Assembly (NCBI GenBank): GCA_025058615.1 | Contig: JANXDM010000001.1 | Coordinates: 1 to 55,722, forward strand | Direction: 5' to 3' | DNA from: Candidatus Pacearchaeota archaeon | Lineage (GTDB): Archaea > Nanobdellota > Nanobdellia > Pacearchaeales > UBA284 | DNA: 55,722 nucleotides | Shown here: positions 1 through 55,722 of the stretch, in pieces | How positions within the stretch are numbered: the first letter of the stretch is position 1 | Layout: the number at the start of each line of letters is the position of its first letter | Notes under the pieces: model-generated | Told to the model about the DNA's origin: nothing | The model's database searches: none | The model's input: only the letters and a program-made list of their open reading frames with translations | Program-made: the position numbers and the translations under genes

Positions 1-62
1 TTTTTCTAATACCTCTTTATGTTCCATATAAGAAAAAAATTTTTTTAATTTTTAAATTTATT

Positions 63-1142
63 TCAATCTTCTTCGAAAAAATCTATTCCAAAACTTTCCT
101 CCAAAGCTTCTTTTTCTCTTTGTTTTAATTTTCCTCTTCCAACAATTTGCGGACTTTCGACTCCAGTCACTATTAGTAAAACTCTCAAAGTTTTTCCCAT
201 GTCTTCAGAAAGTTGGGCCCCCCAAATAAGCTTTGCCTCCTGGCTTATCCTTTTGCTCACTTCTTCTATTATTTTCTTTGCTTCTTCTAAAGTTAAATCT
301 AGCCCCCCTGTAATGTTCACTAGAGCCCCTGTTGCATTGGTAATATCCACATCAAGCAAGGGGTTTTCTATTGCTTTTTCTATAGCTTCTTCAGCCCTGT
401 TTCCAGAGTCGCTTTCTCCTACTCCTATCATTGCTACACCCCCATCAGACATTACTGCCTTTACATCTGCAAGATCAAGATTAACAAGCCCTGCTTTTGT
501 TACGAGTTCGGTAATTCCTTTTACGGCATTTGTCAGGATCTCATCAGCTATTTTAAAAGCAGTATGTAAAGGTAAATCAGGAACAAGTTCTAAAAGTTTA
601 TCATTTGGAATAACTATAAGAGTGTCTACAGCGCTTTCAAGTCTTTCCAGACCATACATTGCATTTTCAAATCTCTTTTGGCCTTCTATTGTAAAAGGTA
701 GGGTAACAACTCCTATAGTAAGAATTCCTTGCTTTTTTGCTATTTCGGCAATTACTGGAGCAGCACCTGTTCCTGTTCCTCCTCCAAGACCACAAGTAAT
801 AAAAACTATATCTGCTCCTTGGATTGCTTTCTTTATTTCATGTTCCGACTCTTTTGCTGCTTCTTCCCCTATCTTTGGGTTGCTTCCAGCACCAAGACCG
901 TGCGTTAATTCTTTCCCGATTAAAATTTTATGATCAGCATAAGTATAAAGTAAATCCTGTGCGTCTGTATTTACCGCTATACATTCGGAGCCAATTATCC
1001 CTACTTCTTTCATTCGTGTTAGTGTATTTCCTCCAGCACCACCAACTCCAAAAACTTTAACAGAAGCCCTTTGTCTCTTTACAATTTCTTCTAATTCTTT
1101 ATCTATTTCCAGAGTTTCTGCAGGCCTGAAGAGTTCCGCCAT
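63..1142 (-). CDS. ftsZ: Cell division GTPase FtsZ
   Basis: 359-aa ORF with tubulin/FtsZ signature GLGGGTGTGAAPVIAEIAK and N-terminal GVGGAGGNT loop. Confidence 0.95.
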   Translation of the reverse strand: MAELFRPAETLEIDKELEEIVKRQRASVKVFGVGGAGGNTLTRMKEVGIIGSECIAVNTDAQDLLYTYADHKILIGKELTHGLGAGSNPKIGEEAAKESEHEIKKAIQGADIVFITCGLGGGTGTGAAPVIAEIAKKQGILTIGVVTLPFTIEGQKRFENAMYGLERLESAVDTLIVIPNDKLLELVPDLPLHTAFKIADEILTNAVKGITELVTKAGLVNLDLADVKAVMSDGGVAMIGVGESDSGNRAEEAIEKAIENPLLDVDITNATGALVNITGGLDLTLEEAKKIIEEVSKRISQEAKLIWGAQLSEDMGKTLRVLLIVTGVESPQIVGRGKLKQREKEALEESFGIDFFEED

Positions 1143-1177
1143 TTTGGGTTTTTGGAAGGAAAAAGTATATATAAATT

Positions 1178-1834
1178 TTATTGGTTTGAATCATTAGCTT
1201 TTTCGAAAATAACCTCTTTATTTATAAGTTTTTTCGCTTTTTTTTCAAGAGTTTCGGGAATATCCCCAAATATCTTAATTTTTATTTTGTTATCTTCTTC
1301 TTTAATCTCGAACTTTACCCCAAACCTTTTTGCCAAGACTTCCAGTTTTTCTTTATCGTCTTCTATAATTCGCAAAATTTTGAATTTGTATTCGAGTGAC
1401 TTACCTGCTAGAGGGTGATTAAAATCAAGAACTACCCTTCCCCCTGTTATAGCTATAACTTTTGCTATTATTCCATTAACATTAACGAAGGTATCTCTTT
1501 TGGGTTCTGACTCAAAAGCTCCCAAAGGAAATGTTTTTACAAAAGAAGGATTCCTAAAACCATAAGCTTTTTCCGGATCTATTTTTACGATATATTCCTT
1601 TCCCAATTCTTTTCCAATCAAAGCTTCGTCGAATCCTTTTATAACTTCTCCTTCCCCTATAAAAACTTTCAAAGGTTTGAATTCCTTTCCCTCGACAAAT
1701 AAATTATTTCTTTTCGCTTCTTCTTCATTTGTCGTATCAAAAACAAAGCCATCTTGCATGCAAGCAGTAAATTCCACTTCTACGAGTTCTCCTTTTTTTG
1801 TTTTTCTTTTTTCCATAAAAGTGTAAATACCCAA
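1178..1834 (-). CDS. FKBP-type peptidyl-prolyl cis-trans isomerase (archaeal long FKBP/SlyD-like)
   Basis: FKBP core GELVEVEF..DGFVFDTT and EVIKGFDEALIGKELGKEYIVKIDPEKAYG. Start may be the internal Met at 1816. Confidence 0.85.
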   Translation of the reverse strand: MGIYTFMEKRKTKKGELVEVEFTACMQDGFVFDTTNEEEAKRNNLFVEGKEFKPLKVFIGEGEVIKGFDEALIGKELGKEYIVKIDPEKAYGFRNPSFVKTFPLGAFESEPKRDTFVNVNGIIAKVIAITGGRVVLDFNHPLAGKSLEYKFKILRIIEDDKEKLEVLAKRFGVKFEIKEEDNKIKIKIFGDIPETLEKKAKKLINKEVIFEKANDSNQ

Positions 1835-1867
1835 AATCTTTATAAATTCTTTTCGTTTGATGCTTTA

Positions 1868-2251
1868 ATGAAAACAGTCTACGCAACAGATCTGAAACAA
1901 GGCAGTACAATTTGTATAGAAGGAGAACCATGTATTGTCAAAAGCGTAGATATAAGTAAAACAGGAAAACACGGAGCTAGCAAATGTAGAATAGAAGCAG
2001 TCGGTATTTTCGACTCGAAAAAAAGAATTGTTGTTGTTCCGGGCTCTGATCGTTTTGAAGTCCCGATGATAGAAAAAAGAAAAGCACAAATTCTCGCTGC
2101 AGAAAAAGAGAAAAAAATTGCTAGTATCATGGATCTAGAAACTTTTGAAACTTTCGAGATCCCTATAGAAAAAGACTTAGAAATTGAAGAAGGAAACAAC
2201 GTGGAATACTGGCAGTTTGGAAACAAAAAAATTATAAAAAGAATTTTATAA
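1868..2251 (+). CDS. eif5a: Translation initiation factor 5A (aIF5A)
   Basis: Track ORF 1754..2251 trimmed to internal ATG 1868 (MKTVYATDLKQGS...). Hypusine-loop motif SKTGKHGASK. About 127 aa, as typical for aIF5A. Confidence 0.9.
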   Translation: MKTVYATDLKQGSTICIEGEPCIVKSVDISKTGKHGASKCRIEAVGIFDSKKRIVVVPGSDRFEVPMIEKRKAQILAAEKEKKIASIMDLETFETFEIPIEKDLEIEEGNNVEYWQFGNKKIIKRIL

Positions 2252-2252
2252 G

Positions 2253-2423
2253 ATGGTAAAATTAGAGGCTGCTTACAAAAGACTTTTTGTTGATATTTTC
2301 GTCTGCAGAAAATGTAATACCAAGATCAGAGCAAACCCAAGAAAGATAGCAGAAGGAAAAATAAAATGTAGAAAATGCAAGGGAAATGTTTTTAGAGCAA
2401 AAAAGAAAAAAGCAACAAAATAA
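2253..2423 (+). CDS. rpl40e: Ribosomal protein L40e (eL40), 56 aa; not in ORF track
   Basis: My translation is MVKLEAAYKRLFVDIFVCRKCNTKIRANPRKIAEGKIKCRKCKGNVFRAKKKKATK. It has CxxC..CxxC zinc-ribbon spacing and a basic tail like archaeal L40e. It starts 1 nt after the aIF5A stop. Confidence 0.75.
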   Translation: MVKLEAAYKRLFVDIFVCRKCNTKIRANPRKIAEGKIKCRKCKGNVFRAKKKKATK

Positions 2424-2424
2424 G

Positions 2425-3822
2425 ATGAAATTCTTATATTATGATTTGATCTTTCTTGTGGTTTTTTGTCTATTCCTCTTTTTCTTTTTAAGGGCACGCA
2501 GAAAAAAAATCAAGAGAGAGGGGGTATTGTTCTTATATAGAACGAAAGCAGGCCTGGTTTTTATAGAAAAAGCAGCAAAAAAATTGGATAAATTTTTAAA
2601 AATTTTTGGAAAAATTTCTGTTATTGTTGGTTTTTTCATGATGGTTTTTTGTTTTTATCTTCTGATAAAGACTTTGTTTTTAACAATTAGAGTTCCTCTT
2701 GGTGTCCCTCCTCTCCTTCCTCTTGTTCCATATGTTCCGCAGGCATTAAAGCTTCCTCTTCCTCCTTTCTATTTTTTTTATTGGATTATAATTGTCATAG
2801 TTGTTGCGGTAACACACGAATTCTCTCACGGTATTTTTGCTGCACACCACAAAATAAAAATAAAATCTACCGGATTTGGCTTTTTGGGGCCTTTTCTTGC
2901 AGCATTTGTGGAACCTGACGAAAAGCAGCTTGCAAAAACAAAAAAGAAAGCACAATTAGAAGTATTTTCTGCAGGAAGTTTTTCTAATCTTGTCTTTGCG
3001 ATAATTTTCCTTCTTGGATTGCAACTTTTCTTCTTTTTTGCATATAAACCTGCAGGAGTTTCTTTTACATTTGTTTATTCATCTCTTAACCTTTCTGAAA
3101 TAAAAAGTATAGGTAATTATAGTGTAGAAGAATTCTTAAATCTTTCAGAAAAAGAAATCAAAAAATTATCAGAAAAAGACGTTCTTGAAGTAAAAACAGA
3201 AAACGCTACTTATTATTTGGATAAAAAATTACTACAAGAAATAATTTCTTCAAAAAGATTGATACAAAAATACAAAAAAATCATAGCCTATGATGATACG
3301 CCAGCATTCAGAGCAAGACTTGAAGGAGGGATTATCAGTATAAACGGAGAAAAGATAAGAAAAGCGGAAGACATTTCAAAAATATTAAAAAATTATAAAC
3401 CTGGAGAAAAAATAAATTTAACAACCAGTAAATCCAGTTACCATATTGTTCTTGCTGAACATCCTTCTGAAAAAAACAAACCTTATCTCGGAATTGCCTT
3501 TGTGCAACTACAAGGAACGAATAAATTTTTTTCTTCTTTGACCGCTCCTTTATTCTCTCCAGGGCTCTATGTAGAAACGAGAGGAAACGAACAACTAACT
3601 AATTTTTTTCGTGATCTTCTTTTGTGGTTAGTTTTGATATGTTTCTTTGTTGCTATTTTTAACATGCTTCCTTTGGGTTTTTTAGATGGGGGGAGAATGC
3701 TTTATGTCTTGTCCCTTATGATAACAAAATCTAAAAAGAAAGCAAAGAACATCTCTGTAATTTTTTCTTATATTGTACTTTTCTTAATTTTTCTCCTTAT
3801 GATTGTGTGGATGATCGTATAA
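2425..3822 (+). CDS. Site-2 protease family (M50) membrane metalloprotease with PDZ-like insert
   Basis: HEFSHG (HExxH) in a TM segment and C-terminal FNMLPLGFLDGGRM (NxxPxxxLDG). Start trimmed to ATG 2425 directly after the L40e stop. Confidence 0.85.
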   Translation: MKFLYYDLIFLVVFCLFLFFFLRARRKKIKREGVLFLYRTKAGLVFIEKAAKKLDKFLKIFGKISVIVGFFMMVFCFYLLIKTLFLTIRVPLGVPPLLPLVPYVPQALKLPLPPFYFFYWIIIVIVVAVTHEFSHGIFAAHHKIKIKSTGFGFLGPFLAAFVEPDEKQLAKTKKKAQLEVFSAGSFSNLVFAIIFLLGLQLFFFFAYKPAGVSFTFVYSSLNLSEIKSIGNYSVEEFLNLSEKEIKKLSEKDVLEVKTENATYYLDKKLLQEIISSKRLIQKYKKIIAYDDTPAFRARLEGGIISINGEKIRKAEDISKILKNYKPGEKINLTTSKSSYHIVLAEHPSEKNKPYLGIAFVQLQGTNKFFSSLTAPLFSPGLYVETRGNEQLTNFFRDLLLWLVLICFFVAIFNMLPLGFLDGGRMLYVLSLMITKSKKKAKNISVIFSYIVLFLIFLLMIVWMIV

Positions 3823-3855
3823 AAAATTTTAAATTCTTATTGTTTTAAAATTAAA

Positions 3856-3927
3856 GGGCCGGTAGTTCAAAGGTAGAACGCCGCTCTCGCTAAGCGGAGG
3901 TTACGAGTTCGAATCTCGTCCGGTCCA
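3856..3927 (+). tRNA. tRNA-Ala (anticodon CGC)
   Basis: Hand-folded cloverleaf. Acceptor GGGCCGG/CCGGTCC with G3:U70 Ala identity pair, anticodon stem CCGCT/AGCGG, loop CTCGCTA, T-loop TTCGAAT, discriminator A. GC-rich island in AT-rich DNA. Confidence 0.9.
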
Positions 3928-4036
3928 TAAAAAAGAAAAATATTTAAAGAAAAAGCGACTAAAAAAGAAATGGGGAAGAAAAAGAAGAGGGGGTGTAAAT
4001 AAGTTTAAAAAATTTTCTTTTTTATTTTTTTCTTTT

Positions 4037-4402
4037 TTAAAATTCTAAAATACCTTCACGCGTAAGAGCAACGAATTTAATTCCGACAGGAATCCCCAAC
4101 AACGCAGAAATAAGAGCCATGTGTTCTTTTCCATCGCCAGAGGCTATGCTCAGAGCAATTTCCATTCCGGAAAATTTGTTTTTTAATTTTCTTCTTAACT
4201 CTTCTATGATCTCCTTTATCGGCTTGCTAAAATCGACAGAGATTATTTCTGCTTTCTTAGAGAAGTCGAAATGCTTAACTTTAGAAATAATAGAATCATC
4301 ACATATTAAAAAAATTTTTTCCCATTCTCCTCTGTTAACAAGCCCGGCAACTTGACTCCACGTGCCTTTCCCGGAAGAAAGTAATGCAACAAATTCCATC
4401 AA
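4037..4402 (-). CDS. Hypothetical small alpha/beta protein (possible minimal CARF/Rossmann-like domain)
   Basis: 121-aa ORF filling the spacer, with alternating strand/helix pattern (FVALLSSGKG.., IFLICDD.., LSIASGDGKEHMALISALLG). No diagnostic catalytic motif. Confidence 0.5.
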   Translation of the reverse strand: MMEFVALLSSGKGTWSQVAGLVNRGEWEKIFLICDDSIISKVKHFDFSKKAEIISVDFSKPIKEIIEELRRKLKNKFSGMEIALSIASGDGKEHMALISALLGIPVGIKFVALTREGILEF

Positions 4403-4471
4403 AGAAAATGTTTTCCAATATTTATAAAATTTTGTGAAAAAATTTAATAAGTCTCCCTTCTACAAAGAATT

Positions 4472-4918
4472 ATGAAAGAAATTCCTCTTGCGGAGATAAC
4501 TTTGAGAAAATATGAAAAACCAACTAACTTAAATTATAGACAATTAGCAAAAAAAATTTGTCTTTCTTTGGGTTTGTTGCAATCTGGGGATTCTCGCGAT
4601 ATTGTCGTTGATATTCTGCTCGTTTTAAAAAAAGCACAAAAAGAAAAAAGAGAATTGACCGTAGAAGAAATAAAAAAAGAACTTCTCGCATCTAGAGAAA
4701 AAAATGGATTAGAAATTAAAGGAATAGCCGACTCAAACATAAGGAGGCAACTAAAAAAGTTGAGAGATATCTTGCTTGTGGAAAAAAGAGCAAACAAATA
4801 TAGACTTAACGAATTTTTGAAATTGCACGAAATTTTTGAAAAAAAGATAGAAAAATTTTATTTTCCAAATTTAATAGAAAGGATAAAAGAATATCTAAAA
4901 GAATTCGATGAGATATAA
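4472..4918 (+). CDS. Winged-helix DNA-binding protein (putative transcriptional regulator)
   Basis: 148-aa ORF. Helix-turn-helix-like LTVEEIKKELLAS...SNIRRQLKKLRDILLVEKRANKYRL (recognition helix plus wing). Divergent from 4037..4402. Confidence 0.55.
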   Translation: MKEIPLAEITLRKYEKPTNLNYRQLAKKICLSLGLLQSGDSRDIVVDILLVLKKAQKEKRELTVEEIKKELLASREKNGLEIKGIADSNIRRQLKKLRDILLVEKRANKYRLNEFLKLHEIFEKKIEKFYFPNLIERIKEYLKEFDEI

Positions 4919-4964
4919 AGATAGGTTTAAAAATCTCCTCTTCTAAAAGTGTTTAGTTCCAAAA

Positions 4965-5588
4965 ATGAATTTCAAAGAAGCTCTAGAAGAATTAAGAAAA
5001 AAAAACAAAAAAAGAAATTTCGATCAGACTTTAGAGCTAATAATAAACTTGAAAGATTTCAACATTAAGCAAGAATCTTTTAATCTTGTTATATCGTTAC
5101 CGCACCCCTTCAAAAAGAAAAAAATTACTGCTTTTTTGGAAAGCAACCTACCATATAAAATTTTGGAAAAGGTTATCACCAAAGCAGACATGGAAAAAAT
5201 TAGCAAAAGAGAAATGAAAAAAATAATAAAAAAAAGCGATTTTTTTATAGCAAACACAAAACTAATGCCGCTGATAGCTATGAAATTTGGAAAACTCTTA
5301 GGATCTAGTGGAAAAATGCCGGATCCTGCTGCTGGGTGTATAATTTCAAAAGAAGACGAAAAAACGATAAAAGAAATAATCGAAAGATTAAACCATATAG
5401 AAAAAATAAGAGTGAAAGAACAGAGTATAAAATTGCCCGTAGGAAAAGAAAGTATGGAAGACGAAAAACTTCTGGATAATATTAAAGTCGCTTTCAATAC
5501 AATTATAGAAAAACTCCCAAAAAAAGAAAAAAATGTTAAGAATGTAATCTTAAAATTTACTATGAGTCCTTGGGTTCAAGTAAAATGA
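4965..5588 (+). CDS. rpl1: Ribosomal protein L1 (uL1)
   Basis: N-terminus ..KKRNFDQTLELIINLKD.. typical of L1. First gene of the conserved archaeal L1-P0-P1 order. Stop overlaps the next start (ATGA). Confidence 0.9.
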   Translation: MNFKEALEELRKKNKKRNFDQTLELIINLKDFNIKQESFNLVISLPHPFKKKKITAFLESNLPYKILEKVITKADMEKISKREMKKIIKKSDFFIANTKLMPLIAMKFGKLLGSSGKMPDPAAGCIISKEDEKTIKEIIERLNHIEKIRVKEQSIKLPVGKESMEDEKLLDNIKVAFNTIIEKLPKKEKNVKNVILKFTMSPWVQVK

Positions 5589-6349
5589 AAAAAATTTCTG
5601 AAAATAAAAGAAAAGCATTAGAAGAACTTCTAAATTTAATAAATTCATACAATACAATTATGATTATTTCAATAAAAGGGATCTCTTCTCAACAACTACA
5701 AAAGATTAAAAAGGAGTTAAAAGACTTGGTGGTGTTTAAAGTTTATAAAAAAAAGATCATGGAAAAGGCGTTTCAAATGTGTAAAAAAGAAAATATAATT
5801 GAGATGGTAGAAAACTTAGAAGAAAATTATGCGGTTGTTTTTTCTAACAAAGATCCTTTTGAAATTGCTGCTTTACTAGCAAAAAATAAGATTCCGAAAA
5901 AAGTGAGAGCGGGACAAATCTCTCCTTCAGACATAATCTTGGAAGCAGGCCCAACAGATTTGCCTGCTGGTCCGGCGCTTTCTGAAATAAGTAAGCTTGG
6001 AGTAAAAACCAGCCTTGAAAAAGGAAAAATTATAATAAAAGAAACGAAAGTATTGGTTAAAAAAGGAGAAAAAGTACCAGAAGTTGTTGCTTCTGTTCTT
6101 TCTTCTTTAGAAATTTATCCTTTACATATTAGTCCAAAACCTTTAACAGCATATGATTCCCGCACAAAAAAAGTATACAAAAACATAGAGATAGATATAG
6201 AAAAAATAGTTCAAGAATTGAGAGATTGTTCTTTCAAGGCAAAAACTCTTGCTCTAGAGATTAAATACATATGCAAAGAAACAATAAAAGAATTATTAGT
6301 AAAAGCTGCAAATCAAGCAGTAGTATTATCAAAAAATTTAAATAATTAA
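5585..6349 (+). CDS. rplP0: Ribosomal stalk protein P0 (uL10)
   Basis: Trimmed to ATG 5585 (ATGA overlap with L1). L10/P0-like N-terminal domain. Positioned between L1 and P1. Confidence 0.85.
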   Translation: MKKISENKRKALEELLNLINSYNTIMIISIKGISSQQLQKIKKELKDLVVFKVYKKKIMEKAFQMCKKENIIEMVENLEENYAVVFSNKDPFEIAALLAKNKIPKKVRAGQISPSDIILEAGPTDLPAGPALSEISKLGVKTSLEKGKIIIKETKVLVKKGEKVPEVVASVLSSLEIYPLHISPKPLTAYDSRTKKVYKNIEIDIEKIVQELRDCSFKAKTLALEIKYICKETIKELLVKAANQAVVLSKNLNN

Positions 6350-6365
6350 GTTGAATGAAAAAAAA

Positions 6366-6638
6366 ATGGAATACATATATGCAGTATTGCTTTTGCATGA
6401 ATTGGGAAAAGAAATAAACGAAGAAAACTTAAAAAAAGTAATAGAAGCAACTGGGTGTAATGCAGACGAAAGTAAAATAAAGAGTATTATCACAAGTCTA
6501 AAAGAGATTGACATAAAAAAAGTAATAAGCGAAGCTCCAACCATACAAGCACCAACAAAGCAACAACCAGAAGAAAAAGAAGAAAAGAAGGAAAAAGCAG
6601 AAGAAGCTGTTGAAGGCCTCGCCGCGCTTTTCGGATAA
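6366..6638 (+). CDS. rpl12: Ribosomal stalk protein P1 (archaeal L12)
   Basis: MEYIYAVLLLHELGKEINEENLKKVIEATG.. followed by an E/K-rich hinge and the conserved stalk C-terminus EEAVEGLAALFG. Confidence 0.9.
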   Translation: MEYIYAVLLLHELGKEINEENLKKVIEATGCNADESKIKSIITSLKEIDIKKVISEAPTIQAPTKQQPEEKEEKKEKAEEAVEGLAALFG

Positions 6639-6639
6639 G

Positions 6640-7092
6640 ATGAAGATATTTTTGAGTGCTTTCTTAAGTTTTCTTCCTATTTCTGAGTTGAGAGGGGGAA
6701 TACCCTTTGCTCTTGCATCTGGTATGCACCCTTTGTTGGCTTTCTTCGTTTGTACTTTAGTCAATTTACTGGTTGCCCCTTTTGTCTTCTTTTTTTTAGA
6801 TAAAACGTATTATTTCTTTTTCAGAAAATCAATAGAAGAAAACAAAATAATTAAAAAAATTAAAAAAAAGAGTATAGAAGAAAAAATAAAAAAATATGGA
6901 CCTATCGCACTAACTTTTTTTGTTGCGATTCCTTTTCCTTTTACAGGCGCATGGACTGGAAGTGTAATAGCGTGGCTCCTCAGAATCGAAAAAAAGAAGG
7001 CTCTTTTCTTTATATCACTTGGAGTCATAATTGCAGGTATCTTGGTCACGCTTGCTTCCTTGGGGATTTTGCAAATTTTAAAATTAATTTGA
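6640..7092 (+). CDS. Small multidrug-export-like membrane protein (COG2426-type)
   Basis: Trimmed to ATG 6640. N-terminal FLPISELRGGIPFALASG motif and 4 predicted TM segments. Confidence 0.55.
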   Translation: MKIFLSAFLSFLPISELRGGIPFALASGMHPLLAFFVCTLVNLLVAPFVFFFLDKTYYFFFRKSIEENKIIKKIKKKSIEEKIKKYGPIALTFFVAIPFPFTGAWTGSVIAWLLRIEKKKALFFISLGVIIAGILVTLASLGILQILKLI

Positions 7093-7573
7093 AATCTGAA
7101 TAAAAAGGAATTTCTTTTATTTTGAATATCTTAACAGAAAAAAACCAAACAAGAACAACAAGAAAAACGCTAAAAAACCAAAAAAACCAGTGTGTCGCAT
7201 CGAAAAAAAGTTTATCTGTTTTTAATGTAAACGCTGAAAAAAGAAGACGAAGTAAATTAAATGCTAAAAAAATAGTTGAAGAAAAAACAAACAACAAAAA
7301 ACGTTTAGCAATTCTCATTCCAGGTGTAAGAAGATTCAAAAGTAAAAGTAACAAATATGCCGAAGCAGCAACACAGGCATCGACTAATTCTACAGAGAAA
7401 GAATTAAAGAAGATATAATTTCCATGCATGGATGCGTCGTAAAAAAGAGAAATCATGGTAAAAAACAAGAAAGAAGTGATCGGCCGAAAAATTGAATAAA
7501 ACAAAGGAAAGTTAAAAGAAAAGAAAACAGCTAGAGAATATCTAATCAAAATAGAAGTTATGCTCTTTTTCAT
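7046..7573 (-). CDS. Minimal exosortase/archaeosortase-family membrane protein (candidate)
   Basis: 175 aa, polytopic. Ordered candidate Cys/Arg/His triad in TM context: VELVDACVAASAY, AFNLLRLLF, DATHWFFW. 3' end overlaps the convergent gene by 47 nt. Confidence 0.45.
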   Translation of the reverse strand: MKKSITSILIRYSLAVFFSFNFPLFYSIFRPITSFLFFTMISLFYDASMHGNYIFFNSFSVELVDACVAASAYLLLLLLNLLTPGMRIAKRFLLFVFSSTIFLAFNLLRLLFSAFTLKTDKLFFDATHWFFWFFSVFLVVLVWFFSVKIFKIKEIPFYSDFKLILKFAKSPRKQA

Positions 7574-7637
7574 CTCAAAAATAAAAAAAGAATTAATTTA
7601 AATATATTGGTTACCTCATAAGGACAGTTTTGAAAAA

Positions 7638-8156
7638 ATGAAGAAAAAAATAATCTTTCATATCTTTCTCGTAACTATATTATTCATTGTTCTTGTTTTG
7701 GATAACTTTTTGTTTTCTCTGACTCAAACAATCAGATCCGAAGCCTTAGACAAATTTTTTTCCGTGTTCCTCCTTTTTCAGCAAGAACCTTATTTCGAAA
7801 TTTGGATAGTTTTCTTTGTTTTTCTGTTGCTTTTCAAAAAAAGAAAAAGGGACTTTTTGAAATTTTTGATTTCTTTTTTTATTACTGCGGCCCTAGTCTT
7901 GTTGTTGAAAAAAGTAATAGCAAGACCAAGGCCTTTCTCAGCAGGAAAGGGCTCTTTTCCTTCAGGGCATGCCGCTCTTCTTTTTGTAACTTTTCATTTC
8001 ATGGGGGGAAGAAAAAAAATATTTTGGTATTTTTTTGTATTTATTCTTGTTTTTACAAGAGTATATTTTGGTTTTCATTTCTATAGTGACATAATCGCAA
8101 GCTTCTTGATCAGCGAGTTAGTTTCTTTTTTTGTGAAAAAATGTAAAAGCCCTTAA
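7638..8156 (+). CDS. PAP2-family membrane lipid phosphatase
   Basis: All three PAP2 motifs are present: KKVIARPRPF, FPSGHAALLF, RVYFGFHFYSDIIAS. Confidence 0.8.
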   Translation: MKKKIIFHIFLVTILFIVLVLDNFLFSLTQTIRSEALDKFFSVFLLFQQEPYFEIWIVFFVFLLLFKKRKRDFLKFLISFFITAALVLLLKKVIARPRPFSAGKGSFPSGHAALLFVTFHFMGGRKKIFWYFFVFILVFTRVYFGFHFYSDIIASFLISELVSFFVKKCKSP

Positions 8157-8386
8157 TTTTTTCTTTATTTTCATAAGTAAATTTAGTTTGACTTGAAAAA
8201 TAAGGAAAAGTTCCACAGAGTTATTATATTTTTCGTTGCTGGTTACAGTCTGATAAGCAAAATCATATAATAAGTTTGAAAGAAAACGAAATATACACCC
8301 TTCAAGTATCACTAACACAAATAGGACATCTTTCGGCTTTTAAAGGGATTAGCAAGATTTAAATAAATTCTAGAATTAAAAAAGAA

Positions 8387-9844
8387 ATGGAAGAAGAAAA
8401 AATTGAAAAGATAATGGAAATAGCTTTGAAAAGAGCTTTTTTTTGGCCAACTGCAGAATTTTATTCTGATCGACAAGCAGGATTTTATGATTATGGTCCT
8501 TATGGAGTAATGTTAAAAAATAACATAATAAATTTATGGAGAAAAATATTCTTATCTGAAGAAGAGAACATCATCGAAATAGATGGCTCACAAATACTTC
8601 CCGAATCTGTGTTTATTGCATCCGGGCACCTACAACATTTTACAGATCCTTTAGTTGGATGCCCAAGATGTAATTTCAAAGCACGGGCAGACAAATTGAT
8701 AGAAGAAAAAGTAAAAAAACAAATTTCTGAAAAACTTCCATTAAGCGAATATGATAAATTGATTCAAAAGTATAAAATAAAGTGCCCAAAATGTGGTTCT
8801 TCATTGAAAAAAACAGAAAACTGGAATATGATGTTAAGAACAGAAATAGGAGTGGATTTCAAAAAATGTTATCTAAGGCCAGAAACGTGTCAGTCTATTT
8901 TTGCAAGTTTTCCTAGAATATACAGAACAATGAGGGTAAAACTTCCTTTCGGTATAGCCCAAGTAGGAAAATCTTTTAGAAATGAAGTATCCCCAAGACA
9001 AGGGTTGGTTAGATTGCGAGAATTTACGCAAGCAGAAATCGAAATTTTTTTCAATCCTGAGCGAGACATTTGTATGGAAAAGGTAAAAGAAGAAATTCTT
9101 CCTCTTTACATCGAAAACAAAATATTAAAGATAAAATGTGGAGAAGCTGTAAAGAAGAAAATAATTTCTTGTAATTTAATAGCATATTACCTTGCATTGT
9201 TAAAAAATTTCTCTATAAAAGCAGGCCTTCCGGAAGAAAAAATAAGATTTCGGTATGTGGATAAAGAAAAACCTTTCTATGCAAAAGAAACATGGGATTT
9301 TGAATGCTTAACATCTTTGGGTTGGTTAGAACTCTGTGCTTGTAATCATAGAGGGGATTACGATTTGATAAGACACCAAAAAGTTTCTGGAAAAAGCTTC
9401 GAAATTGTTGATGAAACTACGAACAAAAAAATAATACCAAACATTTTCGAACTTTCGTTAGGAATAGATAGATTGGTTCTAGCTTTGCTTGATACTAATT
9501 ACAAAGAAGATGCTCAAAACGAAAGAGTGTTGTTCACATTTAAACCATACATTGCTCCTATTTTTGTTGCAGTTTTTCCTTTAGTAAAAAAAGGTGGAAT
9601 GTCAGAAATTGCGAAGCAAATTTACCACGAACTAAAGAAAGATTTTTCTTGTTTTTACGATGATTCTGGAAGCATAGGAAGACGCTATAGAAGACAAGAT
9701 GAAATAGGGACCCCTTTCTGCATAACAATTGATAGTCAAACTTTACAAGACAATACTGTAACGATTAGAGAGAGAGATAGCATGCAACAAATTCGCGTTT
9801 CAAAAGAAAAAATAAAGGAAGAATTAAAAGATTATAAATTGTAA
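8387..9844 (+). CDS. glyS: Glycyl-tRNA synthetase (archaeal/eukaryotic alpha2 type)
   Basis: GFYDYGPYGVMLKNNIINLWR, RPETCQSIFASF and GKSFRNEVSPRQGLVRLREFTQAEIEIF (class II motif 2). C-terminal anticodon-binding domain. Confidence 0.9.
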   Translation: MEEEKIEKIMEIALKRAFFWPTAEFYSDRQAGFYDYGPYGVMLKNNIINLWRKIFLSEEENIIEIDGSQILPESVFIASGHLQHFTDPLVGCPRCNFKARADKLIEEKVKKQISEKLPLSEYDKLIQKYKIKCPKCGSSLKKTENWNMMLRTEIGVDFKKCYLRPETCQSIFASFPRIYRTMRVKLPFGIAQVGKSFRNEVSPRQGLVRLREFTQAEIEIFFNPERDICMEKVKEEILPLYIENKILKIKCGEAVKKKIISCNLIAYYLALLKNFSIKAGLPEEKIRFRYVDKEKPFYAKETWDFECLTSLGWLELCACNHRGDYDLIRHQKVSGKSFEIVDETTNKKIIPNIFELSLGIDRLVLALLDTNYKEDAQNERVLFTFKPYIAPIFVAVFPLVKKGGMSEIAKQIYHELKKDFSCFYDDSGSIGRRYRRQDEIGTPFCITIDSQTLQDNTVTIRERDSMQQIRVSKEKIKEELKDYKL

Positions 9845-9852
9845 CTACAAAT

Positions 9853-9923
9853 GGGCCTGTAATTCAATGGTAGAATGCACCCTTGGCTGGGGTGATATCC
9901 GGGTTCGAGTCCCGGCAGGTCCA
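9853..9923 (+). tRNA. tRNA-Ala (anticodon GGC)
   Basis: Hand-folded. Acceptor GGGCCTG/CAGGTCC with G3:U70, D-arm ATTC/GAAT, anticodon stem CACCC/GGGTG, loop TTGGCTG, T-arm CCGGG-TTCGAGT-CCCGG, discriminator A. Confidence 0.8.
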
Positions 9924-10052
9924 TTTATTTTTAAAGACCCTATCGTAAGTCAAAGAAAAAATTTAAAAACATCAAAAATTTTTGAAAAAAATGGTAAAAA
10001 GAAAAGAAAGTGAAGAAGTAGAAAAAATAGAATTAAGTTACATAGGTTAAGC

Positions 10053-10451
10053 ATGGAATGTGTTTTCTGTAAGATAGCAAAAAAAGAATTTCCTTGTTAT
10101 AAAGTTTATGAAGATAAGAATTTCCTTGCATTTCTGGATATTAGGCCATTAAACAAAGGCCATACTCTTGTAATACCAAAAAAACATTATAGATGGATTT
10201 GGGATGTAGAAGAAATAGCTCTTTATTTTAAAGTTGTTAAAAAAGTAGCAAACGCTATAAGGAAAGCATTTAAGACTGAATGGGTAGTTTCTCTTATTAT
10301 AGGGGAAGCGGTCCCTCATGCTCATGTATGGCTTGTCCCAAGATTTGAAAATGATGGGCATCCAAAAGGATGGCTTGACATAAATAATGTAAAGAAAATT
10401 AGCGAGAAAGAAATGAGAGAAATTGCAGATAATATCAAAAAATATTTATAA
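10053..10451 (+). CDS. HIT-family nucleotide hydrolase/transferase
   Basis: N-terminal CVFCKI.., GHTLVIPKKH and histidine-triad region AVPHAHVWLVPR. Confidence 0.85.
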   Translation: MECVFCKIAKKEFPCYKVYEDKNFLAFLDIRPLNKGHTLVIPKKHYRWIWDVEEIALYFKVVKKVANAIRKAFKTEWVVSLIIGEAVPHAHVWLVPRFENDGHPKGWLDINNVKKISEKEMREIADNIKKYL

Positions 10452-10460
10452 AGCGAACTT
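10449..10460. repeat. Left arm of 12-bp perfect inverted repeat TAAAGCGAACTT (partner 11491..11502)
   Basis: Read directly; the match extends with one mismatch to about 20 bp (ATAAAGCGAACTTnTTTAA). Further direct GCGAAC boxes at 10487..10492 and 10518..10523. Confidence 0.7.
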
Positions 10461-10608
10461 ATTTAAGTTCTTTTAATCGTTCTTGTGCGAACTTTTTATC
10501 TATTTAGTACAATTAAAGCGAACCTTCCACTTATTTCTAAAAGTTTTAAGCAAAGCTAAAAACATTTAATTAATTTTTTAGAAATATTGATTAAAAAAAT
10601 TAAAAAAT

Positions 10609-10634
10609 TTTTTATAATTTATAAATTATAAAAA
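10609..10634. repeat. 26-bp perfect A/T-only palindrome TTTTTATAATTTATAAATTATAAAAA
   Basis: Checked base by base around the centre at 10621/10622. Lies in the 390-bp non-coding spacer 10452..10842. Confidence 0.7.
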
Positions 10635-10842
10635 TTGAAATTCACACTTGCTTCTTAAAATTTTAATTTTTTAAAAATTAATTTTTCAAAAATTTGCTCT
10701 GATTAAGTTTTTCAAGTTTTTAAGATTATTTTGAAAAAACTTTTTACAAAAAATTAATCTAAAAAAAGTAATCTTAAATTAATCATTTTTAGCAAAAAGT
10801 TTTGCTAGAAAAATTTAAAAAAGAAAACAAATACAAATTTTT

Positions 10843-11475
10843 ATGGGGATTTTGGATTTTTTACTTAAAAAAAAAGATAAGTTCAAAGAGATTCGTTCAT
10901 CTTTTAAAGCTGTAAAAGAAGATATAAGGTGTTTAAACACCTCAATTGAAAAATTGAACGAAAAAAACAAACAGCTAGAACAAAGTATCGATTCTCTTTC
11001 TAAAGAAATTCTCAAAATTAAAGGAGATATCGACGAAATAAAAAACAAGTTTTTATTTCTTCTGCAGCCCTCTAGTATGGGGGTGTTTAAACACCAACAA
11101 ACAGGTGTTTATAAACAAACAGGTGTTGAAGGTGTTCAAACACCTGTTCAAACACGTGTTCAAACACCTGCTCTTGAAGGAATTTTAAGACATTTAAGCA
11201 TGTCTGAAAGAACAATAGTGTTTTTACTTTTAAACAGCGATATTAAAATGAGTTGTGAAGATTTGGCTGTTCTTTTGGGAAAACAAAAAAGTACAATCCG
11301 AGGTCAAATAAACAGTATAAAGCAAAAAAGTGAGGGTTTAATAAAAGAAACTATAGAAAAAAACGGAAAAAAGAGATATTATTTAGAGGAAAAAATAAAA
11401 GAAGCCTTACTCAGTGAACTAAAACAAATCTCGAAAAAAAGAAAAAGTGAGAGTTCTAAAGAAAAACAAAATTAA
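10843..11475 (+). CDS. Coiled-coil / repeat-linker / C-terminal winged-helix DNA-binding protein (paralog A)
   Basis: 210 aa. N-terminal heptad-like region, QT-rich linker QQTGVYKQTGVEGVQTPVQTRVQTP, C-terminal HTH LSMSERTIVFLLLNS..SCEDLAVLLGKQKSTIRGQINSIKQK. Confidence 0.6.
   Translation: MGILDFLLKKKDKFKEIRSSFKAVKEDIRCLNTSIEKLNEKNKQLEQSIDSLSKEILKIKGDIDEIKNKFLFLLQPSSMGVFKHQQTGVYKQTGVEGVQTPVQTRVQTPALEGILRHLSMSERTIVFLLLNSDIKMSCEDLAVLLGKQKSTIRGQINSIKQKSEGLIKETIEKNGKKRYYLEEKIKEALLSELKQISKKRKSESSKEKQN
10927..10942. repeat. 16-bp perfect palindrome AGGTGTTTAAACACCT inside CDS
   Basis: Read directly. The core GGTGTTTAAACACC recurs at 11082..11095 in a different codon phase. Confidence 0.8.
11082..11095. 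repeat. 14-bp perfect palindrome GGTGTTTAAACACC inside CDS (second copy)
   Basis: Read directly. Codon phase offset 2 relative to the gene start, versus offset 1 for the first copy. Confidence 0.8.
11134..11169 (+). repeat. 3 x 12-nt tandem repeat GTTCAAACAC(C/G)T encoding VQTPVQTRVQTP
   Basis: Units at 11134-11145, 11146-11157 and 11158-11169, each containing GTGTT..AACAC half-sites related to the palindrome. Confidence 0.75.
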
Positions 11476-11490
11476 AATAAAATTTTAAAG

Positions 11491-11502
11491 AAGTTCGCTT
11501 TA
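11491..11502. repeat. Right arm of inverted repeat (AAGTTCGCTTTA = reverse complement of TAAAGCGAACTT)
   Basis: Read directly, 16 nt downstream of the stop of 10843..11475. Confidence 0.7.
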
Positions 11503-11589
11503 TATTTTAAAAACGAAAATTTTAAAGACTAATAAAGGAGAAAATTACTAATTTTTCAAGAAAATTAGAAATATTCGTTTAAACGAAAT

Positions 11590-12219
<630 letters not shown>

Positions 12220-12548
12220 AAGGCCGCATTAAGTTCTTATAAACCTCATAAGTTTTATTAGAAAGACGCCACCTAAGGCGTCTGCTGTATTGTTTTCCTG
12301 TGTTATTTTTCTTCACACACGTAACAAGTTCTTTTGATTCTAAGTCAAGTAAAAGCTTTTTTATGTATTCTTCGTCACGTGCAAGCTCTTTTGCAATTTG
12401 CGAAGTAAACAACAATTTTGGTGAATTTTGAAAAAGCAACTGTAAAATACTTTCTTGTATTTTTCTCTCTTTTTCTTTGTTAATTCTAGGCATCAAAAAA
12501 GCAAAAAACCTAAGAGTTTATAAGGTTTATTATTTATTAACATATAAA

Positions 12549-15188
12549 ATGATAAAAATTATAGAAAAACCATACAAAAGTGAAGAAGTAATTAAAGTTT
12601 TAGACGAAAGTGTAAAAGAATGGTTTTTTTCTAAGTTTAAAGAATTTAGCATTACACAATTATATGGGATTATACCCATACATGAAAGAAAAAACATACT
12701 TATATCGGCTCCGACTGGTGGAACAAAAACACTTACAGCTTTTTTAGCAATAATAAGTTATTTAGTAAGACTTGCGAAAAAAAATGAATTGGAAAATAAA
12801 GTGTATTGTGTTTATGTTTCGCCATTGAGGGCTTTGAACAATGATATAGCTGTCAATCTTATAAAACCTTTGAAAGAGATAGAAAACCTTGTAAAGAAAA
12901 AACAAAAAATGCAAGAGATAAGAGTAAAAGTAAGGACAGGAGACACAACCCAAGACGAAAAACAAAAAATGTTAAAAGAAGCGCCACATATATTGATAAC
13001 GACACCTGAAAGTCTTGGGATAATTCTTTCTAGTAAAAAATTTATAGAAAAATTACGAGCTGTAGAATTCGTTATTATTGATGAAATCCATGCTTTGGCT
13101 AATAAAAGAGGAGCGCACTTGAGCCTAAGCTTAGAAAGACTTGAAAATATTTCTAATATTATTCCTGTAAGAATAGGGTTAAGCGCAACAATTTCTCCTT
13201 TAGAAGAAGTTGCTAAATTTCTTGTTGGTTTTGAAAAAACAAAAGAAGGATGGAAACCAAGAGATTGTTTAATTGTGGAAGTAAATTTCTTGAAAAAATT
13301 AGATCTTAAAGTCTTAAGTCCTTTGAAGGATATAATAAACACAACTGCAAAAGAGATGCAACAAGCACTTTATGATGTTGTAGACAAATTAATCCAAGAG
13401 CATAAAACAACTTTAATTTTCACAAACACTAGAAGCGCAACAGAAAGAGTAATAAACCACTTAAAAGAGATGTTTCCAAATCGTTACGAAACTATAGAAG
13501 AAACTATAGGGGCACACCATTCTAGCTTAAGTAGAAAACACAGATTTGATATAGAACAAAAACTAAGAGAAGGAAAACTAAAAGCAGTTGTAACAAGCAC
13601 TTCCCTGGAATTGGGAATAGATATAGGTTACATAGATTTGGTTATTTTACTCGGTTCTCCGAAAAGCGTCGCTAGAGCTATACAAAGAACAGGGAGGGCT
13701 GGCCATAAACTTCACGAAACGAGTAAAGGTAGAATCGTAGTTTTAGATCAAGACGATCTTGTCGAGTGTGCAGTCTTACTCAAAGAAGCTTTGGAGAAAA
13801 AAATAGACACGGTTGTTTTTCCAAAGAATTGTCTTGATGTTCTTGCACAACACATATTTGGGATGGTTATACAAAAAAAATGGAAATTAAATGAAATGTT
13901 TGATCTGATAAGAAAAAGTTATTGTTTCAACGAATTAAGTAGAGAAGATTTCCTAGATGTTATAAGTTATCTTGCTGGTGAATACAACTTAGAAGACAAA
14001 AATGTTTACGCAAAAATATGGTATGACACAAGAACAAACGAAATAGGAAGAAAAGGTAAATTGGCAAGAATGATCTATATGACAAACATAGGAACAATAC
14101 CTGAAGAAAGTTATGTTAATGTAATAATAGCAAGTCCTTTTGAAAGAAAAAACGAAAAAATAGGTGTAATAGATGAAGCTTTCTTGGAACGTTTGAAAAA
14201 AGATGATGTTTTTGTTTTGGGAGGTAACAAATACCAATTTCTGTATGCTAGGGGGATGAATGCTTATGTTAACGCTTCAGTACAAAGACCCCCTACCATC
14301 CCTTCTTGGTTCTCAGAAATGCTCCCTTTGAGTTTTGAACTTGCACTTGCTATACAAAAATTCCGAAAACTAATGGAAGAACATTTAAAAAAAGAAAACA
14401 AGGACAAAGTAAAAGAATTCATAAAAAAGTATCTCTACGTGGATGAAAATTCTTGTGAAGCGATTTATAATTATTTCCACGACCAATTTCTGTATGCAAA
14501 AATACCGCATGAATCAAAGTTAGTAATAGAATATTACACAGACGCTGTTCAGGGAAAAAGATATGTGATTTTTCATTCTCTTTATGGAAGAAGGGTTAAC
14601 GATGTCCTTTCTAGAGCCATTGCTTACCTTGTAGCAAAACATGGTTTGAGAGATATAGAAATAGGAATATCGGATAATGGTTTCTTTCTTGCAAGCAATT
14701 ATAATATGCAAGCGGAAAAAGCGTTAAAACTTCTTTCAGAAAAACCAGAAGCCCTACGTCCTCTGTTAGAAGATGTTATAGAAAAAACAGAAATTTTCAA
14801 AAGACGTTTTAGGCATTGCGCAACCAGAGCTTTGATGATTCTAAGAAATTATAAAGGAAAAAACAAAAGTGTAGGAACACAACAAATGAAAGCTGAATTT
14901 TTATATCATGTGGTAAAAAAAATTTCTGAAGATTTCCCAATCATAAGAGAAACAAAACGTGAAATTCTTGAAGACTTAATGGATATAGAAAATGCTACCC
15001 TCGTACTGAAATGGATAAAAGAAGGGAAAATAAAAATAGAAACTATTGTGGTAGAAACTCCTAGTCCTTTTTCCCTTAATTTGATTACACAAGGATACGC
15101 AGATTTGATGCGTATAGAGAATAAAATTTTATTTTTGAGAAGAATGTATGAAAAGATAAGAAAAAAGATAGAGGTAAAATCGAAATAA
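12549..15188 (+). CDS. lhr: Lhr-family ATP-dependent DNA helicase (SF2)
   Basis: Trimmed to ATG 12549. Motifs SAPTGGTKT, IIDEIHAL, TSTSLELGIDIG, QRTGRAGH, plus a long Lhr-type C-terminal (winged-helix/domain 4) region. Confidence 0.9.
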   Translation: MIKIIEKPYKSEEVIKVLDESVKEWFFSKFKEFSITQLYGIIPIHERKNILISAPTGGTKTLTAFLAIISYLVRLAKKNELENKVYCVYVSPLRALNNDIAVNLIKPLKEIENLVKKKQKMQEIRVKVRTGDTTQDEKQKMLKEAPHILITTPESLGIILSSKKFIEKLRAVEFVIIDEIHALANKRGAHLSLSLERLENISNIIPVRIGLSATISPLEEVAKFLVGFEKTKEGWKPRDCLIVEVNFLKKLDLKVLSPLKDIINTTAKEMQQALYDVVDKLIQEHKTTLIFTNTRSATERVINHLKEMFPNRYETIEETIGAHHSSLSRKHRFDIEQKLREGKLKAVVTSTSLELGIDIGYIDLVILLGSPKSVARAIQRTGRAGHKLHETSKGRIVVLDQDDLVECAVLLKEALEKKIDTVVFPKNCLDVLAQHIFGMVIQKKWKLNEMFDLIRKSYCFNELSREDFLDVISYLAGEYNLEDKNVYAKIWYDTRTNEIGRKGKLARMIYMTNIGTIPEESYVNVIIASPFERKNEKIGVIDEAFLERLKKDDVFVLGGNKYQFLYARGMNAYVNASVQRPPTIPSWFSEMLPLSFELALAIQKFRKLMEEHLKKENKDKVKEFIKKYLYVDENSCEAIYNYFHDQFLYAKIPHESKLVIEYYTDAVQGKRYVIFHSLYGRRVNDVLSRAIAYLVAKHGLRDIEIGISDNGFFLASNYNMQAEKALKLLSEKPEALRPLLEDVIEKTEIFKRRFRHCATRALMILRNYKGKNKSVGTQQMKAEFLYHVVKKISEDFPIIRETKREILEDLMDIENATLVLKWIKEGKIKIETIVVETPSPFSLNLITQGYADLMRIENKILFLRRMYEKIRKKIEVKSK

Positions 15189-15196
15189 TTAAAAAA

Positions 15197-15922
15197 ATGG
15201 AGATCCTCCATGGATTCAAAGCTGTAGGAAAAGCACTTTGGATCAAAAACTATAAAACATTAGTACTTACAGATCTCCACATAGGTTATGAAGAAGCTTT
15301 AGCGAAGGAAGGTTTTCTTGTTCCAAAAATTCTCGCAAAAGAGATGAAACAAGAAATAAAAGACTTGTTAAAGTTGAAACCCAAAATTGTTGTTATCAAT
15401 GGTGATTTGAAACATGAGTTTGGCGAAATTTCTAAACAAGAATGGTTTGATACTTTAGAAATTTTAGATATGCTCTTAAAAGACGGGAGAAGAGTAATTT
15501 TGGTAAAAGGTAACCACGACACTATTTTAGGACCTATAGCAAAAAAAAAGAACTTAGAAATAGTTGATTTTTATAAATTAAAAGAAATTTGTTTCCTACA
15601 CGGACACAAAATTTTTTTAGAGGTTTTGGATAAAAAAATAAAAGTTTTGATAACAGGACACGAACACCCAGCAATTTCGCTTCGTGAAGGGGTAAAACAA
15701 GAAAAATTCAAATGTTTTTTGCTAGGTAAATACAAAGATAAAAAGACAATAATACTTCCAAGTTTTTTAAATTTCCCCGAAGGAACTGATATAACAAAAG
15801 AGAAAATGTATTCACCTTTTCTTAGAAATATCAGTGATTTTGAAATTTTTGTTGTAGGAGACAAAATTTACAAATTTGGTAAATTAAAAGAAATTGAAAA
15901 AACTTCAAATTTTAAAAATTAA
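15197..15922 (+). CDS. Lhr-associated metallophosphoesterase (MPE, calcineurin-like)
   Basis: Phosphoesterase motifs LVLTDLHIGYEE, VINGDLKHEF, LVKGNHD, FLHGH, ITGHEHP. Begins 9 nt after lhr. Confidence 0.85.
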   Translation: MEILHGFKAVGKALWIKNYKTLVLTDLHIGYEEALAKEGFLVPKILAKEMKQEIKDLLKLKPKIVVINGDLKHEFGEISKQEWFDTLEILDMLLKDGRRVILVKGNHDTILGPIAKKKNLEIVDFYKLKEICFLHGHKIFLEVLDKKIKVLITGHEHPAISLREGVKQEKFKCFLLGKYKDKKTIILPSFLNFPEGTDITKEKMYSPFLRNISDFEIFVVGDKIYKFGKLKEIEKTSNFKN

Positions 15923-15941
15923 ATTTTTAATATTGTATATA

Positions 15942-16024
15942 GCCGGGGTAGCCTAATTGGTAAGGCGCCAGCCTCGAGAGCTGGTGGGCTTTTGCCCGTG
16001 CAGGTTCGAGTCCTGCTCCCGGCG
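15942..16024 (+). tRNA. tRNA-Ser (anticodon CGA)
   Basis: Hand-folded. Acceptor GCCGGGG/TCCCGGC, anticodon stem CCAGC/GCTGG, loop CTCGAGA, long variable arm TGGGCTTTTGCCCGTG (class II tRNA), T-arm GCAGG-TTCGAGT-CCTGC, discriminator G. Confidence 0.9.
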
Positions 16025-16081
16025 TGATATCTTAACATACTTCAATAATTTTCCTAAAATAAATAAAAAATAAGATAGGAG

Positions 16082-16501
16082 TTAACTTTCCTTCACTCTC
16101 GGCATTGGTAAATGAAAAGGTATTCCTAATTCCTCTTCTAATTGTAAAGCCTTAACATTGCACTTTGTTATTATGAAATTGAAAATACTAGCACGAATCT
16201 CTTCTTCTAGTTTTTTATTTTTCCAACCATCTAAAATTTTTTTAATTTTTTTTGATTCTTCTGTAAAGAAGACATTTCCTTCTAAAGAAAGAGAAGCGAT
16301 TTTCGGCTCATATTCTACAGAAAAAACAAAAGATATTTTTATTGTTTCTTTTTCACCAAATTTTAATTCTTCTTTTGTTATTTCTTTGATGTCTATTCGA
16401 ACATTTATTTTTATATTTCCTTTTGCAGTGTTTAGTTTCTCGACTAAGATCTTATCAAAAGAAAAACCAATTATAGGCATTTTAACGCATGTCTTCTTCA
16501 C
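16082..16501 (-). CDS. Hypothetical protein (weak SecB-like pattern)
   Basis: 139-aa ORF; the probable start is MPIIGFSF at 16480. No diagnostic motif; beta-rich region then a C-terminal helix ..IITKCNVKALQLEEELGIPFHLPMP. Confidence 0.45.
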   Translation of the reverse strand: MKKTCVKMPIIGFSFDKILVEKLNTAKGNIKINVRIDIKEITKEELKFGEKETIKISFVFSVEYEPKIASLSLEGNVFFTEESKKIKKILDGWKNKKLEEEIRASIFNFIITKCNVKALQLEEELGIPFHLPMPRVKES

Positions 16502-16739
16502 TTACTACAACAAAATCACCTATTGCTAAAATCGAAGAAAAAGGGATTAATAAATCACCCTCTTTATTTTGTTCTACATTAAGTGATTGAGCATAAGGTG
16601 TGGGAGAAGTAAGAACTAAATGTATTAATTCACCACTTCTTGTTTCAAAAGTTATATCTTTAACAAGACCTACTCTTTTACCCTCTTTTGTTACAACTAA
16701 TTTTCCTACAATTTCCTTCGCAATTCTTTTTTGGTTCAT
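16482..16739 (-). CDS. PRC-barrel domain protein
   Basis: 85 aa. IVGKLVVTKEGKRVGLVKDITFETRSGELIHLVL...LLIPFSSILAIGDFVVV is typical of archaeal PRC-barrel proteins. Confidence 0.7.
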   Translation of the reverse strand: MNQKRIAKEIVGKLVVTKEGKRVGLVKDITFETRSGELIHLVLTSPTPYAQSLNVEQNKEGDLLIPFSSILAIGDFVVVSEEDMR

Positions 16740-17170
16740 TTTTCGTTTCTATTTCTTAAATTTTTGTGTTTATAAATTTTTCTGTAATTTGTAATTAAAG
16801 GGGTGTGGGAGTTTTTTTCAATAACAACACATTTATTAATATAATTTTCAATACAATTGAAAAAAAGAGTTGAGAAAAGAGAATGGTATTAAATAAAATC
16901 GATTACCACTGACCCCTTTTTTTCTTATGGAAAAATTTATAAACTGTTAGTTGTCTTCGGCTTTTTTTATAAAGTTTATAAATTTTTATATACTATGAAA
17001 TATATAAAAAAATAGACATTTTAAAAATTGAAATACATACGAAGAAATGGTTAACAATTTATTTCTTATGGAGCTAAATATAAATTAAAAATTTGCATGC
17101 GAAACAAAGGTGTGAAAGTGTTTACTTTAGGATAAAAATCTTTTTAAAACAACCACTTTTATTTTCAAAC
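16740..17170. promoter_or_regulatory. Candidate replication origin (oriC) and orc1/cdc6 promoter region
   Basis: 431-bp non-coding, extremely AT-rich spacer directly upstream of orc1/cdc6. Inverted AAAGGGGT(G/C) boxes at 16797..16805 (+) and 16911..16919 (-). Direct TTTCTTATGGA repeats at 16921..16931 and 17062..17072 bracket an almost pure A/T stretch. Confidence 0.4.
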
Positions 17171-18406
17171 ATGAAAAGAAAAGAGGAAGTAGGCGAAGAA
17201 CTTAGCAACTTGTTTGACTCTTTTGTAAAAAAAAGTATTTTTAAAAATAAAATTGCATTACAAGCAAACTATACACCGGAAACAATACCACATAGAGAAA
17301 AACAAATAACACAAGTTGCTTCTATAATAGCACCTAGTTTAAGGTTGGAAAGGCCGAGTAATCTTTTTATTTATGGTTTAACGGGAACAGGCAAAACACT
17401 CGTAGTTCAATATGTGAGAAACCAATTATTAAAAAAAGCAAGCGAAATAGGCGTTTCTTTATTAATCCCATATATAAATTGCAAACTTAAAAAAGTTGCA
17501 GATACAGAATACAGGATTCTAGCCGAATTAATAAACAAAACAGGTGGAAAAGTTCCAGCTACAGGCTTACCTACAGACCAGTTGTACAGGAAATTTATTG
17601 ATTTAATAGATATCAAAAAACAAATAGTGATAATAATTTTTGATGAAATAGATCAAGCTGTTAAAAGGATAGGAGATGAGTTTCTATATAATTTTACAAG
17701 ACTTAACACAGAATTGAGCAAAGCACAGATAACTATAATAGGTTTGTCTAACGATTTAAAATTTTTAGATACACTAGACCCAAGAGTCAAAAGTTCTTTA
17801 AGCGAAGAAGAAATTTTATTTCCACCATACAATGCCTTACAATTGCAAGACATCCTTAGAGAAAGAGCAAAAGAAGCTTTCAAAGAAGGTGTTGTTTCTG
17901 AAGGAGTAATAGAAAAATGTGCTGCTCTTGCTGCAAGAGAACATGGAGATGCAAGAAGAGCTCTCGACTTATTGAGAATTGCAGGCGAACTCGTAGAGAG
18001 AGATAACAAAGACAAAATCACCTTAGACTATGTAGATAAAGCAAAAGAAAAAATAGAAACAGATAAATTGTTACTTGCTGTAGAGACACAACCAAGACAA
18101 TTTCAACTTACATTACTTGCAATAATAGAAGCTTTGAAAAAAGTTAAAAGAGAGAGGAAAGAAGATAAAGTTTTTACAGGAGATGTTTATAATCTCTATT
18201 ATGAACTTTGTAAAAAAACAAAAACAGAAGTATTAACCCAAAGAAGAATCAGTGATATCATAGCAGAGTTTGATATGTTGGGGTTGATCAATGCGAAAGT
18301 TATTAGTAAAGGAAGATATGGGAGGACAAGAGAAATAAGGTTAGATTTACCAACCCAACTCATAGAAAAAATAAATATTCTTTTACTGAATTCTTTAAAT
18401 CAGTAA
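17171..18406 (+). CDS. cdc6: Orc1/Cdc6 replication initiator
   Basis: Trimmed to ATG 17171. Walker A IYGLTGTGKT, Walker B IIFDEIDQ, sensor region and C-terminal winged helix. Confidence 0.95.
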   Translation: MKRKEEVGEELSNLFDSFVKKSIFKNKIALQANYTPETIPHREKQITQVASIIAPSLRLERPSNLFIYGLTGTGKTLVVQYVRNQLLKKASEIGVSLLIPYINCKLKKVADTEYRILAELINKTGGKVPATGLPTDQLYRKFIDLIDIKKQIVIIIFDEIDQAVKRIGDEFLYNFTRLNTELSKAQITIIGLSNDLKFLDTLDPRVKSSLSEEEILFPPYNALQLQDILRERAKEAFKEGVVSEGVIEKCAALAAREHGDARRALDLLRIAGELVERDNKDKITLDYVDKAKEKIETDKLLLAVETQPRQFQLTLLAIIEALKKVKRERKEDKVFTGDVYNLYYELCKKTKTEVLTQRRISDIIAEFDMLGLINAKVISKGRYGRTREIRLDLPTQLIEKINILLLNSLNQ

Positions 18407-18407
18407 T

Positions 18408-19934
18408 ATGATGAATGTAGTTCAAGAATTAATGGCGAAAGGTTATTTGATCGAAACAAATTTCTTGAAATCAGATATTTTAGAACAACTTTTAAAGTTG
18501 GATAAGGATCTATTTTTTGAATTAATTTTTTCTATGAATCCCCCTAAAATAATAAACAAAAATTTTTTTATAAAGACCATGCCTTTATTAGTAGAAAAAT
18601 TAAAGAAGTATCAAAAAGAAGAAACTTTTCAAATTGCTTCTTATTTTTCCGAAAAATACTTGAAGAAAGAAGAAAAAAAAGAAGAAGTTTTTGAAGAATC
18701 AAATAATTTAGATATAATACAAGAGTATGATGTAAAGGCAAGAAAAATAGAGGTGGAGGATTTTGTAGAATATTTTCGTTCTAGGTATAAATTCTTCAAA
18801 AATATTTTACAAGAAAGGATAGAAAACATAGTTAGTATAGGAAAAATTTTCGGAAACAGAAGAAATATTTTTGTGATAGGTATAGTTTACGATAAAAAAT
18901 ATACTAAAAATAAAAATATACTTTTAGAATTGGAAGATCTGAGTGGGAAAATTGTTGCAATAGTAAATAAAGACAAAAAAGAAGTTTTCGAAAAAGCTTC
19001 TTCTGTTGTTCTTGATGAAGTTATCGCTGTTAAAGCTTCGGGAAATAGAGAAGTGTTGTTCGTGGAAGATATAATTTTTCCAGATATTATTTTGAAAGAA
19101 AAAAAATATGCAAAAGAGGAAGAATATGCTATTTTCATCGCGGATTTACATATAGGTTCTAATAAATTTTTAGAAGAGAATTTTCTCAAATTTATTTCTT
19201 GGATTAATGGTAAGATTGGAAATGAAAGACAGGAAGAAATAGCAAAAAAAGTAAAATATCTTTTTATTGTTGGCGATCTTGTGGATGGTGTAGGAATCTA
19301 CCCTAATCAAGAAAAAGAACTAAAGATTAAAGATATTTACGAACAATACAAGTATTGTGCAGAATTGTTAAAAAAAATAAGAAAAGATATAAAAATTATT
19401 GTTTGCCCTGGAAATCACGATGCCGTAAGACTTTTAGAGCCGCAACCAAAATTCAATCAAGAAATCATTGATATTTTTAATTCAGAAAATATCTTTTTTA
19501 CGACAAATCCTTCTTTAGTTAATATAGGAAAAACAAAAAATTTCGAAGGATTTAATGTTTTACTTTACCATGGAAGATCTTTGGATTATTACATAGACAA
19601 AATAGATTTTTTGAGATTATCAAATGCAAAATTAGATCCTGCGCTCGTTTTAGAATTTCTTCTTAAAAAAAGACACTTGGGCCCAGCACATGCAAGTACA
19701 AACATCCTTCCAGTGGAAGATGCTCTTGCTTTAAAAAAAATACCAGATATAATAGTTACGGCTCATGTTCACAGAAGCGCGGTATTGAATTATAACAACA
19801 TTTTAGTCATTTCATGTTCTTGTTTTCAATCTAGAACTTCTTACCAAGAAAAATTAGGCCATGAGCCAGACCCGTGTAAAATTTGTTTGTTTAACTTAAA
19901 AACAAGGAAATTGAATATTTTAGATTTTAGTTAA
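18408..19934 (+). CDS. dp1: DNA polymerase D (Pol II) small subunit DP1
   Basis: Mre11-like phosphoesterase motifs IFIADLHIGS, FIVGDLVDG, CPGNHD, YHGRS, TAHVHR. Starts 1 nt after the cdc6 stop. Confidence 0.9.
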   Translation: MMNVVQELMAKGYLIETNFLKSDILEQLLKLDKDLFFELIFSMNPPKIINKNFFIKTMPLLVEKLKKYQKEETFQIASYFSEKYLKKEEKKEEVFEESNNLDIIQEYDVKARKIEVEDFVEYFRSRYKFFKNILQERIENIVSIGKIFGNRRNIFVIGIVYDKKYTKNKNILLELEDLSGKIVAIVNKDKKEVFEKASSVVLDEVIAVKASGNREVLFVEDIIFPDIILKEKKYAKEEEYAIFIADLHIGSNKFLEENFLKFISWINGKIGNERQEEIAKKVKYLFIVGDLVDGVGIYPNQEKELKIKDIYEQYKYCAELLKKIRKDIKIIVCPGNHDAVRLLEPQPKFNQEIIDIFNSENIFFTTNPSLVNIGKTKNFEGFNVLLYHGRSLDYYIDKIDFLRLSNAKLDPALVLEFLLKKRHLGPAHASTNILPVEDALALKKIPDIIVTAHVHRSAVLNYNNILVISCSCFQSRTSYQEKLGHEPDPCKICLFNLKTRKLNILDFS

Positions 19935-20012
19935 TTTTTTGGTTGCAAAATTTTAAAAAATATAATAAAAACAAAGAAAAATTTTTATAAAAAGAAACAA
20001 CATATTCGTAAA

Positions 20013-23000
20013 ATGTCTCTACAGAGTTATTTCGAAGAAATAGAAAGGAAAGTAAAGAAAGCTCTAGAAATAGCAGAAAAAGCCAGAATCAAAGGAATGG
20101 ATCCAAAGGAAAAAGTAGAAATAAATTTTGCAACTACGTTAGCACAAAGAGCAGTTGGATTAGTTTCCCTTGCATATCCACAACTAAAGGATTCTAGAAT
20201 AGAACATAGAATAAGGGAGTTAGAAGAAGAATATGGGTTTTTGGATCCTGCTGTGGCATTGAAAATTGCAGAAGAAGTTGCGAAAGAAAAATTTTGTAAA
20301 TTCCGTAGTTTGATAGAAGCAATAGAAGCCGGCGTAAAACTAGGGTTTGCTTACTTAACGCTGAGTGTTGTCGTTTCCCCTATAGAAGGCCTAACACATA
20401 TAAAAACAAAGAAAACAAAAAGTGGAAAAGAATATCTTGCTGCATATTATTCTGGACCGATAAGATCGGCGGGCACTACAATGGCAAGTTTTTCTTTGGT
20501 GATAATAGATCATCTAAGAGAGATTTTTGGTTTCGCAAAATATGATCCTACGGAGGAAGAAATTCGTCGTGGGATTACAGAAGTTTATGATTATCACGAG
20601 AGAATCGCCAATTTACAATATTTAGCATCTGAAGAAGAACTCGACTTTCTTTTGAGAAACATACCAATACAAATAGATGGTCTACCGACTGAAGAAGAAG
20701 AAGTCAGCAATTACAAAGACTTAGAGAGGATAGAAACAAATTTTATTCGTGGAGGTTTCTGTCTTGAACTTTCAGAGGCTTTAGCACAAAAAGCTAGCAA
20801 ATTAATCCCTCGAATAAAAAAGTTGCGAGAAAAAGGTTTCAAGCTTAGTGAATGGGATTTCTTAGAAGAGTTTGTAACTTTGCAGAAAAAAGTTAGAAAA
20901 GAAAAAAAAGAAGAAGCAGAAGATATTTACATCAAAGAAGCGGTTGCTGGAAGACCGATTTTTGCGCATCCTTCTAGGAGTGGGGCTTTTAGGTTGCGTT
21001 ACGGAAGATGTAGAACAAGCGGATATAGCGCTGTTGCTTTGAATCCAGCTACGATGAAACTTTTAGAAAATTTTGTTGCAATAGGAACCCAACTAAAGTT
21101 GGAAAAACCTATGAAAAGCGCAGTGGTAAGTGTTTGCGATACTATAGACGGACCTATAGTCAAGCTGAAAGATGGTTCTGTAAAAATATTAAAAACTAAA
21201 GAAGAAGCAGAAAATTATAGTAAAGATGTAGAAGAAATCCTTTATCTTGGGGATATTTTAATTTCTTACGGAGATTTTTATGATAGAAACCATGTTTTGT
21301 TGCCTTGTGGTTATTGTGAAGAATGGTGGAACGCTGAAATAAAAGAAACTTTGAAATATAAAGAGAAAAAAATCGAAATTCCAAAAAAAATATCTTTAAG
21401 AGAAGCTATAGAAATAAGCGCTTCTTTTGGAGTTCCTCTTCATCCACAATTCACTTTTTTCTGGTCTCAAATAACTAAAGAACAATTTTTTTCTTTAGTT
21501 AGGTGGTTAAAATCTGGAGAAATTCGTGAAAGAAAATTTGTCTTACCCTTTTCTAGTTTTGAGAGAGAAAAATGGAAAGACGCCAAAAGAGCTTTAGAAA
21601 TTATAGGCGCAGAACACAAAGTCACAACAGCAAATGTTGTTTTGGAAGAAGAAACGTGGAAAGCACTTGCTTTGAATCTTGGTTTAGAGGAAAATTTCAA
21701 AGAAAAAATAGAAAAAATTTTATCTTCTGAGGATTGTGATTCTAATCCTTTAGAAATCGTTAATAAGTTCAGCAAGTTCAAAATAAAAGACAAGGCTGGA
21801 ACTTTTATAGGGTGTAGGATGGGAAGACCCGAGAAGGCAAAACCGAGAGAACTTACAGGGTCTCCTAATGGATTGTTTCCAGTCGGAGAAGAAGGGGGAA
21901 AGACTAGGAGTTTGCAAAACTCATTAGAAATTGGGTTCGTGAAAGCAGATTTTCCAATTTTCTTTTGTGAAAAATGCAACAAAGAAACAATCTACCCAGT
22001 CTGTGAAATTTGTTCAGAAAAAACAAGAAAATTATTTTATTGTGTTAAATGTGGGAAACTTTTAAAGACAGATCTTTGTAACATACATGGAAAAGCACAA
22101 CCTTTTTGTGAGAAGAAGATAGATATAAAACATTATTTCGAAATTGCTCTAAAAAAAATCAATTCTACCGGAAATCAAATAAACCCAAAACTTGTTAAAG
22201 GAGTGAAAGGGACGAGTTCTGAAGGGCACATGGTAGAAAATTTATGCAAAGCGATTTTGAGGGCTGCGTTTGGACTTCATGTTAATAAAGACGGTACTAT
22301 TCGTTTTGATGCGACCGAACTTCCGATTACCCATTTCAAACCTAAAGAAATTAATGTTGGTGTAGATAAATTAAGGGAGTTAGGTTATTTATATGATGTG
22401 GAAGGTAAAGAATTAACAAACGAAGAACAGCTCTTAGAAATTAAACCATGTGATGTTATTTTACCTTGCTGTCCCGAATCTCCAGACGAAACAGCAGATC
22501 ATTTCTTCGTTAGAGTGGCGCAATTTATAGATTTCTTGCTGGAAACTTTTTATGATTTAGAACCTTTTTATAAAATAAGGAAAAGAGAGGATCTTTTGGG
22601 ACATTTACTCATAACCATAGCACCGCATAATGCAGCTGGGGTTGCTGCAAGAATTATAGGTTTTAGCAATTTACAAGCCTTCCTTGCTTCTCCTTTTTTG
22701 CATGGGGCGATGCGCAGAGATTGTGACGGCGATGAAGCAGGGATGATGTTGTTGCTCGATGCTCTGTTAAATTTCTCTCGAGATTTTATTCCAGCCCATA
22801 GGGGGGCTACACAAGATTGCCCTATTGTTTTGAATGCAAGATTGCGCTCTAATGAAGTTGATGAAATGGTTTATAACATAGACATAGTAAAAGAATACCC
22901 TCTTGAATTCTATATGGCTGCAGAAAAAGGAATGATGCCGCGTGATGTTAAGATTTTACAAGTTTCCGATAGGGTTAGATTAGGTGATGAGGCTTTTACT

Positions 23001-23474
23001 AATCTTTTTTACACACATGAAACTCCTAGAATCGACAATGGAGTATTATGTAGCGCGTACAAGAGTCTTGCAACAATTCCTGAAAAAGTAGCAAAACAAA
23101 TGGAACTAGCAAAAAAAATAAGAGCTGTCGATAGTAACAATGTCGCCGCGCTCATTCTCGAAAAACATCTTCTTAGAGATATAAAAGGAAACTTTCATAA
23201 ATTTACAAGACAACAATTTAGATGTGTGCAATGTAACGAGAAATATCGAAGGCCCCCACTGGCAGGAAAATGTTTGAGGTGCAACGGGAGAATAGTTTTT
23301 ACAATCGCAGAAGGATCTATTGTTAAGTATTTAGAATTGGCAATGAAACTGGCAAAAGAATTTAAAATTTCTAATTATTTACAACAAAACATCCAACTAC
23401 TCAAACAGAATATAGAAAGTGTTTTTGGAAAAAAGAACGAAAAACAAGAAAAACTAGTAAGTTTTTTTTCATGA
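20013..23474 (+). CDS. dp2: DNA polymerase D (Pol II) large catalytic subunit DP2
   Basis: 1153 aa. CRMGRPEKAKPRE, internal Cys clusters, C-terminal zinc module FRCVQCNEKYRRPPLAGKCLRCNG. Length gives no sign of an intein. Confidence 0.95.
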   Translation: MSLQSYFEEIERKVKKALEIAEKARIKGMDPKEKVEINFATTLAQRAVGLVSLAYPQLKDSRIEHRIRELEEEYGFLDPAVALKIAEEVAKEKFCKFRSLIEAIEAGVKLGFAYLTLSVVVSPIEGLTHIKTKKTKSGKEYLAAYYSGPIRSAGTTMASFSLVIIDHLREIFGFAKYDPTEEEIRRGITEVYDYHERIANLQYLASEEELDFLLRNIPIQIDGLPTEEEEVSNYKDLERIETNFIRGGFCLELSEALAQKASKLIPRIKKLREKGFKLSEWDFLEEFVTLQKKVRKEKKEEAEDIYIKEAVAGRPIFAHPSRSGAFRLRYGRCRTSGYSAVALNPATMKLLENFVAIGTQLKLEKPMKSAVVSVCDTIDGPIVKLKDGSVKILKTKEEAENYSKDVEEILYLGDILISYGDFYDRNHVLLPCGYCEEWWNAEIKETLKYKEKKIEIPKKISLREAIEISASFGVPLHPQFTFFWSQITKEQFFSLVRWLKSGEIRERKFVLPFSSFEREKWKDAKRALEIIGAEHKVTTANVVLEEETWKALALNLGLEENFKEKIEKILSSEDCDSNPLEIVNKFSKFKIKDKAGTFIGCRMGRPEKAKPRELTGSPNGLFPVGEEGGKTRSLQNSLEIGFVKADFPIFFCEKCNKETIYPVCEICSEKTRKLFYCVKCGKLLKTDLCNIHGKAQPFCEKKIDIKHYFEIALKKINSTGNQINPKLVKGVKGTSSEGHMVENLCKAILRAAFGLHVNKDGTIRFDATELPITHFKPKEINVGVDKLRELGYLYDVEGKELTNEEQLLEIKPCDVILPCCPESPDETADHFFVRVAQFIDFLLETFYDLEPFYKIRKREDLLGHLLITIAPHNAAGVAARIIGFSNLQAFLASPFLHGAMRRDCDGDEAGMMLLLDALLNFSRDFIPAHRGATQDCPIVLNARLRSNEVDEMVYNIDIVKEYPLEFYMAAEKGMMPRDVKILQVSDRVRLGDEAFTNLFYTHETPRIDNGVLCSAYKSLATIPEKVAKQMELAKKIRAVDSNNVAALILEKHLLRDIKGNFHKFTRQQFRCVQCNEKYRRPPLAGKCLRCNGRIVFTIAEGSIVKYLELAMKLAKEFKISNYLQQNIQLLKQNIESVFGKKNEKQEKLVSFFS

Positions 23475-24662
23475 AAGATACCAAATAATTACTGGTAAAA
23501 TTAAAGAACCCATCAAATGTATTTTTCTAATACCAAACATAGAAGCCATAATTCCAAGACAAGTCCCCACGAAAAAAACGAGTAAAGAAGCAAGGCCAGA
23601 AACTATAGGCGTCAAAATAAGAAGGAAAATTAAAATTCCTAGACAAATCCATTTATATTTTATTTTTGTTATGTTTTTACTGAAAATTCTTGCAAAAAAC
23701 GAGGCAATAAAAAAGCAAACGAAAGACGTTAAAACTGCAACAACCATGAAAAGAATTATTTCTTTTTCAGATAACCCTGGTAAGAATTTTCCTACAAATA
23801 CTGCAACACCTGTTCTAGGTTTTTGTATTGCATAAAGAGCAACAAAGCTAAAGAGCATAGTCATCGTGCTTATCATACCCAAAACAAACAAAAAAACTTT
23901 AGACGACATTTTTTTGAGACTTGCAGAAATAGATGCAGCTTGCGCCGCCCCCACACCTGGTAAGAAAGAGACCAAACTAGAAGAAAGAATAGAAGACCAA
24001 ATTCCGGTGAGGATATCTTTCTTTTGAATTTTTACTTTTCGAATCTTTTGTTTTGGGATAGAAACATTTTGCAAAAAACTAATCAAAAGAAGGGGGGAGC
24101 CGAATAAACTGGTGAACAGAGGAAAAAGGGCTTGCTTTATCAATGTAAAATTCAAAGTCAAAAACCCGAAGACCCCAGAGAAAAGAAAAATGAAGAAGGC
24201 TTCTATCTTCTTATTTTCTTTTATTATTAATAATAAAGATATTCCAAGCAAAATGAAAGGAATCCCTTTATAAAGATAATAATAAAAAAAAGAAGCTGTA
24301 AAAATAAAGAATATTGCAAACGGACATGCAACCAGAGTCCCTAGTAAGCAACCTATAGTTGTTAATTTTATTGCTTCATATCCCTTTCCTTTTAAAAGCA
24401 TTCTATGCCCGGGCAATACACTTAGAGCAGTTTCTTCTTTCGGGGCCCCCAGAAAGATAGAAGGAATGAAATCAATGAAACAATGAGTTATTGCCATTGC
24501 AACTATGAAACATGCCAGCACGAGAGGCGATGTAAAATTCGAAAAGTAAGGGGATAAAATAAAAAGAATGAGAGCAACAAGGTTTATATGTACTCCAGGA
24601 ACTAGACCTGTAAAAATTCCTGCCAAAATTCCAAAAAAAATTGCAAACAATATTTGTAACAT
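23469..24662 (-). CDS. TctA/DUF112-like polytopic membrane protein
   Basis: 397 aa, about 10+ TM segments. N-terminal GILAGIFTGLVPGVHINL and repeated ..LPGVGAAQAA.. motif, as in the TctA family. Confidence 0.55.
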   Translation of the reverse strand: MLQILFAIFFGILAGIFTGLVPGVHINLVALILFILSPYFSNFTSPLVLACFIVAMAITHCFIDFIPSIFLGAPKEETALSVLPGHRMLLKGKGYEAIKLTTIGCLLGTLVACPFAIFFIFTASFFYYYLYKGIPFILLGISLLLIIKENKKIEAFFIFLFSGVFGFLTLNFTLIKQALFPLFTSLFGSPLLLISFLQNVSIPKQKIRKVKIQKKDILTGIWSSILSSSLVSFLPGVGAAQAASISASLKKMSSKVFLFVLGMISTMTMLFSFVALYAIQKPRTGVAVFVGKFLPGLSEKEIILFMVVAVLTSFVCFFIASFFARIFSKNITKIKYKWICLGILIFLLILTPIVSGLASLLVFFVGTCLGIMASMFGIRKIHLMGSLILPVIIWYLS

Positions 24663-24663
24663 C

Positions 24664-25005
24664 TTATTTTTTTATCTTTTTTGCCTGGATTTGTAAATTT
24701 CCTTTATATTCTATTACTTTTCCAATCACTTCTACTCTGGTTTCTGTGAAATTTTTTCCGTTAAATATGATATAAATTGATGCAGTTTCATCACTCAGTT
24801 TAAAAAGAACCATCTCGCCAGTTCTAGTTTTTACTACCCGTACTTCAGAAACTTCCCCCCTTACCTTAACCCACTCTTCGAGTTTCTTTTCATCTATTTT
24901 TGAGATCTCTATTCTTTTTGGTTCCAAATGGTTTACCAAAATAATTAATATAAACAAACCTATGAAAAAGAAAATCGAAGAGAAAATTAGCAATTTTTTC
25001 TTCAT
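24664..25005 (-). CDS. Membrane-anchored OB-fold protein
   Basis: N-terminal TM, then an OB-like VKVRGEVSEVRVVKTRTGEMVLFKLSDETASIYIIF..VEVIGKVIEYKGNLQI. 1-nt gap to the downstream gene. Confidence 0.55.
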   Translation of the reverse strand: MKKKLLIFSSIFFFIGLFILIILVNHLEPKRIEISKIDEKKLEEWVKVRGEVSEVRVVKTRTGEMVLFKLSDETASIYIIFNGKNFTETRVEVIGKVIEYKGNLQIQAKKIKK

Positions 25006-25096
25006 ATCTTTTTATCTAGAAAAAAGTATTTAAATTTTTAAGAAAATTTAAGATTAATAACAAAAAGCTTAATAAATAAAATTTGTTTTATAAAAG

Positions 25097-26041
25097 ATGG
25101 AAAAATCTATGCTTATAAAGAGAAATGTTGTAGAAATAATTACAGAGAAAGAATTGGAGGAAATTCTCGAAAAAAAGAGAAGACCAGTAGCCTATTGTGG
25201 TTATGAGCCTTCTGGACCTTTACATTTAGGCCATTTGGTTACCTTAACCAAACTGCAAGATTTTGAGAAAGCAGGGTTCGAAATAAGAATTTTGCTCGCG
25301 GACGTACATGCTTTTTTAAATAAAAAAGGAAGCAGAGAAGAAATAAAAAAAGAAACAGAGTTGTGGAAAAAACTGTTAATTAAAATAATACCGAAAGCAA
25401 AAATTATCAAAGGGAGTAGCTTTCAGTTTGAAGATTCTTATTTAAAAGAAGTCTTCACGATAGCGCAGAAAATAACAATTACAAGAGGGTTAAGGGCGAT
25501 GCAAGAAATAGCAAGAAACATAGAAAACGCAACAATTTCCCAAGTTTTTTATCCTTTGATGCAAATCGTTGATATAAAATATATCGGAGCAGATATAGCT
25601 TTGGGTGGATTGGAGCAAAGGAAAGTACACATGTTGGGAAAAGAAATGCAAAAATTTTTAGGGCATAAATTTATTGCTTTTCACGTTCCTTTGATATCTT
25701 CTTTGAAAAAACCCGAAGAAAAAATGTCGAAAAGCATCGAGGGAAGTTTTATCTCTGTTACAGATTCTTACGAAATTATGAGAAAAAAGATTTTGGATGC
25801 TTATTGTCCTGAAAAAGATTCAAGGAACAATCCGATAATGCAGATAATCAGACTAATCATATTTCCTAAAGTAGAAAGTTTTAAAATAAAAAGAGAAAAA
25901 AGTTTTGGAGGAGAAGTAGAATTTTCTTCTTATTCTGAGTTAGAATGTGCTTACAATTCTGGAAAAATACACCCTTTAGATTTGAAAAATTCAGTTGTAG
26001 AGTATTTAAGAAACTTTTTGATAAAAAAAAATGAAGTATAA
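25097..26041 (+). CDS. tyrS: Tyrosyl-tRNA synthetase (archaeal type)
   Basis: HIGH-type motif GYEPSGPLHLGHL and KMSKS motif. About 310 aa, lacking a C-terminal S4 domain as in archaeal TyrRS. Confidence 0.9.
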   Translation: MEKSMLIKRNVVEIITEKELEEILEKKRRPVAYCGYEPSGPLHLGHLVTLTKLQDFEKAGFEIRILLADVHAFLNKKGSREEIKKETELWKKLLIKIIPKAKIIKGSSFQFEDSYLKEVFTIAQKITITRGLRAMQEIARNIENATISQVFYPLMQIVDIKYIGADIALGGLEQRKVHMLGKEMQKFLGHKFIAFHVPLISSLKKPEEKMSKSIEGSFISVTDSYEIMRKKILDAYCPEKDSRNNPIMQIIRLIIFPKVESFKIKREKSFGGEVEFSSYSELECAYNSGKIHPLDLKNSVVEYLRNFLIKKNEV

Positions 26042-26793
26042 TCTTGCTCTTGTACTTAGTGGGGGTGGTGTAAGAGGAATTGCACATATAGGTGTAATAA
26101 AAGTTTTTGAAAAAATAAAATTTTTCTAGATGCTATCGTAGGAACGAGTGCCGGTGCTCTTATTGGAGGGATGTATGCAGCAGGAATTTTGGAAAAGTTT
26201 GAGAAAGAATTGATAAGCAAAGAAAAATCACAACTGAAGAAAATATTACGCGTATGGCCTTCGAGGAGGGACTTATAAATACAAAAAAATTAGAAAAAGA
26301 ATTGAGAAAACTTGTCGGAGCAATAAGAATAGAAGAATTAAATAAAAAATTTACAGCAGTTTCTGTAGATCTGTTAACTGGTAAAAAAGAATTTATAGAA
26401 GAAGGAGATCTCGTTGAAGCAATTCTAGCAAGTTGCGCAATCCCTTTGGTTTTTCCGCCTATACACAAAGAAGGAAAGCTTTTGGTTGATGGGGGACTAG
26501 AAGATCCTTTACCCATTGATAAAGCATTCGAAATTGCGAAAAAGGTAATAGCAGTGAATGTCTACAGGTCTATAGAAAAGATGCCAAAAAAAGAAAAATA
26601 CAATTTTGTCGACATATTCGAAAGAGCCCTTGTTATAATACAAAGAGAAATTACTGAAGCAGCTTTGAAAAAATATAAGAAAAACTTGTTAATGATCCAA
26701 CCAGAAGTCAACATAGGGACTTTTGATTTCACAAAAGCAAAGGAGGCTATTGCTCTAGGAGAAGAAGAAGCCGAAAAAATATGTGTAAAATAA
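26031..26793 (+). pseudogene. Patatin-like phospholipase, disrupted by at least two frame changes
   Basis: Frame 1: MKYNLALVLSGGGVRGIAH..KIKFF then stop at 26127. Frame 3 from 26129: DAIVGTSAGALIGGMYAAG.. stops at 26276. Frame 2 ORF 26254..26793 carries ..ASCAIPLVFPP..LLVDGGL. All three patatin motifs (GGGxRG, GxSxG, DGG) are present but in three different frames. Confidence 0.7.
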
Positions 26794-26799
26794 TAAAAT

Positions 26800-27021
26800 T
26801 TATTGGTTAGTTTTTTCTTGTTGTAACTTTGTTCCGCATTCAGGACAAAACTTTTCGTCTCCAGAAAGAAAAATTTTACAATTTGGACATTTTGGTTGGG
26901 GTTTTTCTTCTACAGGGATATAATTAGACCTTCCGGTAAGAAGTTTTCCAAAGGCTTTCTTTACTTCAGGATCGTTTATATATTTTCTTAAATCTCTACA
27001 TCCGCCGGGGGTGAATGGCAT
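26800..27021 (-). CDS. Zinc-ribbon protein
   Basis: 73 aa with C-terminal CPNCKIFLSGDEKFCPECG zinc ribbon. Confidence 0.6.
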   Translation of the reverse strand: MPFTPGGCRDLRKYINDPEVKKAFGKLLTGRSNYIPVEEKPQPKCPNCKIFLSGDEKFCPECGTKLQQEKTNQ

Positions 27022-27108
27022 TTTTTTCCCCGGCCTTTCGAGTTCTCTTTGTGAGTAAGAGAAAAAAGTTTTTAAATCTTTTGTTGGCTTAATAATAATT
27101 TTAACAAA

Positions 27109-27819
27109 ATGAAATTTTTTGGAATTTCTTTTGTTAATGGACTAGGTTTGACTAAAGGATGTGAAAAAACGCCAAAGACTATAAAAAAATTAATCAAGAT
27201 AAATTTAAAAAAAATAAAAACCGATCGCTTTAATATAAAAAAAAGTTTAGAATCGATTTATAAAGAAGCGAAAAAAATTTTAGAAAAAGACGAGGATATT
27301 CTTTTTCTTGGCGGAGATCATTCGATTTCTTTTCCTCTCGTTGCTGCTTTCTTAGAAAAATTTCCAGATGGAGTTCTTATAGTTTTTGATGCTCATATGG
27401 ATTGCATGTCCCCAATGAAAGAACCGACAAACGAAGAATGGCTTCGGGCTTTGATCGAGAAAGAAAAAATAAACAAAGAAAAAATTTTTTTGTTTGGTGT
27501 AAGAAAAATTTATAGGGAAGAAAAAATTTTCTTGAAAAAAAACAAGTTGAATTTCTTTAATTCGTTTTCAGAAATAAAAAACAAAATAAGAGGGCCTGTA
27601 TATCTAAGTGTAGATATAGATGTTTTTGATGCTCCTCTTGTTCCTGGAACTTTTTACAGAGAAAAAGGGGGTCCTTCTTTGGGAAAAGTCTTAAATTTGA
27701 TTAAAAAAATTAAACAGTTAGACCTTAAAGCAGCAGATTTGGTGGAGATCAATCCAGAAAAAGATTTAAATTTTGAAACACTTCGATTAGCAGTGAAAAT
27801 AATAGAAACTTTAAAATGA
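27109..27819 (+). CDS. Arginase/agmatinase-family ureohydrolase (short form)
   Basis: Mn-binding motifs FLGGDHSISFP, IVFDAHMDC, YLSVDIDVFDAP. Confidence 0.8.
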   Translation: MKFFGISFVNGLGLTKGCEKTPKTIKKLIKINLKKIKTDRFNIKKSLESIYKEAKKILEKDEDILFLGGDHSISFPLVAAFLEKFPDGVLIVFDAHMDCMSPMKEPTNEEWLRALIEKEKINKEKIFLFGVRKIYREEKIFLKKNKLNFFNSFSEIKNKIRGPVYLSVDIDVFDAPLVPGTFYREKGGPSLGKVLNLIKKIKQLDLKAADLVEINPEKDLNFETLRLAVKIIETLK

Positions 27820-28409
27820 ATAAAACTTTAAAACTTCTCATAGCTTCGGACGCTTTTCTTTGGGCCGGTCTTGGTTTGGTTTCCCCAATTTTAGCAATTT
27901 ACATAAAAGACTATCTTCCTGGAGGAAGCATTACTGTGGTTGGTGTTGCTTCCATGGTTTTCTTATTAACGAAAGTTACTCTACAACTTATCTTTTCGAA
28001 AATTTTTCAGCCAGAAGACAGGTTTTGGATGGTGGTTTTCGGAACATTTCTTATAGCTACAGTCCCTTTTATATATTTGGTTGCAAAAAATATTTGGCAA
28101 TTTTTCCTTGCTCAACTCATCTATGGGTTCGGAGCAGGTCTTTCCTTTCCTGCGTGGTTTTCTCTTTTTGCAAGCAACCTAACGAAAGGAAAACAAGGTT
28201 ATGAATGGTCTATTTATTCGGCTTGGGTCGGAATTTCTTCAGGAGTTTCTGCCTATGTTGGTTCGTGGTTGGCAAATTTTTTTGGTTTTGAATTTGTGTT
28301 TTTTCTCGTCGGAATTTTTGCGCTTACAAGCGCATCGATACTCTTAACACTACAAAAAGAAGGCCTGAAGAAAAAGGCAAAGCATGAGATGTTCGTGGGA
28401 AGGCACTGA
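27816..28409 (+). CDS. Six-TM MFS-like half-transporter
   Basis: 197 aa, about 6 TM. ATGA overlap with the upstream gene. MFS-like loops but only half the usual length. Confidence 0.5.
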   Translation: MNKTLKLLIASDAFLWAGLGLVSPILAIYIKDYLPGGSITVVGVASMVFLLTKVTLQLIFSKIFQPEDRFWMVVFGTFLIATVPFIYLVAKNIWQFFLAQLIYGFGAGLSFPAWFSLFASNLTKGKQGYEWSIYSAWVGISSGVSAYVGSWLANFFGFEFVFFLVGIFALTSASILLTLQKEGLKKKAKHEMFVGRH

Positions 28410-28419
28410 CAGCATTAGA

Positions 28420-28959
28420 ATGAGGTGCTTCATTGCGATAGAAATAAGTGAAAAAGCGAAAGAAGAGCTCTTAAGGGTACAAAAAGAATTTAAAGGAATA
28501 ATAGAAGGAAAATTTGTAGAAAAAGAAAATTTTCATTTAACTTTAAAATTCTTGGGGGAAGTTTCTAATTATGAAATAAATCAATTAAAACAAGAATTGA
28601 GGAAAATAAGATTTAACAAATTTATAGCAAAGCTCGGCTCTATCGGTTATTTCACACCTTCTTTTGCTAGGGTTTTATGGGTATCTTTAGAACCAAAGGA
28701 TAATTTTGTCGAACTTCATGAAAAAGTAGAAAGTTTGTTGAGAAATTTCAATATAAAAAAAGAAAAGAGAAAATTCATGCCGCACGTCACCATAGCAAGA
28801 ATAAAAAATATCAAAAAAAAAGAAAAATTTTTTGAAAAAATAGAAAAAATAAAAATTGAACCGATTGATTTTGAAATTTCTTCTTTTGTTTTAAATAAGT
28901 CGGTTTTGACAGAAAAAGGACCAATATATGAAAAACTGTTCGAGTTTTATGCGGTATAA
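28420..28959 (+). CDS. 2H phosphoesterase (2'-5' RNA ligase LigT/ThpR family)
   Basis: Trimmed to ATG 28420. Two HxT/S motifs: FHLTLKFLG and PHVTIARI. Confidence 0.8.
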   Translation: MRCFIAIEISEKAKEELLRVQKEFKGIIEGKFVEKENFHLTLKFLGEVSNYEINQLKQELRKIRFNKFIAKLGSIGYFTPSFARVLWVSLEPKDNFVELHEKVESLLRNFNIKKEKRKFMPHVTIARIKNIKKKEKFFEKIEKIKIEPIDFEISSFVLNKSVLTEKGPIYEKLFEFYAV

Positions 28960-28994
28960 TTTTTTGATGATTTGAGAATTACTTTTGTTTATAT

Positions 28995-29621
28995 TCATCC
29001 CTCATATTTTGTTTCGACTATTCTTTTGATAATTTTTATTTTATTTTTATTTAGTACTTTAGAAAGTTCTTCTTCTTTTGCATTAATTATTTTTTTAATA
29101 GTTTTGAATTCCCTTAACAAATTTTTTGCAGTGACCGGTCCTATTCCAGGAAAACTTTCGAGAACAAATTGTTGTAGCTCCTGCAAAGACATATCTTTTT
29201 TCTTTAATACTAAGCTTTTTTCCATCTTTTTTTTATTAGTTCTTCTATCTAAAAGAATCAAGAAATCGACGGTTTCACTTAAATCTTTCGTGAAAATGAT
29301 AGGGACATCAAAATCAAAAATAACGGAAAGCACCATCCCCCTTACGGAATTGGGGTTAATTTTTGTGTTCTTATAAATTTCATCGTTCGGTCCTTCTATT
29401 AAAAGCAACTTTTTTGGATATTGTTTCAAGTTCTGTAGTTGCTTGATCAATCTTTTATTGAATGTGCTATTTATGAAATCCGTCATTGTTTTTCTTTCTA
29501 TTAAAATATCTCCTATCAAATAATCTCCTACTTCCAAATGATTTATTTTGAATTCAACCTTTCTGTTTGCGAGTTCTGCTATTACAAGAGAATTTTTTTC
29601 TCTTTTGTCAACTATTATCAT
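28995..29621 (-). CDS. xpf: XPF/ERCC4-type structure-specific nuclease with C-terminal (HhH)2, no helicase domain
   Basis: ERCC4 signature VGDYLIGDILIERKTMTDF. HhH FPGIGPVTAKNLLREFKTIKKI. Confidence 0.85.
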   Translation of the reverse strand: MIIVDKREKNSLVIAELANRKVEFKINHLEVGDYLIGDILIERKTMTDFINSTFNKRLIKQLQNLKQYPKKLLLIEGPNDEIYKNTKINPNSVRGMVLSVIFDFDVPIIFTKDLSETVDFLILLDRRTNKKKMEKSLVLKKKDMSLQELQQFVLESFPGIGPVTAKNLLREFKTIKKIINAKEEELSKVLNKNKIKIIKRIVETKYEG

Positions 29622-29689
29622 CTTATATGTTTTATGCTATATTTTATATCACAACGATTTTTATAAATTTCTCTTCTGAATCAATTAAT

Positions 29690-30214
29690 ATGGAAAAAAT
29701 TTCTAAGAAAGAAGCACGAAAAAGACCAGAAAAAGATATATACTATTTAAGTATTGCAAGGCAAATAGCAAAAAGGGCCACGTGCCTTAGACGAAGATTC
29801 GGAGCAATTATTGTTAAAGATGATGCAATTGTTGCGAGCGGCTACAATGGCGCTCCAAGAAAAATGCCGAACTGTATAGATTTGGATAAGTGCCCTCGAG
29901 AACTTCTTGGAATTTCGCAAGGGGAAAGATACGAACTTTGTAGGGGGGTTCACGCAGAAGCAAATGCTATAATAAATGCTGCTAGAGTAGGAGCAAACGT
30001 GTTGGACGGAATAATGTATGTTTTTGGAGAAGACAACAACGGAAAAGTTGTATCAGGAAGACCGTGCAAGATGTGCAGGCGATTGATAATCAATGCAGGA
30101 ATAAAAGAAGTGGTTGTTCCTTGGGAAGGAAAAGCAAAGAGATATAAAGTAGAAAATTGGATAAAAGAAGCGAAAAAAGATCCTTTCTTGGAATTAAAAG
30201 AGAAGGGTTATTGA
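29690..30214 (+). CDS. dCMP deaminase (CDA zinc-dependent deaminase fold)
   Basis: Trimmed to ATG 29690. GVHAEANAI and PCKMCRRLI zinc-binding motifs. Confidence 0.85.
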   Translation: MEKISKKEARKRPEKDIYYLSIARQIAKRATCLRRRFGAIIVKDDAIVASGYNGAPRKMPNCIDLDKCPRELLGISQGERYELCRGVHAEANAIINAARVGANVLDGIMYVFGEDNNGKVVSGRPCKMCRRLIINAGIKEVVVPWEGKAKRYKVENWIKEAKKDPFLELKEKGY

Positions 30215-30219
30215 GTTTT

Positions 30220-30459
30220 TTATTTTATGTCCAATTCTTTTCTTATTTTTTTCTCATCAAATCCAACTATTATTTTTCCGTTTATTTCTATTACAGGGAC
30301 ACCAGTTTGCCCTGATTTTTGTATCATTTCTTTTGCAGCCTTTTCATCTTTACTTACATCTATCTCTTCGAAGGGTATTCCGTGCTTCTTTAAAAAGTTT
30401 TTTGCAACAAAACACCAAGGGCATATTGGGGTTGTGTATATCTTGACTTGTTTTTTCAT
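30220..30459 (-). CDS. Glutaredoxin-like small redox protein
   Basis: 79 aa with CPWC active site (TTPICPWCFVAK) and thioredoxin-fold length. Confidence 0.85.
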   Translation of the reverse strand: MKKQVKIYTTPICPWCFVAKNFLKKHGIPFEEIDVSKDEKAAKEMIQKSGQTGVPVIEINGKIIVGFDEKKIRKELDIK

Positions 30460-30548
30460 AATTTTTTTTAGAAAAATTCTTTTAAATATTTTTGTTTTTT
30501 TTCTTTCATATTACTTTTCAAATCGTTCAAAAGGCCATACATTTTTTT

Positions 30549-31994
30549 TTATTTGTTGTAAGCAGCCCAATGATAACTTTCATCTCTTGTTTTTTTTGTG
30601 ATCAAAATTATTAATTTTCCCGGCTTTAGTCTTGCGGTTCTTCCTGCTCTTTGGATCTTTCTTATCGCGCTAGGTATTGGTTCGTAAAAAATTACGAGAT
30701 CGACTTCTGGAATGTCAAGTCCTTCTTCTCCTATGCTCGTACTTACCAATACATTTATTTTTCCTTCCCTAAATTCATGCAAAATTAATTGCTGTTCTTT
30801 TTGTGTTAAGCCATCAAGTTTTTTGTTTGCTTGACCAATAAAAATTTTTGATTTAATGTTCAGCTTTGTTAACTCGTCGTTAATTTTGGAAACGCTATCT
30901 CGGTACTGTGAAAACACTAAAACCCTTATCTCTGGATTTTTTTCTTTTTCTTTCAGGAGAATCTCTTTCAGAGAGGAAATTTTTGGGTGTTCGAATCCTT
31001 TTTTGTGCAATTCATAGGTATAAAAATAAACCTCTTGAAATTCTTTTGTTTTGACTAATTGGATTACTGCTTTGCTTTTTTTTTGTTTTGCTTGTTCATA
31101 TAGGTCTTGAATGTAATTGAAAAAAGCACTCATTGTTTGTGTTTCCAATAATTCTAAAGCATGCTGTAATTTAATTGCTTGCGCGCATACACTTACTCCT
31201 TTTAAAATATTGAAATTTTTTTGTCCAGAGAGGACTGTGCTCTTAAGTTTTGCTTGTAATTCTAATAATGTTTTTTTTGTTGCTTTTTCAAAAAGCAATC
31301 TTCTGTTTTTTAGCTCTTCTATCTTTTTATCATAAATTTTTTTCAAGAGTTCTCTTATTTTTTGTAGTTCTTTCGGAAGTTCTACTTTGATTATTTCATA
31401 AGATAATTTTTGTAAATAAGGTTTAACGTCTGGGCTTTCTCTTGTTCTTACTTCTATCGCCTCTATTCCAAGGTTTTTACAGATTTCTTTTATTTTAGAA
31501 GCTTCATGACTCGGAGAGGCTGTTAGTCCTAAAATTCGAGGGTTTTTAGCTTGTTCTTTATATTTTTGTGCAACAAAAGTGTAAGAATAATTTCTCAAAC
31601 ATTTATGTGCCTCATCTTCTATAAGCAAAGAAACATCTTTCAAATCTATTAAACCTTTTTTTAAATCATTTTGTATACATTGTGGCGTGCTAAAAATGAT
31701 CTGTGCTTTTTTCCAAATCTCTACGCGCTTTTTTTGGTTTATTTTTCCAGTGAAGAGATGGATTTCAAGATTTTCAGTTTCGATGTTTTTTTTGAAATAA
31801 TGATAATGTTGTTCGACAAGCGGTCTCGTTGGAGCTAAAAATAGTATCTTGCTTGATGGAAAAAGTTTTAATCGCTCCTTTGCAAGAAGCAGGGCTATCA
31901 AAGTTTTCCCCAAACCTGTTGGAAGGACAACCAAGGTATTTTTTTGCTTTGCAGTTTCTAGAATAGAAAGCTGATATATTCTGGGTTGAAGCAT
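30549..31994 (-). CDS. hef: Hef/FANCM-type SF2 helicase (helicase part only)
   Basis: VVLPTGLGKT, IEDEAHKC, helical insert, TSIGEEGLDIPEVDLVIFYEP, QRAGRTAR. The ORF ends without a nuclease domain. Confidence 0.8.
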   Translation of the reverse strand: MLQPRIYQLSILETAKQKNTLVVLPTGLGKTLIALLLAKERLKLFPSSKILFLAPTRPLVEQHYHYFKKNIETENLEIHLFTGKINQKKRVEIWKKAQIIFSTPQCIQNDLKKGLIDLKDVSLLIEDEAHKCLRNYSYTFVAQKYKEQAKNPRILGLTASPSHEASKIKEICKNLGIEAIEVRTRESPDVKPYLQKLSYEIIKVELPKELQKIRELLKKIYDKKIEELKNRRLLFEKATKKTLLELQAKLKSTVLSGQKNFNILKGVSVCAQAIKLQHALELLETQTMSAFFNYIQDLYEQAKQKKSKAVIQLVKTKEFQEVYFYTYELHKKGFEHPKISSLKEILLKEKEKNPEIRVLVFSQYRDSVSKINDELTKLNIKSKIFIGQANKKLDGLTQKEQQLILHEFREGKINVLVSTSIGEEGLDIPEVDLVIFYEPIPSAIRKIQRAGRTARLKPGKLIILITKKTRDESYHWAAYNK

Positions 31995-32080
31995 TTTTCT
32001 ATTATAGTTTTTCCATTTATATTATTTTCCATAAAAATTTATCCAGTTAACTTTAAAAAATCATTTTTTCTTTTCTAAAG

Positions 32081-32248
32081 ATGGCAAAATTAAAAGAATT
32101 TTTACAACAATGTTACAGGGTCTTGCGAATTTCAAGAAAACCAGAAGCAAAAGAGATAAAACAAGTTTCGAAAATTTCTGCGCTTGGTCTGATAATAATA
32201 GGTACGATCGGTTTTATAATAACTGTTCTTTTTGTTTTAGCTTTTTAA
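32081..32248 (+). CDS. secE: Protein translocase subunit SecE (Sec61-gamma), 55 aa; not in ORF track
   Basis: My translation is MAKLKEFLQQCYRVLRISRKPEAKEIKQVSKISALGLIIIGTIGFIITVLFVLAF. Single C-terminal TM; lies immediately upstream of Spt5/NusG (conserved secE-nusG order). Confidence 0.7.
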   Translation: MAKLKEFLQQCYRVLRISRKPEAKEIKQVSKISALGLIIIGTIGFIITVLFVLAF

Positions 32249-32249
32249 A

Positions 32250-32708
32250 ATGATATTCGTGGTTAAGGTACAAACAAGCAAAGAAGAGCAAGCAATAGAC
32301 TTAATTGCAGAAAGAATAAGAAAGAAAAAAATAGAAGTTTACGGTTTAGTGCATCCCCATGGTCTGCGTGGCTATGTGCTTATAGAAGCGCTAGACAGAG
32401 AAGCAGCAGAACGAGCTGTTTTAAAACTTCCCTATGTCAAAGGACTACTACCTAAACCGGTGGAATACAAAGAAATAGAAAAGATGATAGAGCCTGCGAC
32501 TGCAGAAATGAAAATAGAAAAGGGGGATATTGTGGAGATATTAGTAGAACCATTTAAAAGAGAGAAAGCAAAAGTAATTCGTGTGGACAAACAAAAAGAA
32601 GAGGTAGTTATAGAACTGCTCGAAGCCGCGGTACCCATACCAATAAAAAGAAAATTAGATGATGTCAAAGTAATAAGGACTGCGCAAGAAAGTGAAGAGA
32701 AGGAATAA
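32250..32708 (+). CDS. spt5: Transcription elongation factor Spt5 (NusG)
   Basis: NGN domain MIFVVKVQTSKEEQAIDLI.. and KOW motif GDIVEILVEPFKREKAKVIRVD. Confidence 0.9.
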   Translation: MIFVVKVQTSKEEQAIDLIAERIRKKKIEVYGLVHPHGLRGYVLIEALDREAAERAVLKLPYVKGLLPKPVEYKEIEKMIEPATAEMKIEKGDIVEILVEPFKREKAKVIRVDKQKEEVVIELLEAAVPIPIKRKLDDVKVIRTAQESEEKE

Positions 32709-32722
32709 ATTTTCTATCTTTT

Positions 32723-33298
32723 CTAGCGTTCCCATGTGGAATAATAAACTATTATAAGTGCTATTGCAATTATTAAAGAAATAATCAAAGTAGAAATTAA
32801 AGACATAATAGGCATCAACAAAAGAATAGAGGAACAAAGTATAAATAAGAATATACCTGTTATGCGCATTCCTGCATATATTTTTACACCTTGTCCTATA
32901 GGCAAGAAAAACAGAAAGGCGGTGAATGCACAAAGATAAGCAAAATAATTTAAATTAATCAAACGCATGATCAATCCGAAAATTAGTAATGCAAGAGGCC
33001 CAGAAACAGCAACTTTAGCAATTTCGTTTTCAGTAACCTCCACAAATTTCTTTCTTATTTTTGTTTTTTTTGGTTCTATATCAAAATTCAAGATAGCCGT
33101 CCATAAAAAATTCCTAGTTATTAAGACAAACAATAGTGGTAAAACAACCCATAAAGGAAATTCAAAACCAAGGGTTTCTTTGGGACTAAAACCGTATTTT
33201 GAGAATGTCAAAAACTTTATTTTTGCATTGCAATCTAATTTGCTTGCAACTATTTTTTCTGCAGTTATAAAAATTAAAAACATTATATTAAAAAACAA
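32723..33298 (-). CDS. Polytopic membrane protein (possible degenerate M50/S2P-like)
   Basis: 191 aa, co-directional and 39 nt downstream of the pilus ATPase. M50-like layout (..VAVSGPLALLIFGL.., ..FLFFLPIGQG..) but lacking HExxH and LDG. Confidence 0.45.
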   Translation of the reverse strand: MFFNIMFLIFITAEKIVASKLDCNAKIKFLTFSKYGFSPKETLGFEFPLWVVLPLLFVLITRNFLWTAILNFDIEPKKTKIRKKFVEVTENEIAKVAVSGPLALLIFGLIMRLINLNYFAYLCAFTAFLFFLPIGQGVKIYAGMRITGIFLFILCSSILLLMPIMSLISTLIISLIIAIALIIVYYSTWER

Positions 33299-33337
33299 AA
33301 AAGAAGAATTACTATTAATTCTTCTGCCTCAAACATT

Positions 33338-35617
33338 TTATTTCTTTTTTAATTCTTTTTTAAACCAATCTTCCCACCTTTTAAACACTTCTTTACCTCT
33401 TGGGACGCCTATTTCTTCTCTTACTTTTTCGCAAATCTCATGGAAGGCATTATTACATTTGACGACCCAAGGCGCTTCTAGTATCTCTTGTTGTTTCAAA
33501 GAAATACTCATATTTACCATAGCTTCTTTTATTTTTGCTCTGAGCAATATGTTGTCCCATACAGCATCCCAAGAACCCGCCCATTCTTTTACATTTGAAG
33601 CTATACTTTTCAGAACTTCAGATTCCCCGTTTCTGAAGTCGTCTGTTGCTATTAACTCATCTTTTGTCACGTCATATTTCATCAAGTCTAAAAAACCTTT
33701 TTCAGCTAAAGGATCTATTTGCCAATGTTTTCTTACTTCAGCTATTTCTAAGACGCGACGCCACCTATGCAAGCCGTCTGGACTTTTTATAGGATTTGCT
33801 ATTATTATTATATCTGTAGCTTTGAAGCTTGTTGCTGGAACTTTGAGGTCATTAACAACACGATCGAAAACACCATAAGGACTAGCTCCGTGTATAGTTC
33901 CAGCTACGACATTTGCGAGGGCTCCAACACGCATAGCTTCATAAAGTGCGAGGGCTTCTACACTTCGTACTTCTCCTACAATAAGACAAGAATCTCCTAG
34001 TCTTAGACTTGTTCTTATTCCTTCGTCGGCTGCAAGTTCTGTGCTTTCCCTTGTTAGTGCTTCTCTTACTTTCATTCTGAGAATGTTGTATCCTAGTTCA
34101 CGCATAATATCGACAGGCAATTCCATAGTGCCTTCTATTACTATTATTCTATAGAGCGGCATTATTTCTAACATGCATGCCCCAAGCAAAGATGTTTTTC
34201 CAGAGCTTCTTGTCCCTGCTATTAGCATGGTTCTTCCACCATCGATGAGAAAAGAAAGTAGGCCGGCTGCAAGGGGATTTAACATTTTGTTTTTTATGAA
34301 CAAAGGTAATGTCCAAGGTTTTTCTCTATGTCTTCTGAAAGCATAAGCTAAACCGTAAGGACTTAAAGGTTGTTGTATTACTGCAACCCTTGCTCTTGCC
34401 GTTCCTATTATGAGTTCTGTATCTAGAACAGGATTCGCTTCATCCAGAGGTCTACCAGAAATCATTCTGAATTTGGCTGCCCAAGATTCTGCATCTTCGT
34501 GGCTTGGTATTATATTAGTATCGCATTCGTCATAATCTTGATGTCTCACAAAAATAGGGGCCAATCCTACCGGGCTATTTACTACAATATCTTGCAGCCT
34601 TTCGTCTTGCAAGAGTACTTCTATCAAGCCAAAACCTATTGTATGTCTCACAAGAATTAATGCAAGTTTGTTTATAGTTTTGTAGTTTACATCAATTTTT
34701 TTTGCTTTAGATATTTCTATCAATAAGTCCCGTGCAACGTTAAAAAAAACTTGTCTTATTCTTGCAGGATCTGTAAATTCTTCTGCTTTAGGTTCATGCT
34801 CTAGTAAAATGTTCCTTACATCATTGACCAATGCTTGTAATTCTTCTTTCAGTGAGAATTCTGGAGGACTTAGATGGTAAAGATATTTTACCTTTCCTGG
34901 AATTTTCAGTATGGAAACCCTGCTTCTGTCGTACTCAGGCCCTATTTCATACTCATCAACTATTTCTGCATCTATCGGCATAGAGGCCATTAATCGTGTA
35001 AAAGTGAAATTTGGAACGATTTCAGGCCTGAAAAATAAAGAATATAAGTTTCTATTTTTGTAATTGTCTAACTTTTCTTCTACCGATTTTATAAGCTTTG
35101 TTTTTCCTAAAAGAGAAAAAATTTTATTTAGAATTTTTAAGTATTTTTGTTGACATATTTTACATTCTGGAGTGAAAGTTTTTTCCGTTAATTGCTCTTG
35201 TTCTATTATTTTTTTTGTTTCTATATAACAAGCTATTGGGTCTTGCTTTAGCAAAGTCAGTACAAGGTACCTTATTCCTTCATATCTTTCTGGCAGACAT
35301 CTTTTGCACGAGTAAGGCGCAAGAACTTCTGCAGAAAAAATTTTTTCATGTTTGACCAAGGTTTCGTAGACTTGTGCTATTTCCATCAAAAGAGAAACTT
35401 GTTTGAAATCATAGCTGTAGTTCCTTTGCTGAACAAAAACTATTCTTGAGACATTTGGATTTTCTGTCAATGCATCTATTACGCGGGACATACAAAAAGC
35501 AGAAGAGGCCAGATCAGGGACGAGAGGAGCACCTAAAAAATTAATATACATAACATCTTGCCCTGCTTCTCTTACGATTTCGTACTCGTACAATTTAGTC
35601 TCTTTTTTAAAGATCAT
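33338..35617 (-). CDS. Type II/IV secretion-family ATPase (PilB/FlaI/VirB11-like) with about 330-aa N-terminal extension
   Basis: Walker A IAGTRSSGKTSLLGA, Walker B/Asp-box LIVGEVRSVEA, His-box GTIHGASP. The N-terminal extension has two CxxC pairs (CKRC, CKIC). Confidence 0.85.
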   Translation of the reverse strand: MIFKKETKLYEYEIVREAGQDVMYINFLGAPLVPDLASSAFCMSRVIDALTENPNVSRIVFVQQRNYSYDFKQVSLLMEIAQVYETLVKHEKIFSAEVLAPYSCKRCLPERYEGIRYLVLTLLKQDPIACYIETKKIIEQEQLTEKTFTPECKICQQKYLKILNKIFSLLGKTKLIKSVEEKLDNYKNRNLYSLFFRPEIVPNFTFTRLMASMPIDAEIVDEYEIGPEYDRSRVSILKIPGKVKYLYHLSPPEFSLKEELQALVNDVRNILLEHEPKAEEFTDPARIRQVFFNVARDLLIEISKAKKIDVNYKTINKLALILVRHTIGFGLIEVLLQDERLQDIVVNSPVGLAPIFVRHQDYDECDTNIIPSHEDAESWAAKFRMISGRPLDEANPVLDTELIIGTARARVAVIQQPLSPYGLAYAFRRHREKPWTLPLFIKNKMLNPLAAGLLSFLIDGGRTMLIAGTRSSGKTSLLGACMLEIMPLYRIIVIEGTMELPVDIMRELGYNILRMKVREALTRESTELAADEGIRTSLRLGDSCLIVGEVRSVEALALYEAMRVGALANVVAGTIHGASPYGVFDRVVNDLKVPATSFKATDIIIIANPIKSPDGLHRWRRVLEIAEVRKHWQIDPLAEKGFLDLMKYDVTKDELIATDDFRNGESEVLKSIASNVKEWAGSWDAVWDNILLRAKIKEAMVNMSISLKQQEILEAPWVVKCNNAFHEICEKVREEIGVPRGKEVFKRWEDWFKKELKKK

Positions 35618-35714
35618 TTTTCTTTCTATAGAATCTTTTATTTATAAATCCAACTCTTAATTCTTTGTTAGGAATTCCAAAAATATTTAAATCGAAAATT
35701 CTTCCAAGAAGAAA

Positions 35715-36074
35715 ATGCCACAAGACATAAATAGCATTGCAGCCCTACTTTCTGATTTTACTATAAGAATAAATGATTTGGAAGAAAGACTCAAAATAAT
35801 GCACGAACGTATTACAATATTAGACCAAACTCTACTAAAACAAAATCAGAAAATAATCCAAGAAATAAAAAGCATCAAAGAAGAAATTTCTGAGCTTAAA
35901 GGAAAAATAGACAAAGTTGAAGAAACAATAGATCATATAATATCAGAATCGCAAGAATTTGCACGCAAGGAAGAAATTTTAGCCATAGAAAGGTTTATGA
36001 AAACTTGGGAACCAATGAACTTTGCGACAATAGATGATGTTAAAGAAATGCTTAAAGAAATAAGAAAAAAATAA
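35715..36074 (+). CDS. Coiled-coil protein, unknown function
   Basis: 119 aa, heptad-rich (LEERLKIMHERITILDQTLLKQNQKIIQEIKSIKEEISELKGKIDKVEE). Divergent from the ATPase gene. Confidence 0.5.
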   Translation: MPQDINSIAALLSDFTIRINDLEERLKIMHERITILDQTLLKQNQKIIQEIKSIKEEISELKGKIDKVEETIDHIISESQEFARKEEILAIERFMKTWEPMNFATIDDVKEMLKEIRKK

Positions 36075-36082
36075 TTAATACG

Positions 36083-36694
36083 ATGTTAGCCGACAAAGTC
36101 ATCCAACTTGTAAAGCAAGGGTATAGTGATGCTCAAATAATAAAAATTCTTAGAGAGGAAGGTTACACCCCCAAACAAATAAATGATGCTTTCAACCAGG
36201 CAAAAATAAAATTAGAGCTCAACAGAGAAATAGAAATTCCTAAGCCAGAAGAAAAAGAAACGAGTCAAGTCGAACACGAAGAAAACGAAACATTTTATGA
36301 TTTTTATCCTGCAGTGCAAAGTGTAGGTGTTAGTGATGTGGAAGAAATAGTCTCGGAGATTTTAGAAGATAAATGGCAAGAATTCAGAAAAAAAACCACT
36401 CCTTTTTTTGAAGCAGTAGAAAGGATAGAATCTCTTTTGAAAAATTTTGAAAGAAAGTTAGAAAGAAACGAAGAAGTTATTAAAAAGCTAGCAGATGCTG
36501 CAAAGCAAAAGTTTGTTGAGCACACTCACGAAATAAAAACATTAAAGGCAGAAGTAACTGCACTGCGCGAGACTTTTGATAAAATTATGAAACCCCTAAT
36601 CGTTAAAATAAAAAAAGAGGCAGGGATGCTGACATTTGAGGAAAAAGATAAGGGAAAAAAGGAAAATAAGAAATCGCTCGATTCTTTGTTTTAA
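36083..36694 (+). CDS. Coiled-coil protein with N-terminal three-helix module, unknown function
   Basis: 203 aa. N-terminus LVKQGYSDAQIIKILREEGYTPKQINDAFNQAK, acidic linker, C-terminal coiled coil. Confidence 0.5.
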   Translation: MLADKVIQLVKQGYSDAQIIKILREEGYTPKQINDAFNQAKIKLELNREIEIPKPEEKETSQVEHEENETFYDFYPAVQSVGVSDVEEIVSEILEDKWQEFRKKTTPFFEAVERIESLLKNFERKLERNEEVIKKLADAAKQKFVEHTHEIKTLKAEVTALRETFDKIMKPLIVKIKKEAGMLTFEEKDKGKKENKKSLDSLF

Positions 36695-36729
36695 GAAAAT
36701 TTGTTAATTTATAATTGATGAAAATCGAA

Positions 36730-37689
36730 TCAAGGTTCCTCGTCAGTTATTCCTTTTTCTGTTATAAAAAAAATAGTTTCTGCTTCCGGCAAGTTTGGAG
36801 AATCTATCATTCGTGCTATTCTTGCATCTTTTTTTCCTTTTCTCAAGTAGATTCTATAAGTACTGGCGTGTGCGACTATATGCCCCCCTATCGCTCTGGT
36901 TGGATCGCCGAACATCATAGAAGGATCGGCCATGACTTGATTAGTAACATAAACAGCAAGGTTGTATGTTTCTGCAAGTCTCATTAATGAATGTAAATGT
37001 CTGTTTATGCGTTGCTGTCTTTCAGCAAGTTGCCCTCTTCCGGTAAATTCTGCCCTGAAATGTGCAGTAAGGCTGTCGACTATTATTAGTTTTATTGGTT
37101 CTCCATTTTTGAGGAGTTCTGAAATTTTTTCAACCAAAAGAATCTGATGGTCAGAATTGAAAGCACGCGCAACAAAAATATTTTTCAAAGTTTTTTGGAA
37201 ATCTAATCCAAGGGCCTCACACATTTGCTTTATTCTTTCTGGTCTAAAAGTAGACTCTGTGTCAATCCATACTACTTTTCCGTTTGCTCCTTTTTTTTCT
37301 AAAGGTAGTTGCGCATTTACTGCAAGCTGATGTGCAAGTTGGCTTTTTCCAGAGCCGAAGGCACCATAGGTTTCTGTTATTGCCCTTGTTTCTATTCCCC
37401 CCCCAAGTAATGCGTCAAGATTTTTAGAACCAGTAGTTATTTTTATTACTTCCTGTCTTCTTTTTAAGTATTCAACAGCATTTTCGAATTCCAGATGAAG
37501 CATCTTTCTTGCAGCCGCTATGGCTTTTCTTGCAGCACTTTCAGTTATATCTGCGATTGTGCTCAATTCTGCGGGGTTCATGACAGCAATACTCATCACA
37601 TCCACATAACCAGCTTCTTCTAGTTTTGAAGCCGTTGCCGCCCCTATTCCTGGAAGATCTGTAAGTTTTATTTCTTTTTCTTTTCCCAT
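36730..37689 (-). CDS. radA: DNA repair and recombination protein RadA
   Basis: N-terminal Hh[21 protein letters not shown], Walker [15 protein letters not shown], Walker [13 protein letters not shown]. Track ORF extends to 37707; ATG 37689 (MGKEKEIK..) preferred. Confidence 0.95.
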
Positions 37690-37738
37690 AATAATTATTC
37701 TATACATTGGCTTTTATAAACATTATTCTTTTCTAGCA

Positions 37739-38209
37739 CTATAAAAAATTAGATAATTTATGAAAAGTCATCAACGAGACTAACACAAAAAATACAAGAA
37801 ATAACAAGTTTTCTAAAAGAGAGCCCGTTCTTAAGAATCCTTTTACTTTTACTTTCAAAGGCCAAAAAAGATAAACTCCTTTTATAGTTAGGGAATCAAG
37901 AAGCAAATGGGAAGAGTATCCTGTAGCGAATCCCAGTATTAATACTGGAGAAATTTTTAACAAAAAAAGTGTCAAAGAAAAAATAATCACAAAAGTAAAA
38001 CTTTGAAGGAACCCCCTGTGCCCAAAAAATAAATTGATTAAATGGCTTAGTAAGATTCTTTTTCCTATTTTTGATTTTGGTAGATCTAAGTCAAGAACCA
38101 CCGAAGAAACAACTGTAGAGATAAAAAAAAGAAATTTATTTTTTATTACTAAGGGATCAAGCAGCAAAAAGAGAAAAATTGAAAAAACAAGATGGGTCCT
38201 AAAAAGCAT
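37739..38209 (-). CDS. YdjM/DUF457-like membrane-bound metal-dependent hydrolase
   Basis: 156 aa. N-terminal MLFRTHLVFS, internal HRGFLQS and HLLLDSLT..GV.LFWP, as in the DUF457 family. Confidence 0.55.
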   Translation of the reverse strand: MLFRTHLVFSIFLFLLLDPLVIKNKFLFFISTVVSSVVLDLDLPKSKIGKRILLSHLINLFFGHRGFLQSFTFVIIFSLTLFLLKISPVLILGFATGYSSHLLLDSLTIKGVYLFWPLKVKVKGFLRTGSLLENLLFLVFFVLVSLMTFHKLSNFL

Positions 38210-39170
38210 TTTTTTTACTCAGTTCCTTTATTATTTCTTCTGGATTTACTTCTGAAAAATCATTGACTACGAATTCTTCTCTATCAAATAAAGCATTTTT
38301 TCTCATACGTCCTGCAAATATATATTCTGTTCCTAATATTTTTTGTTTTTTTTCTATTATTATTTCTGGATTTTGTAAATTTTCTATACTTTCTGCTAAA
38401 AATTTCAATGCTGCTTCATGAAAAAACAATATTCTTACGTTAGCAGATCCGTCGTCTGCTATTCCACTTAAAATTATTCTTTTTTTTGGTATCACGAGAC
38501 CATGCTTTATACACAATGTTTTATCATTTTCGAAAGTCGTTTTCATGCTGCACTCAGGGCATACGTTAAAAAAAGAAGGATTAAATAGCTGCACGACCGT
38601 TGCTCTTATTAGTGCATTCTCGTTTTTTCTTAATTCTGATATTTTTGAAATTTTTTTATTATTTGTTCTTACTATTGTTTCTATCTTTTTGTCGCTCAAT
38701 ACAATTTCAGAGCTACTCGTCAAATGTAATTCTTTTGTTGCAATTCCTTTTACATCTGCTTTTTTTATTTCTATTACACTTCCCTCTTTTATAATTTCTT
38801 TTTTTAAAAGCTCTATATGTTTCGTATCCCAAACTACTACTTTTATACTACCTGTTGAATCTGCAATCTCAAAAGAAGCAACTTCCAATTCCTTTCCTCC
38901 TCTTACAAATTTTCTTATTGGATCTATCGCTATGATTTTCCCTGAAACATTTACTTTTTTCATTCCAGAAAGCAAATCTATTATTTGTAATTCTTTTTCT
39001 TGGAAGGAAACACCCAATTCGGAAGCAACTATTTGTGCTGCTCCTTCATCACTTATCAATCCAGAAAATAATGCTTTTTTTGCTTCTACTTTCCTCTTGA
39101 CTTCTTCTATACTTGTATTAGAAAGTTTTGCTATTTTTTCTAAGATTTGTTCTATAGGGGCTTTTATCAT
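38199..39170 (-). CDS. rpa: Replication protein A (RPA)-like ssDNA-binding protein, two OB folds with zinc motif
   Basis: N-terminus LISDEGAAQIVASELGV. OB1 VNVSGKIIAIDPIRKF..LEVASFEIADSTGSIKVVVWD. OB2 interrupted by CPECSMK..CIKH zinc element. Confidence 0.75.
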   Translation of the reverse strand: MIKAPIEQILEKIAKLSNTSIEEVKRKVEAKKALFSGLISDEGAAQIVASELGVSFQEKELQIIDLLSGMKKVNVSGKIIAIDPIRKFVRGGKELEVASFEIADSTGSIKVVVWDTKHIELLKKEIIKEGSVIEIKKADVKGIATKELHLTSSSEIVLSDKKIETIVRTNNKKISKISELRKNENALIRATVVQLFNPSFFNVCPECSMKTTFENDKTLCIKHGLVIPKKRIILSGIADDGSANVRILFFHEAALKFLAESIENLQNPEIIIEKKQKILGTEYIFAGRMRKNALFDREEFVVNDFSEVNPEEIIKELSKKNAF

Positions 39171-39886
39171 TTTAATTTTATTGCTACTCGTATTTTTATT
39201 TTTTCAAAAACAGGAACATTTTCTTTTATTAAAAGATATTTTTTCTTGGACTCAATATCTACGAAAAAGTAATATTGTTTTTTTTCAGTATAGAGGTCCC
39301 AATCCTTTAATTGAATTTTTTTAAAGCAATTTTCTTCTTCGCATTCTTTCAATTGATTGTATAAGTTTTCCATTTCTTGTAAGTTTATGCTTTCTGTAAA
39401 ATTCAACTTTATTTCTGAAAGAAAGCTATAATTGACGGCATTCTCTTTTCTTTCTTCTATCTTCACTTCTAATTCTATAGTTTCAAAAGGTGTGCACGAG
39501 AAATTCAATTTTTTTGGATATCTTTCCATTATTTTAGAAAATTCTTCGCAAAATAATCTGGAGAACCATTCTTTTAATTCACGCGGTTTGCAATTTTCTT
39601 CCCATACTATTTTTCCTTCTTGCAGCATACATTCTGAGTAATCTTTTACAAAAGAAGTATTTGCCATTCTGTTTAATGTTTGGGATTCAGCAAGCTCTAA
39701 TGCTTTTTTCATATAAACCTTTATTCTTTCTTTCTCTTGTTCTATTTCTAGAAACTTTTTTGCAGTTATAGTGTTTTTCAAAATTTCTTTTTGGGTTGTA
39801 GTAAGAAGATAAAGAGCCACACCAATAGCTAGCAAGGTAACCAAAACAAAAGTTACACCAAAAGTTATAGCTTTTTTGTTTTTCAT
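39167..39886 (-). CDS. Prepilin-like secreted/anchored protein
   Basis: Start set to MKNKKAITFGVTFVLVTLLAIGVALYLL (basic KKA then a hydrophobic helix, like a class III signal peptide). Stop overlaps the RPA start by 4 nt. Confidence 0.55.
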   Translation of the reverse strand: MKNKKAITFGVTFVLVTLLAIGVALYLLTTTQKEILKNTITAKKFLEIEQEKERIKVYMKKALELAESQTLNRMANTSFVKDYSECMLQEGKIVWEENCKPRELKEWFSRLFCEEFSKIMERYPKKLNFSCTPFETIELEVKIEERKENAVNYSFLSEIKLNFTESINLQEMENLYNQLKECEEENCFKKIQLKDWDLYTEKKQYYFFVDIESKKKYLLIKENVPVFEKIKIRVAIKLK

Positions 39887-39890
39887 TTTA

Positions 39891-40370
39891 TTACATCCCG
39901 TAAGTATAATCATGTTCTATATACATTGCAACAACTATTGCAATCGTTTCGTTTGAAGGAAGTAGAAGACATGAATTGTACTCTGTAGGGTCTTTTGTAT
40001 TTTCACATCTTTCTCTGATTTCTAGATAGCAGCAACATCCTTTTTTCAAATTTTTTATACAGAACTCTTCTAATTTTTCTTTTATTTCTCTCGGTAGTTC
40101 TTTCCTCAAGATCAATATTTGTGAGAGTTCTAACTCTTCAGTTTCATCACCTAATTGTATTTTTATTTTTTTCTCTAAAAACTCTTCTAACGCTTTTTGC
40201 ATCCTTATTTTGTCTTGTAAGATTTTTGAATCTTCTTCTATTCTTTTGTTGGTAGAATTAGAAAGAATTATAGAGATGACTAAGAAGATGATTACTAGAA
40301 AAAAAGCAACAAGGAAAGCTACGACATCATGAGTTAATTCTCCGATTTGTGCTTTCTTTCTTTCAAACAT
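39891..40370 (-). CDS. Prepilin-like protein, Cys-rich
   Basis: MFERKKAQIGELTHDVVAFLVAFFLVIIFLV; C-terminal domain with CCCYLEIRERC and further Cys. Confidence 0.55.
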   Translation of the reverse strand: MFERKKAQIGELTHDVVAFLVAFFLVIIFLVISIILSNSTNKRIEEDSKILQDKIRMQKALEEFLEKKIKIQLGDETEELELSQILILRKELPREIKEKLEEFCIKNLKKGCCCYLEIRERCENTKDPTEYNSCLLLPSNETIAIVVAMYIEHDYTYGM

Positions 40371-40809
40371 TTTTTTCTGTTTTTAGGATCGCCAAGTGTA
40401 ATGACAAAATTTTTTCTGTTTCATTCTCGAAAAAAAGATAATTGTCGTTGAAGCAATGAGGAAAATGTTTCATCTTAATTTGCTTTTCTTTCATCTCACA
40501 ATAAGTCTTTAGCTCCTGTCTTCCCAAACTTAAATTTTTTTCTGATTTGTTTTCTTTGTTTATGCTTATTTCTAAGAATATTTCTTGGTCAAGAGTTATA
40601 CATTCTTTTATTTTACTCTCGTTTAGAGTATTCTTTTCTATACATGCAACAAGTTTGTTTGCAAGCAAAGAAGCCTCGAGAGGCCTCACGTCGTACTCTA
40701 AAGAATTATGTCTTATTATTCCAAACAAGAGTAAGCCTATGATTATTATAATCATGATAAAACGGTATAACCAAATTAAAGATTCTGAAAGTTGTGCTTT
40801 TTTTTGCAT
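40363..40809 (-). CDS. Prepilin-like protein
   Basis: MQKKAQLSESLIWLYRFIMIIIIIGLLLF. 8-nt overlap with the downstream gene. Confidence 0.55.
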   Translation of the reverse strand: MQKKAQLSESLIWLYRFIMIIIIIGLLLFGIIRHNSLEYDVRPLEASLLANKLVACIEKNTLNESKIKECITLDQEIFLEISINKENKSEKNLSLGRQELKTYCEMKEKQIKMKHFPHCFNDNYLFFENETEKILSLHLAILKTEKNV

Positions 40810-40810
40810 T

Positions 40811-41137
40811 TTATTCTATAAAAATTATAGTTTTATTATCTTTTTTTTCGAATTCGAATTTGCTATGGCATGGATAAAAGAAACCCGGGTCGAACTTGTT
40901 TTTTTTTACAAGAAAACCATTTTCATATTTTTCTATTATAAATTTAGTATCTATGATTATGGTTGTGTTTTTTTTGGCCATAGATACAAGGCATAATTCT
41001 TTCGAAATTATTTTTGGAACAGTTCCTTCTGCTGTTTTTGTTGAGATAAAATAAATAACAACAGAAAGAAGAAATGTGAGAATAATGATACTAAAGATAG
41101 AATGATAAAGTAAAGTTTCTGTAGCTCTTTTGTTCAT
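40811..41137 (-). CDS. Prepilin-like protein
   Basis: MNKRATETLLYHSIFSIIILTFLLSVVIYFI. First gene after a 250-bp spacer. Confidence 0.5.
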   Translation of the reverse strand: MNKRATETLLYHSIFSIIILTFLLSVVIYFISTKTAEGTVPKIISKELCLVSMAKKNTTIIIDTKFIIEKYENGFLVKKNKFDPGFFYPCHSKFEFEKKDNKTIIFIE

Positions 41138-41387
41138 GGTTTTTTAAAGAAAAAATAAGCTTAATAATTTTTTGTTTAGAAAATTTGATAAATTAAAAAT
41201 TTTCTTTAAAGGAAAAAAGAATACTTGCATTGCAGATCTTTTTGCGAACAGGAGAGAATGGGAAGATTATAAATTTAAACAAGATTTTTAAAGAAAAAAT
41301 AAGAAAAATTTTCCAGGCGTACTAAGGCTGTTAGAGAACATATTATCAAGAAATTTGTTATGAGACTATGAAGTAGCTATTAAATAA

Positions 41388-42278
41388 TCAAGGAATGCTT
41401 TCTATACTAGAACATTTTAATTGTTTGATTGCTTCTGCTTCGAAAGGGACGAGCATGAAACTTACCCAATAATCATTTTTTTCTATTAATTCCTGAAGTT
41501 TGTCCCCAATCTCATTTCCTGTATAAATTCCAAAAGTAGTCCCGGCTAGTGCTCCCGTTAAGGTAACTACTGTTGAAATTTTTCCTGCGATAAGAGACCC
41601 AACCACGGTTCCTGCTCCTGGAAGAATGATGGTGCCTATTGCTGCACCAGCAAAAGCTCCGGCCAAACCCATTATAGTCCCCCCACCTAGAGACCCTAGT
41701 AATGTAGATTTTTCTGTTAAAGAATATACAAGCGCATATTTTCTGTTAGTTTCTAAAGAAATCTCTACAGGAAGTTTTTCTATAGGGGCTTCTGCATTTT
41801 GTAGAAATTCCCAATAAGAAATATTCTTACCCGGAACTTTTGTTTTTATCAAATAGAGAAGAATACCATCTATTTTTTTGATTTTTTTTTGTACCTTTTC
41901 ATCAAATTCTATTGTTGCGCATATCACACAATAGCTCGGATTCCCCAGTGTTGGCTTTCGTTGGAAAAAGTTCATCTTACCTTGTCCTAGCATCCACCAG
42001 CAGTCGTACATTGTATTTGCTATTTCTCTTTTTATTGTTTCTTCGTTTGTTGAATCTATCTTTATCTTTTGTGTTTTACACCTAAGCGGAACTTCTAATA
42101 CTAATTCACCTCGCAGGAAAATTTCATTTCTAAGAACAACACTTTTGTGACAAGCTTCTTTTTCAGAACTTTCTTTATAAGGGATCTGTCTAAAAAAATA
42201 GAAAAGCAACGCAGCTGCCACAACCAATATTATTAAACCTATCAAAAAATGTTGAGTTATCCCTGCTTTTTTTTTCAT
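41388..42278 (-). CDS. Prepilin-like protein with Cys-containing domain and C-terminal glycine-zipper segment
   Basis: MKKKAGITQHFLIGLIILVVAAALLF. Later LLGSLGGGTIMGLAGAFAGAAIGTIILPGAGTVVGSLIAGKISTVVTLTGALAGTTFGIYTG. Confidence 0.6.
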   Translation of the reverse strand: MKKKAGITQHFLIGLIILVVAAALLFYFFRQIPYKESSEKEACHKSVVLRNEIFLRGELVLEVPLRCKTQKIKIDSTNEETIKREIANTMYDCWWMLGQGKMNFFQRKPTLGNPSYCVICATIEFDEKVQKKIKKIDGILLYLIKTKVPGKNISYWEFLQNAEAPIEKLPVEISLETNRKYALVYSLTEKSTLLGSLGGGTIMGLAGAFAGAAIGTIILPGAGTVVGSLIAGKISTVVTLTGALAGTTFGIYTGNEIGDKLQELIEKNDYWVSFMLVPFEAEAIKQLKCSSIESIP

Positions 42279-42403
42279 TTTACTCGAACAAATTTATTCC
42301 CAATGCCGGCAAAAGATATTTGACAAAAGCAAAAGCTATTACGAAGCATGCTACTATAATTATTATTAACCTTATTAAATTTTCGCTGACGCTTTTTTTA
42401 TTT

Positions 42404-42886
42404 TTAATTTTCATATTTCTTCAAGAGTTCAACTTCGTAATGAGTCCCTGCATGGGTTATATTCAAATCCATTATATTTATTTTCAAAAAAAGAGTTTCG
42501 TTTTTCATTTTGAAAATTAAATCAATTTCACGACATGCTTTTTCGTCACACTTATTTTTTTCACAAATACATAAAACTCTCTTTCCTAACATAGAAGATG
42601 GCTTTTCGTAATTATTTTTATTTATGTTTACGTTTTCTTCAAAGCAAACGATATGCCAGCCTTTTGGTGTTGTTACGGTTATTATTCTCGAACTTCCTGG
42701 TTGCATCTTTTTTACTTCTTCAATGATGTATTCCAAAGTGCCTATGGCTTTTTCCATCGAAGACTTTCCGAAAAGGAATCCTAAGAATATTCCAAAAATG
42801 ATAAAAATTAAGGTTATTCCGATGACAGCAATAATTAATTTTACAATTTCTGGCCCTAATATTTTATGATCAGCTTTTTTATTCAT
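42404..42886 (-). CDS. Prepilin-like protein, Cys-rich
   Basis: Start set to ATG 42886: MNKKADHKILGPEIVKLIIAVIGITLIFIIF. CICEKNKCDEKAC cluster. Confidence 0.55.
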   Translation of the reverse strand: MNKKADHKILGPEIVKLIIAVIGITLIFIIFGIFLGFLFGKSSMEKAIGTLEYIIEEVKKMQPGSSRIITVTTPKGWHIVCFEENVNINKNNYEKPSSMLGKRVLCICEKNKCDEKACREIDLIFKMKNETLFLKINIMDLNITHAGTHYEVELLKKYEN

Positions 42887-42949
42887 TTCTAAAAAAAGCA
42901 AGCAAACTATTTAAAAGTTGTTTAACCGTATTGTTCTCTAGGTATTAAC

Positions 42950-43150
42950 CTACTGTAATGGCTTGACTTGAGAAGCATTCCATAACCCTAGAGCATTTTT
43001 TATTTTTGTCCATATACTGCTAGAAATGTCTTTCATCGCACCGGTTAAAATTAAAACAAGAATAACCAGAACAATAAGTAGTAAAATAATAATAACAATT
43101 GTGTTAATAGAAAGCTCTACCCCCTTCTTTTTTATTCCTAATCCGCCCAT
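42950..43150 (-). CDS. Minimal type IV pilin-like protein (66 aa)
   Basis: MGGLGIKKKGVELSINTIVIIILLLIVLVILVL has the classic archaeal class III signal peptide shape (KKG then a hydrophobic helix). Overlaps the upstream gene by 13 nt. Confidence 0.65.
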   Translation of the reverse strand: MGGLGIKKKGVELSINTIVIIILLLIVLVILVLILTGAMKDISSSIWTKIKNALGLWNASQVKPLQ

Positions 43151-43512
43151 TCTTTTTCTAACTCTTCACACATTTCTTTTGTGAACTCCACTCGCTTGCA
43201 CTCTTCTGTTTTGTAGGCTGCTATTTCTTTGTCGGTGCATCTCATTTTAACTGTGCTTTTTCCGTCGGTCGCTTTTATTATGAAGTCGTGATAACAAAAC
43301 ATTTCTTTGTTGAGACCTGTGCAATAAGTTTTACAAACCTCTCTCGCTTGTTCTACGTCAGCTTGGTCCCATGCTCCTTTCGCACCTGTTATTCTCTGCC
43401 ACAAACTTTTCATTCCTCCGGTAAAATAGAGAGCAATAATTACCAAAACTAAAAGAGCAAGGATTATTATTATTATTGTTGTTATATTAATTTCTGCTCC
43501 GCGTTTTTGCAT
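43138..43512 (-). CDS. Type IV pilin-like protein, Cys-rich head
   Basis: MQKRGAEINITTIIIIILALLVLVIIALYF (KRG then a hydrophobic helix). Seven Cys in the C-terminal 80 aa. Confidence 0.65.
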   Translation of the reverse strand: MQKRGAEINITTIIIIILALLVLVIIALYFTGGMKSLWQRITGAKGAWDQADVEQAREVCKTYCTGLNKEMFCYHDFIIKATDGKSTVKMRCTDKEIAAYKTEECKRVEFTKEMCEELEKEWAD

Positions 43513-43559
43513 TTTCCTCTTTTATTAAATAAGAACTTTTTTATTTTTTAAAACTTTCG

Positions 43560-44444
43560 TTATTCTATACATCCATTTTTTATTTTAATCTCTTGTCCTG
43601 AAGTTATGTTTTTTGCCTCGTGAGAACAAAGTAGATTTTCTTTTTCAAATTTTACTTCCTCTTTTTTTAAGAAAAGTTCTTTTTTCATTTCTATCTTTGT
43701 TTTTTTTATAACTTCTCCTTCATACAAAAGAAGGATTTCATTTTTTTTACATTTTATAATATATCCAATTGGAAGTTCTACCTTTTTGATAGCCTCTTTG
43801 TTTGCTTTTAATAAAGAAACGATATATTCGAATTCCTTTATTGCTTCCGTCCTTCTTTCCTTACAAAGCGGGAATTCTTCGATCATTTTTTGTATTTTTT
43901 CTGCATCTTGAATTTTTTTTGTCATCAAGAGAAAACCAACTTCATGAGTTCTCTTGTAAATTTTATCAGACGTGATGAATCTTTTTGTTTTTTTTTCGAA
44001 AGGAAATTTTTTTGTGAATTCTATGTTGGCTTCTAAAAAAGCACTTTGCTCTAATTCCAGCGTAGGTTTTAAACTTAAAGTTTGTAGACTAAAATTTTTT
44101 ATTTTCTCTTCCCTTATCTTGTTTTTTTTATACCATAAACTTGTATTGATTGTTTTTCCTTCTACAGTAAATGTCAGATAAACCTCTTTAGGGAAAGAAT
44201 CTGAGAAGTTTGGAAAAATAACACAAAAACATTCACTATCTTTGATACTGGAGCATTCTTCGAGGCTTTTCAGAAGTTTTTTGAAGTTATCCTCCATTTT
44301 TTCTTTTAGTTCTTCGCTGAGAGAAGGACCCTTTATCCAAGAATATAATTCTCTGAAAGCTTTCGGAGCAAAAATTAAGACAATAACTATTACTATTAAA
44401 ACTATTATGAAAGCTATTACATGTGATAATTTTTCTTCAGGCAT
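43560..44444 (-). CDS. N-terminally anchored secreted protein of the pilus locus
   Basis: MPEEKLSHVIAFIIVLIVIVIVLIFAPK, 294 aa, several Cys. Confidence 0.5.
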   Translation of the reverse strand: MPEEKLSHVIAFIIVLIVIVIVLIFAPKAFRELYSWIKGPSLSEELKEKMEDNFKKLLKSLEECSSIKDSECFCVIFPNFSDSFPKEVYLTFTVEGKTINTSLWYKKNKIREEKIKNFSLQTLSLKPTLELEQSAFLEANIEFTKKFPFEKKTKRFITSDKIYKRTHEVGFLLMTKKIQDAEKIQKMIEEFPLCKERRTEAIKEFEYIVSLLKANKEAIKKVELPIGYIIKCKKNEILLLYEGEVIKKTKIEMKKELFLKKEEVKFEKENLLCSHEAKNITSGQEIKIKNGCIE

Positions 44445-44447
44445 TTT

Positions 44448-44600
44448 TCATCTTCCGAAACGTAAAAAATTTTTTAATTGTTCTATCACATTTATTCCTT
44501 TTTTTTGCATTAAATACAAGCCGATTATTACCAAGACAAGAATTATTATTGCAATTATCCACCAGCCCAATTCTTGCTGCAGCAAAGCTTTTTTTTTCAT
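44448..44600 (-). CDS. Small prepilin-like membrane protein, 50 aa; not in ORF track
   Basis: My translation is MKKKALLQQELGWWIIAIIILVLVIIGLYLMQKKGINVIEQLKNFLRFGR. It exactly fills the gap between 44602..46752 and 43560..44444 (1-nt and 3-nt spacers). Confidence 0.5.
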   Translation of the reverse strand: MKKKALLQQELGWWIIAIIILVLVIIGLYLMQKKGINVIEQLKNFLRFGR

Positions 44601-44601
44601 T

Positions 44602-46752
44602 TTAGACTATTATGGATCCGACCGCTATTATTGCAAGTAGCCCCAATAGAGCGGTAGCAACTAATGCTGCCAAGAAATACAAAATTATTGCTGTTAATAA
44701 ATTTTTACTGCTTTCGTATTTTTCTCCTAATCTGTCCTCCCCATTTTCTATTGTGACTAGTGTAGATGTCAATATTAGCACTATTTCTATTAGATAAATC
44801 CCTATTATTATTTGCAACCAATATGGTGGGATCATTTTTACAACGTTGAACATGCTTGTTATTGCTCCTACAGTGCCTAACCCGACGAGTTCATGTGTTG
44901 CTGTTAATTCTCCTGTTTCAATCAAAATTTGGAGCTTGCTCAAAATCAAAGTTATCATTGCTGCAAGACCAGTAACAACCGCAGCCAACAAAGGAGCTAA
45001 AAAATTCATGTTGCTTTTCATACTACTTGCTATATCTGCTAACAAATCTTTTAGTCTCTCAGAAACTTTGTGGATATTTTTAACATACTCGCTTATAGCC
45101 ATCATTGCTCTTGCTGCAATACCTAGTCCTTTTTTTACCGCTTCGACAAGGATTTGCATACTTGTTCTTATCAAATCTGAAGGGTAATAATTTATAGCCC
45201 CACGTGTTTTGTTGAAAATTGCTTGTTCTAAAGACATTCCTAATTGTTGAATGTTTGTGCTTACTATCGTGAAGAAACCTTCTGTTGCTGTTCCTCTTAT
45301 GCTATTAGCGACCCTTCCAAAAGCCATTTCTGCTGGAATGCCGTCTGCGAGTCTATTTCCTAATTGAAAAATTGCAGAACTGAATTCTTGTTCTAGTTTT
45401 TTTGTTTCTTCTCTTGTTTTTATTAATTTTTGTGTTTTCAGTTTGTACGCTGTAGAGAAGAAAATTGCAATTCCTAAAGTAAAAAATAACCCGAGAATTA
45501 CAGCAAAAAATCCAAAAGGTCCAACGCTCTTACCAGTCTCTTGATCTTGTTTGAAGTCAAATGCGGGCTGTCCGAGAAAACTAATGTTGTAGTCTCTTTC
45601 TAATCCTAAGATGTGAGGAAGGTCTGTGTAGTGAAAAAGCAAAGGAAGCATGCCAATAAATAAAAAAGGAAGTGCGAAGAAAAAAGCTTTTATGTATACT
45701 GTGTTATCTTTGTAGTATTTATAATTTGGGTTTCTTTCTAGGAGTTCTGTTTCCCCATATCCTGCTGGCCTTCTTGCCAGTACTTGGGAAGTCATGTAAA
45801 AAACGAAGAATGGTAATATTATATTGAACAAAATAGCTACGTGGTACCATTTAATTGCTCCTTGTAAAAGAGTAGAAGCCAAAGGGAGCAACGCTAGGCC
45901 TAAAGTAGGTAATACTATCCCAAGCATGTAAATGTTTGTTATTGGAGATTTTACTTCGTGTGTAAAATGTATCATTTTTTCATACATGCCGTCGAGAATA
46001 ACTTGCATAGCTTTTTCCAAGATTGCTATTCTTCTTTCTTCTACGGGTTCATAGAGCGAAGATTCTATGAGATGCATCGCTTCTATAAACTCCGGATTGT
46101 ATTTTCGCCATTTTTCCAAGTAAGCATCTAAAGCATCTTTTATTGTCGCATATTTTGCAGTTTCTACATCGTAGAAAATTTTTTTGAAATCAAGCGCGAG
46201 AGGCGGCTGTAAGTTGTTTGCTGCAAACCTTACCGCCCGTTCGAGGTTGCTTGTGTGGCGCATGTAAATAACGATGTAGAGTATTGCCGGAACCATCTGC
46301 GATGCTGCTTTGAGACGCCATTTTTGTGCAAGTCTGAATGGCAAAGTGTTTAAATAATAAAATAAGAAAAGAGTAACAAACATCAGCAAGAAAAAAATAA
46401 GGAGAGCATTATTTAGATTATTCGTAAATAAAAAAATTGCAACGCAAATCAAAGCAGAAACTATAAAGCCTAGTAGCAGAGAAAATATCGCAAGCCCAGC
46501 AGCTTCTCCAGGCTCTATTTCCAAATGTGCCGTTTCTATTGCTTCTTGTAATGCGATTGCATCTTTTTCTTTTAGTTTTATTTTTATTATACGCCCTACA
46601 TTTTTACACGCTTTTTCATATCTGGAGGGGATCAAGGTCGATTCTTCTTTGAACTTCAAGTATTCTTTAGAATAGTCGGTTGTTTCTTCGAAGTCTAACC
46701 TTATTTTTGATTTCAACTCTCGCAAAAAATCTTTAGTGTTCGGTTTTACCAT
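44602..46752 (-). CDS. FlaJ/TadC/PilC-like polytopic platform protein (T2SS-F family, long form)
   Basis: 716 aa. Two cytoplasmic helical domains, each followed by TM bundles (..ANNLQPPLALDFKKIFYDVETAKY.., ..SSAIFQLGNRLADGIPAEMAFGRVANS..). First gene of the pilin cluster. Family call rests partly on context. Confidence 0.6.
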   Translation of the reverse strand: MVKPNTKDFLRELKSKIRLDFEETTDYSKEYLKFKEESTLIPSRYEKACKNVGRIIKIKLKEKDAIALQEAIETAHLEIEPGEAAGLAIFSLLLGFIVSALICVAIFLFTNNLNNALLIFFLLMFVTLFLFYYLNTLPFRLAQKWRLKAASQMVPAILYIVIYMRHTSNLERAVRFAANNLQPPLALDFKKIFYDVETAKYATIKDALDAYLEKWRKYNPEFIEAMHLIESSLYEPVEERRIAILEKAMQVILDGMYEKMIHFTHEVKSPITNIYMLGIVLPTLGLALLPLASTLLQGAIKWYHVAILFNIILPFFVFYMTSQVLARRPAGYGETELLERNPNYKYYKDNTVYIKAFFFALPFLFIGMLPLLFHYTDLPHILGLERDYNISFLGQPAFDFKQDQETGKSVGPFGFFAVILGLFFTLGIAIFFSTAYKLKTQKLIKTREETKKLEQEFSSAIFQLGNRLADGIPAEMAFGRVANSIRGTATEGFFTIVSTNIQQLGMSLEQAIFNKTRGAINYYPSDLIRTSMQILVEAVKKGLGIAARAMMAISEYVKNIHKVSERLKDLLADIASSMKSNMNFLAPLLAAVVTGLAAMITLILSKLQILIETGELTATHELVGLGTVGAITSMFNVVKMIPPYWLQIIIGIYLIEIVLILTSTLVTIENGEDRLGEKYESSKNLLTAIILYFLAALVATALLGLLAIIAVGSIIV

Positions 46753-46828
46753 CTTTTTAAAAACGAAGGAAAAACATTATAAAAATTTTTGCAACAATAT
46801 TTAAAACCAAGAAATCTATTTGTATAAA

Positions 46829-49309
46829 ATGGGTTTTTGGATTAATAACTTCATAGGACTAGAAGGAAAAAGCAAGAGAGCAAACAGATTTATTCTAAAT
46901 TTTTATTATTTTCCTTCTGCTGAAGAAGAACCAAAAAGCATAAAAGTTTTCTTAAAACAAAATGTAAAAATACCTTCCTGTTTTTTGAAGTATGAAAATC
47001 TAGAAAAAATAATCAAGAGAGTGGAAAAACTAGCTACAAAGTTAAGAAAATATGTTTTTAATGACTATTACGTTCTCGAGGTAGAATTACCTTATGAAAA
47101 AAATAATATAAAAGAACTTCCGGATGTTTTTCAAAAAGGAAGCTATGTTAAGATCTTTAAGTACAGGGGCTTTTATCCAGAAAGGAAAGTTTCTCTCGAT
47201 GCAAAGGTAAAAAAGATTTTTGAGGAGATTTCCAAATTTGAGAAAAAAGAAGGGGAGAATAAAGAAAATTCTGCAAGAGAGATAGATTTTTTGCTTAAAC
47301 AGATAAACAAAGAAAATAAGTTTTATTTCAACGTCGAAACAAAAAATTATGAAGTAGAGCTTAATTCTTTGGATGGCATCTTTTTCGAAGAAAAATTTTT
47401 GACGGAAAAAGATTTTTCGCTTGCTAGAAAACTTTATTTAGATTTAGAGAAGCCGTTGTGGAAAAAAGAAGAGGAAAAAGAATTAATAAAAAAAAGGAAA
47501 GAATTGTTGAGGAAGCTATCAAAAGAAAAAAATGCAGAAAATACTAAGTCTATAAAAAGAGAAATAGAAGAAATAGAAAAGAAACTGACTATCAATACGA
47601 AATTTGGAACTATCAAGCTTTATGAGGATTTGTTCGATGCAAAAATTTCTTTTGTCTCTACCATCTGGGAAAACATAAACGGAAGAACTATAAAAGAACT
47701 TTATGTATGGGACCCTCTTTCTGATATAAATGAAGAATATGTTAATGGATTTTTTATTAAAAAATTCAAAACAGAAAAAGAGCTTATAGAAGCGCTTACA
47801 ACTTCTATAAAGAATAGGAAGCCCCTAGTATGTATAGGCCATAATGAAGCTTATGACATCACACAACTCAGATTTGCTTCAGAAGAGACAAGAGCAGGAA
47901 AATTTGATATTGCTGTTAAAGATATTGTTCCAAGAAGAGATTTTGTTAGAGATTTTCTTCAGAGATTAAGAGAAGATTTGATATACATAGACACTTTATG
48001 GCTAAACAGGATTTTCTTTCCTTTCCTTTCTTTCAGAAGCTTGAAAAGAAGTTTAAAACTAGAAGATGTTGCTAAATTTCACGGAATTCCTTTCGAGAAA
48101 AAAATAAAACACGAAGAATTAAGAGATTATGAAATAAAAAGATTGGCTGGAAACGAAACAGAAAGAAAAGAGGCATTCAGAGAACTTGCGGATTACACGA
48201 CCAAAGACATAGAAATAATTTATGAAATTTCAAAAAAAATCCCTTTTTCTTTACTTGTAAAATTGAAAAATGTAATGCCTTATTTGACCTTTACAGAACT
48301 TGCTTTTTCTACAAGCTGCATCAAGAAATATTTTGAAAAAAAACATTTTGATTTGTTCCATAATTTAGAGTATTATGGAAAAAAACAAAAAAAGAGGGAA
48401 GAAAAATTACAATTATTCAAAAGAGTTTTCAAAAGAAAAAAGAAAGAACTTCTTGAATGGGCTGGAATACAAGTAGAAAAAGAAAATTATGATGGAGCCT
48501 ATGAAATATATATCCCCTTTGAAGAATTCATCTTAGATTGTATTTTCAGAGCATGTCCTGAATTCGAGAAAATTTACAAAAGTTTTGAAAATAAAGAAAC
48601 AAACAAAGTGAAAGAAAACATAGAAAAATTCGGTTTCCTTCAGTATATGAAAGTTCTTGCTCAACAAATCCTTACAGATTATTATTGGGTGAGAAAATGT
48701 GAGAAAGAAGCCAAAAAATTCTTAGGAAAAATCCCTCTTTTTGCTCTGCAGCAAGAAAATTCAAATCTTTCAATCTTGGAAAAAAAAGCTAGAAAGAATG
48801 GCCTCGAAAGAGAACTAAGAAATAGTTTTTCTACTCTTGATTACTCCTTAGAATGTTTCTATGATCTTTATAATTTTCTAGATGCAAAAACAAAAAAAGA
48901 ATTAAAAAATAAACCAGAAATAGAAGCCCTTTTTATGCTGTACAGAAAGAAGGAGTTGGGTTTAAAAGAAAAAAAGGAAAAATTGTTGAGAACATTTGTT
49001 GGTAGCTTCAAAAAATTTCTAGAAACTTCTGAGATGCTTGTAGAAAAAATGAAGATTCCAAAAGAAATTTTTTATGCTCTATACTACCAAGAAAAATCCA
49101 AAAAAGAAAAAAAGAGATTTGAGAAAAAATACAATCTCAAAGTAGAAGAGCTGACAAGAAAGATAGCGATTTCTTATAAAAACTTAAAGAGAGAACTTGA
49201 ATTTCTTGGAAAAGTGGTAGGAGTTAGAGGAGATCTTTTGTTTTTGAAACCCTATGATGGAAAAGAAATAGAGAAAAGTAAATTTTTTTATATAATAAGA
49301 AAGTTTTAA
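46829..49309 (+). CDS. Family-B DNA polymerase-like protein with DEDDy exonuclease motifs and degenerate palm motifs
   Basis: Start set to ATG 46829. Candidate Exo I LYLDLEK, Exo II GHNEAYDITQL, Exo III YTTKDIEIIYEI. Candidate pre-motif-A YDGAYEIY, then ILDCIFRACPEF, KVLAQQILTDYYW and STLDYSLE where DxxSLYPS, KxxxNSxYG and YGDTDS are expected. Confidence 0.4.
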   Translation: MGFWINNFIGLEGKSKRANRFILNFYYFPSAEEEPKSIKVFLKQNVKIPSCFLKYENLEKIIKRVEKLATKLRKYVFNDYYVLEVELPYEKNNIKELPDVFQKGSYVKIFKYRGFYPERKVSLDAKVKKIFEEISKFEKKEGENKENSAREIDFLLKQINKENKFYFNVETKNYEVELNSLDGIFFEEKFLTEKDFSLARKLYLDLEKPLWKKEEEKELIKKRKELLRKLSKEKNAENTKSIKREIEEIEKKLTINTKFGTIKLYEDLFDAKISFVSTIWENINGRTIKELYVWDPLSDINEEYVNGFFIKKFKTEKELIEALTTSIKNRKPLVCIGHNEAYDITQLRFASEETRAGKFDIAVKDIVPRRDFVRDFLQRLREDLIYIDTLWLNRIFFPFLSFRSLKRSLKLEDVAKFHGIPFEKKIKHEELRDYEIKRLAGNETERKEAFRELADYTTKDIEIIYEISKKIPFSLLVKLKNVMPYLTFTELAFSTSCIKKYFEKKHFDLFHNLEYYGKKQKKREEKLQLFKRVFKRKKKELLEWAGIQVEKENYDGAYEIYIPFEEFILDCIFRACPEFEKIYKSFENKETNKVKENIEKFGFLQYMKVLAQQILTDYYWVRKCEKEAKKFLGKIPLFALQQENSNLSILEKKARKNGLERELRNSFSTLDYSLECFYDLYNFLDAKTKKELKNKPEIEALFMLYRKKELGLKEKKEKLLRTFVGSFKKFLETSEMLVEKMKIPKEIFYALYYQEKSKKEKKRFEKKYNLKVEELTRKIAISYKNLKRELEFLGKVVGVRGDLLFLKPYDGKEIEKSKFFYIIRKF

Positions 49310-49369
49310 AAAACTTTAAAATAGCAAAAAATATATAAATATTGATTTCCAAGGTTCAAGAAAGAAAAA

Positions 49370-49648
49370 ATGTTGAAGATATTGAAGATAAGTGAAGTGG
49401 TAGGGATGAAAGTATTTACAGATGGTGGGGATTTCATAGGGACTATTGAAGAAGCTAACTTGTTGGGGAACAGAGTTGAAAGTTGGCGTGTTAGGGTTGC
49501 AAAAAATTCTAGCGTAGGGCCTTATTTAAGCGGAGCAAAAGGTTTGATTATTCCACACCAATATATCAAAGCGTTTGGAGAAGTTGTAATTATAAGTAAG
49601 ACAGCAATACCAAAAGAGGAAGCAGAATCTATAGAAGAAATAGAATAA
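49370..49648 (+). CDS. PRC-barrel domain protein
   Basis: 92 aa. VVGMKVFTDGGDFIGTIEEANLLGNRVESWRVRV...LIIPHQYIKAFGEVVIISK. Confidence 0.7.
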   Translation: MLKILKISEVVGMKVFTDGGDFIGTIEEANLLGNRVESWRVRVAKNSSVGPYLSGAKGLIIPHQYIKAFGEVVIISKTAIPKEEAESIEEIE

Positions 49649-49654
49649 ACAAAG

Positions 49655-50122
49655 ATGAATGGATTTATCCCACCCTTCATCTATAATGTACTTCTACCTT
49701 TTTTACTTGTCTTTGCTGTTGTTTTTGCAATTCTTGAGAAAACCAAAGTTTTAGGAGAAAAAAGAAATATTAACCTAATAGTTTCTTTTTGCATAACTTT
49801 TATTTTTGTAGGCGTTCCAGCAATGGTAAATGTAACTTTGCGTTTGATACCTGTGGTTTCTTCGATAATAGTAGTTTTGCTTTGTTTACTTCTACTTTTT
49901 GGATTTGCTGGTTTGAGGGTGGAAGAAAACAAAACCTTAAGGACAATCCTTGGAGTAATTCTAGGAATTGCCTTAGCTGTAGTTGTGTTCTGGGCTTCTG
50001 GAGCAATGGACAAGTTCAGAGGAACAAAAATTTCAGAAGCAACTCTTAATTATATAATTTTTTTTAGCATTTTCGTCTTGGCTATTGTTGTAGTTTTGGT
50101 TGGTGGGAAGAAAAGGGAATAA
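49655..50122 (+). CDS. Small 4-TM membrane protein, paralog 1 of 3
   Basis: Shared N-terminal motif NVLLPFLLVFAVVFAILEKTKVLGEKRN. 155 aa. Confidence 0.6.
   Translation: MNGFIPPFIYNVLLPFLLVFAVVFAILEKTKVLGEKRNINLIVSFCITFIFVGVPAMVNVTLRLIPVVSSIIVVLLCLLLLFGFAGLRVEENKTLRTILGVILGIALAVVVFWASGAMDKFRGTKISEATLNYIIFFSIFVLAIVVVLVGGKKRE
49684..49742 (+). repeat. 59-nt perfect direct repeat, copy 1
   Basis: taatgtacttctaccttttttacttgtctttgctgttgtttttgcaattcttgagaaaa, identical to 50242..50300 (compared base by base). Confidence 0.9.
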
Positions 50123-50158
50123 GGAAAGTTTTAAAAATTAAAAAATCTTCAAATAAAA

Positions 50159-50701
50159 ATGGAAATATTATTACAGTATCATTGGTATTATGGTGGTCCT
50201 ATGGAACAGATGATTTCTCAATGGGCCCAACTCGGAGTTTTTAATGTACTTCTACCTTTTTTACTTGTCTTTGCTGTTGTTTTTGCAATTCTTGAGAAAA
50301 TAGACTTACTTAAAAATCGGGGAGTTCATGCTATCATAAGCCTTGCTGTAGGTTTTTTTACAATAGCAAATCCTTATGTAATCTCTTTTTTTCTTCCACT
50401 TTTTTCTAATCTTGGTCTTGGAGTTGCAATTCTAATTGCTCTTGTTGTTGTTTTGGGTCTTGCGATACATCCTGGAGAAAAAACGTGGAAAACTATTTTT
50501 TTAGTTATGGGGGTAATTATCTTTATAGTAGTTCTTGGTAAGGCAGGAATTTTTAATTACTTGAATATTTTTGGATATTGTGATTCTTATTGTCAAAGCA
50601 CAGTTGTTTTTTTTGTTATAGTTGGTCTTGCTGTGCTTGTCGCATTGCTTTATGGAAAAAAAGAAGAAGGAAAAATGATAGCAATACCTGCGGGAAAATA
50701 A
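50159..50701 (+). CDS. Small membrane protein, paralog 2 of 3
   Basis: ..GVFNVLLPFLLVFAVVFAILEKIDLLKNRG.. Start may be the internal Met at 50201. Confidence 0.6.
   Translation: MEILLQYHWYYGGPMEQMISQWAQLGVFNVLLPFLLVFAVVFAILEKIDLLKNRGVHAIISLAVGFFTIANPYVISFFLPLFSNLGLGVAILIALVVVLGLAIHPGEKTWKTIFLVMGVIIFIVVLGKAGIFNYLNIFGYCDSYCQSTVVFFVIVGLAVLVALLYGKKEEGKMIAIPAGK
50242..50300 (+). repeat. 59-nt perfect direct repeat, copy 2
   Basis: Identical to 49684..49742; flanking sequence diverges immediately on both sides. Confidence 0.9.
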
Positions 50702-50702
50702 A

Positions 50703-51188
50703 ATGGAGATGATAGATGTTTCGGCTGGTGTGACAATGTTCATGCCGGTATTCGCTTTTCTTCTTGTTTTTGCAGTCACATATGGTTTGCTTAGCAAAAC
50801 AAAAGTATTGGGAGAAAATAAATTTGTGCATATTCTTGTGAGTTTTGCTGTAGCAATAATTTTTTTGGCTTCTGCTAGCGCGATCCATTATGCAAAAGTT
50901 TCTGCGGGATGGTTTGCTGCTTTCATAATAAGTTTGCTTTTTATTGTTTTGATAGTGGGCCTTGTAAGAAAAAATCTTGAAGATATCATGACGAAAGGAT
51001 TCGCATGGTTCATAGTTATATCTTTAATTTTAATTTTCATATTTTCCGGAGCTTATGTTTTTCGTGATGTTATAAACACCTACCTAAGCAGGCCGAGAGC
51101 AATAATTTTTGATCCTACTATTTTTGGTGTTGTAATCCTAGTTGGAGTTACGATTTTTGCCGCATGGCTAATGACAAGAGAAAAATAA
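50703..51188 (+). CDS. Small membrane protein, paralog 3 of 3
   Basis: ..MFMPVFAFLLVFAVTYGLLSKTKVLGENKF.. has the same architecture but is divergent at DNA level. 1-nt gap to paralog 2. Confidence 0.6.
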   Translation: MEMIDVSAGVTMFMPVFAFLLVFAVTYGLLSKTKVLGENKFVHILVSFAVAIIFLASASAIHYAKVSAGWFAAFIISLLFIVLIVGLVRKNLEDIMTKGFAWFIVISLILIFIFSGAYVFRDVINTYLSRPRAIIFDPTIFGVVILVGVTIFAAWLMTREK

Positions 51189-51190
51189 AT

Positions 51191-52513
51191 TCAAAATATT
51201 TTCTTACCAAATTTTTTTGCTATCTTTTGTAGTATACTCTTATCTATCCTCGGTTCTCTGCTTTGGACTATTTCTTTAATTAATTTATAGTATTTTAACA
51301 TTTCACGAATTTCTGCAGCAGAAACGTGAGATCCTCTGCTAATTCTGGAAATTCTAGAACTGTCTATAATCTCTGGATTCTCTCTTTCTTCTTTTGTCAT
51401 ACTATCTATAGCGTAACGCCATCTCTTCAGTTTTTCTTCTTGTACTTCAAATATGTTTGGAATTTTTTTAATGGCAGAATGAGCGAAACTCCCCATACCA
51501 GGAATCATTTCTGCTATTTTGTCGAGGGGCCCAATTTTTTGCATTGTTTTTATTTGTTCGTAAAAATCCAAAAGAGTAAACTTTCTTTCTGTTTGCTTTT
51601 TTTCTGAGACGCTTTCTATCTTTTCAAGCAAAGTTTTTAGGTCGCCCATCCCAAGGAGTCTAGAAACAAAACTTGCCGGATCGAAACTTTCTATATCATG
51701 TAATTTTTCTCCAGTTCCAATAAAAAAAACTTTAGAACCTGTTTCTTTACAAGATACAAGAGCACCGCCTCCTTTTGCTGTCCCGTCCATTCTTGTTATT
51801 ATGATACCATCAATTCCTACTTCATTAAAACCTTGCGCTTGCTTTTTTGCCGCTTTTCCGATGTCTGCTGCAACAACCAGAAAAGTTTTTTCTGGTTTTA
51901 TCACTTCTTTTAGTAATCTTATCTCTTCCAACAAATCTTTGTTTAAGACGTCTCTCCCTGCAGTATCTATCAAACATAAATCGAATTTTTTTATTTTTTC
52001 TTTGAATTTTTCATAAATCGCCAAAGGGTTTTTTTCCTCTTTATCTACAAAACAAGTAATTTTCGCTTTTTCTGCGAGTTGCTCCAGTTGTTCTGGAGCG
52101 GCAGGTCTGTGCACATCCAATCCAAGAAGGCATGCTTTGAAACCCCTTTTACTATAATAGAATGCAAGTTTTGCTGCGGTAGTTGTTTTTCCACATCCGT
52201 ATAATCCTAGGAGCATTATCTTGTAAGGTTTTACTTTTTTTTCTAATTTGAATTCGTGAGTCTCCCCACCAAGAATCTCTACTAGTTCTTTATGTATAAA
52301 TTTTATGAGGTGTTCTCTGTTGGCTTTTTCTTTTCTTGCTTCTTCCTTTATTTTTTTTATAAGAGAATCTACAAGTTCCAAATCTATATCCGCTTCTAAT
52401 AAAGCACGTTTTATTTCATAACATGCTTCGTCTATTTCTTTTGTATTAAAAAATATACTTGTTGCTATTTTTTGCAATGCATTTCTTAAGTTTTTACCAA
52501 TTCTGTCCAGCAT
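51191..52513 (-). CDS. srp54: Signal recognition particle protein SRP54
   Basis: Trimmed to ATG 52513 (MLDRIGKNLRNALQKI). GLYGCGKTTTAAKLA, DTAGR, M-domain IPGMGSF. Confidence 0.95.
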   Translation of the reverse strand: MLDRIGKNLRNALQKIATSIFFNTKEIDEACYEIKRALLEADIDLELVDSLIKKIKEEARKEKANREHLIKFIHKELVEILGGETHEFKLEKKVKPYKIMLLGLYGCGKTTTAAKLAFYYSKRGFKACLLGLDVHRPAAPEQLEQLAEKAKITCFVDKEEKNPLAIYEKFKEKIKKFDLCLIDTAGRDVLNKDLLEEIRLLKEVIKPEKTFLVVAADIGKAAKKQAQGFNEVGIDGIIITRMDGTAKGGGALVSCKETGSKVFFIGTGEKLHDIESFDPASFVSRLLGMGDLKTLLEKIESVSEKKQTERKFTLLDFYEQIKTMQKIGPLDKIAEMIPGMGSFAHSAIKKIPNIFEVQEEKLKRWRYAIDSMTKEERENPEIIDSSRISRISRGSHVSAAEIREMLKYYKLIKEIVQSREPRIDKSILQKIAKKFGKKIF

Positions 52514-52556
52514 TATACATCTACGAATATCTTTTTTATAAATTTTAGGAAAAAAT

Positions 52557-53513
52557 TTAAATGAAAATCTTTTTAATAAAAGAATCTTTTTCAAACCGTT
52601 CAAAGTCTTGATAATTTTGGCCCGTACCTAGAAATAGAATTGGTTTCTTAGTTATATAGCTTATACTTATACAAGCGCCTCCTTTTTCATCGACATCTGC
52701 TTTCGTCAATATTATCCCATCTATTCCTACAGTTTCGTTAAAAGTTTTTGCTTGTTGTATAACATCGTTTCCTGCTATGGCTTCGCCTACAAAAATTTTT
52801 AAATCTGGTTTTGATACGCGAACAATTTTTTCCATTTCTTTAAGGAGGTCTTTGTCCGTGTGCATTCTTCCTGCAGTATCTATAAGTACGGCATGTATAC
52901 CATGAGCTCTTGCATGGGCTATCGCATCGAAAGCAACTGCAGCAGGATCTGATCCGTATTTATGTTTTATTATCTTTAAATTTAATTTTTCAGCATGCTT
53001 TTCCAATTGTTCTATTGAAGCTGCCCTGAACGTGTCGCTTGCAGCTAAAACACAATTTATACCTTTACTTTTTAAAAAATAAGCTAATTTTGCTATGCTT
53101 AATGTTTTTCCTGTTCCGTTAATTCCGAAAAAAACTATGACATAAGGTTTTTCTTTTTTTTCTTCTATTTTTTTTACAATATCAAACGGTTCTGGGAAAA
53201 GTCCAAGAATTGCATTTTTCGTAGTTTCTCTTATTTCTTCTCTTATTTCTTTTCTTTTTATTTCCTTCCCTACCAAATCTTTTTTTAATTGAGTTTTCAA
53301 AAAGTCTATTACTTCTATAGCTGCATTACTTTCTATGAGTATTATTTCAAATTCAGAGAAAAAATTTTCGAAATTTTTTTCATCGAGCTTTACAGTAATT
53401 ATTGGTTTGAAGATTTTTTCTATTATACTCTCTTTTTTTTCCTCTTTTTTTTCTAATTCTTCTTCTGTTTTCTTGAATAGTCTTTGTAATCTTTCTTTCA
53501 AGAATTTGAACAT
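52557..53513 (-). CDS. ftsY: SRP receptor FtsY
   Basis: Acidic/basic N-terminus, then NG domain GINGTGKTLSIAKLA, IDTAGRMH, TKADVDEKGG. Confidence 0.95.
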   Translation of the reverse strand: MFKFLKERLQRLFKKTEEELEKKEEKKESIIEKIFKPIITVKLDEKNFENFFSEFEIILIESNAAIEVIDFLKTQLKKDLVGKEIKRKEIREEIRETTKNAILGLFPEPFDIVKKIEEKKEKPYVIVFFGINGTGKTLSIAKLAYFLKSKGINCVLAASDTFRAASIEQLEKHAEKLNLKIIKHKYGSDPAAVAFDAIAHARAHGIHAVLIDTAGRMHTDKDLLKEMEKIVRVSKPDLKIFVGEAIAGNDVIQQAKTFNETVGIDGIILTKADVDEKGGACISISYITKKPILFLGTGQNYQDFERFEKDSFIKKIFI

Positions 53514-53567
53514 AACGAAAAAGAAAAAAGAAGAATTTATAAAATCTTTCTTCTTTATAAAGAAAAA

Positions 53568-54143
53568 ATGAAGTGCAAAATTTATTTATTTAGGCATGGT
53601 CAATCCTATCATAATAGAAACGCCATCTTTTCAGGTACTTTGGACAGCAAGTTAACAAAAACAGGAAGAGAGCATGCAAAAATAATAGCCTTGGCTTTGA
53701 AGGATAAAAGAATAGAAGCAGCGTTTCATTCTTCTTTGTCAAGATCAAAAGAAACTTTGAAAGAAGTTTTGAAATTTCATCCAGAATGCAAAATTGTAAT
53801 AGAAGATGATAGGCTTATCGAGAGAAGTTATGGTAAAATTCAAGGAATGAGCCACTATGCTTTCGTCAAAAAATATGGATTCAAAAAATACAAGCAAATT
53901 CATCGTGGTTATGATGTTAGGCCACCGGGAGGAGAAAGCATAAAAGATGTCGAGAAGCGTGTTTTAGATTTCATAAAAGATTTGTTGAAATTTATGAGAG
54001 AAAACAAAGTCAATGTTGCAATAAGCGCAAGCGGCAATTCGATAAGACCCTTCCGTAGGTTTTTCGAAAAGACCAGCATAAAAGAAATGATGTCTTGGGA
54101 GATACCTTATGATAATTATTTTGAGTATAGTGTAAAAGTTTAA
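53568..54143 (+). CDS. Histidine-phosphatase superfamily protein (dPGM-like) with atypical second-His position
   Basis: RHG motif YLFRHGQS, IERSYG, RPPGGES. The position of the conserved HGNS(L/I)R His reads ISASGNSIRPF (Ser). Confidence 0.75.
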   Translation: MKCKIYLFRHGQSYHNRNAIFSGTLDSKLTKTGREHAKIIALALKDKRIEAAFHSSLSRSKETLKEVLKFHPECKIVIEDDRLIERSYGKIQGMSHYAFVKKYGFKKYKQIHRGYDVRPPGGESIKDVEKRVLDFIKDLLKFMRENKVNVAISASGNSIRPFRRFFEKTSIKEMMSWEIPYDNYFEYSVKV

Positions 54144-54150
54144 TTCTAAA

Positions 54151-54702
54151 ATGATAACTTACCAAGAAATTTATGATTTGTTGAGAAGAGAAAAATACAA
54201 CGAGGCTATACAAGAATTACCGAAAAATTTTCTTTCTGAAGTCGCTTCTTATTTCGAAGAAAAAAAGAAAATACTCTCCAAAGATTCAGAATTGTTTTCC
54301 GATACTTTGATGATGACAAAAAAACAATTAGAAAATGCAGCAGCTATGGTTAAAGAACTTTTCGTCATACGAGAAAGAAAAGTTTTGAATCTTGCCTTTG
54401 TCGCTTCTCAGACAGGAGTAAGCAAGCGAGATACTGAAAACTTGCTTGAACATGAAAAGGAGCTTTTTGATATCATCGTGAAAAAGCTAGAAGAAAATCA
54501 GAAATTAATAAAACAAAAATTAGAAAAAAATGAAGAAAAAGAAAGAAAAAATCTTTCGATAAGGTTTAGGGAGAGTGTTCCTGCTTTTCTTTCTCCAGAA
54601 GGAAAAGAACTTGGACCTTTTGAGGCAGGAGAAATAGCTAACTTACCAAAAGAAATAGTAGAAATTTTAATAAAAGACGGAAAAGCAGTTTTGATAGAAT
54701 GA
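54151..54702 (+). CDS. GINS-like replication protein (Gins51/Gins15-type), tentative
   Basis: 183 aa. N-terminal helical ITYQEIYDLLRREKYNEAIQELPKNFLSEVASYFEE and C-terminal small beta domain ..GPFEAGEIANLPKEIVEILIKDGKAVLIE resemble archaeal GINS. Confidence 0.5.
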   Translation: MITYQEIYDLLRREKYNEAIQELPKNFLSEVASYFEEKKKILSKDSELFSDTLMMTKKQLENAAAMVKELFVIRERKVLNLAFVASQTGVSKRDTENLLEHEKELFDIIVKKLEENQKLIKQKLEKNEEKERKNLSIRFRESVPAFLSPEGKELGPFEAGEIANLPKEIVEILIKDGKAVLIE

Positions 54703-54739
54703 TGATTACATTTAAAAATAAGAAAACTTCTTTAGAATA

Positions 54740-55051
54740 ATGAAATTTCCAAAAGAAACAAGAAGATATTGCCCCTACTGTAAAAAACATACCAAACACA
54801 CTATAAGTATTTTGAGTGCAGGAAGGCAAAGAGGTTCTTTAAGAAGAGGCTCTTTGGCTAGAGCAAGAAAAAGGGGATTGGGAAGAGGCAAGGGAAATCT
54901 AGGAAGATGGGGTTCGAAGAGAGCTGTAAGCAAGTGGAAAAGAAGGATAAAAAGCACCCAACGGAAGGTTTTACTTTATAAATGTCAGGAATGTGGAAAG
55001 ATAAAAGGAAAGAGCCAAGGGATAAGAACCAGCAAAATCACAATCGGATAA
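54740..55051 (+). CDS. rpl44e: Ribosomal protein L44e (eL42)
   Basis: MKFPKETRRYCPYCKKHTKH.. and distal CQECGK form the eL42 zinc ribbon. Highly basic. Confidence 0.85.
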   Translation: MKFPKETRRYCPYCKKHTKHTISILSAGRQRGSLRRGSLARARKRGLGRGKGNLGRWGSKRAVSKWKRRIKSTQRKVLLYKCQECGKIKGKSQGIRTSKITIG

Positions 55052-55052
55052 A

Positions 55053-55571
55053 ATGCTTAAGAAAAAAATTTTTAATATCCGCTTAGAAATTCTCGATATA
55101 GAAGTCCCTGTGTTTGGCTCGAGTTTCGGGGGGGTTGAAGGAAAGACGATTATTTATGATTTGACGAAAATTTTGAAAGGAAAAAATTGCGAAGGAAAAT
55201 TTAGAATAAAAAAAGAGACTGATTCTCTTGTGGGAGTTATGGAATCTTTTATGATCTATCCACACTTTATTAGGAAGATGATAGGGAAAGGAGTGAGCAT
55301 TGTAGAAGATTCTTTTGTGGTGAAGTGTCAAGATTCTTTTTTACGTATAAAACCTTTTTTGATAACAAGAAAAAAAGTTCATAGATCCGTTAGGAAAGCT
55401 TTAAGAGAAAAAGCAAAAGAATTAATAACCAGAACCTTTTCGAAAGCAACAAGACAAAAAGCATTTCAAGAAGTTTTGTCATCTCATCTTCAAAAAATTT
55501 TGGCAAAAAAACTTAAGAAGATTTATCCTCTTTCTGTTTGTGAAATCAGGATGATGAAAGTTGAGAAGTAA
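55053..55571 (+). CDS. rps3ae: Ribosomal protein S3Ae (eS1)
   Basis: GKTIIYDLTKILKGKNCEGKFRI.., ..FIRKMIGKGVSIVED.. and C-terminal KKIYPLSVCEIRMMKVEK resemble archaeal S3Ae. Starts 1 nt after L44e. Confidence 0.7.
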   Translation: MLKKKIFNIRLEILDIEVPVFGSSFGGVEGKTIIYDLTKILKGKNCEGKFRIKKETDSLVGVMESFMIYPHFIRKMIGKGVSIVEDSFVVKCQDSFLRIKPFLITRKKVHRSVRKALREKAKELITRTFSKATRQKAFQEVLSSHLQKILAKKLKKIYPLSVCEIRMMKVEK

Positions 55572-55722
55572 CTTCTCTTAAAACTCTAATAAAAATTTTT
55601 CTAGTTTCTTTCTTACATTATGGCTTCTTTGTCTTTACTCCTTAATTTTTCTGCTAAAAAAGTTGTGATACTCAATTAATTCGTCTTTAGAAATTGTTGT
55701 TGGTATAGAGTTGTAAGTTTTG

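Follow-up and report, generated by a model that had tools for sequence, protein, structure and literature searches.

The 55.7-kb stretch of DNA analysed here (the window) belongs to a tiny Pacearchaeota-type DPANN archaeon and most probably (probability roughly 0.78) encodes a type IV filament machine of archaeal, Tad/Epd-like type, as judged from sequence comparison. The system itself is real and conserved lineage-wide, consisting of a secretion ATPase, a divergent platform protein and ten prepilin-like proteins, and the cluster recurs in 84 related loci. The T2SSE match of the ATPase, the T2SSF matches of platform relatives and the conservation of the leader motif thus support the initial annotation, which had proposed that a DPANN-type archaeon has here a type IV pilus-like system with an ATPase, a platform and many prepilins.

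The window consists throughout of core genome (PolD, Cdc6, FtsZ, SRP54, tRNA synthetases), and within it a co-directional minus-strand array starts with the platform gene (44602-46752), continues with 11 ORFs (ten had been counted initially) in the order listed below, and then runs on into RPA, YdjM and RadA. Its position, with the ATPase gene standing apart at 33338-35617, is exactly as first described. Spacing in the array is operon-like (-13 to +63 nt) with the single exception of a 250-bp gap at 41138-41387. In the list a slash follows the residue at position -1 of the leader.

33338..35617, minus: secretion ATPase, 759 aa; Pfam T2SSE, GspE/FlaI/TadA group
44602..46752, minus: platform protein, 716 aa, ~9 TM helices; divergent T2SSF superfamily, TadC/FlaJ-like
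44448..44600, minus: p50, short Flp-like prepilin, MKKKA/LLQQELGWW..., ~45 aa once processed
43560..44444, minus: p294, bitopic, Cys-rich (7 Cys), N-terminal anchor helix, no class III motif
43138..43512, minus: p124, prepilin-like, MQKRG/AEINITT..., 6-Cys globular domain
42950..43150, minus: p66, short and prepilin-like, paralogous to the N-terminus of p124, ..KKKG/VELSINT...
42404..42886, minus: p165, prepilin-like, MNKKA/DHKIL... (ATG 42886), N-terminal pilin-like module only
42280..42414, minus: p44, tiny prepilin-like ORF, ..KNKKS/VSENLIRL...
41388..42278, minus: p296, prepilin-like, MKKKA/GITQHF..., the most widely conserved of the set
40811..41137, minus: p108, prepilin-like, MNKRA/TETLLYHS...
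40363..40809, minus: p148, prepilin-like, MQKKA/QLSESLIW...
39891..40370, minus: p159, prepilin-like, MFERKKA/QIGELTHD..., contains CCC
39167..39886, minus: p248, prepilin-like, MKNKKA/ITFGVTF... (ATG 39886), last array gene

ATPase and platform protein

The 759-aa protein is a secretion ATPase, as had been proposed, and is of the GspE/FlaI/TadA type, matching Pfam T2SSE (42.9 bits) and, in the PDB, Archaeoglobus fulgidus GspE (2OAP, E = 5e-27, aligned residues 217-656), CpaF (7e-18) and FlaI (1.5e-16). Its best solved homologues, 2OAP and Sulfolobus FlaI (4II7), match it over both the N- and the C-domain, and it has a Walker A motif (GTRSSGKT, approximately residues 468-475), but its residues 1-215 have no counterpart in them and the NCBIfam FlaI score (8e-36, 123.8 bits) stays far below the equivalog cut-off of 550; the TadA and BasE models also match. 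Because the alignment to 2OAP, the closest solved homologue, starts at residue 217, the extra N-terminal region is ~215 aa long and not ~330 aa as first estimated, although it is indeed present and lineage-specific. Likewise, the two CxxC pairs that had been pointed out (C104/C107 and C152/C155) exist, but they are kept in only 14–22% of 59 homologs and are no family feature, unlike residues 1-90, which are conserved among homologs. Archaellum partners (FlaH, FlaF/G, archaellins) were not found near the ATPase by Pfam on the window ORFs. In most related loci the ATPase gene adjoins the platform gene.

The 716-aa protein has no direct sequence match in Pfam, NCBIfam or the PDB, and Pfam T2SSF matches neither it nor 30 close homologs. 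Taken by itself this result contradicts the proposed FlaJ/TadC-like platform, but it is overturned by relatives, profile and fold. T2SSF (PF00482) is matched by 23 of 40 divergent full-length members of the family (best E = 1.1e-15), with one divergent relative reaching 32.8 bits, above the gathering score, and a broader family profile (A2) finds GspF/EpsF as its best match in the PDB (EpsF, E = 0.012). The AF2 model (pLDDT 80.5) superimposes in Foldseek on the cytoplasmic domains of EpsF/OutF (TM 0.67–0.73) with a PilC model as top match, the full-length E-values being weak (~0.2–0.9). Since more than half of the divergent members match T2SSF and the model fits the GspF cytoplasmic domains, transitive homology and the model together show that this is a very divergent platform of the T2SSF superfamily. 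An internal repeat is not detectable by hhalign; mapping the T2SSF matches of divergent relatives onto the window protein places the first T2SSF-like repeat at approximately residues 157-290 and the second cytoplasmic domain from approximately residue 459. The family includes >3000 homologs at 55–83% identity (1243 clusters at the 50%-identity level), a few of them labeled TadB (JGI), and beside a distant T2SSF-positive relative lie a T2SSE ATPase and a Cys-rich protein that is class III-like.

Leader motif and pilin-like proteins

Ten of the 11 ORFs after the platform gene start with M-x-K-[KR]-[GA/S] and a hydrophobic helix. [KR][KR][GA] precedes the helix in nine (p50, p124, p66, p165, p296, p108, p148, p159 and p248) rather than in the eight reported initially, while p44 has KKS and p294 is without the motif; in p165 and p248 it follows the internal ATG given above, which fits the consensus better than the first start codon. 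Scanning for motif plus helix returned 601 matches in 85 related loci, compared with 23 when the sequences were reversed, indicating that the motif is more than chance, and in the window all ten genuine matches lie inside the array. Across these 85 loci the motif is kept in ~95% of orthologs of the ten families. G and A interchange at -1, so that the G/A at this position is conserved in orthologs, and positions left free by the search are conserved as well (K at -3 in 87%, N at -4 in 57%). The families have only their N-terminal 25–60 residues in common, and true pilins are likewise alike only in this part.

The candidate major subunit is p50, whose gene follows the platform gene after a 1-nt gap and is found in 59 of 85 loci (motif in 55/59 orthologs). 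It matches Flp1_like weakly (E = 0.095), and its N-terminus is related to those of p124 and p66. These two align with each other in hhalign at 99.2% probability over 55 residues; p66 (motif in 14/15 orthologs) approaches Flp1_like at E = 9e-4, below the Pfam cut-off, and p124 (48/49 orthologs; 42/85 loci, often duplicated beside the A24 gene) has no Pfam match. The seven Cys ascribed earlier to p124 are six by our count, seven being the number in p294, which was detected in only 14 loci, lacks the motif in 10 of 14 orthologs and is putatively an accessory protein specific to the window's sub-clade.

The most widespread family, p296 (68/85 loci; motif in 67/69 orthologs), has six invariant Cys (alignment A4) and a membrane-like C-terminal Gly-zipper segment, and its AF2 model (pLDDT 69) combines a long N-terminal helix with a beta-sheet core for which no PDB fold match was found (best E = 3.9). 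The motif is also kept in 37 of 40 orthologs each of p165, in whose window copy Pfam finds no catalytic domain, and of p148, whose N-terminus is related to that of p159 (12/13 orthologs; the CCC noted there is real). It is present in 14/14 orthologs of p248 and in 14/15 of p108, a family specific to the window's sub-clade, and p44 occurs only in the window and in loci L001 and L005 among the 85. None of the mature domains matches a known pilin family in Pfam or NCBIfam; the initial impression that they resemble nothing recognised therefore holds at this level and, for p296, at the level of fold.

Locus organization and the prepilin peptidase

In the commonest arrangement among relatives the ATPase, platform and pilin-like genes and an A24 peptidase gene form one compact locus. 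The description of the locus as dispersed is true of the window, but since most related species keep these genes together, the comparison indicates that its layout is derived, a rearranged form of a locus that is normally compact. Several neighbours recur with it:

35715..36694, plus: two coiled-coil proteins (119 and 203 aa), divergent from the ATPase gene, only generic coiled-coil Pfam matches
32723..33298, minus: 5-TM protein of 191 aa, immediately downstream of the ATPase gene, degenerate M50-like
49370..51188, plus: PRC-barrel protein (92 aa) and a set of three 5-TM paralogs (155, 180 and 161 aa), divergent from the platform gene and upstream of it

The coiled-coil pair, linked to the ATPase in 55–56 of 85 loci and in three distinct arrangements of the locus, comprises candidate cytoplasmic accessory or scaffold proteins. 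The PRC-barrel protein (PRC, E = 1.7e-5) and the 5-TM paralogs, which have no family match, are linked in 53–60 of 85 loci through rearrangements, conserved neighbours and as such only candidate participants. The 191-aa protein, linked in 36 of 85 loci, was rejected as an A24 peptidase, as it has no Pfam match and is degenerate M50-like (its L004 ortholog bears a faint Peptidase_M50 mark), and is a candidate accessory protein.

An A24 gene lies within 10 kb in 40 of 84 related loci and is the last array gene in many relatives. The search for its homologs gave 1148 matches, the best 120 of which all carry PF01478, some being annotated as Pacearchaeota prepilin peptidase. No Peptidase_A24 was found in the window, either by Pfam on polytopic ORFs or by a phmmer search of the six-frame translation with the A24 of a relative, in agreement with the earlier observation that none is in view; because of this absence, calling the system complete-looking was too strong. 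The closest relatives (L001-L003, L005-L017) likewise showed no A24 gene up to 10 kb from the locus. With the peptidase gone from these loci and p165 having lost the hydrolase head present in sister lineages, the locus might be a decaying, non-functional remnant in this sub-clade whose helices are now uncleaved anchors. We consider this highly improbable, as the array consists entirely of intact, closely packed genes, its leader motif persists with G or A at -1, the platform protein is conserved like RadA (82% and 84% identical to the L005 orthologs, the globular pilin-like proteins 41–58%), and the sub-clade has gained p294, p66, p108, p159 and p248 rather than losing genes.

In 42 of 85 loci, and across rearrangements, RPA-(YdjM)-RadA come after the pilin/A24 array in the same direction. 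In the window the overlap is 4 nt between the p248 stop and the RPA start and 11 nt between RPA and YdjM. Such coupling would suit a DNA-uptake or DNA-exchange pilus with a logic analogous to competence pseudopili or Ups/Ced. However, RPA and RadA are single-copy housekeeping genes in an all-core-genome window, so their linkage may reflect nothing more than synteny conserved in a reduced genome; other genes intervene in L004, and Pfam on the window ORFs shows no DNA-translocation channel (ComEC- or Ced-like), which makes this function very unlikely.

Assembly model and hydrolase heads in relatives

In the filament machine that we favour, the ten precursors, each with a very short basic leader of the form M-x-K-[KR]-[G/A], would enter the membrane and be cut after G or A by an A24 (PibD/FlaK-type) peptidase presumably encoded outside the window. 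A hexameric GspE/FlaI-type ATPase would dock on the T2SSF-type platform and drive assembly of the processed subunits through their common N-terminal helix. The bulk of the filament would most likely be built from Flp-like p50, perhaps together with p66 and p44, and the Cys-rich globular p124, p165, p296, p108, p148, p159 and p248 would be minor or tip subunits giving binding specificity.

Across the lineage the system has the same four core parts as archaeal Epd-type ('system 1') and bacterial Tad/Flp pili (FlaI/TadA-CpaF ATPase, TadB/TadC platform, Flp-like pilin and A24), including a very short headless pilin that is encoded after the platform gene and matches Flp1_like weakly, and its ATPase matches CpaF and TadA models. 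It differs from them in the N-terminal extension of the ATPase, in mature pilin domains unrelated to known families, in its neighbours (coiled-coil pair, PRC-barrel protein, 5-TM paralogs, M50-like protein) and in the displaced ATPase and peptidase of the window. System 1 is moreover described with two platform genes, in contrast to the single one here, which Pfam T2SSF misses.

Modular type IV pilins, such as PilB/PilC of Streptococcus sanguinis, consist of a pilin module with a grafted functional head. The relatives' p165-type proteins are similar in that an N-terminal module carries interchangeable C-terminal heads: SLT in L002/L006/L007/L008, 3D in L011/L012 and glucosaminidase in L014/L017. 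Counting all class III-signal proteins in related loci, SLT occurs in six, 3D, Glucosaminidase and Amidase_2 in two each and Laminin_G_3 in one, and a signal-bearing 1584-aa subtilase has FG-GAP repeats; the amidase and lectin domains are found on signal-bearing proteins other than the p165 type. Unlike known modular pilins, these heads are murein hydrolases in a murein-less organism, the window's own p165 is headless, and incorporation into a filament is only putative.

The large number of enzymes and lectins among the signal-bearing proteins of related loci would also fit a pseudopilus or bindosome-like surface-display and secretion system, in which the signal mainly delivers and anchors enzymes and binding proteins at the cell surface, with only a short stalk instead of a long adhesive pilus. 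The membrane-like Gly-zipper of p296 and the weak similarity of the ATPase to the bindosome ATPase BasE are consistent with this, as is a 2026 TFF preprint, which argues that surfaces are functionalised with binding proteins by way of class III signal peptides. The Sulfolobus bindosome assembly system (Bas) likewise puts class III signals on non-filament surface proteins and has a dedicated ATPase/platform pair. Yet Flp-like p50, p66 and p44, right after the platform gene and widely conserved, are typical of filament-forming systems, Pfam finds no substrate-binding (in Bas, sugar-binding) proteins in the window array, and the BasE score is 58.7 bits against an NCBIfam cut-off of 1000, so that surface display alone appears unlikely.

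For the filament machine, attachment to another cell, probably a bacterium, would be the likeliest role, because in sister lineages murein-hydrolase or lectin heads are attached to p165-type modules and to other signal-bearing proteins. Peptidoglycan hydrolases secreted by Nanoarchaeota/Woesearchaeota have been proposed to act on bacterial walls, most archaeal ones reportedly having no recognised Sec or Tat signal (PMC12352652, PMC9723730, PMC8204110). The relatives' hydrolases come from the same lineages and have the same catalytic domains (GH23/SLT, glucosaminidase), but they lie inside a pilus-like locus behind a prepilin-type leader; pilins, class III signals and type IV pili are unmentioned in these three papers. 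Borrowed from relatives as they are, the hydrolase heads point to contact with bacterial cell walls, and such pilin–hydrolase fusions now lend support to the host-contact role suggested in the initial annotation. The main importance of the locus is that its relatives join enzymes that cut bacterial cell walls to the same pilin-like modules.

Array layout and class III signal peptides

The window has a G+C content of 31% and carries the archaeal core genes PolD, Cdc6/Orc1, FtsZ, SRP54/FtsY, RadA, RPA, SecE and Spt5, and its proteins have their nearest homologs in entries under the labels Candidatus Pacearchaeota, Woesearchaeota or Nanoarchaeota. The initial annotation had described a minus-strand array of prepilin-like genes headed by a polytopic protein, and this description is correct in substance, with small errors: eleven ORFs rather than ten follow the platform gene, and p124 contains six cysteines rather than seven (array ORFs are named by their length in amino acids). 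The array and the genes that frame it are:

44602-46752, minus strand: platform, polytopic protein of 716 aa at the head of the array, followed by 11 ORFs
41138-41387: AT-rich 250-bp gap between p296 and p108
33338-35617, minus strand: the only secretion ATPase in the window
46820-49309, plus strand: Lys/Glu-rich ORF of 829 aa with a TTG start, between the platform gene and a block of PRC-barrel and 5-TM genes

The order after the platform is p50, p294, p124, p66, p165, p44, p296, p108, p148, p159 and p248, and p165 and p248 are better read as starting at internal ATG codons (42886 and 39886, respectively). Intergenic distances range from -13 to +63 nt with the single exception of the 250-bp stretch, which is the sole sizeable non-coding gap inside the array and may harbor an internal promoter. 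At the end of the array p248 and the beginning of RPA share 4 nt, YdjM and RadA come next, and beyond RadA lie two plus-strand coiled-coil genes, the ATPase gene and the gene for a 191-aa 5-TM protein. The 829-aa ORF has no Pfam or NCBIfam match and lacks a counterpart in any of 84 related loci, and may therefore be a recent insertion.

The shape of a class III signal (a short basic leader, G/A/S at position -1 and a hydrophobic helix) is found in 10 of the 11 array ORFs; in nine, [KR][KR][GA] closes the leader and a long hydrophobic helix comes next, the leader of p44 reads KKS, and p294 is without the motif. The initial annotation had held that its reading would fail if no G/A were kept at -1 in orthologs, and we find that it is kept, as the motif, over the ten families taken together, is present in 300 of 317 orthologs (~95%, 85 loci including the window) and, in the related loci L001-L004, occupies the same position in each ortholog with G and A interchangeable. 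Positions left free by the search are conserved as well (K 87%, N 57%), and the leader consensus across orthologs is M-N-K-[KR]-[G>A]. A blind scan for the motif plus helix over the 85 loci returned 601 matches vs 23 in reversed sequences, and every genuine match in the window falls within the array. In an all-against-all profile comparison the pilin-like families are alike only over their first 25-60 residues, with no similarity past the N-terminus. Type IV pilins likewise share only their N-terminal part, and in this respect the families behave as type IV pilins. As judged from sequence, ten of the array proteins bear class III signal peptides with predicted cleavage.

The platform protein and the secretion ATPase

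The platform had been described as FlaJ/TadC-like, an assignment that fails as a direct T2SSF match but stands at the level of the superfamily, through intermediates and fold. Neither the platform nor 30 homologs at 56-82% identity match Pfam T2SSF (PF00482) at E<=1, no relevant Pfam, NCBIfam or PDB sequence match is obtained with the platform singly or as a 31-sequence profile, and profile-profile self-comparison of its halves gives no internal repeat. The top structural match of its AF2 model (pLDDT 80.5) is the PilC chain of the T4aP machine model, and the model aligns locally with the cytoplasmic domains of EpsF and OutF at TM 0.67-0.73, with weak Foldseek E-values. By exhaustive profile search the family comprises 1243 clusters at the 50%-identity level. 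When 40 divergent full-length relatives were considered (E<=1e-82 with the platform-family profile A1), 23 matched PF00482 by themselves (best E=1.1e-15), in a region corresponding to residues 157-290 of the window platform, and the best PDB match of the broader profile A2 is GspF/EpsF (E=0.012), located where the second cytoplasmic domain begins. Together, the modelled fold, the matches of the relatives and the A2-EpsF match identify the platform as a T2SSF-superfamily member of a clade that has drifted past the Pfam model. A distant family member that does match T2SSF has two telling neighbors, a T2SSE ATPase and a protein rich in Cys whose leader reads RKG directly before Q. The platform is as conserved as RadA (82% vs 84% identity to the orthologs in L005, a close relative of the window).

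Two variants of this gene pair were observed among the relatives. In one sub-clade (L029, L036, L039, L043, L049, L051, L053, L061, L069, L077 and L084) only the platform gene has its orientation reversed with respect to the ATPase and pilin-like genes, the remaining order being canonical. In the distant relative L085 (1567-5328) a T2SSE ATPase of 1253 aa, interrupted by an intein (Intein_splicing and LAGLIDADG_3), lies beside a platform homolog.

The ATPase of the window scores 42.9 bits against Pfam T2SSE (cut-off 24.9), a Walker A box, GTRSSGKT, is visible in its sequence, and among solved structures it is closest to A. fulgidus GspE (2OAP, E=5e-27, residues 217-656), then to CpaF and FlaI. 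Since it falls far under the FlaI, TadA and BasE equivalog thresholds (123.8 vs 550 bits for FlaI; 58.7 bits vs a cut-off of 1000 for BasE), it belongs to the archaeal secretion ATPases as a divergent member. The N-terminal extension, previously put at ~330 aa, shrinks to a truly extra region of ~215 residues, and residues 1-90 are conserved over 59 homologs. Its two CxxC pairs are retained in only 14-22% of these homologs, which makes them a local feature and rules out a family-wide zinc site. Variable N-terminal domains in archaeal TFF ATPases have already been described (preprint 10.64898/2026.04.22.720090).

With archaeal type IV filaments (TFF/T4P) the window thus has in common a T2SSE ATPase, a T2SSF-superfamily platform and subunits with class III signals, and differs from them in that its platform does not score directly on PF00482. 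An archaellum is ruled out by the absence of partner genes, as neither the array nor the neighboring ORFs have a Pfam match to FlaH (KaiC-like), FlaF/FlaG or archaellin (Arch_flagellin). Both p66 (19.1 bits, E=9e-4) and p50 (12.6 bits, E=0.095) stay below the gathering threshold of Flp1_like (PF16982, 33.5 bits), which by sequence suggests a resemblance only, without membership. A bindosome-like display system remains an alternative; in contrast to Bas (the bindosome), however, the window has neither an ATPase scoring at the BasE level nor any solute-binding domain in the array.

Related loci, the prepilin peptidase and conserved neighbors

Our census of 84 related loci (85 with the window) bears out the expectation that the cluster is conserved in relatives, as it revealed a common compact arrangement: an M50-like gene, the PRC-barrel gene with 5-TM paralogs, a coiled-coil pair, then ATPase, platform, pilin-like genes and A24 peptidase (Peptidase_A24, the prepilin peptidase of PibD/FlaK type), and finally RPA-(YdjM)-RadA. 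Four rearrangements set apart the sub-clade of the window (L001, L002 and L005-L016): the block of PRC and paralog genes lies inverted beside the platform, the coiled-coil pair, ATPase and M50-like gene are relocated past RadA, additional pilin-like genes are present, and A24 has departed from the locus. The "dispersed" layout of the initial annotation is therefore real in the window but a derived state, produced by rearrangement, rather than the original one, and the compact order in relatives likewise identifies the ATPase 3.5 kb off as the cognate one.

No Peptidase_A24 occurs within the window. The family is abundant in the lineage, and an A24 homolog (PF01478) lies <=10 kb away in 40 of the 84 related loci, and the system therefore uses an A24 peptidase in this lineage; the best 120 of 1148 A24 matches all come from sub-clades other than that of the window. 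Decay of the system in the window's sub-clade remains an alternative, for which the departure of A24 speaks and against which the additional pilin-like genes speak. As candidates for a hidden or replacement peptidase we rejected the 191-aa 5-TM protein and the three 5-TM paralogs, which have no A24 similarity and no flagged G-x-[GHA]-D motif, and which co-occur with real A24 elsewhere.

The conserved neighbors in the window are:

49370-51188, plus strand: PRC-barrel protein (92 aa), then three paralogous 5-TM proteins
36730-39170, minus strand: RPA, YdjM and RadA, co-directional after the pilin-like array, with overlapping stop and start codons
35715-36694, plus strand: two coiled-coil proteins of 119 and 203 aa
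32723-33298, minus strand: 191-aa 5-TM protein directly downstream of the ATPase

The three 5-TM paralogs share the N-terminus LLPFLLVFAVVFAILEK, belong to no Pfam family and, for the one run against NCBIfam (par155), have no match there; in 53-60 of 85 loci the PRC/5-TM block has kept its linkage to the ATPase/platform locus, across three different rearrangements. The coiled-coil pair is always divergent from the ATPase (55-56 of 85 loci), travelled with it when the locus was rearranged, and may be a cytoplasmic scaffold. The 191-aa protein looks like a degenerate M50 (site-2 protease-like) without the HExxH motif; its ortholog in the related locus L004 bears a faint Peptidase_M50 mark only, and linkage to the locus is seen in 36 of 85. 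In 42 of 85 loci RPA, YdjM and RadA come after the array in this way, adjoining either its final pilin-like gene or A24; this may be mere synteny or reflect a functional DNA-handling link. Given that conserved RPA/RadA adjacency suggests such a link, a connection to DNA uptake remains a rival explanation of the system.

Murein-hydrolase fusions and a probable role in cell contact

The mature pilin domains had been reported to resemble nothing recognizable, and indeed neither Pfam nor NCBIfam has a family for them. The one found most widely, p296, has six invariant Cys and a predicted fold of a long helix and a beta-sheet core, for which the fold search returned no meaningful PDB neighbor. Among 75 large signal-bearing proteins in these loci, SLT domains are found in 6 and 3D, glucosaminidase and amidase domains in 2 each, while further ones have Laminin_G_3 or combine a subtilase with FG-GAP repeats. 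The position of p165 is a hot spot for heads on the same N-module, which is joined to SLT in L002, L006, L007 and L008, to 3D in L011 and L012, and to glucosaminidase in L014 and L017; in the window, L001 and L005 the module stands alone, without a head. Hydrolases with a prepilin-type leader, several of which are orthologs of the p165 N-module, are located in related loci at:

L002:14412-15491: SLT
L011:14164-15408 and L012:15048-16190: 3D domain
L014:14377-15405 and L017:13830-14858: glucosaminidase
L020:16711-17901 and L023:16518-17738: Amidase_2

A protein of 1584 aa with a class III-like leader (L025:4139-8890), containing Peptidase_S8 (subtilase), Inhibitor_I9 and FG-GAP repeats, is encoded immediately upstream of the ATPase/platform locus in a related MAG.

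For these lineages murein hydrolases have been reported and an attack on bacteria proposed; most archaeal peptidoglycan hydrolases (PGHs) are noted there to have no known signal, and pili and class III signals are absent from those papers (PMC12352652, PMC9723730, PMC8204110). Archaeal type IV filaments are well known, with some reported for DPANN (PMC4858521; preprint 10.64898/2026.04.22.720090). In the searchable literature we found no description of this type of Pacearchaeota locus, its Pfam-invisible platform, its accessory neighbors or the pilin-hydrolase fusions. Based on the hydrolase fusions in relatives and the PGH literature, we favor an adhesive Tad-like filament whose variable minor subunits would serve in contact with other cells, probably bacteria.

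Such a filament may be a Pacearchaeota tool for breaching bacterial cell walls. In this model the conserved pilin module would carry swappable heads (SLT, 3D, glucosaminidase or amidase), the class III pathway would mount them on or beside the filament, and the archaeon would attach to a bacterial host and open the peptidoglycan locally. The coiled-coil pair, PRC-barrel protein and 5-TM paralogs would be unrecognized parts of the machine, and the window organism a variant that lost the p165 hydrolase head. We consider this wall-breaching model rather unlikely, at roughly three chances in ten.

Of these results, the link to hydrolases most deserves further work. If the wall-breaching model is true, the "signal-less" archaeal peptidoglycan hydrolases of the literature would be prepilin-type cargo. 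The pairing of such a leader with these enzymes also offers a possible secretion route for hydrolases reported without signals. The locus itself points to a function for a set of strongly conserved "hypothetical" proteins, including the 716-aa platform, and since standard Pfam/NCBIfam models miss the latter, surveys of archaeal type IV filaments that rely on such models may find too few in this lineage. Pacearchaeota and Woesearchaeota rank with the most abundant archaea that have not been cultured, and the presence, in sister lineages, of a prepilin-type leader on murein hydrolases of four kinds provides a testable hypothesis of archaeon-bacterium contact.

Follow-up and report, generated by a model that had tools for sequence, protein, structure and literature searches.

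A probable exonuclease-only derivative of family-B DNA polymerases in Pacearchaeota and related DPANN archaea

Inactivated paralogs are a known theme among family-B DNA polymerases (PolBs) and include archaeal PolB2 and the C-terminal half of Pol epsilon, while Pol alpha and Pol zeta carry dead exonuclease domains. In these known cases it is the exonuclease site that has been lost, either together with the polymerase site or alone. Archaeal PolB2 (Dpo2) has replaced the catalytic residues of both polymerase and exonuclease, and its gene is linked to genes for arCOG07300, a helical protein of ~90 aa, and inactivated RadA (Makarova et al., 2014, PMC4104785). Polinton-like elements offer a further case with their inactivated protein-primed PolB-helicase fusions, which, like the C-terminal half of eukaryotic Pol epsilon, are PolB modules that outlived polymerase catalysis. 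The archaeal protein described here shows the opposite pattern and is best read as a new form of this theme, in which the DEDDy exonuclease is the most constrained part of a PolB paralog and the polymerase half has decayed and lacks a thumb.

The gene lies on the forward strand of the window, the whole stretch of 55,722 nucleotides from a Candidatus Pacearchaeota archaeon that was analysed. Its open reading frame can be opened at 46820 (TTG) or 46829 (ATG) and runs to the stop at 49309; since MGFW opens all relatives, the ATG at 46829 is the true start.

46829..49309, + strand: coding sequence, 826 aa from the ATG plus stop, with the family N-terminus MGFW
46753..46828, no strand: intergenic spacer of 76 bp, AT-rich, shared with a divergent membrane-protein gene, read from the sequence

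The preliminary description had given this spacer correctly, but its "pilus platform" label for the divergent upstream neighbour finds no Pfam support, the only Pfam signal of that gene being a weak sub-threshold VIT1 match. The flanking genes encode a 715-aa membrane protein and a PRC-barrel protein, and the divergent pairing with a membrane-protein gene is not a family-wide trait. A TATA-like TTTAAAA stands in the spacer ~25 nt upstream of the ATG and might serve as a promoter element. The DP1 and DP2 genes of PolD are present at 18408-23474, as had been stated, 25 kb upstream of the reading frame.

On its own, the window protein has no match in Pfam, NCBIfam or the PDB (phmmer). Its family is conserved, lacks annotation and forms ~80 clusters at 50% identity. 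The named members all come from Pacearchaeota, Woesearchaeota or Nanoarchaeota MAGs and are without exception recorded as "hypothetical protein"; a second search of a large database with a 54-sequence profile gained one fragment. The conservation counts given below refer to 54 diverse relatives with identities down to 18-20%, or to a subset of 28 close relatives.

By Pfam PF03104, hhalign and Foldseek, the N-terminal and exonuclease two-thirds of the protein are PolB-type. PF03104 (DNA_pol_B_exo1) matches 17 of 28 relatives at E <= 1 and distant relatives as well, and in five relatives scanned individually it scores 24.7-27.6 bits against a cut-off of 23 bits. The hhalign comparison of the family with canonical PolBs, for which a reference alignment was made from annotated records, yields 93.7% probability (E 1.8e-7) over residues 267-512, with Exo II and Exo III in register, and runs past Exo III into a PolB-specific segment, as far as residue 372 of T4-like gp43. 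With the full-length AlphaFold2 model (pLDDT 88.2, pTM 0.87) as Foldseek query, the best 50 matches in the PDB and the best 50 in BFVD are all family-B polymerases, at E values down to 1e-10 and TM scores of 0.36-0.44. Together with the conservation among the 54 relatives, these results bear out the earlier assignment as a family-B-polymerase-like protein with intact exonuclease and degenerate palm; PolB-type homology is demonstrated for residues about 200-512.

Alternatively, a generic DnaQ-like exonuclease might have been fused to an unrelated helical domain, with a merely superficial resemblance to PolBs, which would agree with a C-terminal stretch of ~357 aa devoid of detectable polymerase similarity and with the fact that the full profile of 28 relatives retrieved no PolB from the PDB sequences (its matches to FD15, thioredoxin reductase and ice-binding protein were dismissed as spurious). 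Such a fusion is exceedingly improbable, however, as a PolB-specific Pfam model is matched above its curated cut-off and the hhalign alignment reaches the PolB-specific segment beyond Exo III. Moreover, TM scores of 0.41-0.44 over 826 residues require the superposition of more than the exonuclease domain of ~270 residues, the best 50 matches being PolBs throughout, and remnants spaced like motifs A and B (see below) occur in the right order and in the right secondary-structure elements.

The demonstrably PolB-like part of the protein is organised as follows.

46829..47425, + strand: N-terminal domain of mixed beta/alpha structure, residues 1-199, modelled with confidence and within the region superposing on PolB structures
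47426..48238, + strand: DEDDy 3'-5' exonuclease domain of PolB type, residues 200-470, supported by PF03104 in homologs, hhalign and conservation
47432..47452, + strand: Exo I, LYLDLEK, residues 202-208, with D205 and E207, aligned locally by hhalign to DIE of T4-like gp43
47468..47584, + strand: K/E-rich hairpin that follows Exo I, residues 214-252, made of helices 214-232 and 236-252 (pLDDT ~90)
47837..47869, + strand: Exo II, GHNEAYDITQL, residues 337-347, with N339 and D343 corresponding to N214 and D219 of T4-like gp43
47990..48001, + strand: DTLW, residues 388-391, with D388 at a beta-strand end aligned with the "ILD" strand end of PolB exonuclease domains
48098..48100, + strand: K424, at most one residue from K299, the conserved exonuclease-domain lysine of T4-like gp43
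48194..48229, + strand: Exo III, YTTKDIEIIYEI, residues 456-467, with Y456 and D460 corresponding to Y320 and D324 of T4-like gp43

The four acidic residues and the tyrosine that define DnaQ-like DEDDy enzymes are thus present in three ordered motifs, and the predicted order of strands and helices fits the RNase-H-like DEDDy fold. D205, E207, D388, K424, Y456 and D460 are found in 54/54 relatives and D343 in 53/54, so that the Exo I-III motifs picked out previously prove genuine and align with canonical PolB residues; judged from the alignment, the conservation of their acidic residues is far above chance. The K/E-rich insertion between Exo I and Exo II is equally real: it is the modelled hairpin, whose beginning, EKPLWKK..EK, is invariant in close relatives. 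Across the family, 10 of the 11 columns conserved at >=90% fall in residues 200-470, and of the two options put forward originally, retention of the exonuclease activity alone fits this distribution better than a structural relic.

This pattern also bears on whether the protein could be a non-catalytic replisome scaffold resembling the C-terminal half of Pol epsilon, whose exonuclease motifs would serve only in folding or DNA binding. There are inactivated PolB modules that act as essential scaffolds, among them that same half of Pol epsilon (PMC7544198), and the C-terminal module of the present family is conserved without catalytic motifs. However, the DEDDy residues and K424 persist in relatives down to the lowest identities, and it is exactly the DEDDy residues that are replaced in PolB2, the C-terminal half of Pol epsilon and Pol alpha (PMC4104785; PMC7544198). 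In contrast to the Pol epsilon and polinton-like scaffolds, which lost exonuclease catalysis, the exonuclease residues are here the most conserved part, and a purely scaffolding function is considered improbable.

The C-terminal half is not demonstrable as a PolB polymerase domain by either sequence or fold. PF00136 has no match in the 38 proteins scanned, comprising the window protein and relatives, hhalign of the C-terminal profile with the polymerase part of four canonical PolBs gives 0.06% probability whether run in local, global or greedy mode, and a PDB search with a sequence profile of the region returned nothing. When the C-terminal ~357 aa were modelled alone (pLDDT 87.8), Foldseek found no match at E <= 0.001 and no polymerase among the best 50, which were helical bundles, channels and coiled coils with TM ~0.1. 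A superposed polymerase domain, as might be read from the 700-790 aligned columns of the full-length Foldseek matches, was rejected given that the C-terminal model alone has no polymerase match. The following elements can be distinguished in it.

48239..49306, + strand: C-terminal module, residues 471-826, largely made of helices plus a small sheet, without detectable PolB polymerase-domain similarity when tested alone
48482..48523, + strand: candidate relic of the motif-A strand, residues 552-565, from a by-eye spacing match of the family consensus KGxYxNVxEFYLPLE to PGLYDSVLVLDYKSLYPS of PolII
48620..48871, + strand: two long antiparallel helices of the model, residues 598-633 and 645-681, in a fingers-like position
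49208..49252, + strand: beta-hairpin, residues 794-808, whose tip is G801-D802 (GDY in the family consensus), the sole candidate for a motif-C relic

In none of the 54 relatives is SLYP or D..S[LIVM][YF] found in place for motif A, strict KxxxNSxYG for motif B, or DTD/DSD at the terminal hairpin for motif C. The palm motifs suggested in the preliminary description do not hold either. At D570 of its motif A, ILDCIFRACPEF (residues 568-579), the relatives vary between D, E, P, S, G and K, its motif B, KVLAQQILTDYYW (residues 608-620), is not conserved, and in its motif C, STLDYSLE (residues 668-675), D671 is replaced by R, K, N or E. The last of these strings is missing in ~10 of the 54 relatives and lies inside a predicted long alpha-helix (H660-681) instead of a beta-hairpin. 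The string YDGAYEIY, which had been placed ahead of motif A, corresponds to residues 554-561; its final residue Y561 (Tyr in 48/54) occupies the spacing-equivalent of the catalytic Asp of motif A, a placement echoed only by a non-significant greedy hhalign alignment. The basic helix at residues 518-544 is a family addition relative to canonical PolBs. A segment KIRxLExF, considered as a C-terminal PIP box, was rejected as such, since it forms a beta-strand of the terminal sheet in the model.

A non-canonical DNA polymerase could nevertheless be imagined, with a site built from E559/E565 and D802, KxxxRSxY binding the nucleotide, and the exonuclease proofreading. E565 is present in all 28 close relatives and in 44/54 overall (otherwise G, A, P or Q in distant members), and D802 is found in 25/28 and 40/54 (otherwise N, F, R, A, P, S, Q or Y in distant members). 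KxxxRSxY stands with the exact spacing of motif B in the second long helix, at residues 674-681, in 32/54 relatives, and a precedent exists in the primer-independent PolBs, for which one motif-C Asp suffices (Kazlauskas et al., 2020, PMC7544198). Against this, the position of the motif-A Asp is mostly Tyr, the C-terminal half contains no invariant acidic residue, and the window protein has neither KxxxRSxY, reading LECFYDLY instead, nor GDY. The second long helix is deleted in several members, and some relatives, P0026-P0029 among them, lack ~120 aa around residues 634-755. There is also no room for a thumb, because just 24 residues follow the hairpin, compared with 278 after motif C in T4-like gp43 (D620 of 898 aa); the shortest PolBs have about 230 or more residues after motif C. 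With a C-terminal fold that Foldseek does not recognise as polymerase, polymerase activity of this kind is very improbable. As E565, D802 and KxxxRSxY are kept in the family core, the C-terminal module is under selection for some function.

In most relatives, the gene stands between those for rpS6e/eIF2-gamma and aIF5B (9-11 of 19 loci), in chromosomal contexts, and the family is absent from the viral contigs of IMG/VR, which together give it a housekeeping character; E. coli Pol II as query in viral contigs yielded no loci. No Pacearchaeota or GW2011 entries occur in the accessible portions of the supplementary data to PMC7544198. A PDDEXK nuclease that adjoins some relatives is absent from the window. 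The translation-gene neighbourhood, and the fact that DEDDy enzymes include RNA exonucleases, would suit an RNA 3'-5' exonuclease of PolB descent, acting like RNase D or Rrp6 in 3'-end processing of rRNA, tRNA or mRNA. However, these neighbours lie on the opposite strand, divergently or convergently, and are therefore not co-transcribed with the gene, and the synteny is missing at the window locus and in the closest named relative. Since the PolB exonuclease domain is the only family matched, with no RNase D/T-type model in the Pfam output, a role in RNA processing appears quite improbable.

Based on its sequence features, the gene is probably a DPANN derivative of PolB that encodes a stand-alone 3'-5' exonuclease with a non-catalytic relic module at its C-terminus. 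It would have descended vertically and chromosomally from a family-B DNA polymerase in Pacearchaeota, Woesearchaeota and Nanoarchaeota, with the N-terminal and DEDDy proofreading exonuclease domains held under strict constraint. Activity as an enzyme, action on DNA and a role in the cell are inferred for the protein and might then be pictured as follows. Most likely, 3' ends of nucleic acids would be hydrolysed by the usual two-metal mechanism, in which, by analogy with the family, D205, E207, D343 and D460 would bind the metals and Y456 would position the attacking water. The former polymerase half has lost all catalytic motifs and the thumb, leaving a helical module that probably continues to hold DNA or to bind a partner protein. 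Because DEDDy domains also act on RNA, as in RNase D and Rrp6, it is solely the PolB ancestry that points to DNA as the substrate. A role in DNA replication or repair, for example in the removal of flaps or of 3' ends that are mismatched or damaged, may be envisaged, with PolD (DP1/DP2) as the presumed replicase.

As DP1 keeps all five phosphoesterase motifs here, PolD should need no external proofreader, and the idea that a dead DP1 forces the protein to proofread in trans was accordingly rejected. A proofreading deficit of PolD does not account for the cellular need for the exonuclease.

Compared with the canonical PolBs (Thermococcus/Pyrococcus PolB, yeast Pol alpha core, T4/RB69 gp43 and E. 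coli Pol II), which provide the best structural matches and the significant profile alignment, the family shares the N-terminal domain and, in unchanged order, the three Exo motifs, the strand-end Asp and the conserved Lys. Unlike them, it has no DxxSLYPS, KxxxNSxYG, DTD, PF00136 match or thumb and has added the helical hairpin after Exo I. Like PolB2/Dpo2, it is an archaeal PolB paralog with replaced polymerase residues that occurs beside another replicase, but its exonuclease residues are intact, and the polymerase fold that is recognisable by sequence in PolB2 is not recognisable here. The operon with arCOG07300 and inactivated RadA is also absent, relatives adjoining rpS6e and aIF5B instead; the only RadA in the window (36730-37704), 9 kb off, is a full Rad51-type match (E 4e-97). 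Trypanosoma brucei POLIB (PMC9731263), a family-A protein, offers a functional analogy only, exonuclease activity being reported as dominant in a member of a polymerase family; unlike the present protein it belongs to a different family, retains a polymerase domain and shares homology limited to the DnaQ-like fold.

Going further, an ancestral replicative PolB of archaea might have been turned into a dedicated exonuclease in Pacearchaeota and Woesearchaeota, whose genomes would be copied by PolD alone. The PolB relic would act in trans as a 3'-end editor or as a nuclease for Okazaki fragments or repair, and KxxxRSxY and the GDY hairpin would be the remains of a cleft that holds the primer-template without extending it. 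This scenario is tentative and rather unlikely as a whole; if true, such an "exo-only" PolB, natural and widespread, would mirror the situation in Pol alpha, Pol zeta and PolB2.

Taken together, this family, which is conserved across a large DPANN radiation, illustrates how far a polymerase domain can drift after the loss of catalysis, which bears on censuses of replicative polymerases in metagenomes. If active, the protein would be a natural experiment on the N-terminal and exonuclease module of PolB working alone, and would enlarge the very limited DNA-maintenance repertoire of reduced-genome DPANN archaea by a nuclease that has gone unrecognised.

The gene lies in a single long open reading frame on the + strand (46820-49309), and because all relatives of its product share the N-terminus MGFW..., its start is placed at the ATG at 46829, which gives a protein of 826 aa. 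A string check on this protein recovered all strings quoted in the preliminary description, in the same order and at the same spacing. The 76-bp spacer to the divergent upstream gene also reads as described, and is AT-rich with TATA-like runs on both sides. That upstream gene (44602-46752, - strand) encodes a 716-aa polytopic membrane protein, for which the earlier label of pilus platform gained no support from Pfam, where no T2SSF/FlaJ match was found; a VIT1 match is sub-threshold only (E 2.7e-4, 21 bits vs the 28-bit cut-off). A T2SSE-type ATPase is present at 33338-35614. The window, a piece of an archaeal chromosome with low GC content (about 31%), also encodes Lhr helicase, RadA, an RPA-like protein, SRP54 and FtsY, together with the following features:

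17093-23471: Orc1/Cdc6 and PolD DP1 and DP2
49370-49648: PRC-barrel gene
49655-50122, + strand: first of three tandem paralogous small membrane proteins
50159-50701, + strand: second of these
50703-51188, + strand: third of these

The tandem small membrane proteins (49655-51188), downstream of the PRC-barrel gene, have a common N-terminal LLPFLLVFAVVFAILEK-type segment, and the two of the three that were checked match no Pfam family above threshold. RadA is canonical (Rad51 Pfam E 4e-97) and stands two genes apart from the RPA-like OB-fold protein, the two being separated by a 156-aa ORF (37739-38209); this region (36730-39170, - strand) is located some 8-10 kb upstream of the PolB-like gene. 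Three copies of a ~20-nt element, AGTTTATAAATTTTTnT (16768-16795, 16925-16944 in inverted orientation, and 16974-17001), occur within the 560 bp of intergenic DNA that immediately precede orc1/cdc6-DP1-DP2 and look like origin-recognition boxes as at a replication origin.

Searches of Pfam, NCBIfam and the PDB with the window protein as a single sequence gave no match. Among 5.8 billion proteins, a word-indexed search returned 31 relatives at 29-55% identity, and an exhaustive phmmer search of 1.84 billion cluster representatives returned 80 clusters with identities as low as about 24%, of which 63 had E <= 1e-10. The protein is a member of a real, conserved family, whose named records are all annotated as "hypothetical protein" and whose named organisms are all Pacearchaeota, Woesearchaeota or Nanoarchaeota MAGs; sixteen GTDB species representatives carry a member. 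The family is found in chromosomal, housekeeping contexts: in 9-11 of 19 loci the gene is flanked by divergent rpS6e/eIF2-gamma and convergent aIF5B, one distant member is on a 774-kb contig, and the family was not found among IMG/VR viral contigs. This synteny, for which loci L002, L004, L011-L019 and L023 were compared with window positions 44602-49648, hints at RNA as a possible, less likely substrate, but the translation genes are encoded on the opposite strand and not all loci share the synteny. The arrangement is lost in the window and in its closest named relative, locus L026. The position of the gene had been considered unusual; the divergent membrane-protein neighbour is real, but comparison of the relatives' loci shows that it is no family trait, and both the large membrane protein and the PRC-barrel gene are neighbours particular to the window lineage.

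In L026 (Pacearchaeota MAG GCA_038840265.1), the ortholog is immediately preceded by a co-directional PDDEXK_1 (Cas4/RecB-like) nuclease gene (9168-9854). In L002 such a gene (2880-3668) is on the opposite strand, about 2.4 kb upstream, and in L014, L015 and L016 homologous ORFs are found several kb upstream. The L026 and L002 versions are weakly similar to each other, and no such gene was found in the window. In two Woesearchaeota MAGs (L009 and L010; JACQNH010000017.1 and JACPNH010000041.1), one in-frame TAG (7276-7278) at the conserved Tyr codon of IFYP(Y)L divides the ortholog into ORFs of 424 aa and 396 aa; NCBI annotates a protein of 424 aa (P0053) that spans roughly the N-terminal half of the query. 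The sequence around the TAG is identical between both MAGs, and the interruption could reflect a pseudogene, an assembly error common to both or read-through of the stop codon.

The exonuclease half is PolB-type and strictly constrained. A family-wide alignment of 54 sequences (18-55% identical to the query) has just seven invariant columns, namely D205 and E207 (Exo I), D388, L411, K424, and Y456 and D460 (Exo III), and 10 of the 11 columns conserved to at least 90% fall within residues 200-470. The acidic residues proposed earlier for Exo I-III are borne out by this alignment, being conserved in 54/54 relatives or, for D343 of Exo II, in 53/54. Among the 28 close relatives, 17 matched PF03104 (DNA_pol_B_exo1) at E <= 1, and of ten distant relatives five did so at E <= 0.01; several relatives passed the curated cut-off of this model (24.7-27.6 bits vs 23). 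Against a reference profile of only four annotated canonical PolBs, all from the Pol II/T4-like side (T4-like RB3 gp43, E. coli Pol II, halovirus HRTV-27 and cyanophage S-CAM1), hhalign aligned query residues 267-512 with 93.7% probability (E 1.8e-7); a shallower alignment gave 65%. N339 and D343 fall on N214 and D219 of T4-like gp43, Y456 and D460 on Y320 and D324, D388 on the PolB strand-end Asp, and K424 at most one residue from the conserved K299. Exo I is seen in a local alignment of DIEKP to DIEVT (E 0.086); a K/E-rich insertion breaks the global alignment there. This insertion is not junk; it forms a helical hairpin (residues 214-252, pLDDT about 90) in the AlphaFold2 model, and all close relatives share its first residues, EKPLWKK..EK, without change.

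The full-length model, obtained from a 28-sequence alignment (pLDDT 88.2, pTM 0.87), had 193 PDB matches at E <= 0.001 in Foldseek. In agreement with the PolB-like assignment of the preliminary description, the best 50 of these 193 were all family-B polymerases (Pol alpha, archaeal PolB, Pol delta, Pol epsilon and ASFV polymerase; E to 1e-10, TM 0.36-0.44), and a BFVD structure search gave the same picture. If roughly the N-terminal two-thirds superpose, a TM of about 0.42 would be expected for the 826 residues. Residues 470-826 modelled alone (pLDDT 87.8) had no match at E <= 0.001, and the top 50 comprised no polymerase but generic helical proteins at TM about 0.1, so the PolB signal comes from the N-terminal and exonuclease domains together with the stretch that directly follows the latter.

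Residues 471-826 are without any sign identifying a polymerase domain. PF00136 (the PolB polymerase domain) was never matched in the window protein or the relatives scanned, the hhalign probability against the reference polymerase part was 0.06%, a profile search of the PDB found no polymerase, and SLYP(S), KxxxNSxYG or DTD occurs at a plausible position in 0/54 relatives. Nor is any acidic residue invariant here among the 54; distant members have G/A/P/Q at E565 and N/F/R/A/P/S/Q/Y at D802. A subset of members, of 677-765 aa plus several distant ones (P0026-P0029, P0055, P0086 and others), miss ~120 residues around 634-755; they lack the second long helix and KxxxRSxY, whereas their exonuclease domain and GDY hairpin at the chain end are retained. 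The palm motif candidates put forward initially do not stand: D570 (motif A) is variable across relatives, K608...Y618 (motif B) lies inside the first long helix of the model, and D671 (motif C) is R/K/N/E in relatives and lies inside helix 660-681.

Judging from patterns recognized by eye, the C-terminal half is probably a PolB relic. The homologous alignment ends at residue 512, 36 residues before motif A in gp43. The family consensus at 551-565, KGxYxNVxEFYLPLE, has by eye the spacing G-x-[YW]-x-x-V-x-x-x-D of Pol II PGLYDSVLVLDYKSLYPS; a predicted strand (558-561) ends at the motif-A-spaced position, where Y561 (48/54) by spacing occupies the place of the catalytic Asp. Two long antiparallel helices in the model (598-633 and 645-681) appear fingers-like, and in 32/54 members the second contains K674-x3-R678-S679-x-Y681, which reproduces the motif B spacing exactly but has Arg in place of Asn. 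At the chain end, a modelled beta-hairpin (794-808) with a G801-D802-(Y) tip, preceded by an insertion of ~110 helical residues (686-793) and followed by a strand (821-825), seems to resemble the motif C hairpin. Only 24 residues follow D802, compared with 278 after motif C in T4-like gp43 (D620 of 898 aa) and, for the shortest canonical PolBs, at least about 230; hence the thumb is absent. The window protein, with E552, A557, LECFYDLY and GDL at the relic sites, is more decayed than the family consensus.

Literature searches found no published description of the family. It would escape the PolB collection of Kazlauskas et al. (2020; PMC7544198), which was gathered via the polymerase domain and reports a Pol II-like B7 PolB in Woesearchaeota and Pacearchaeota. 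Unlike PolB2, in which both active sites are disrupted and which has a characteristic operon (Makarova et al., 2014; PMC4104785), and in contrast to the C-terminal half of Pol epsilon and to Pol alpha/zeta, the family keeps the exonuclease and loses the polymerase. It is best placed under the theme of inactivated PolB paralogs, not among active family-B polymerases.

Taken together, the N-terminal and exonuclease modules are homologs of the PolB type with an invariant DEDDy set, and the polymerase motifs and thumb are absent. The protein is predicted to be a metal-dependent 3'-5' exonuclease whose relic module may bind nucleic acid or partner proteins; alongside PolD, it would work on the 3' ends of DNA during replication or repair. 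In DP1 (18408-19934, + strand) all five calcineurin-like phosphoesterase motifs are kept (ADLH, GDLVDG, GNHD, YHG and HVH), so that the PolD proofreading nuclease is predicted to be active; since PolD should thus proofread itself, a role in repair or processing would be favoured over that of an obligatory trans-proofreader.
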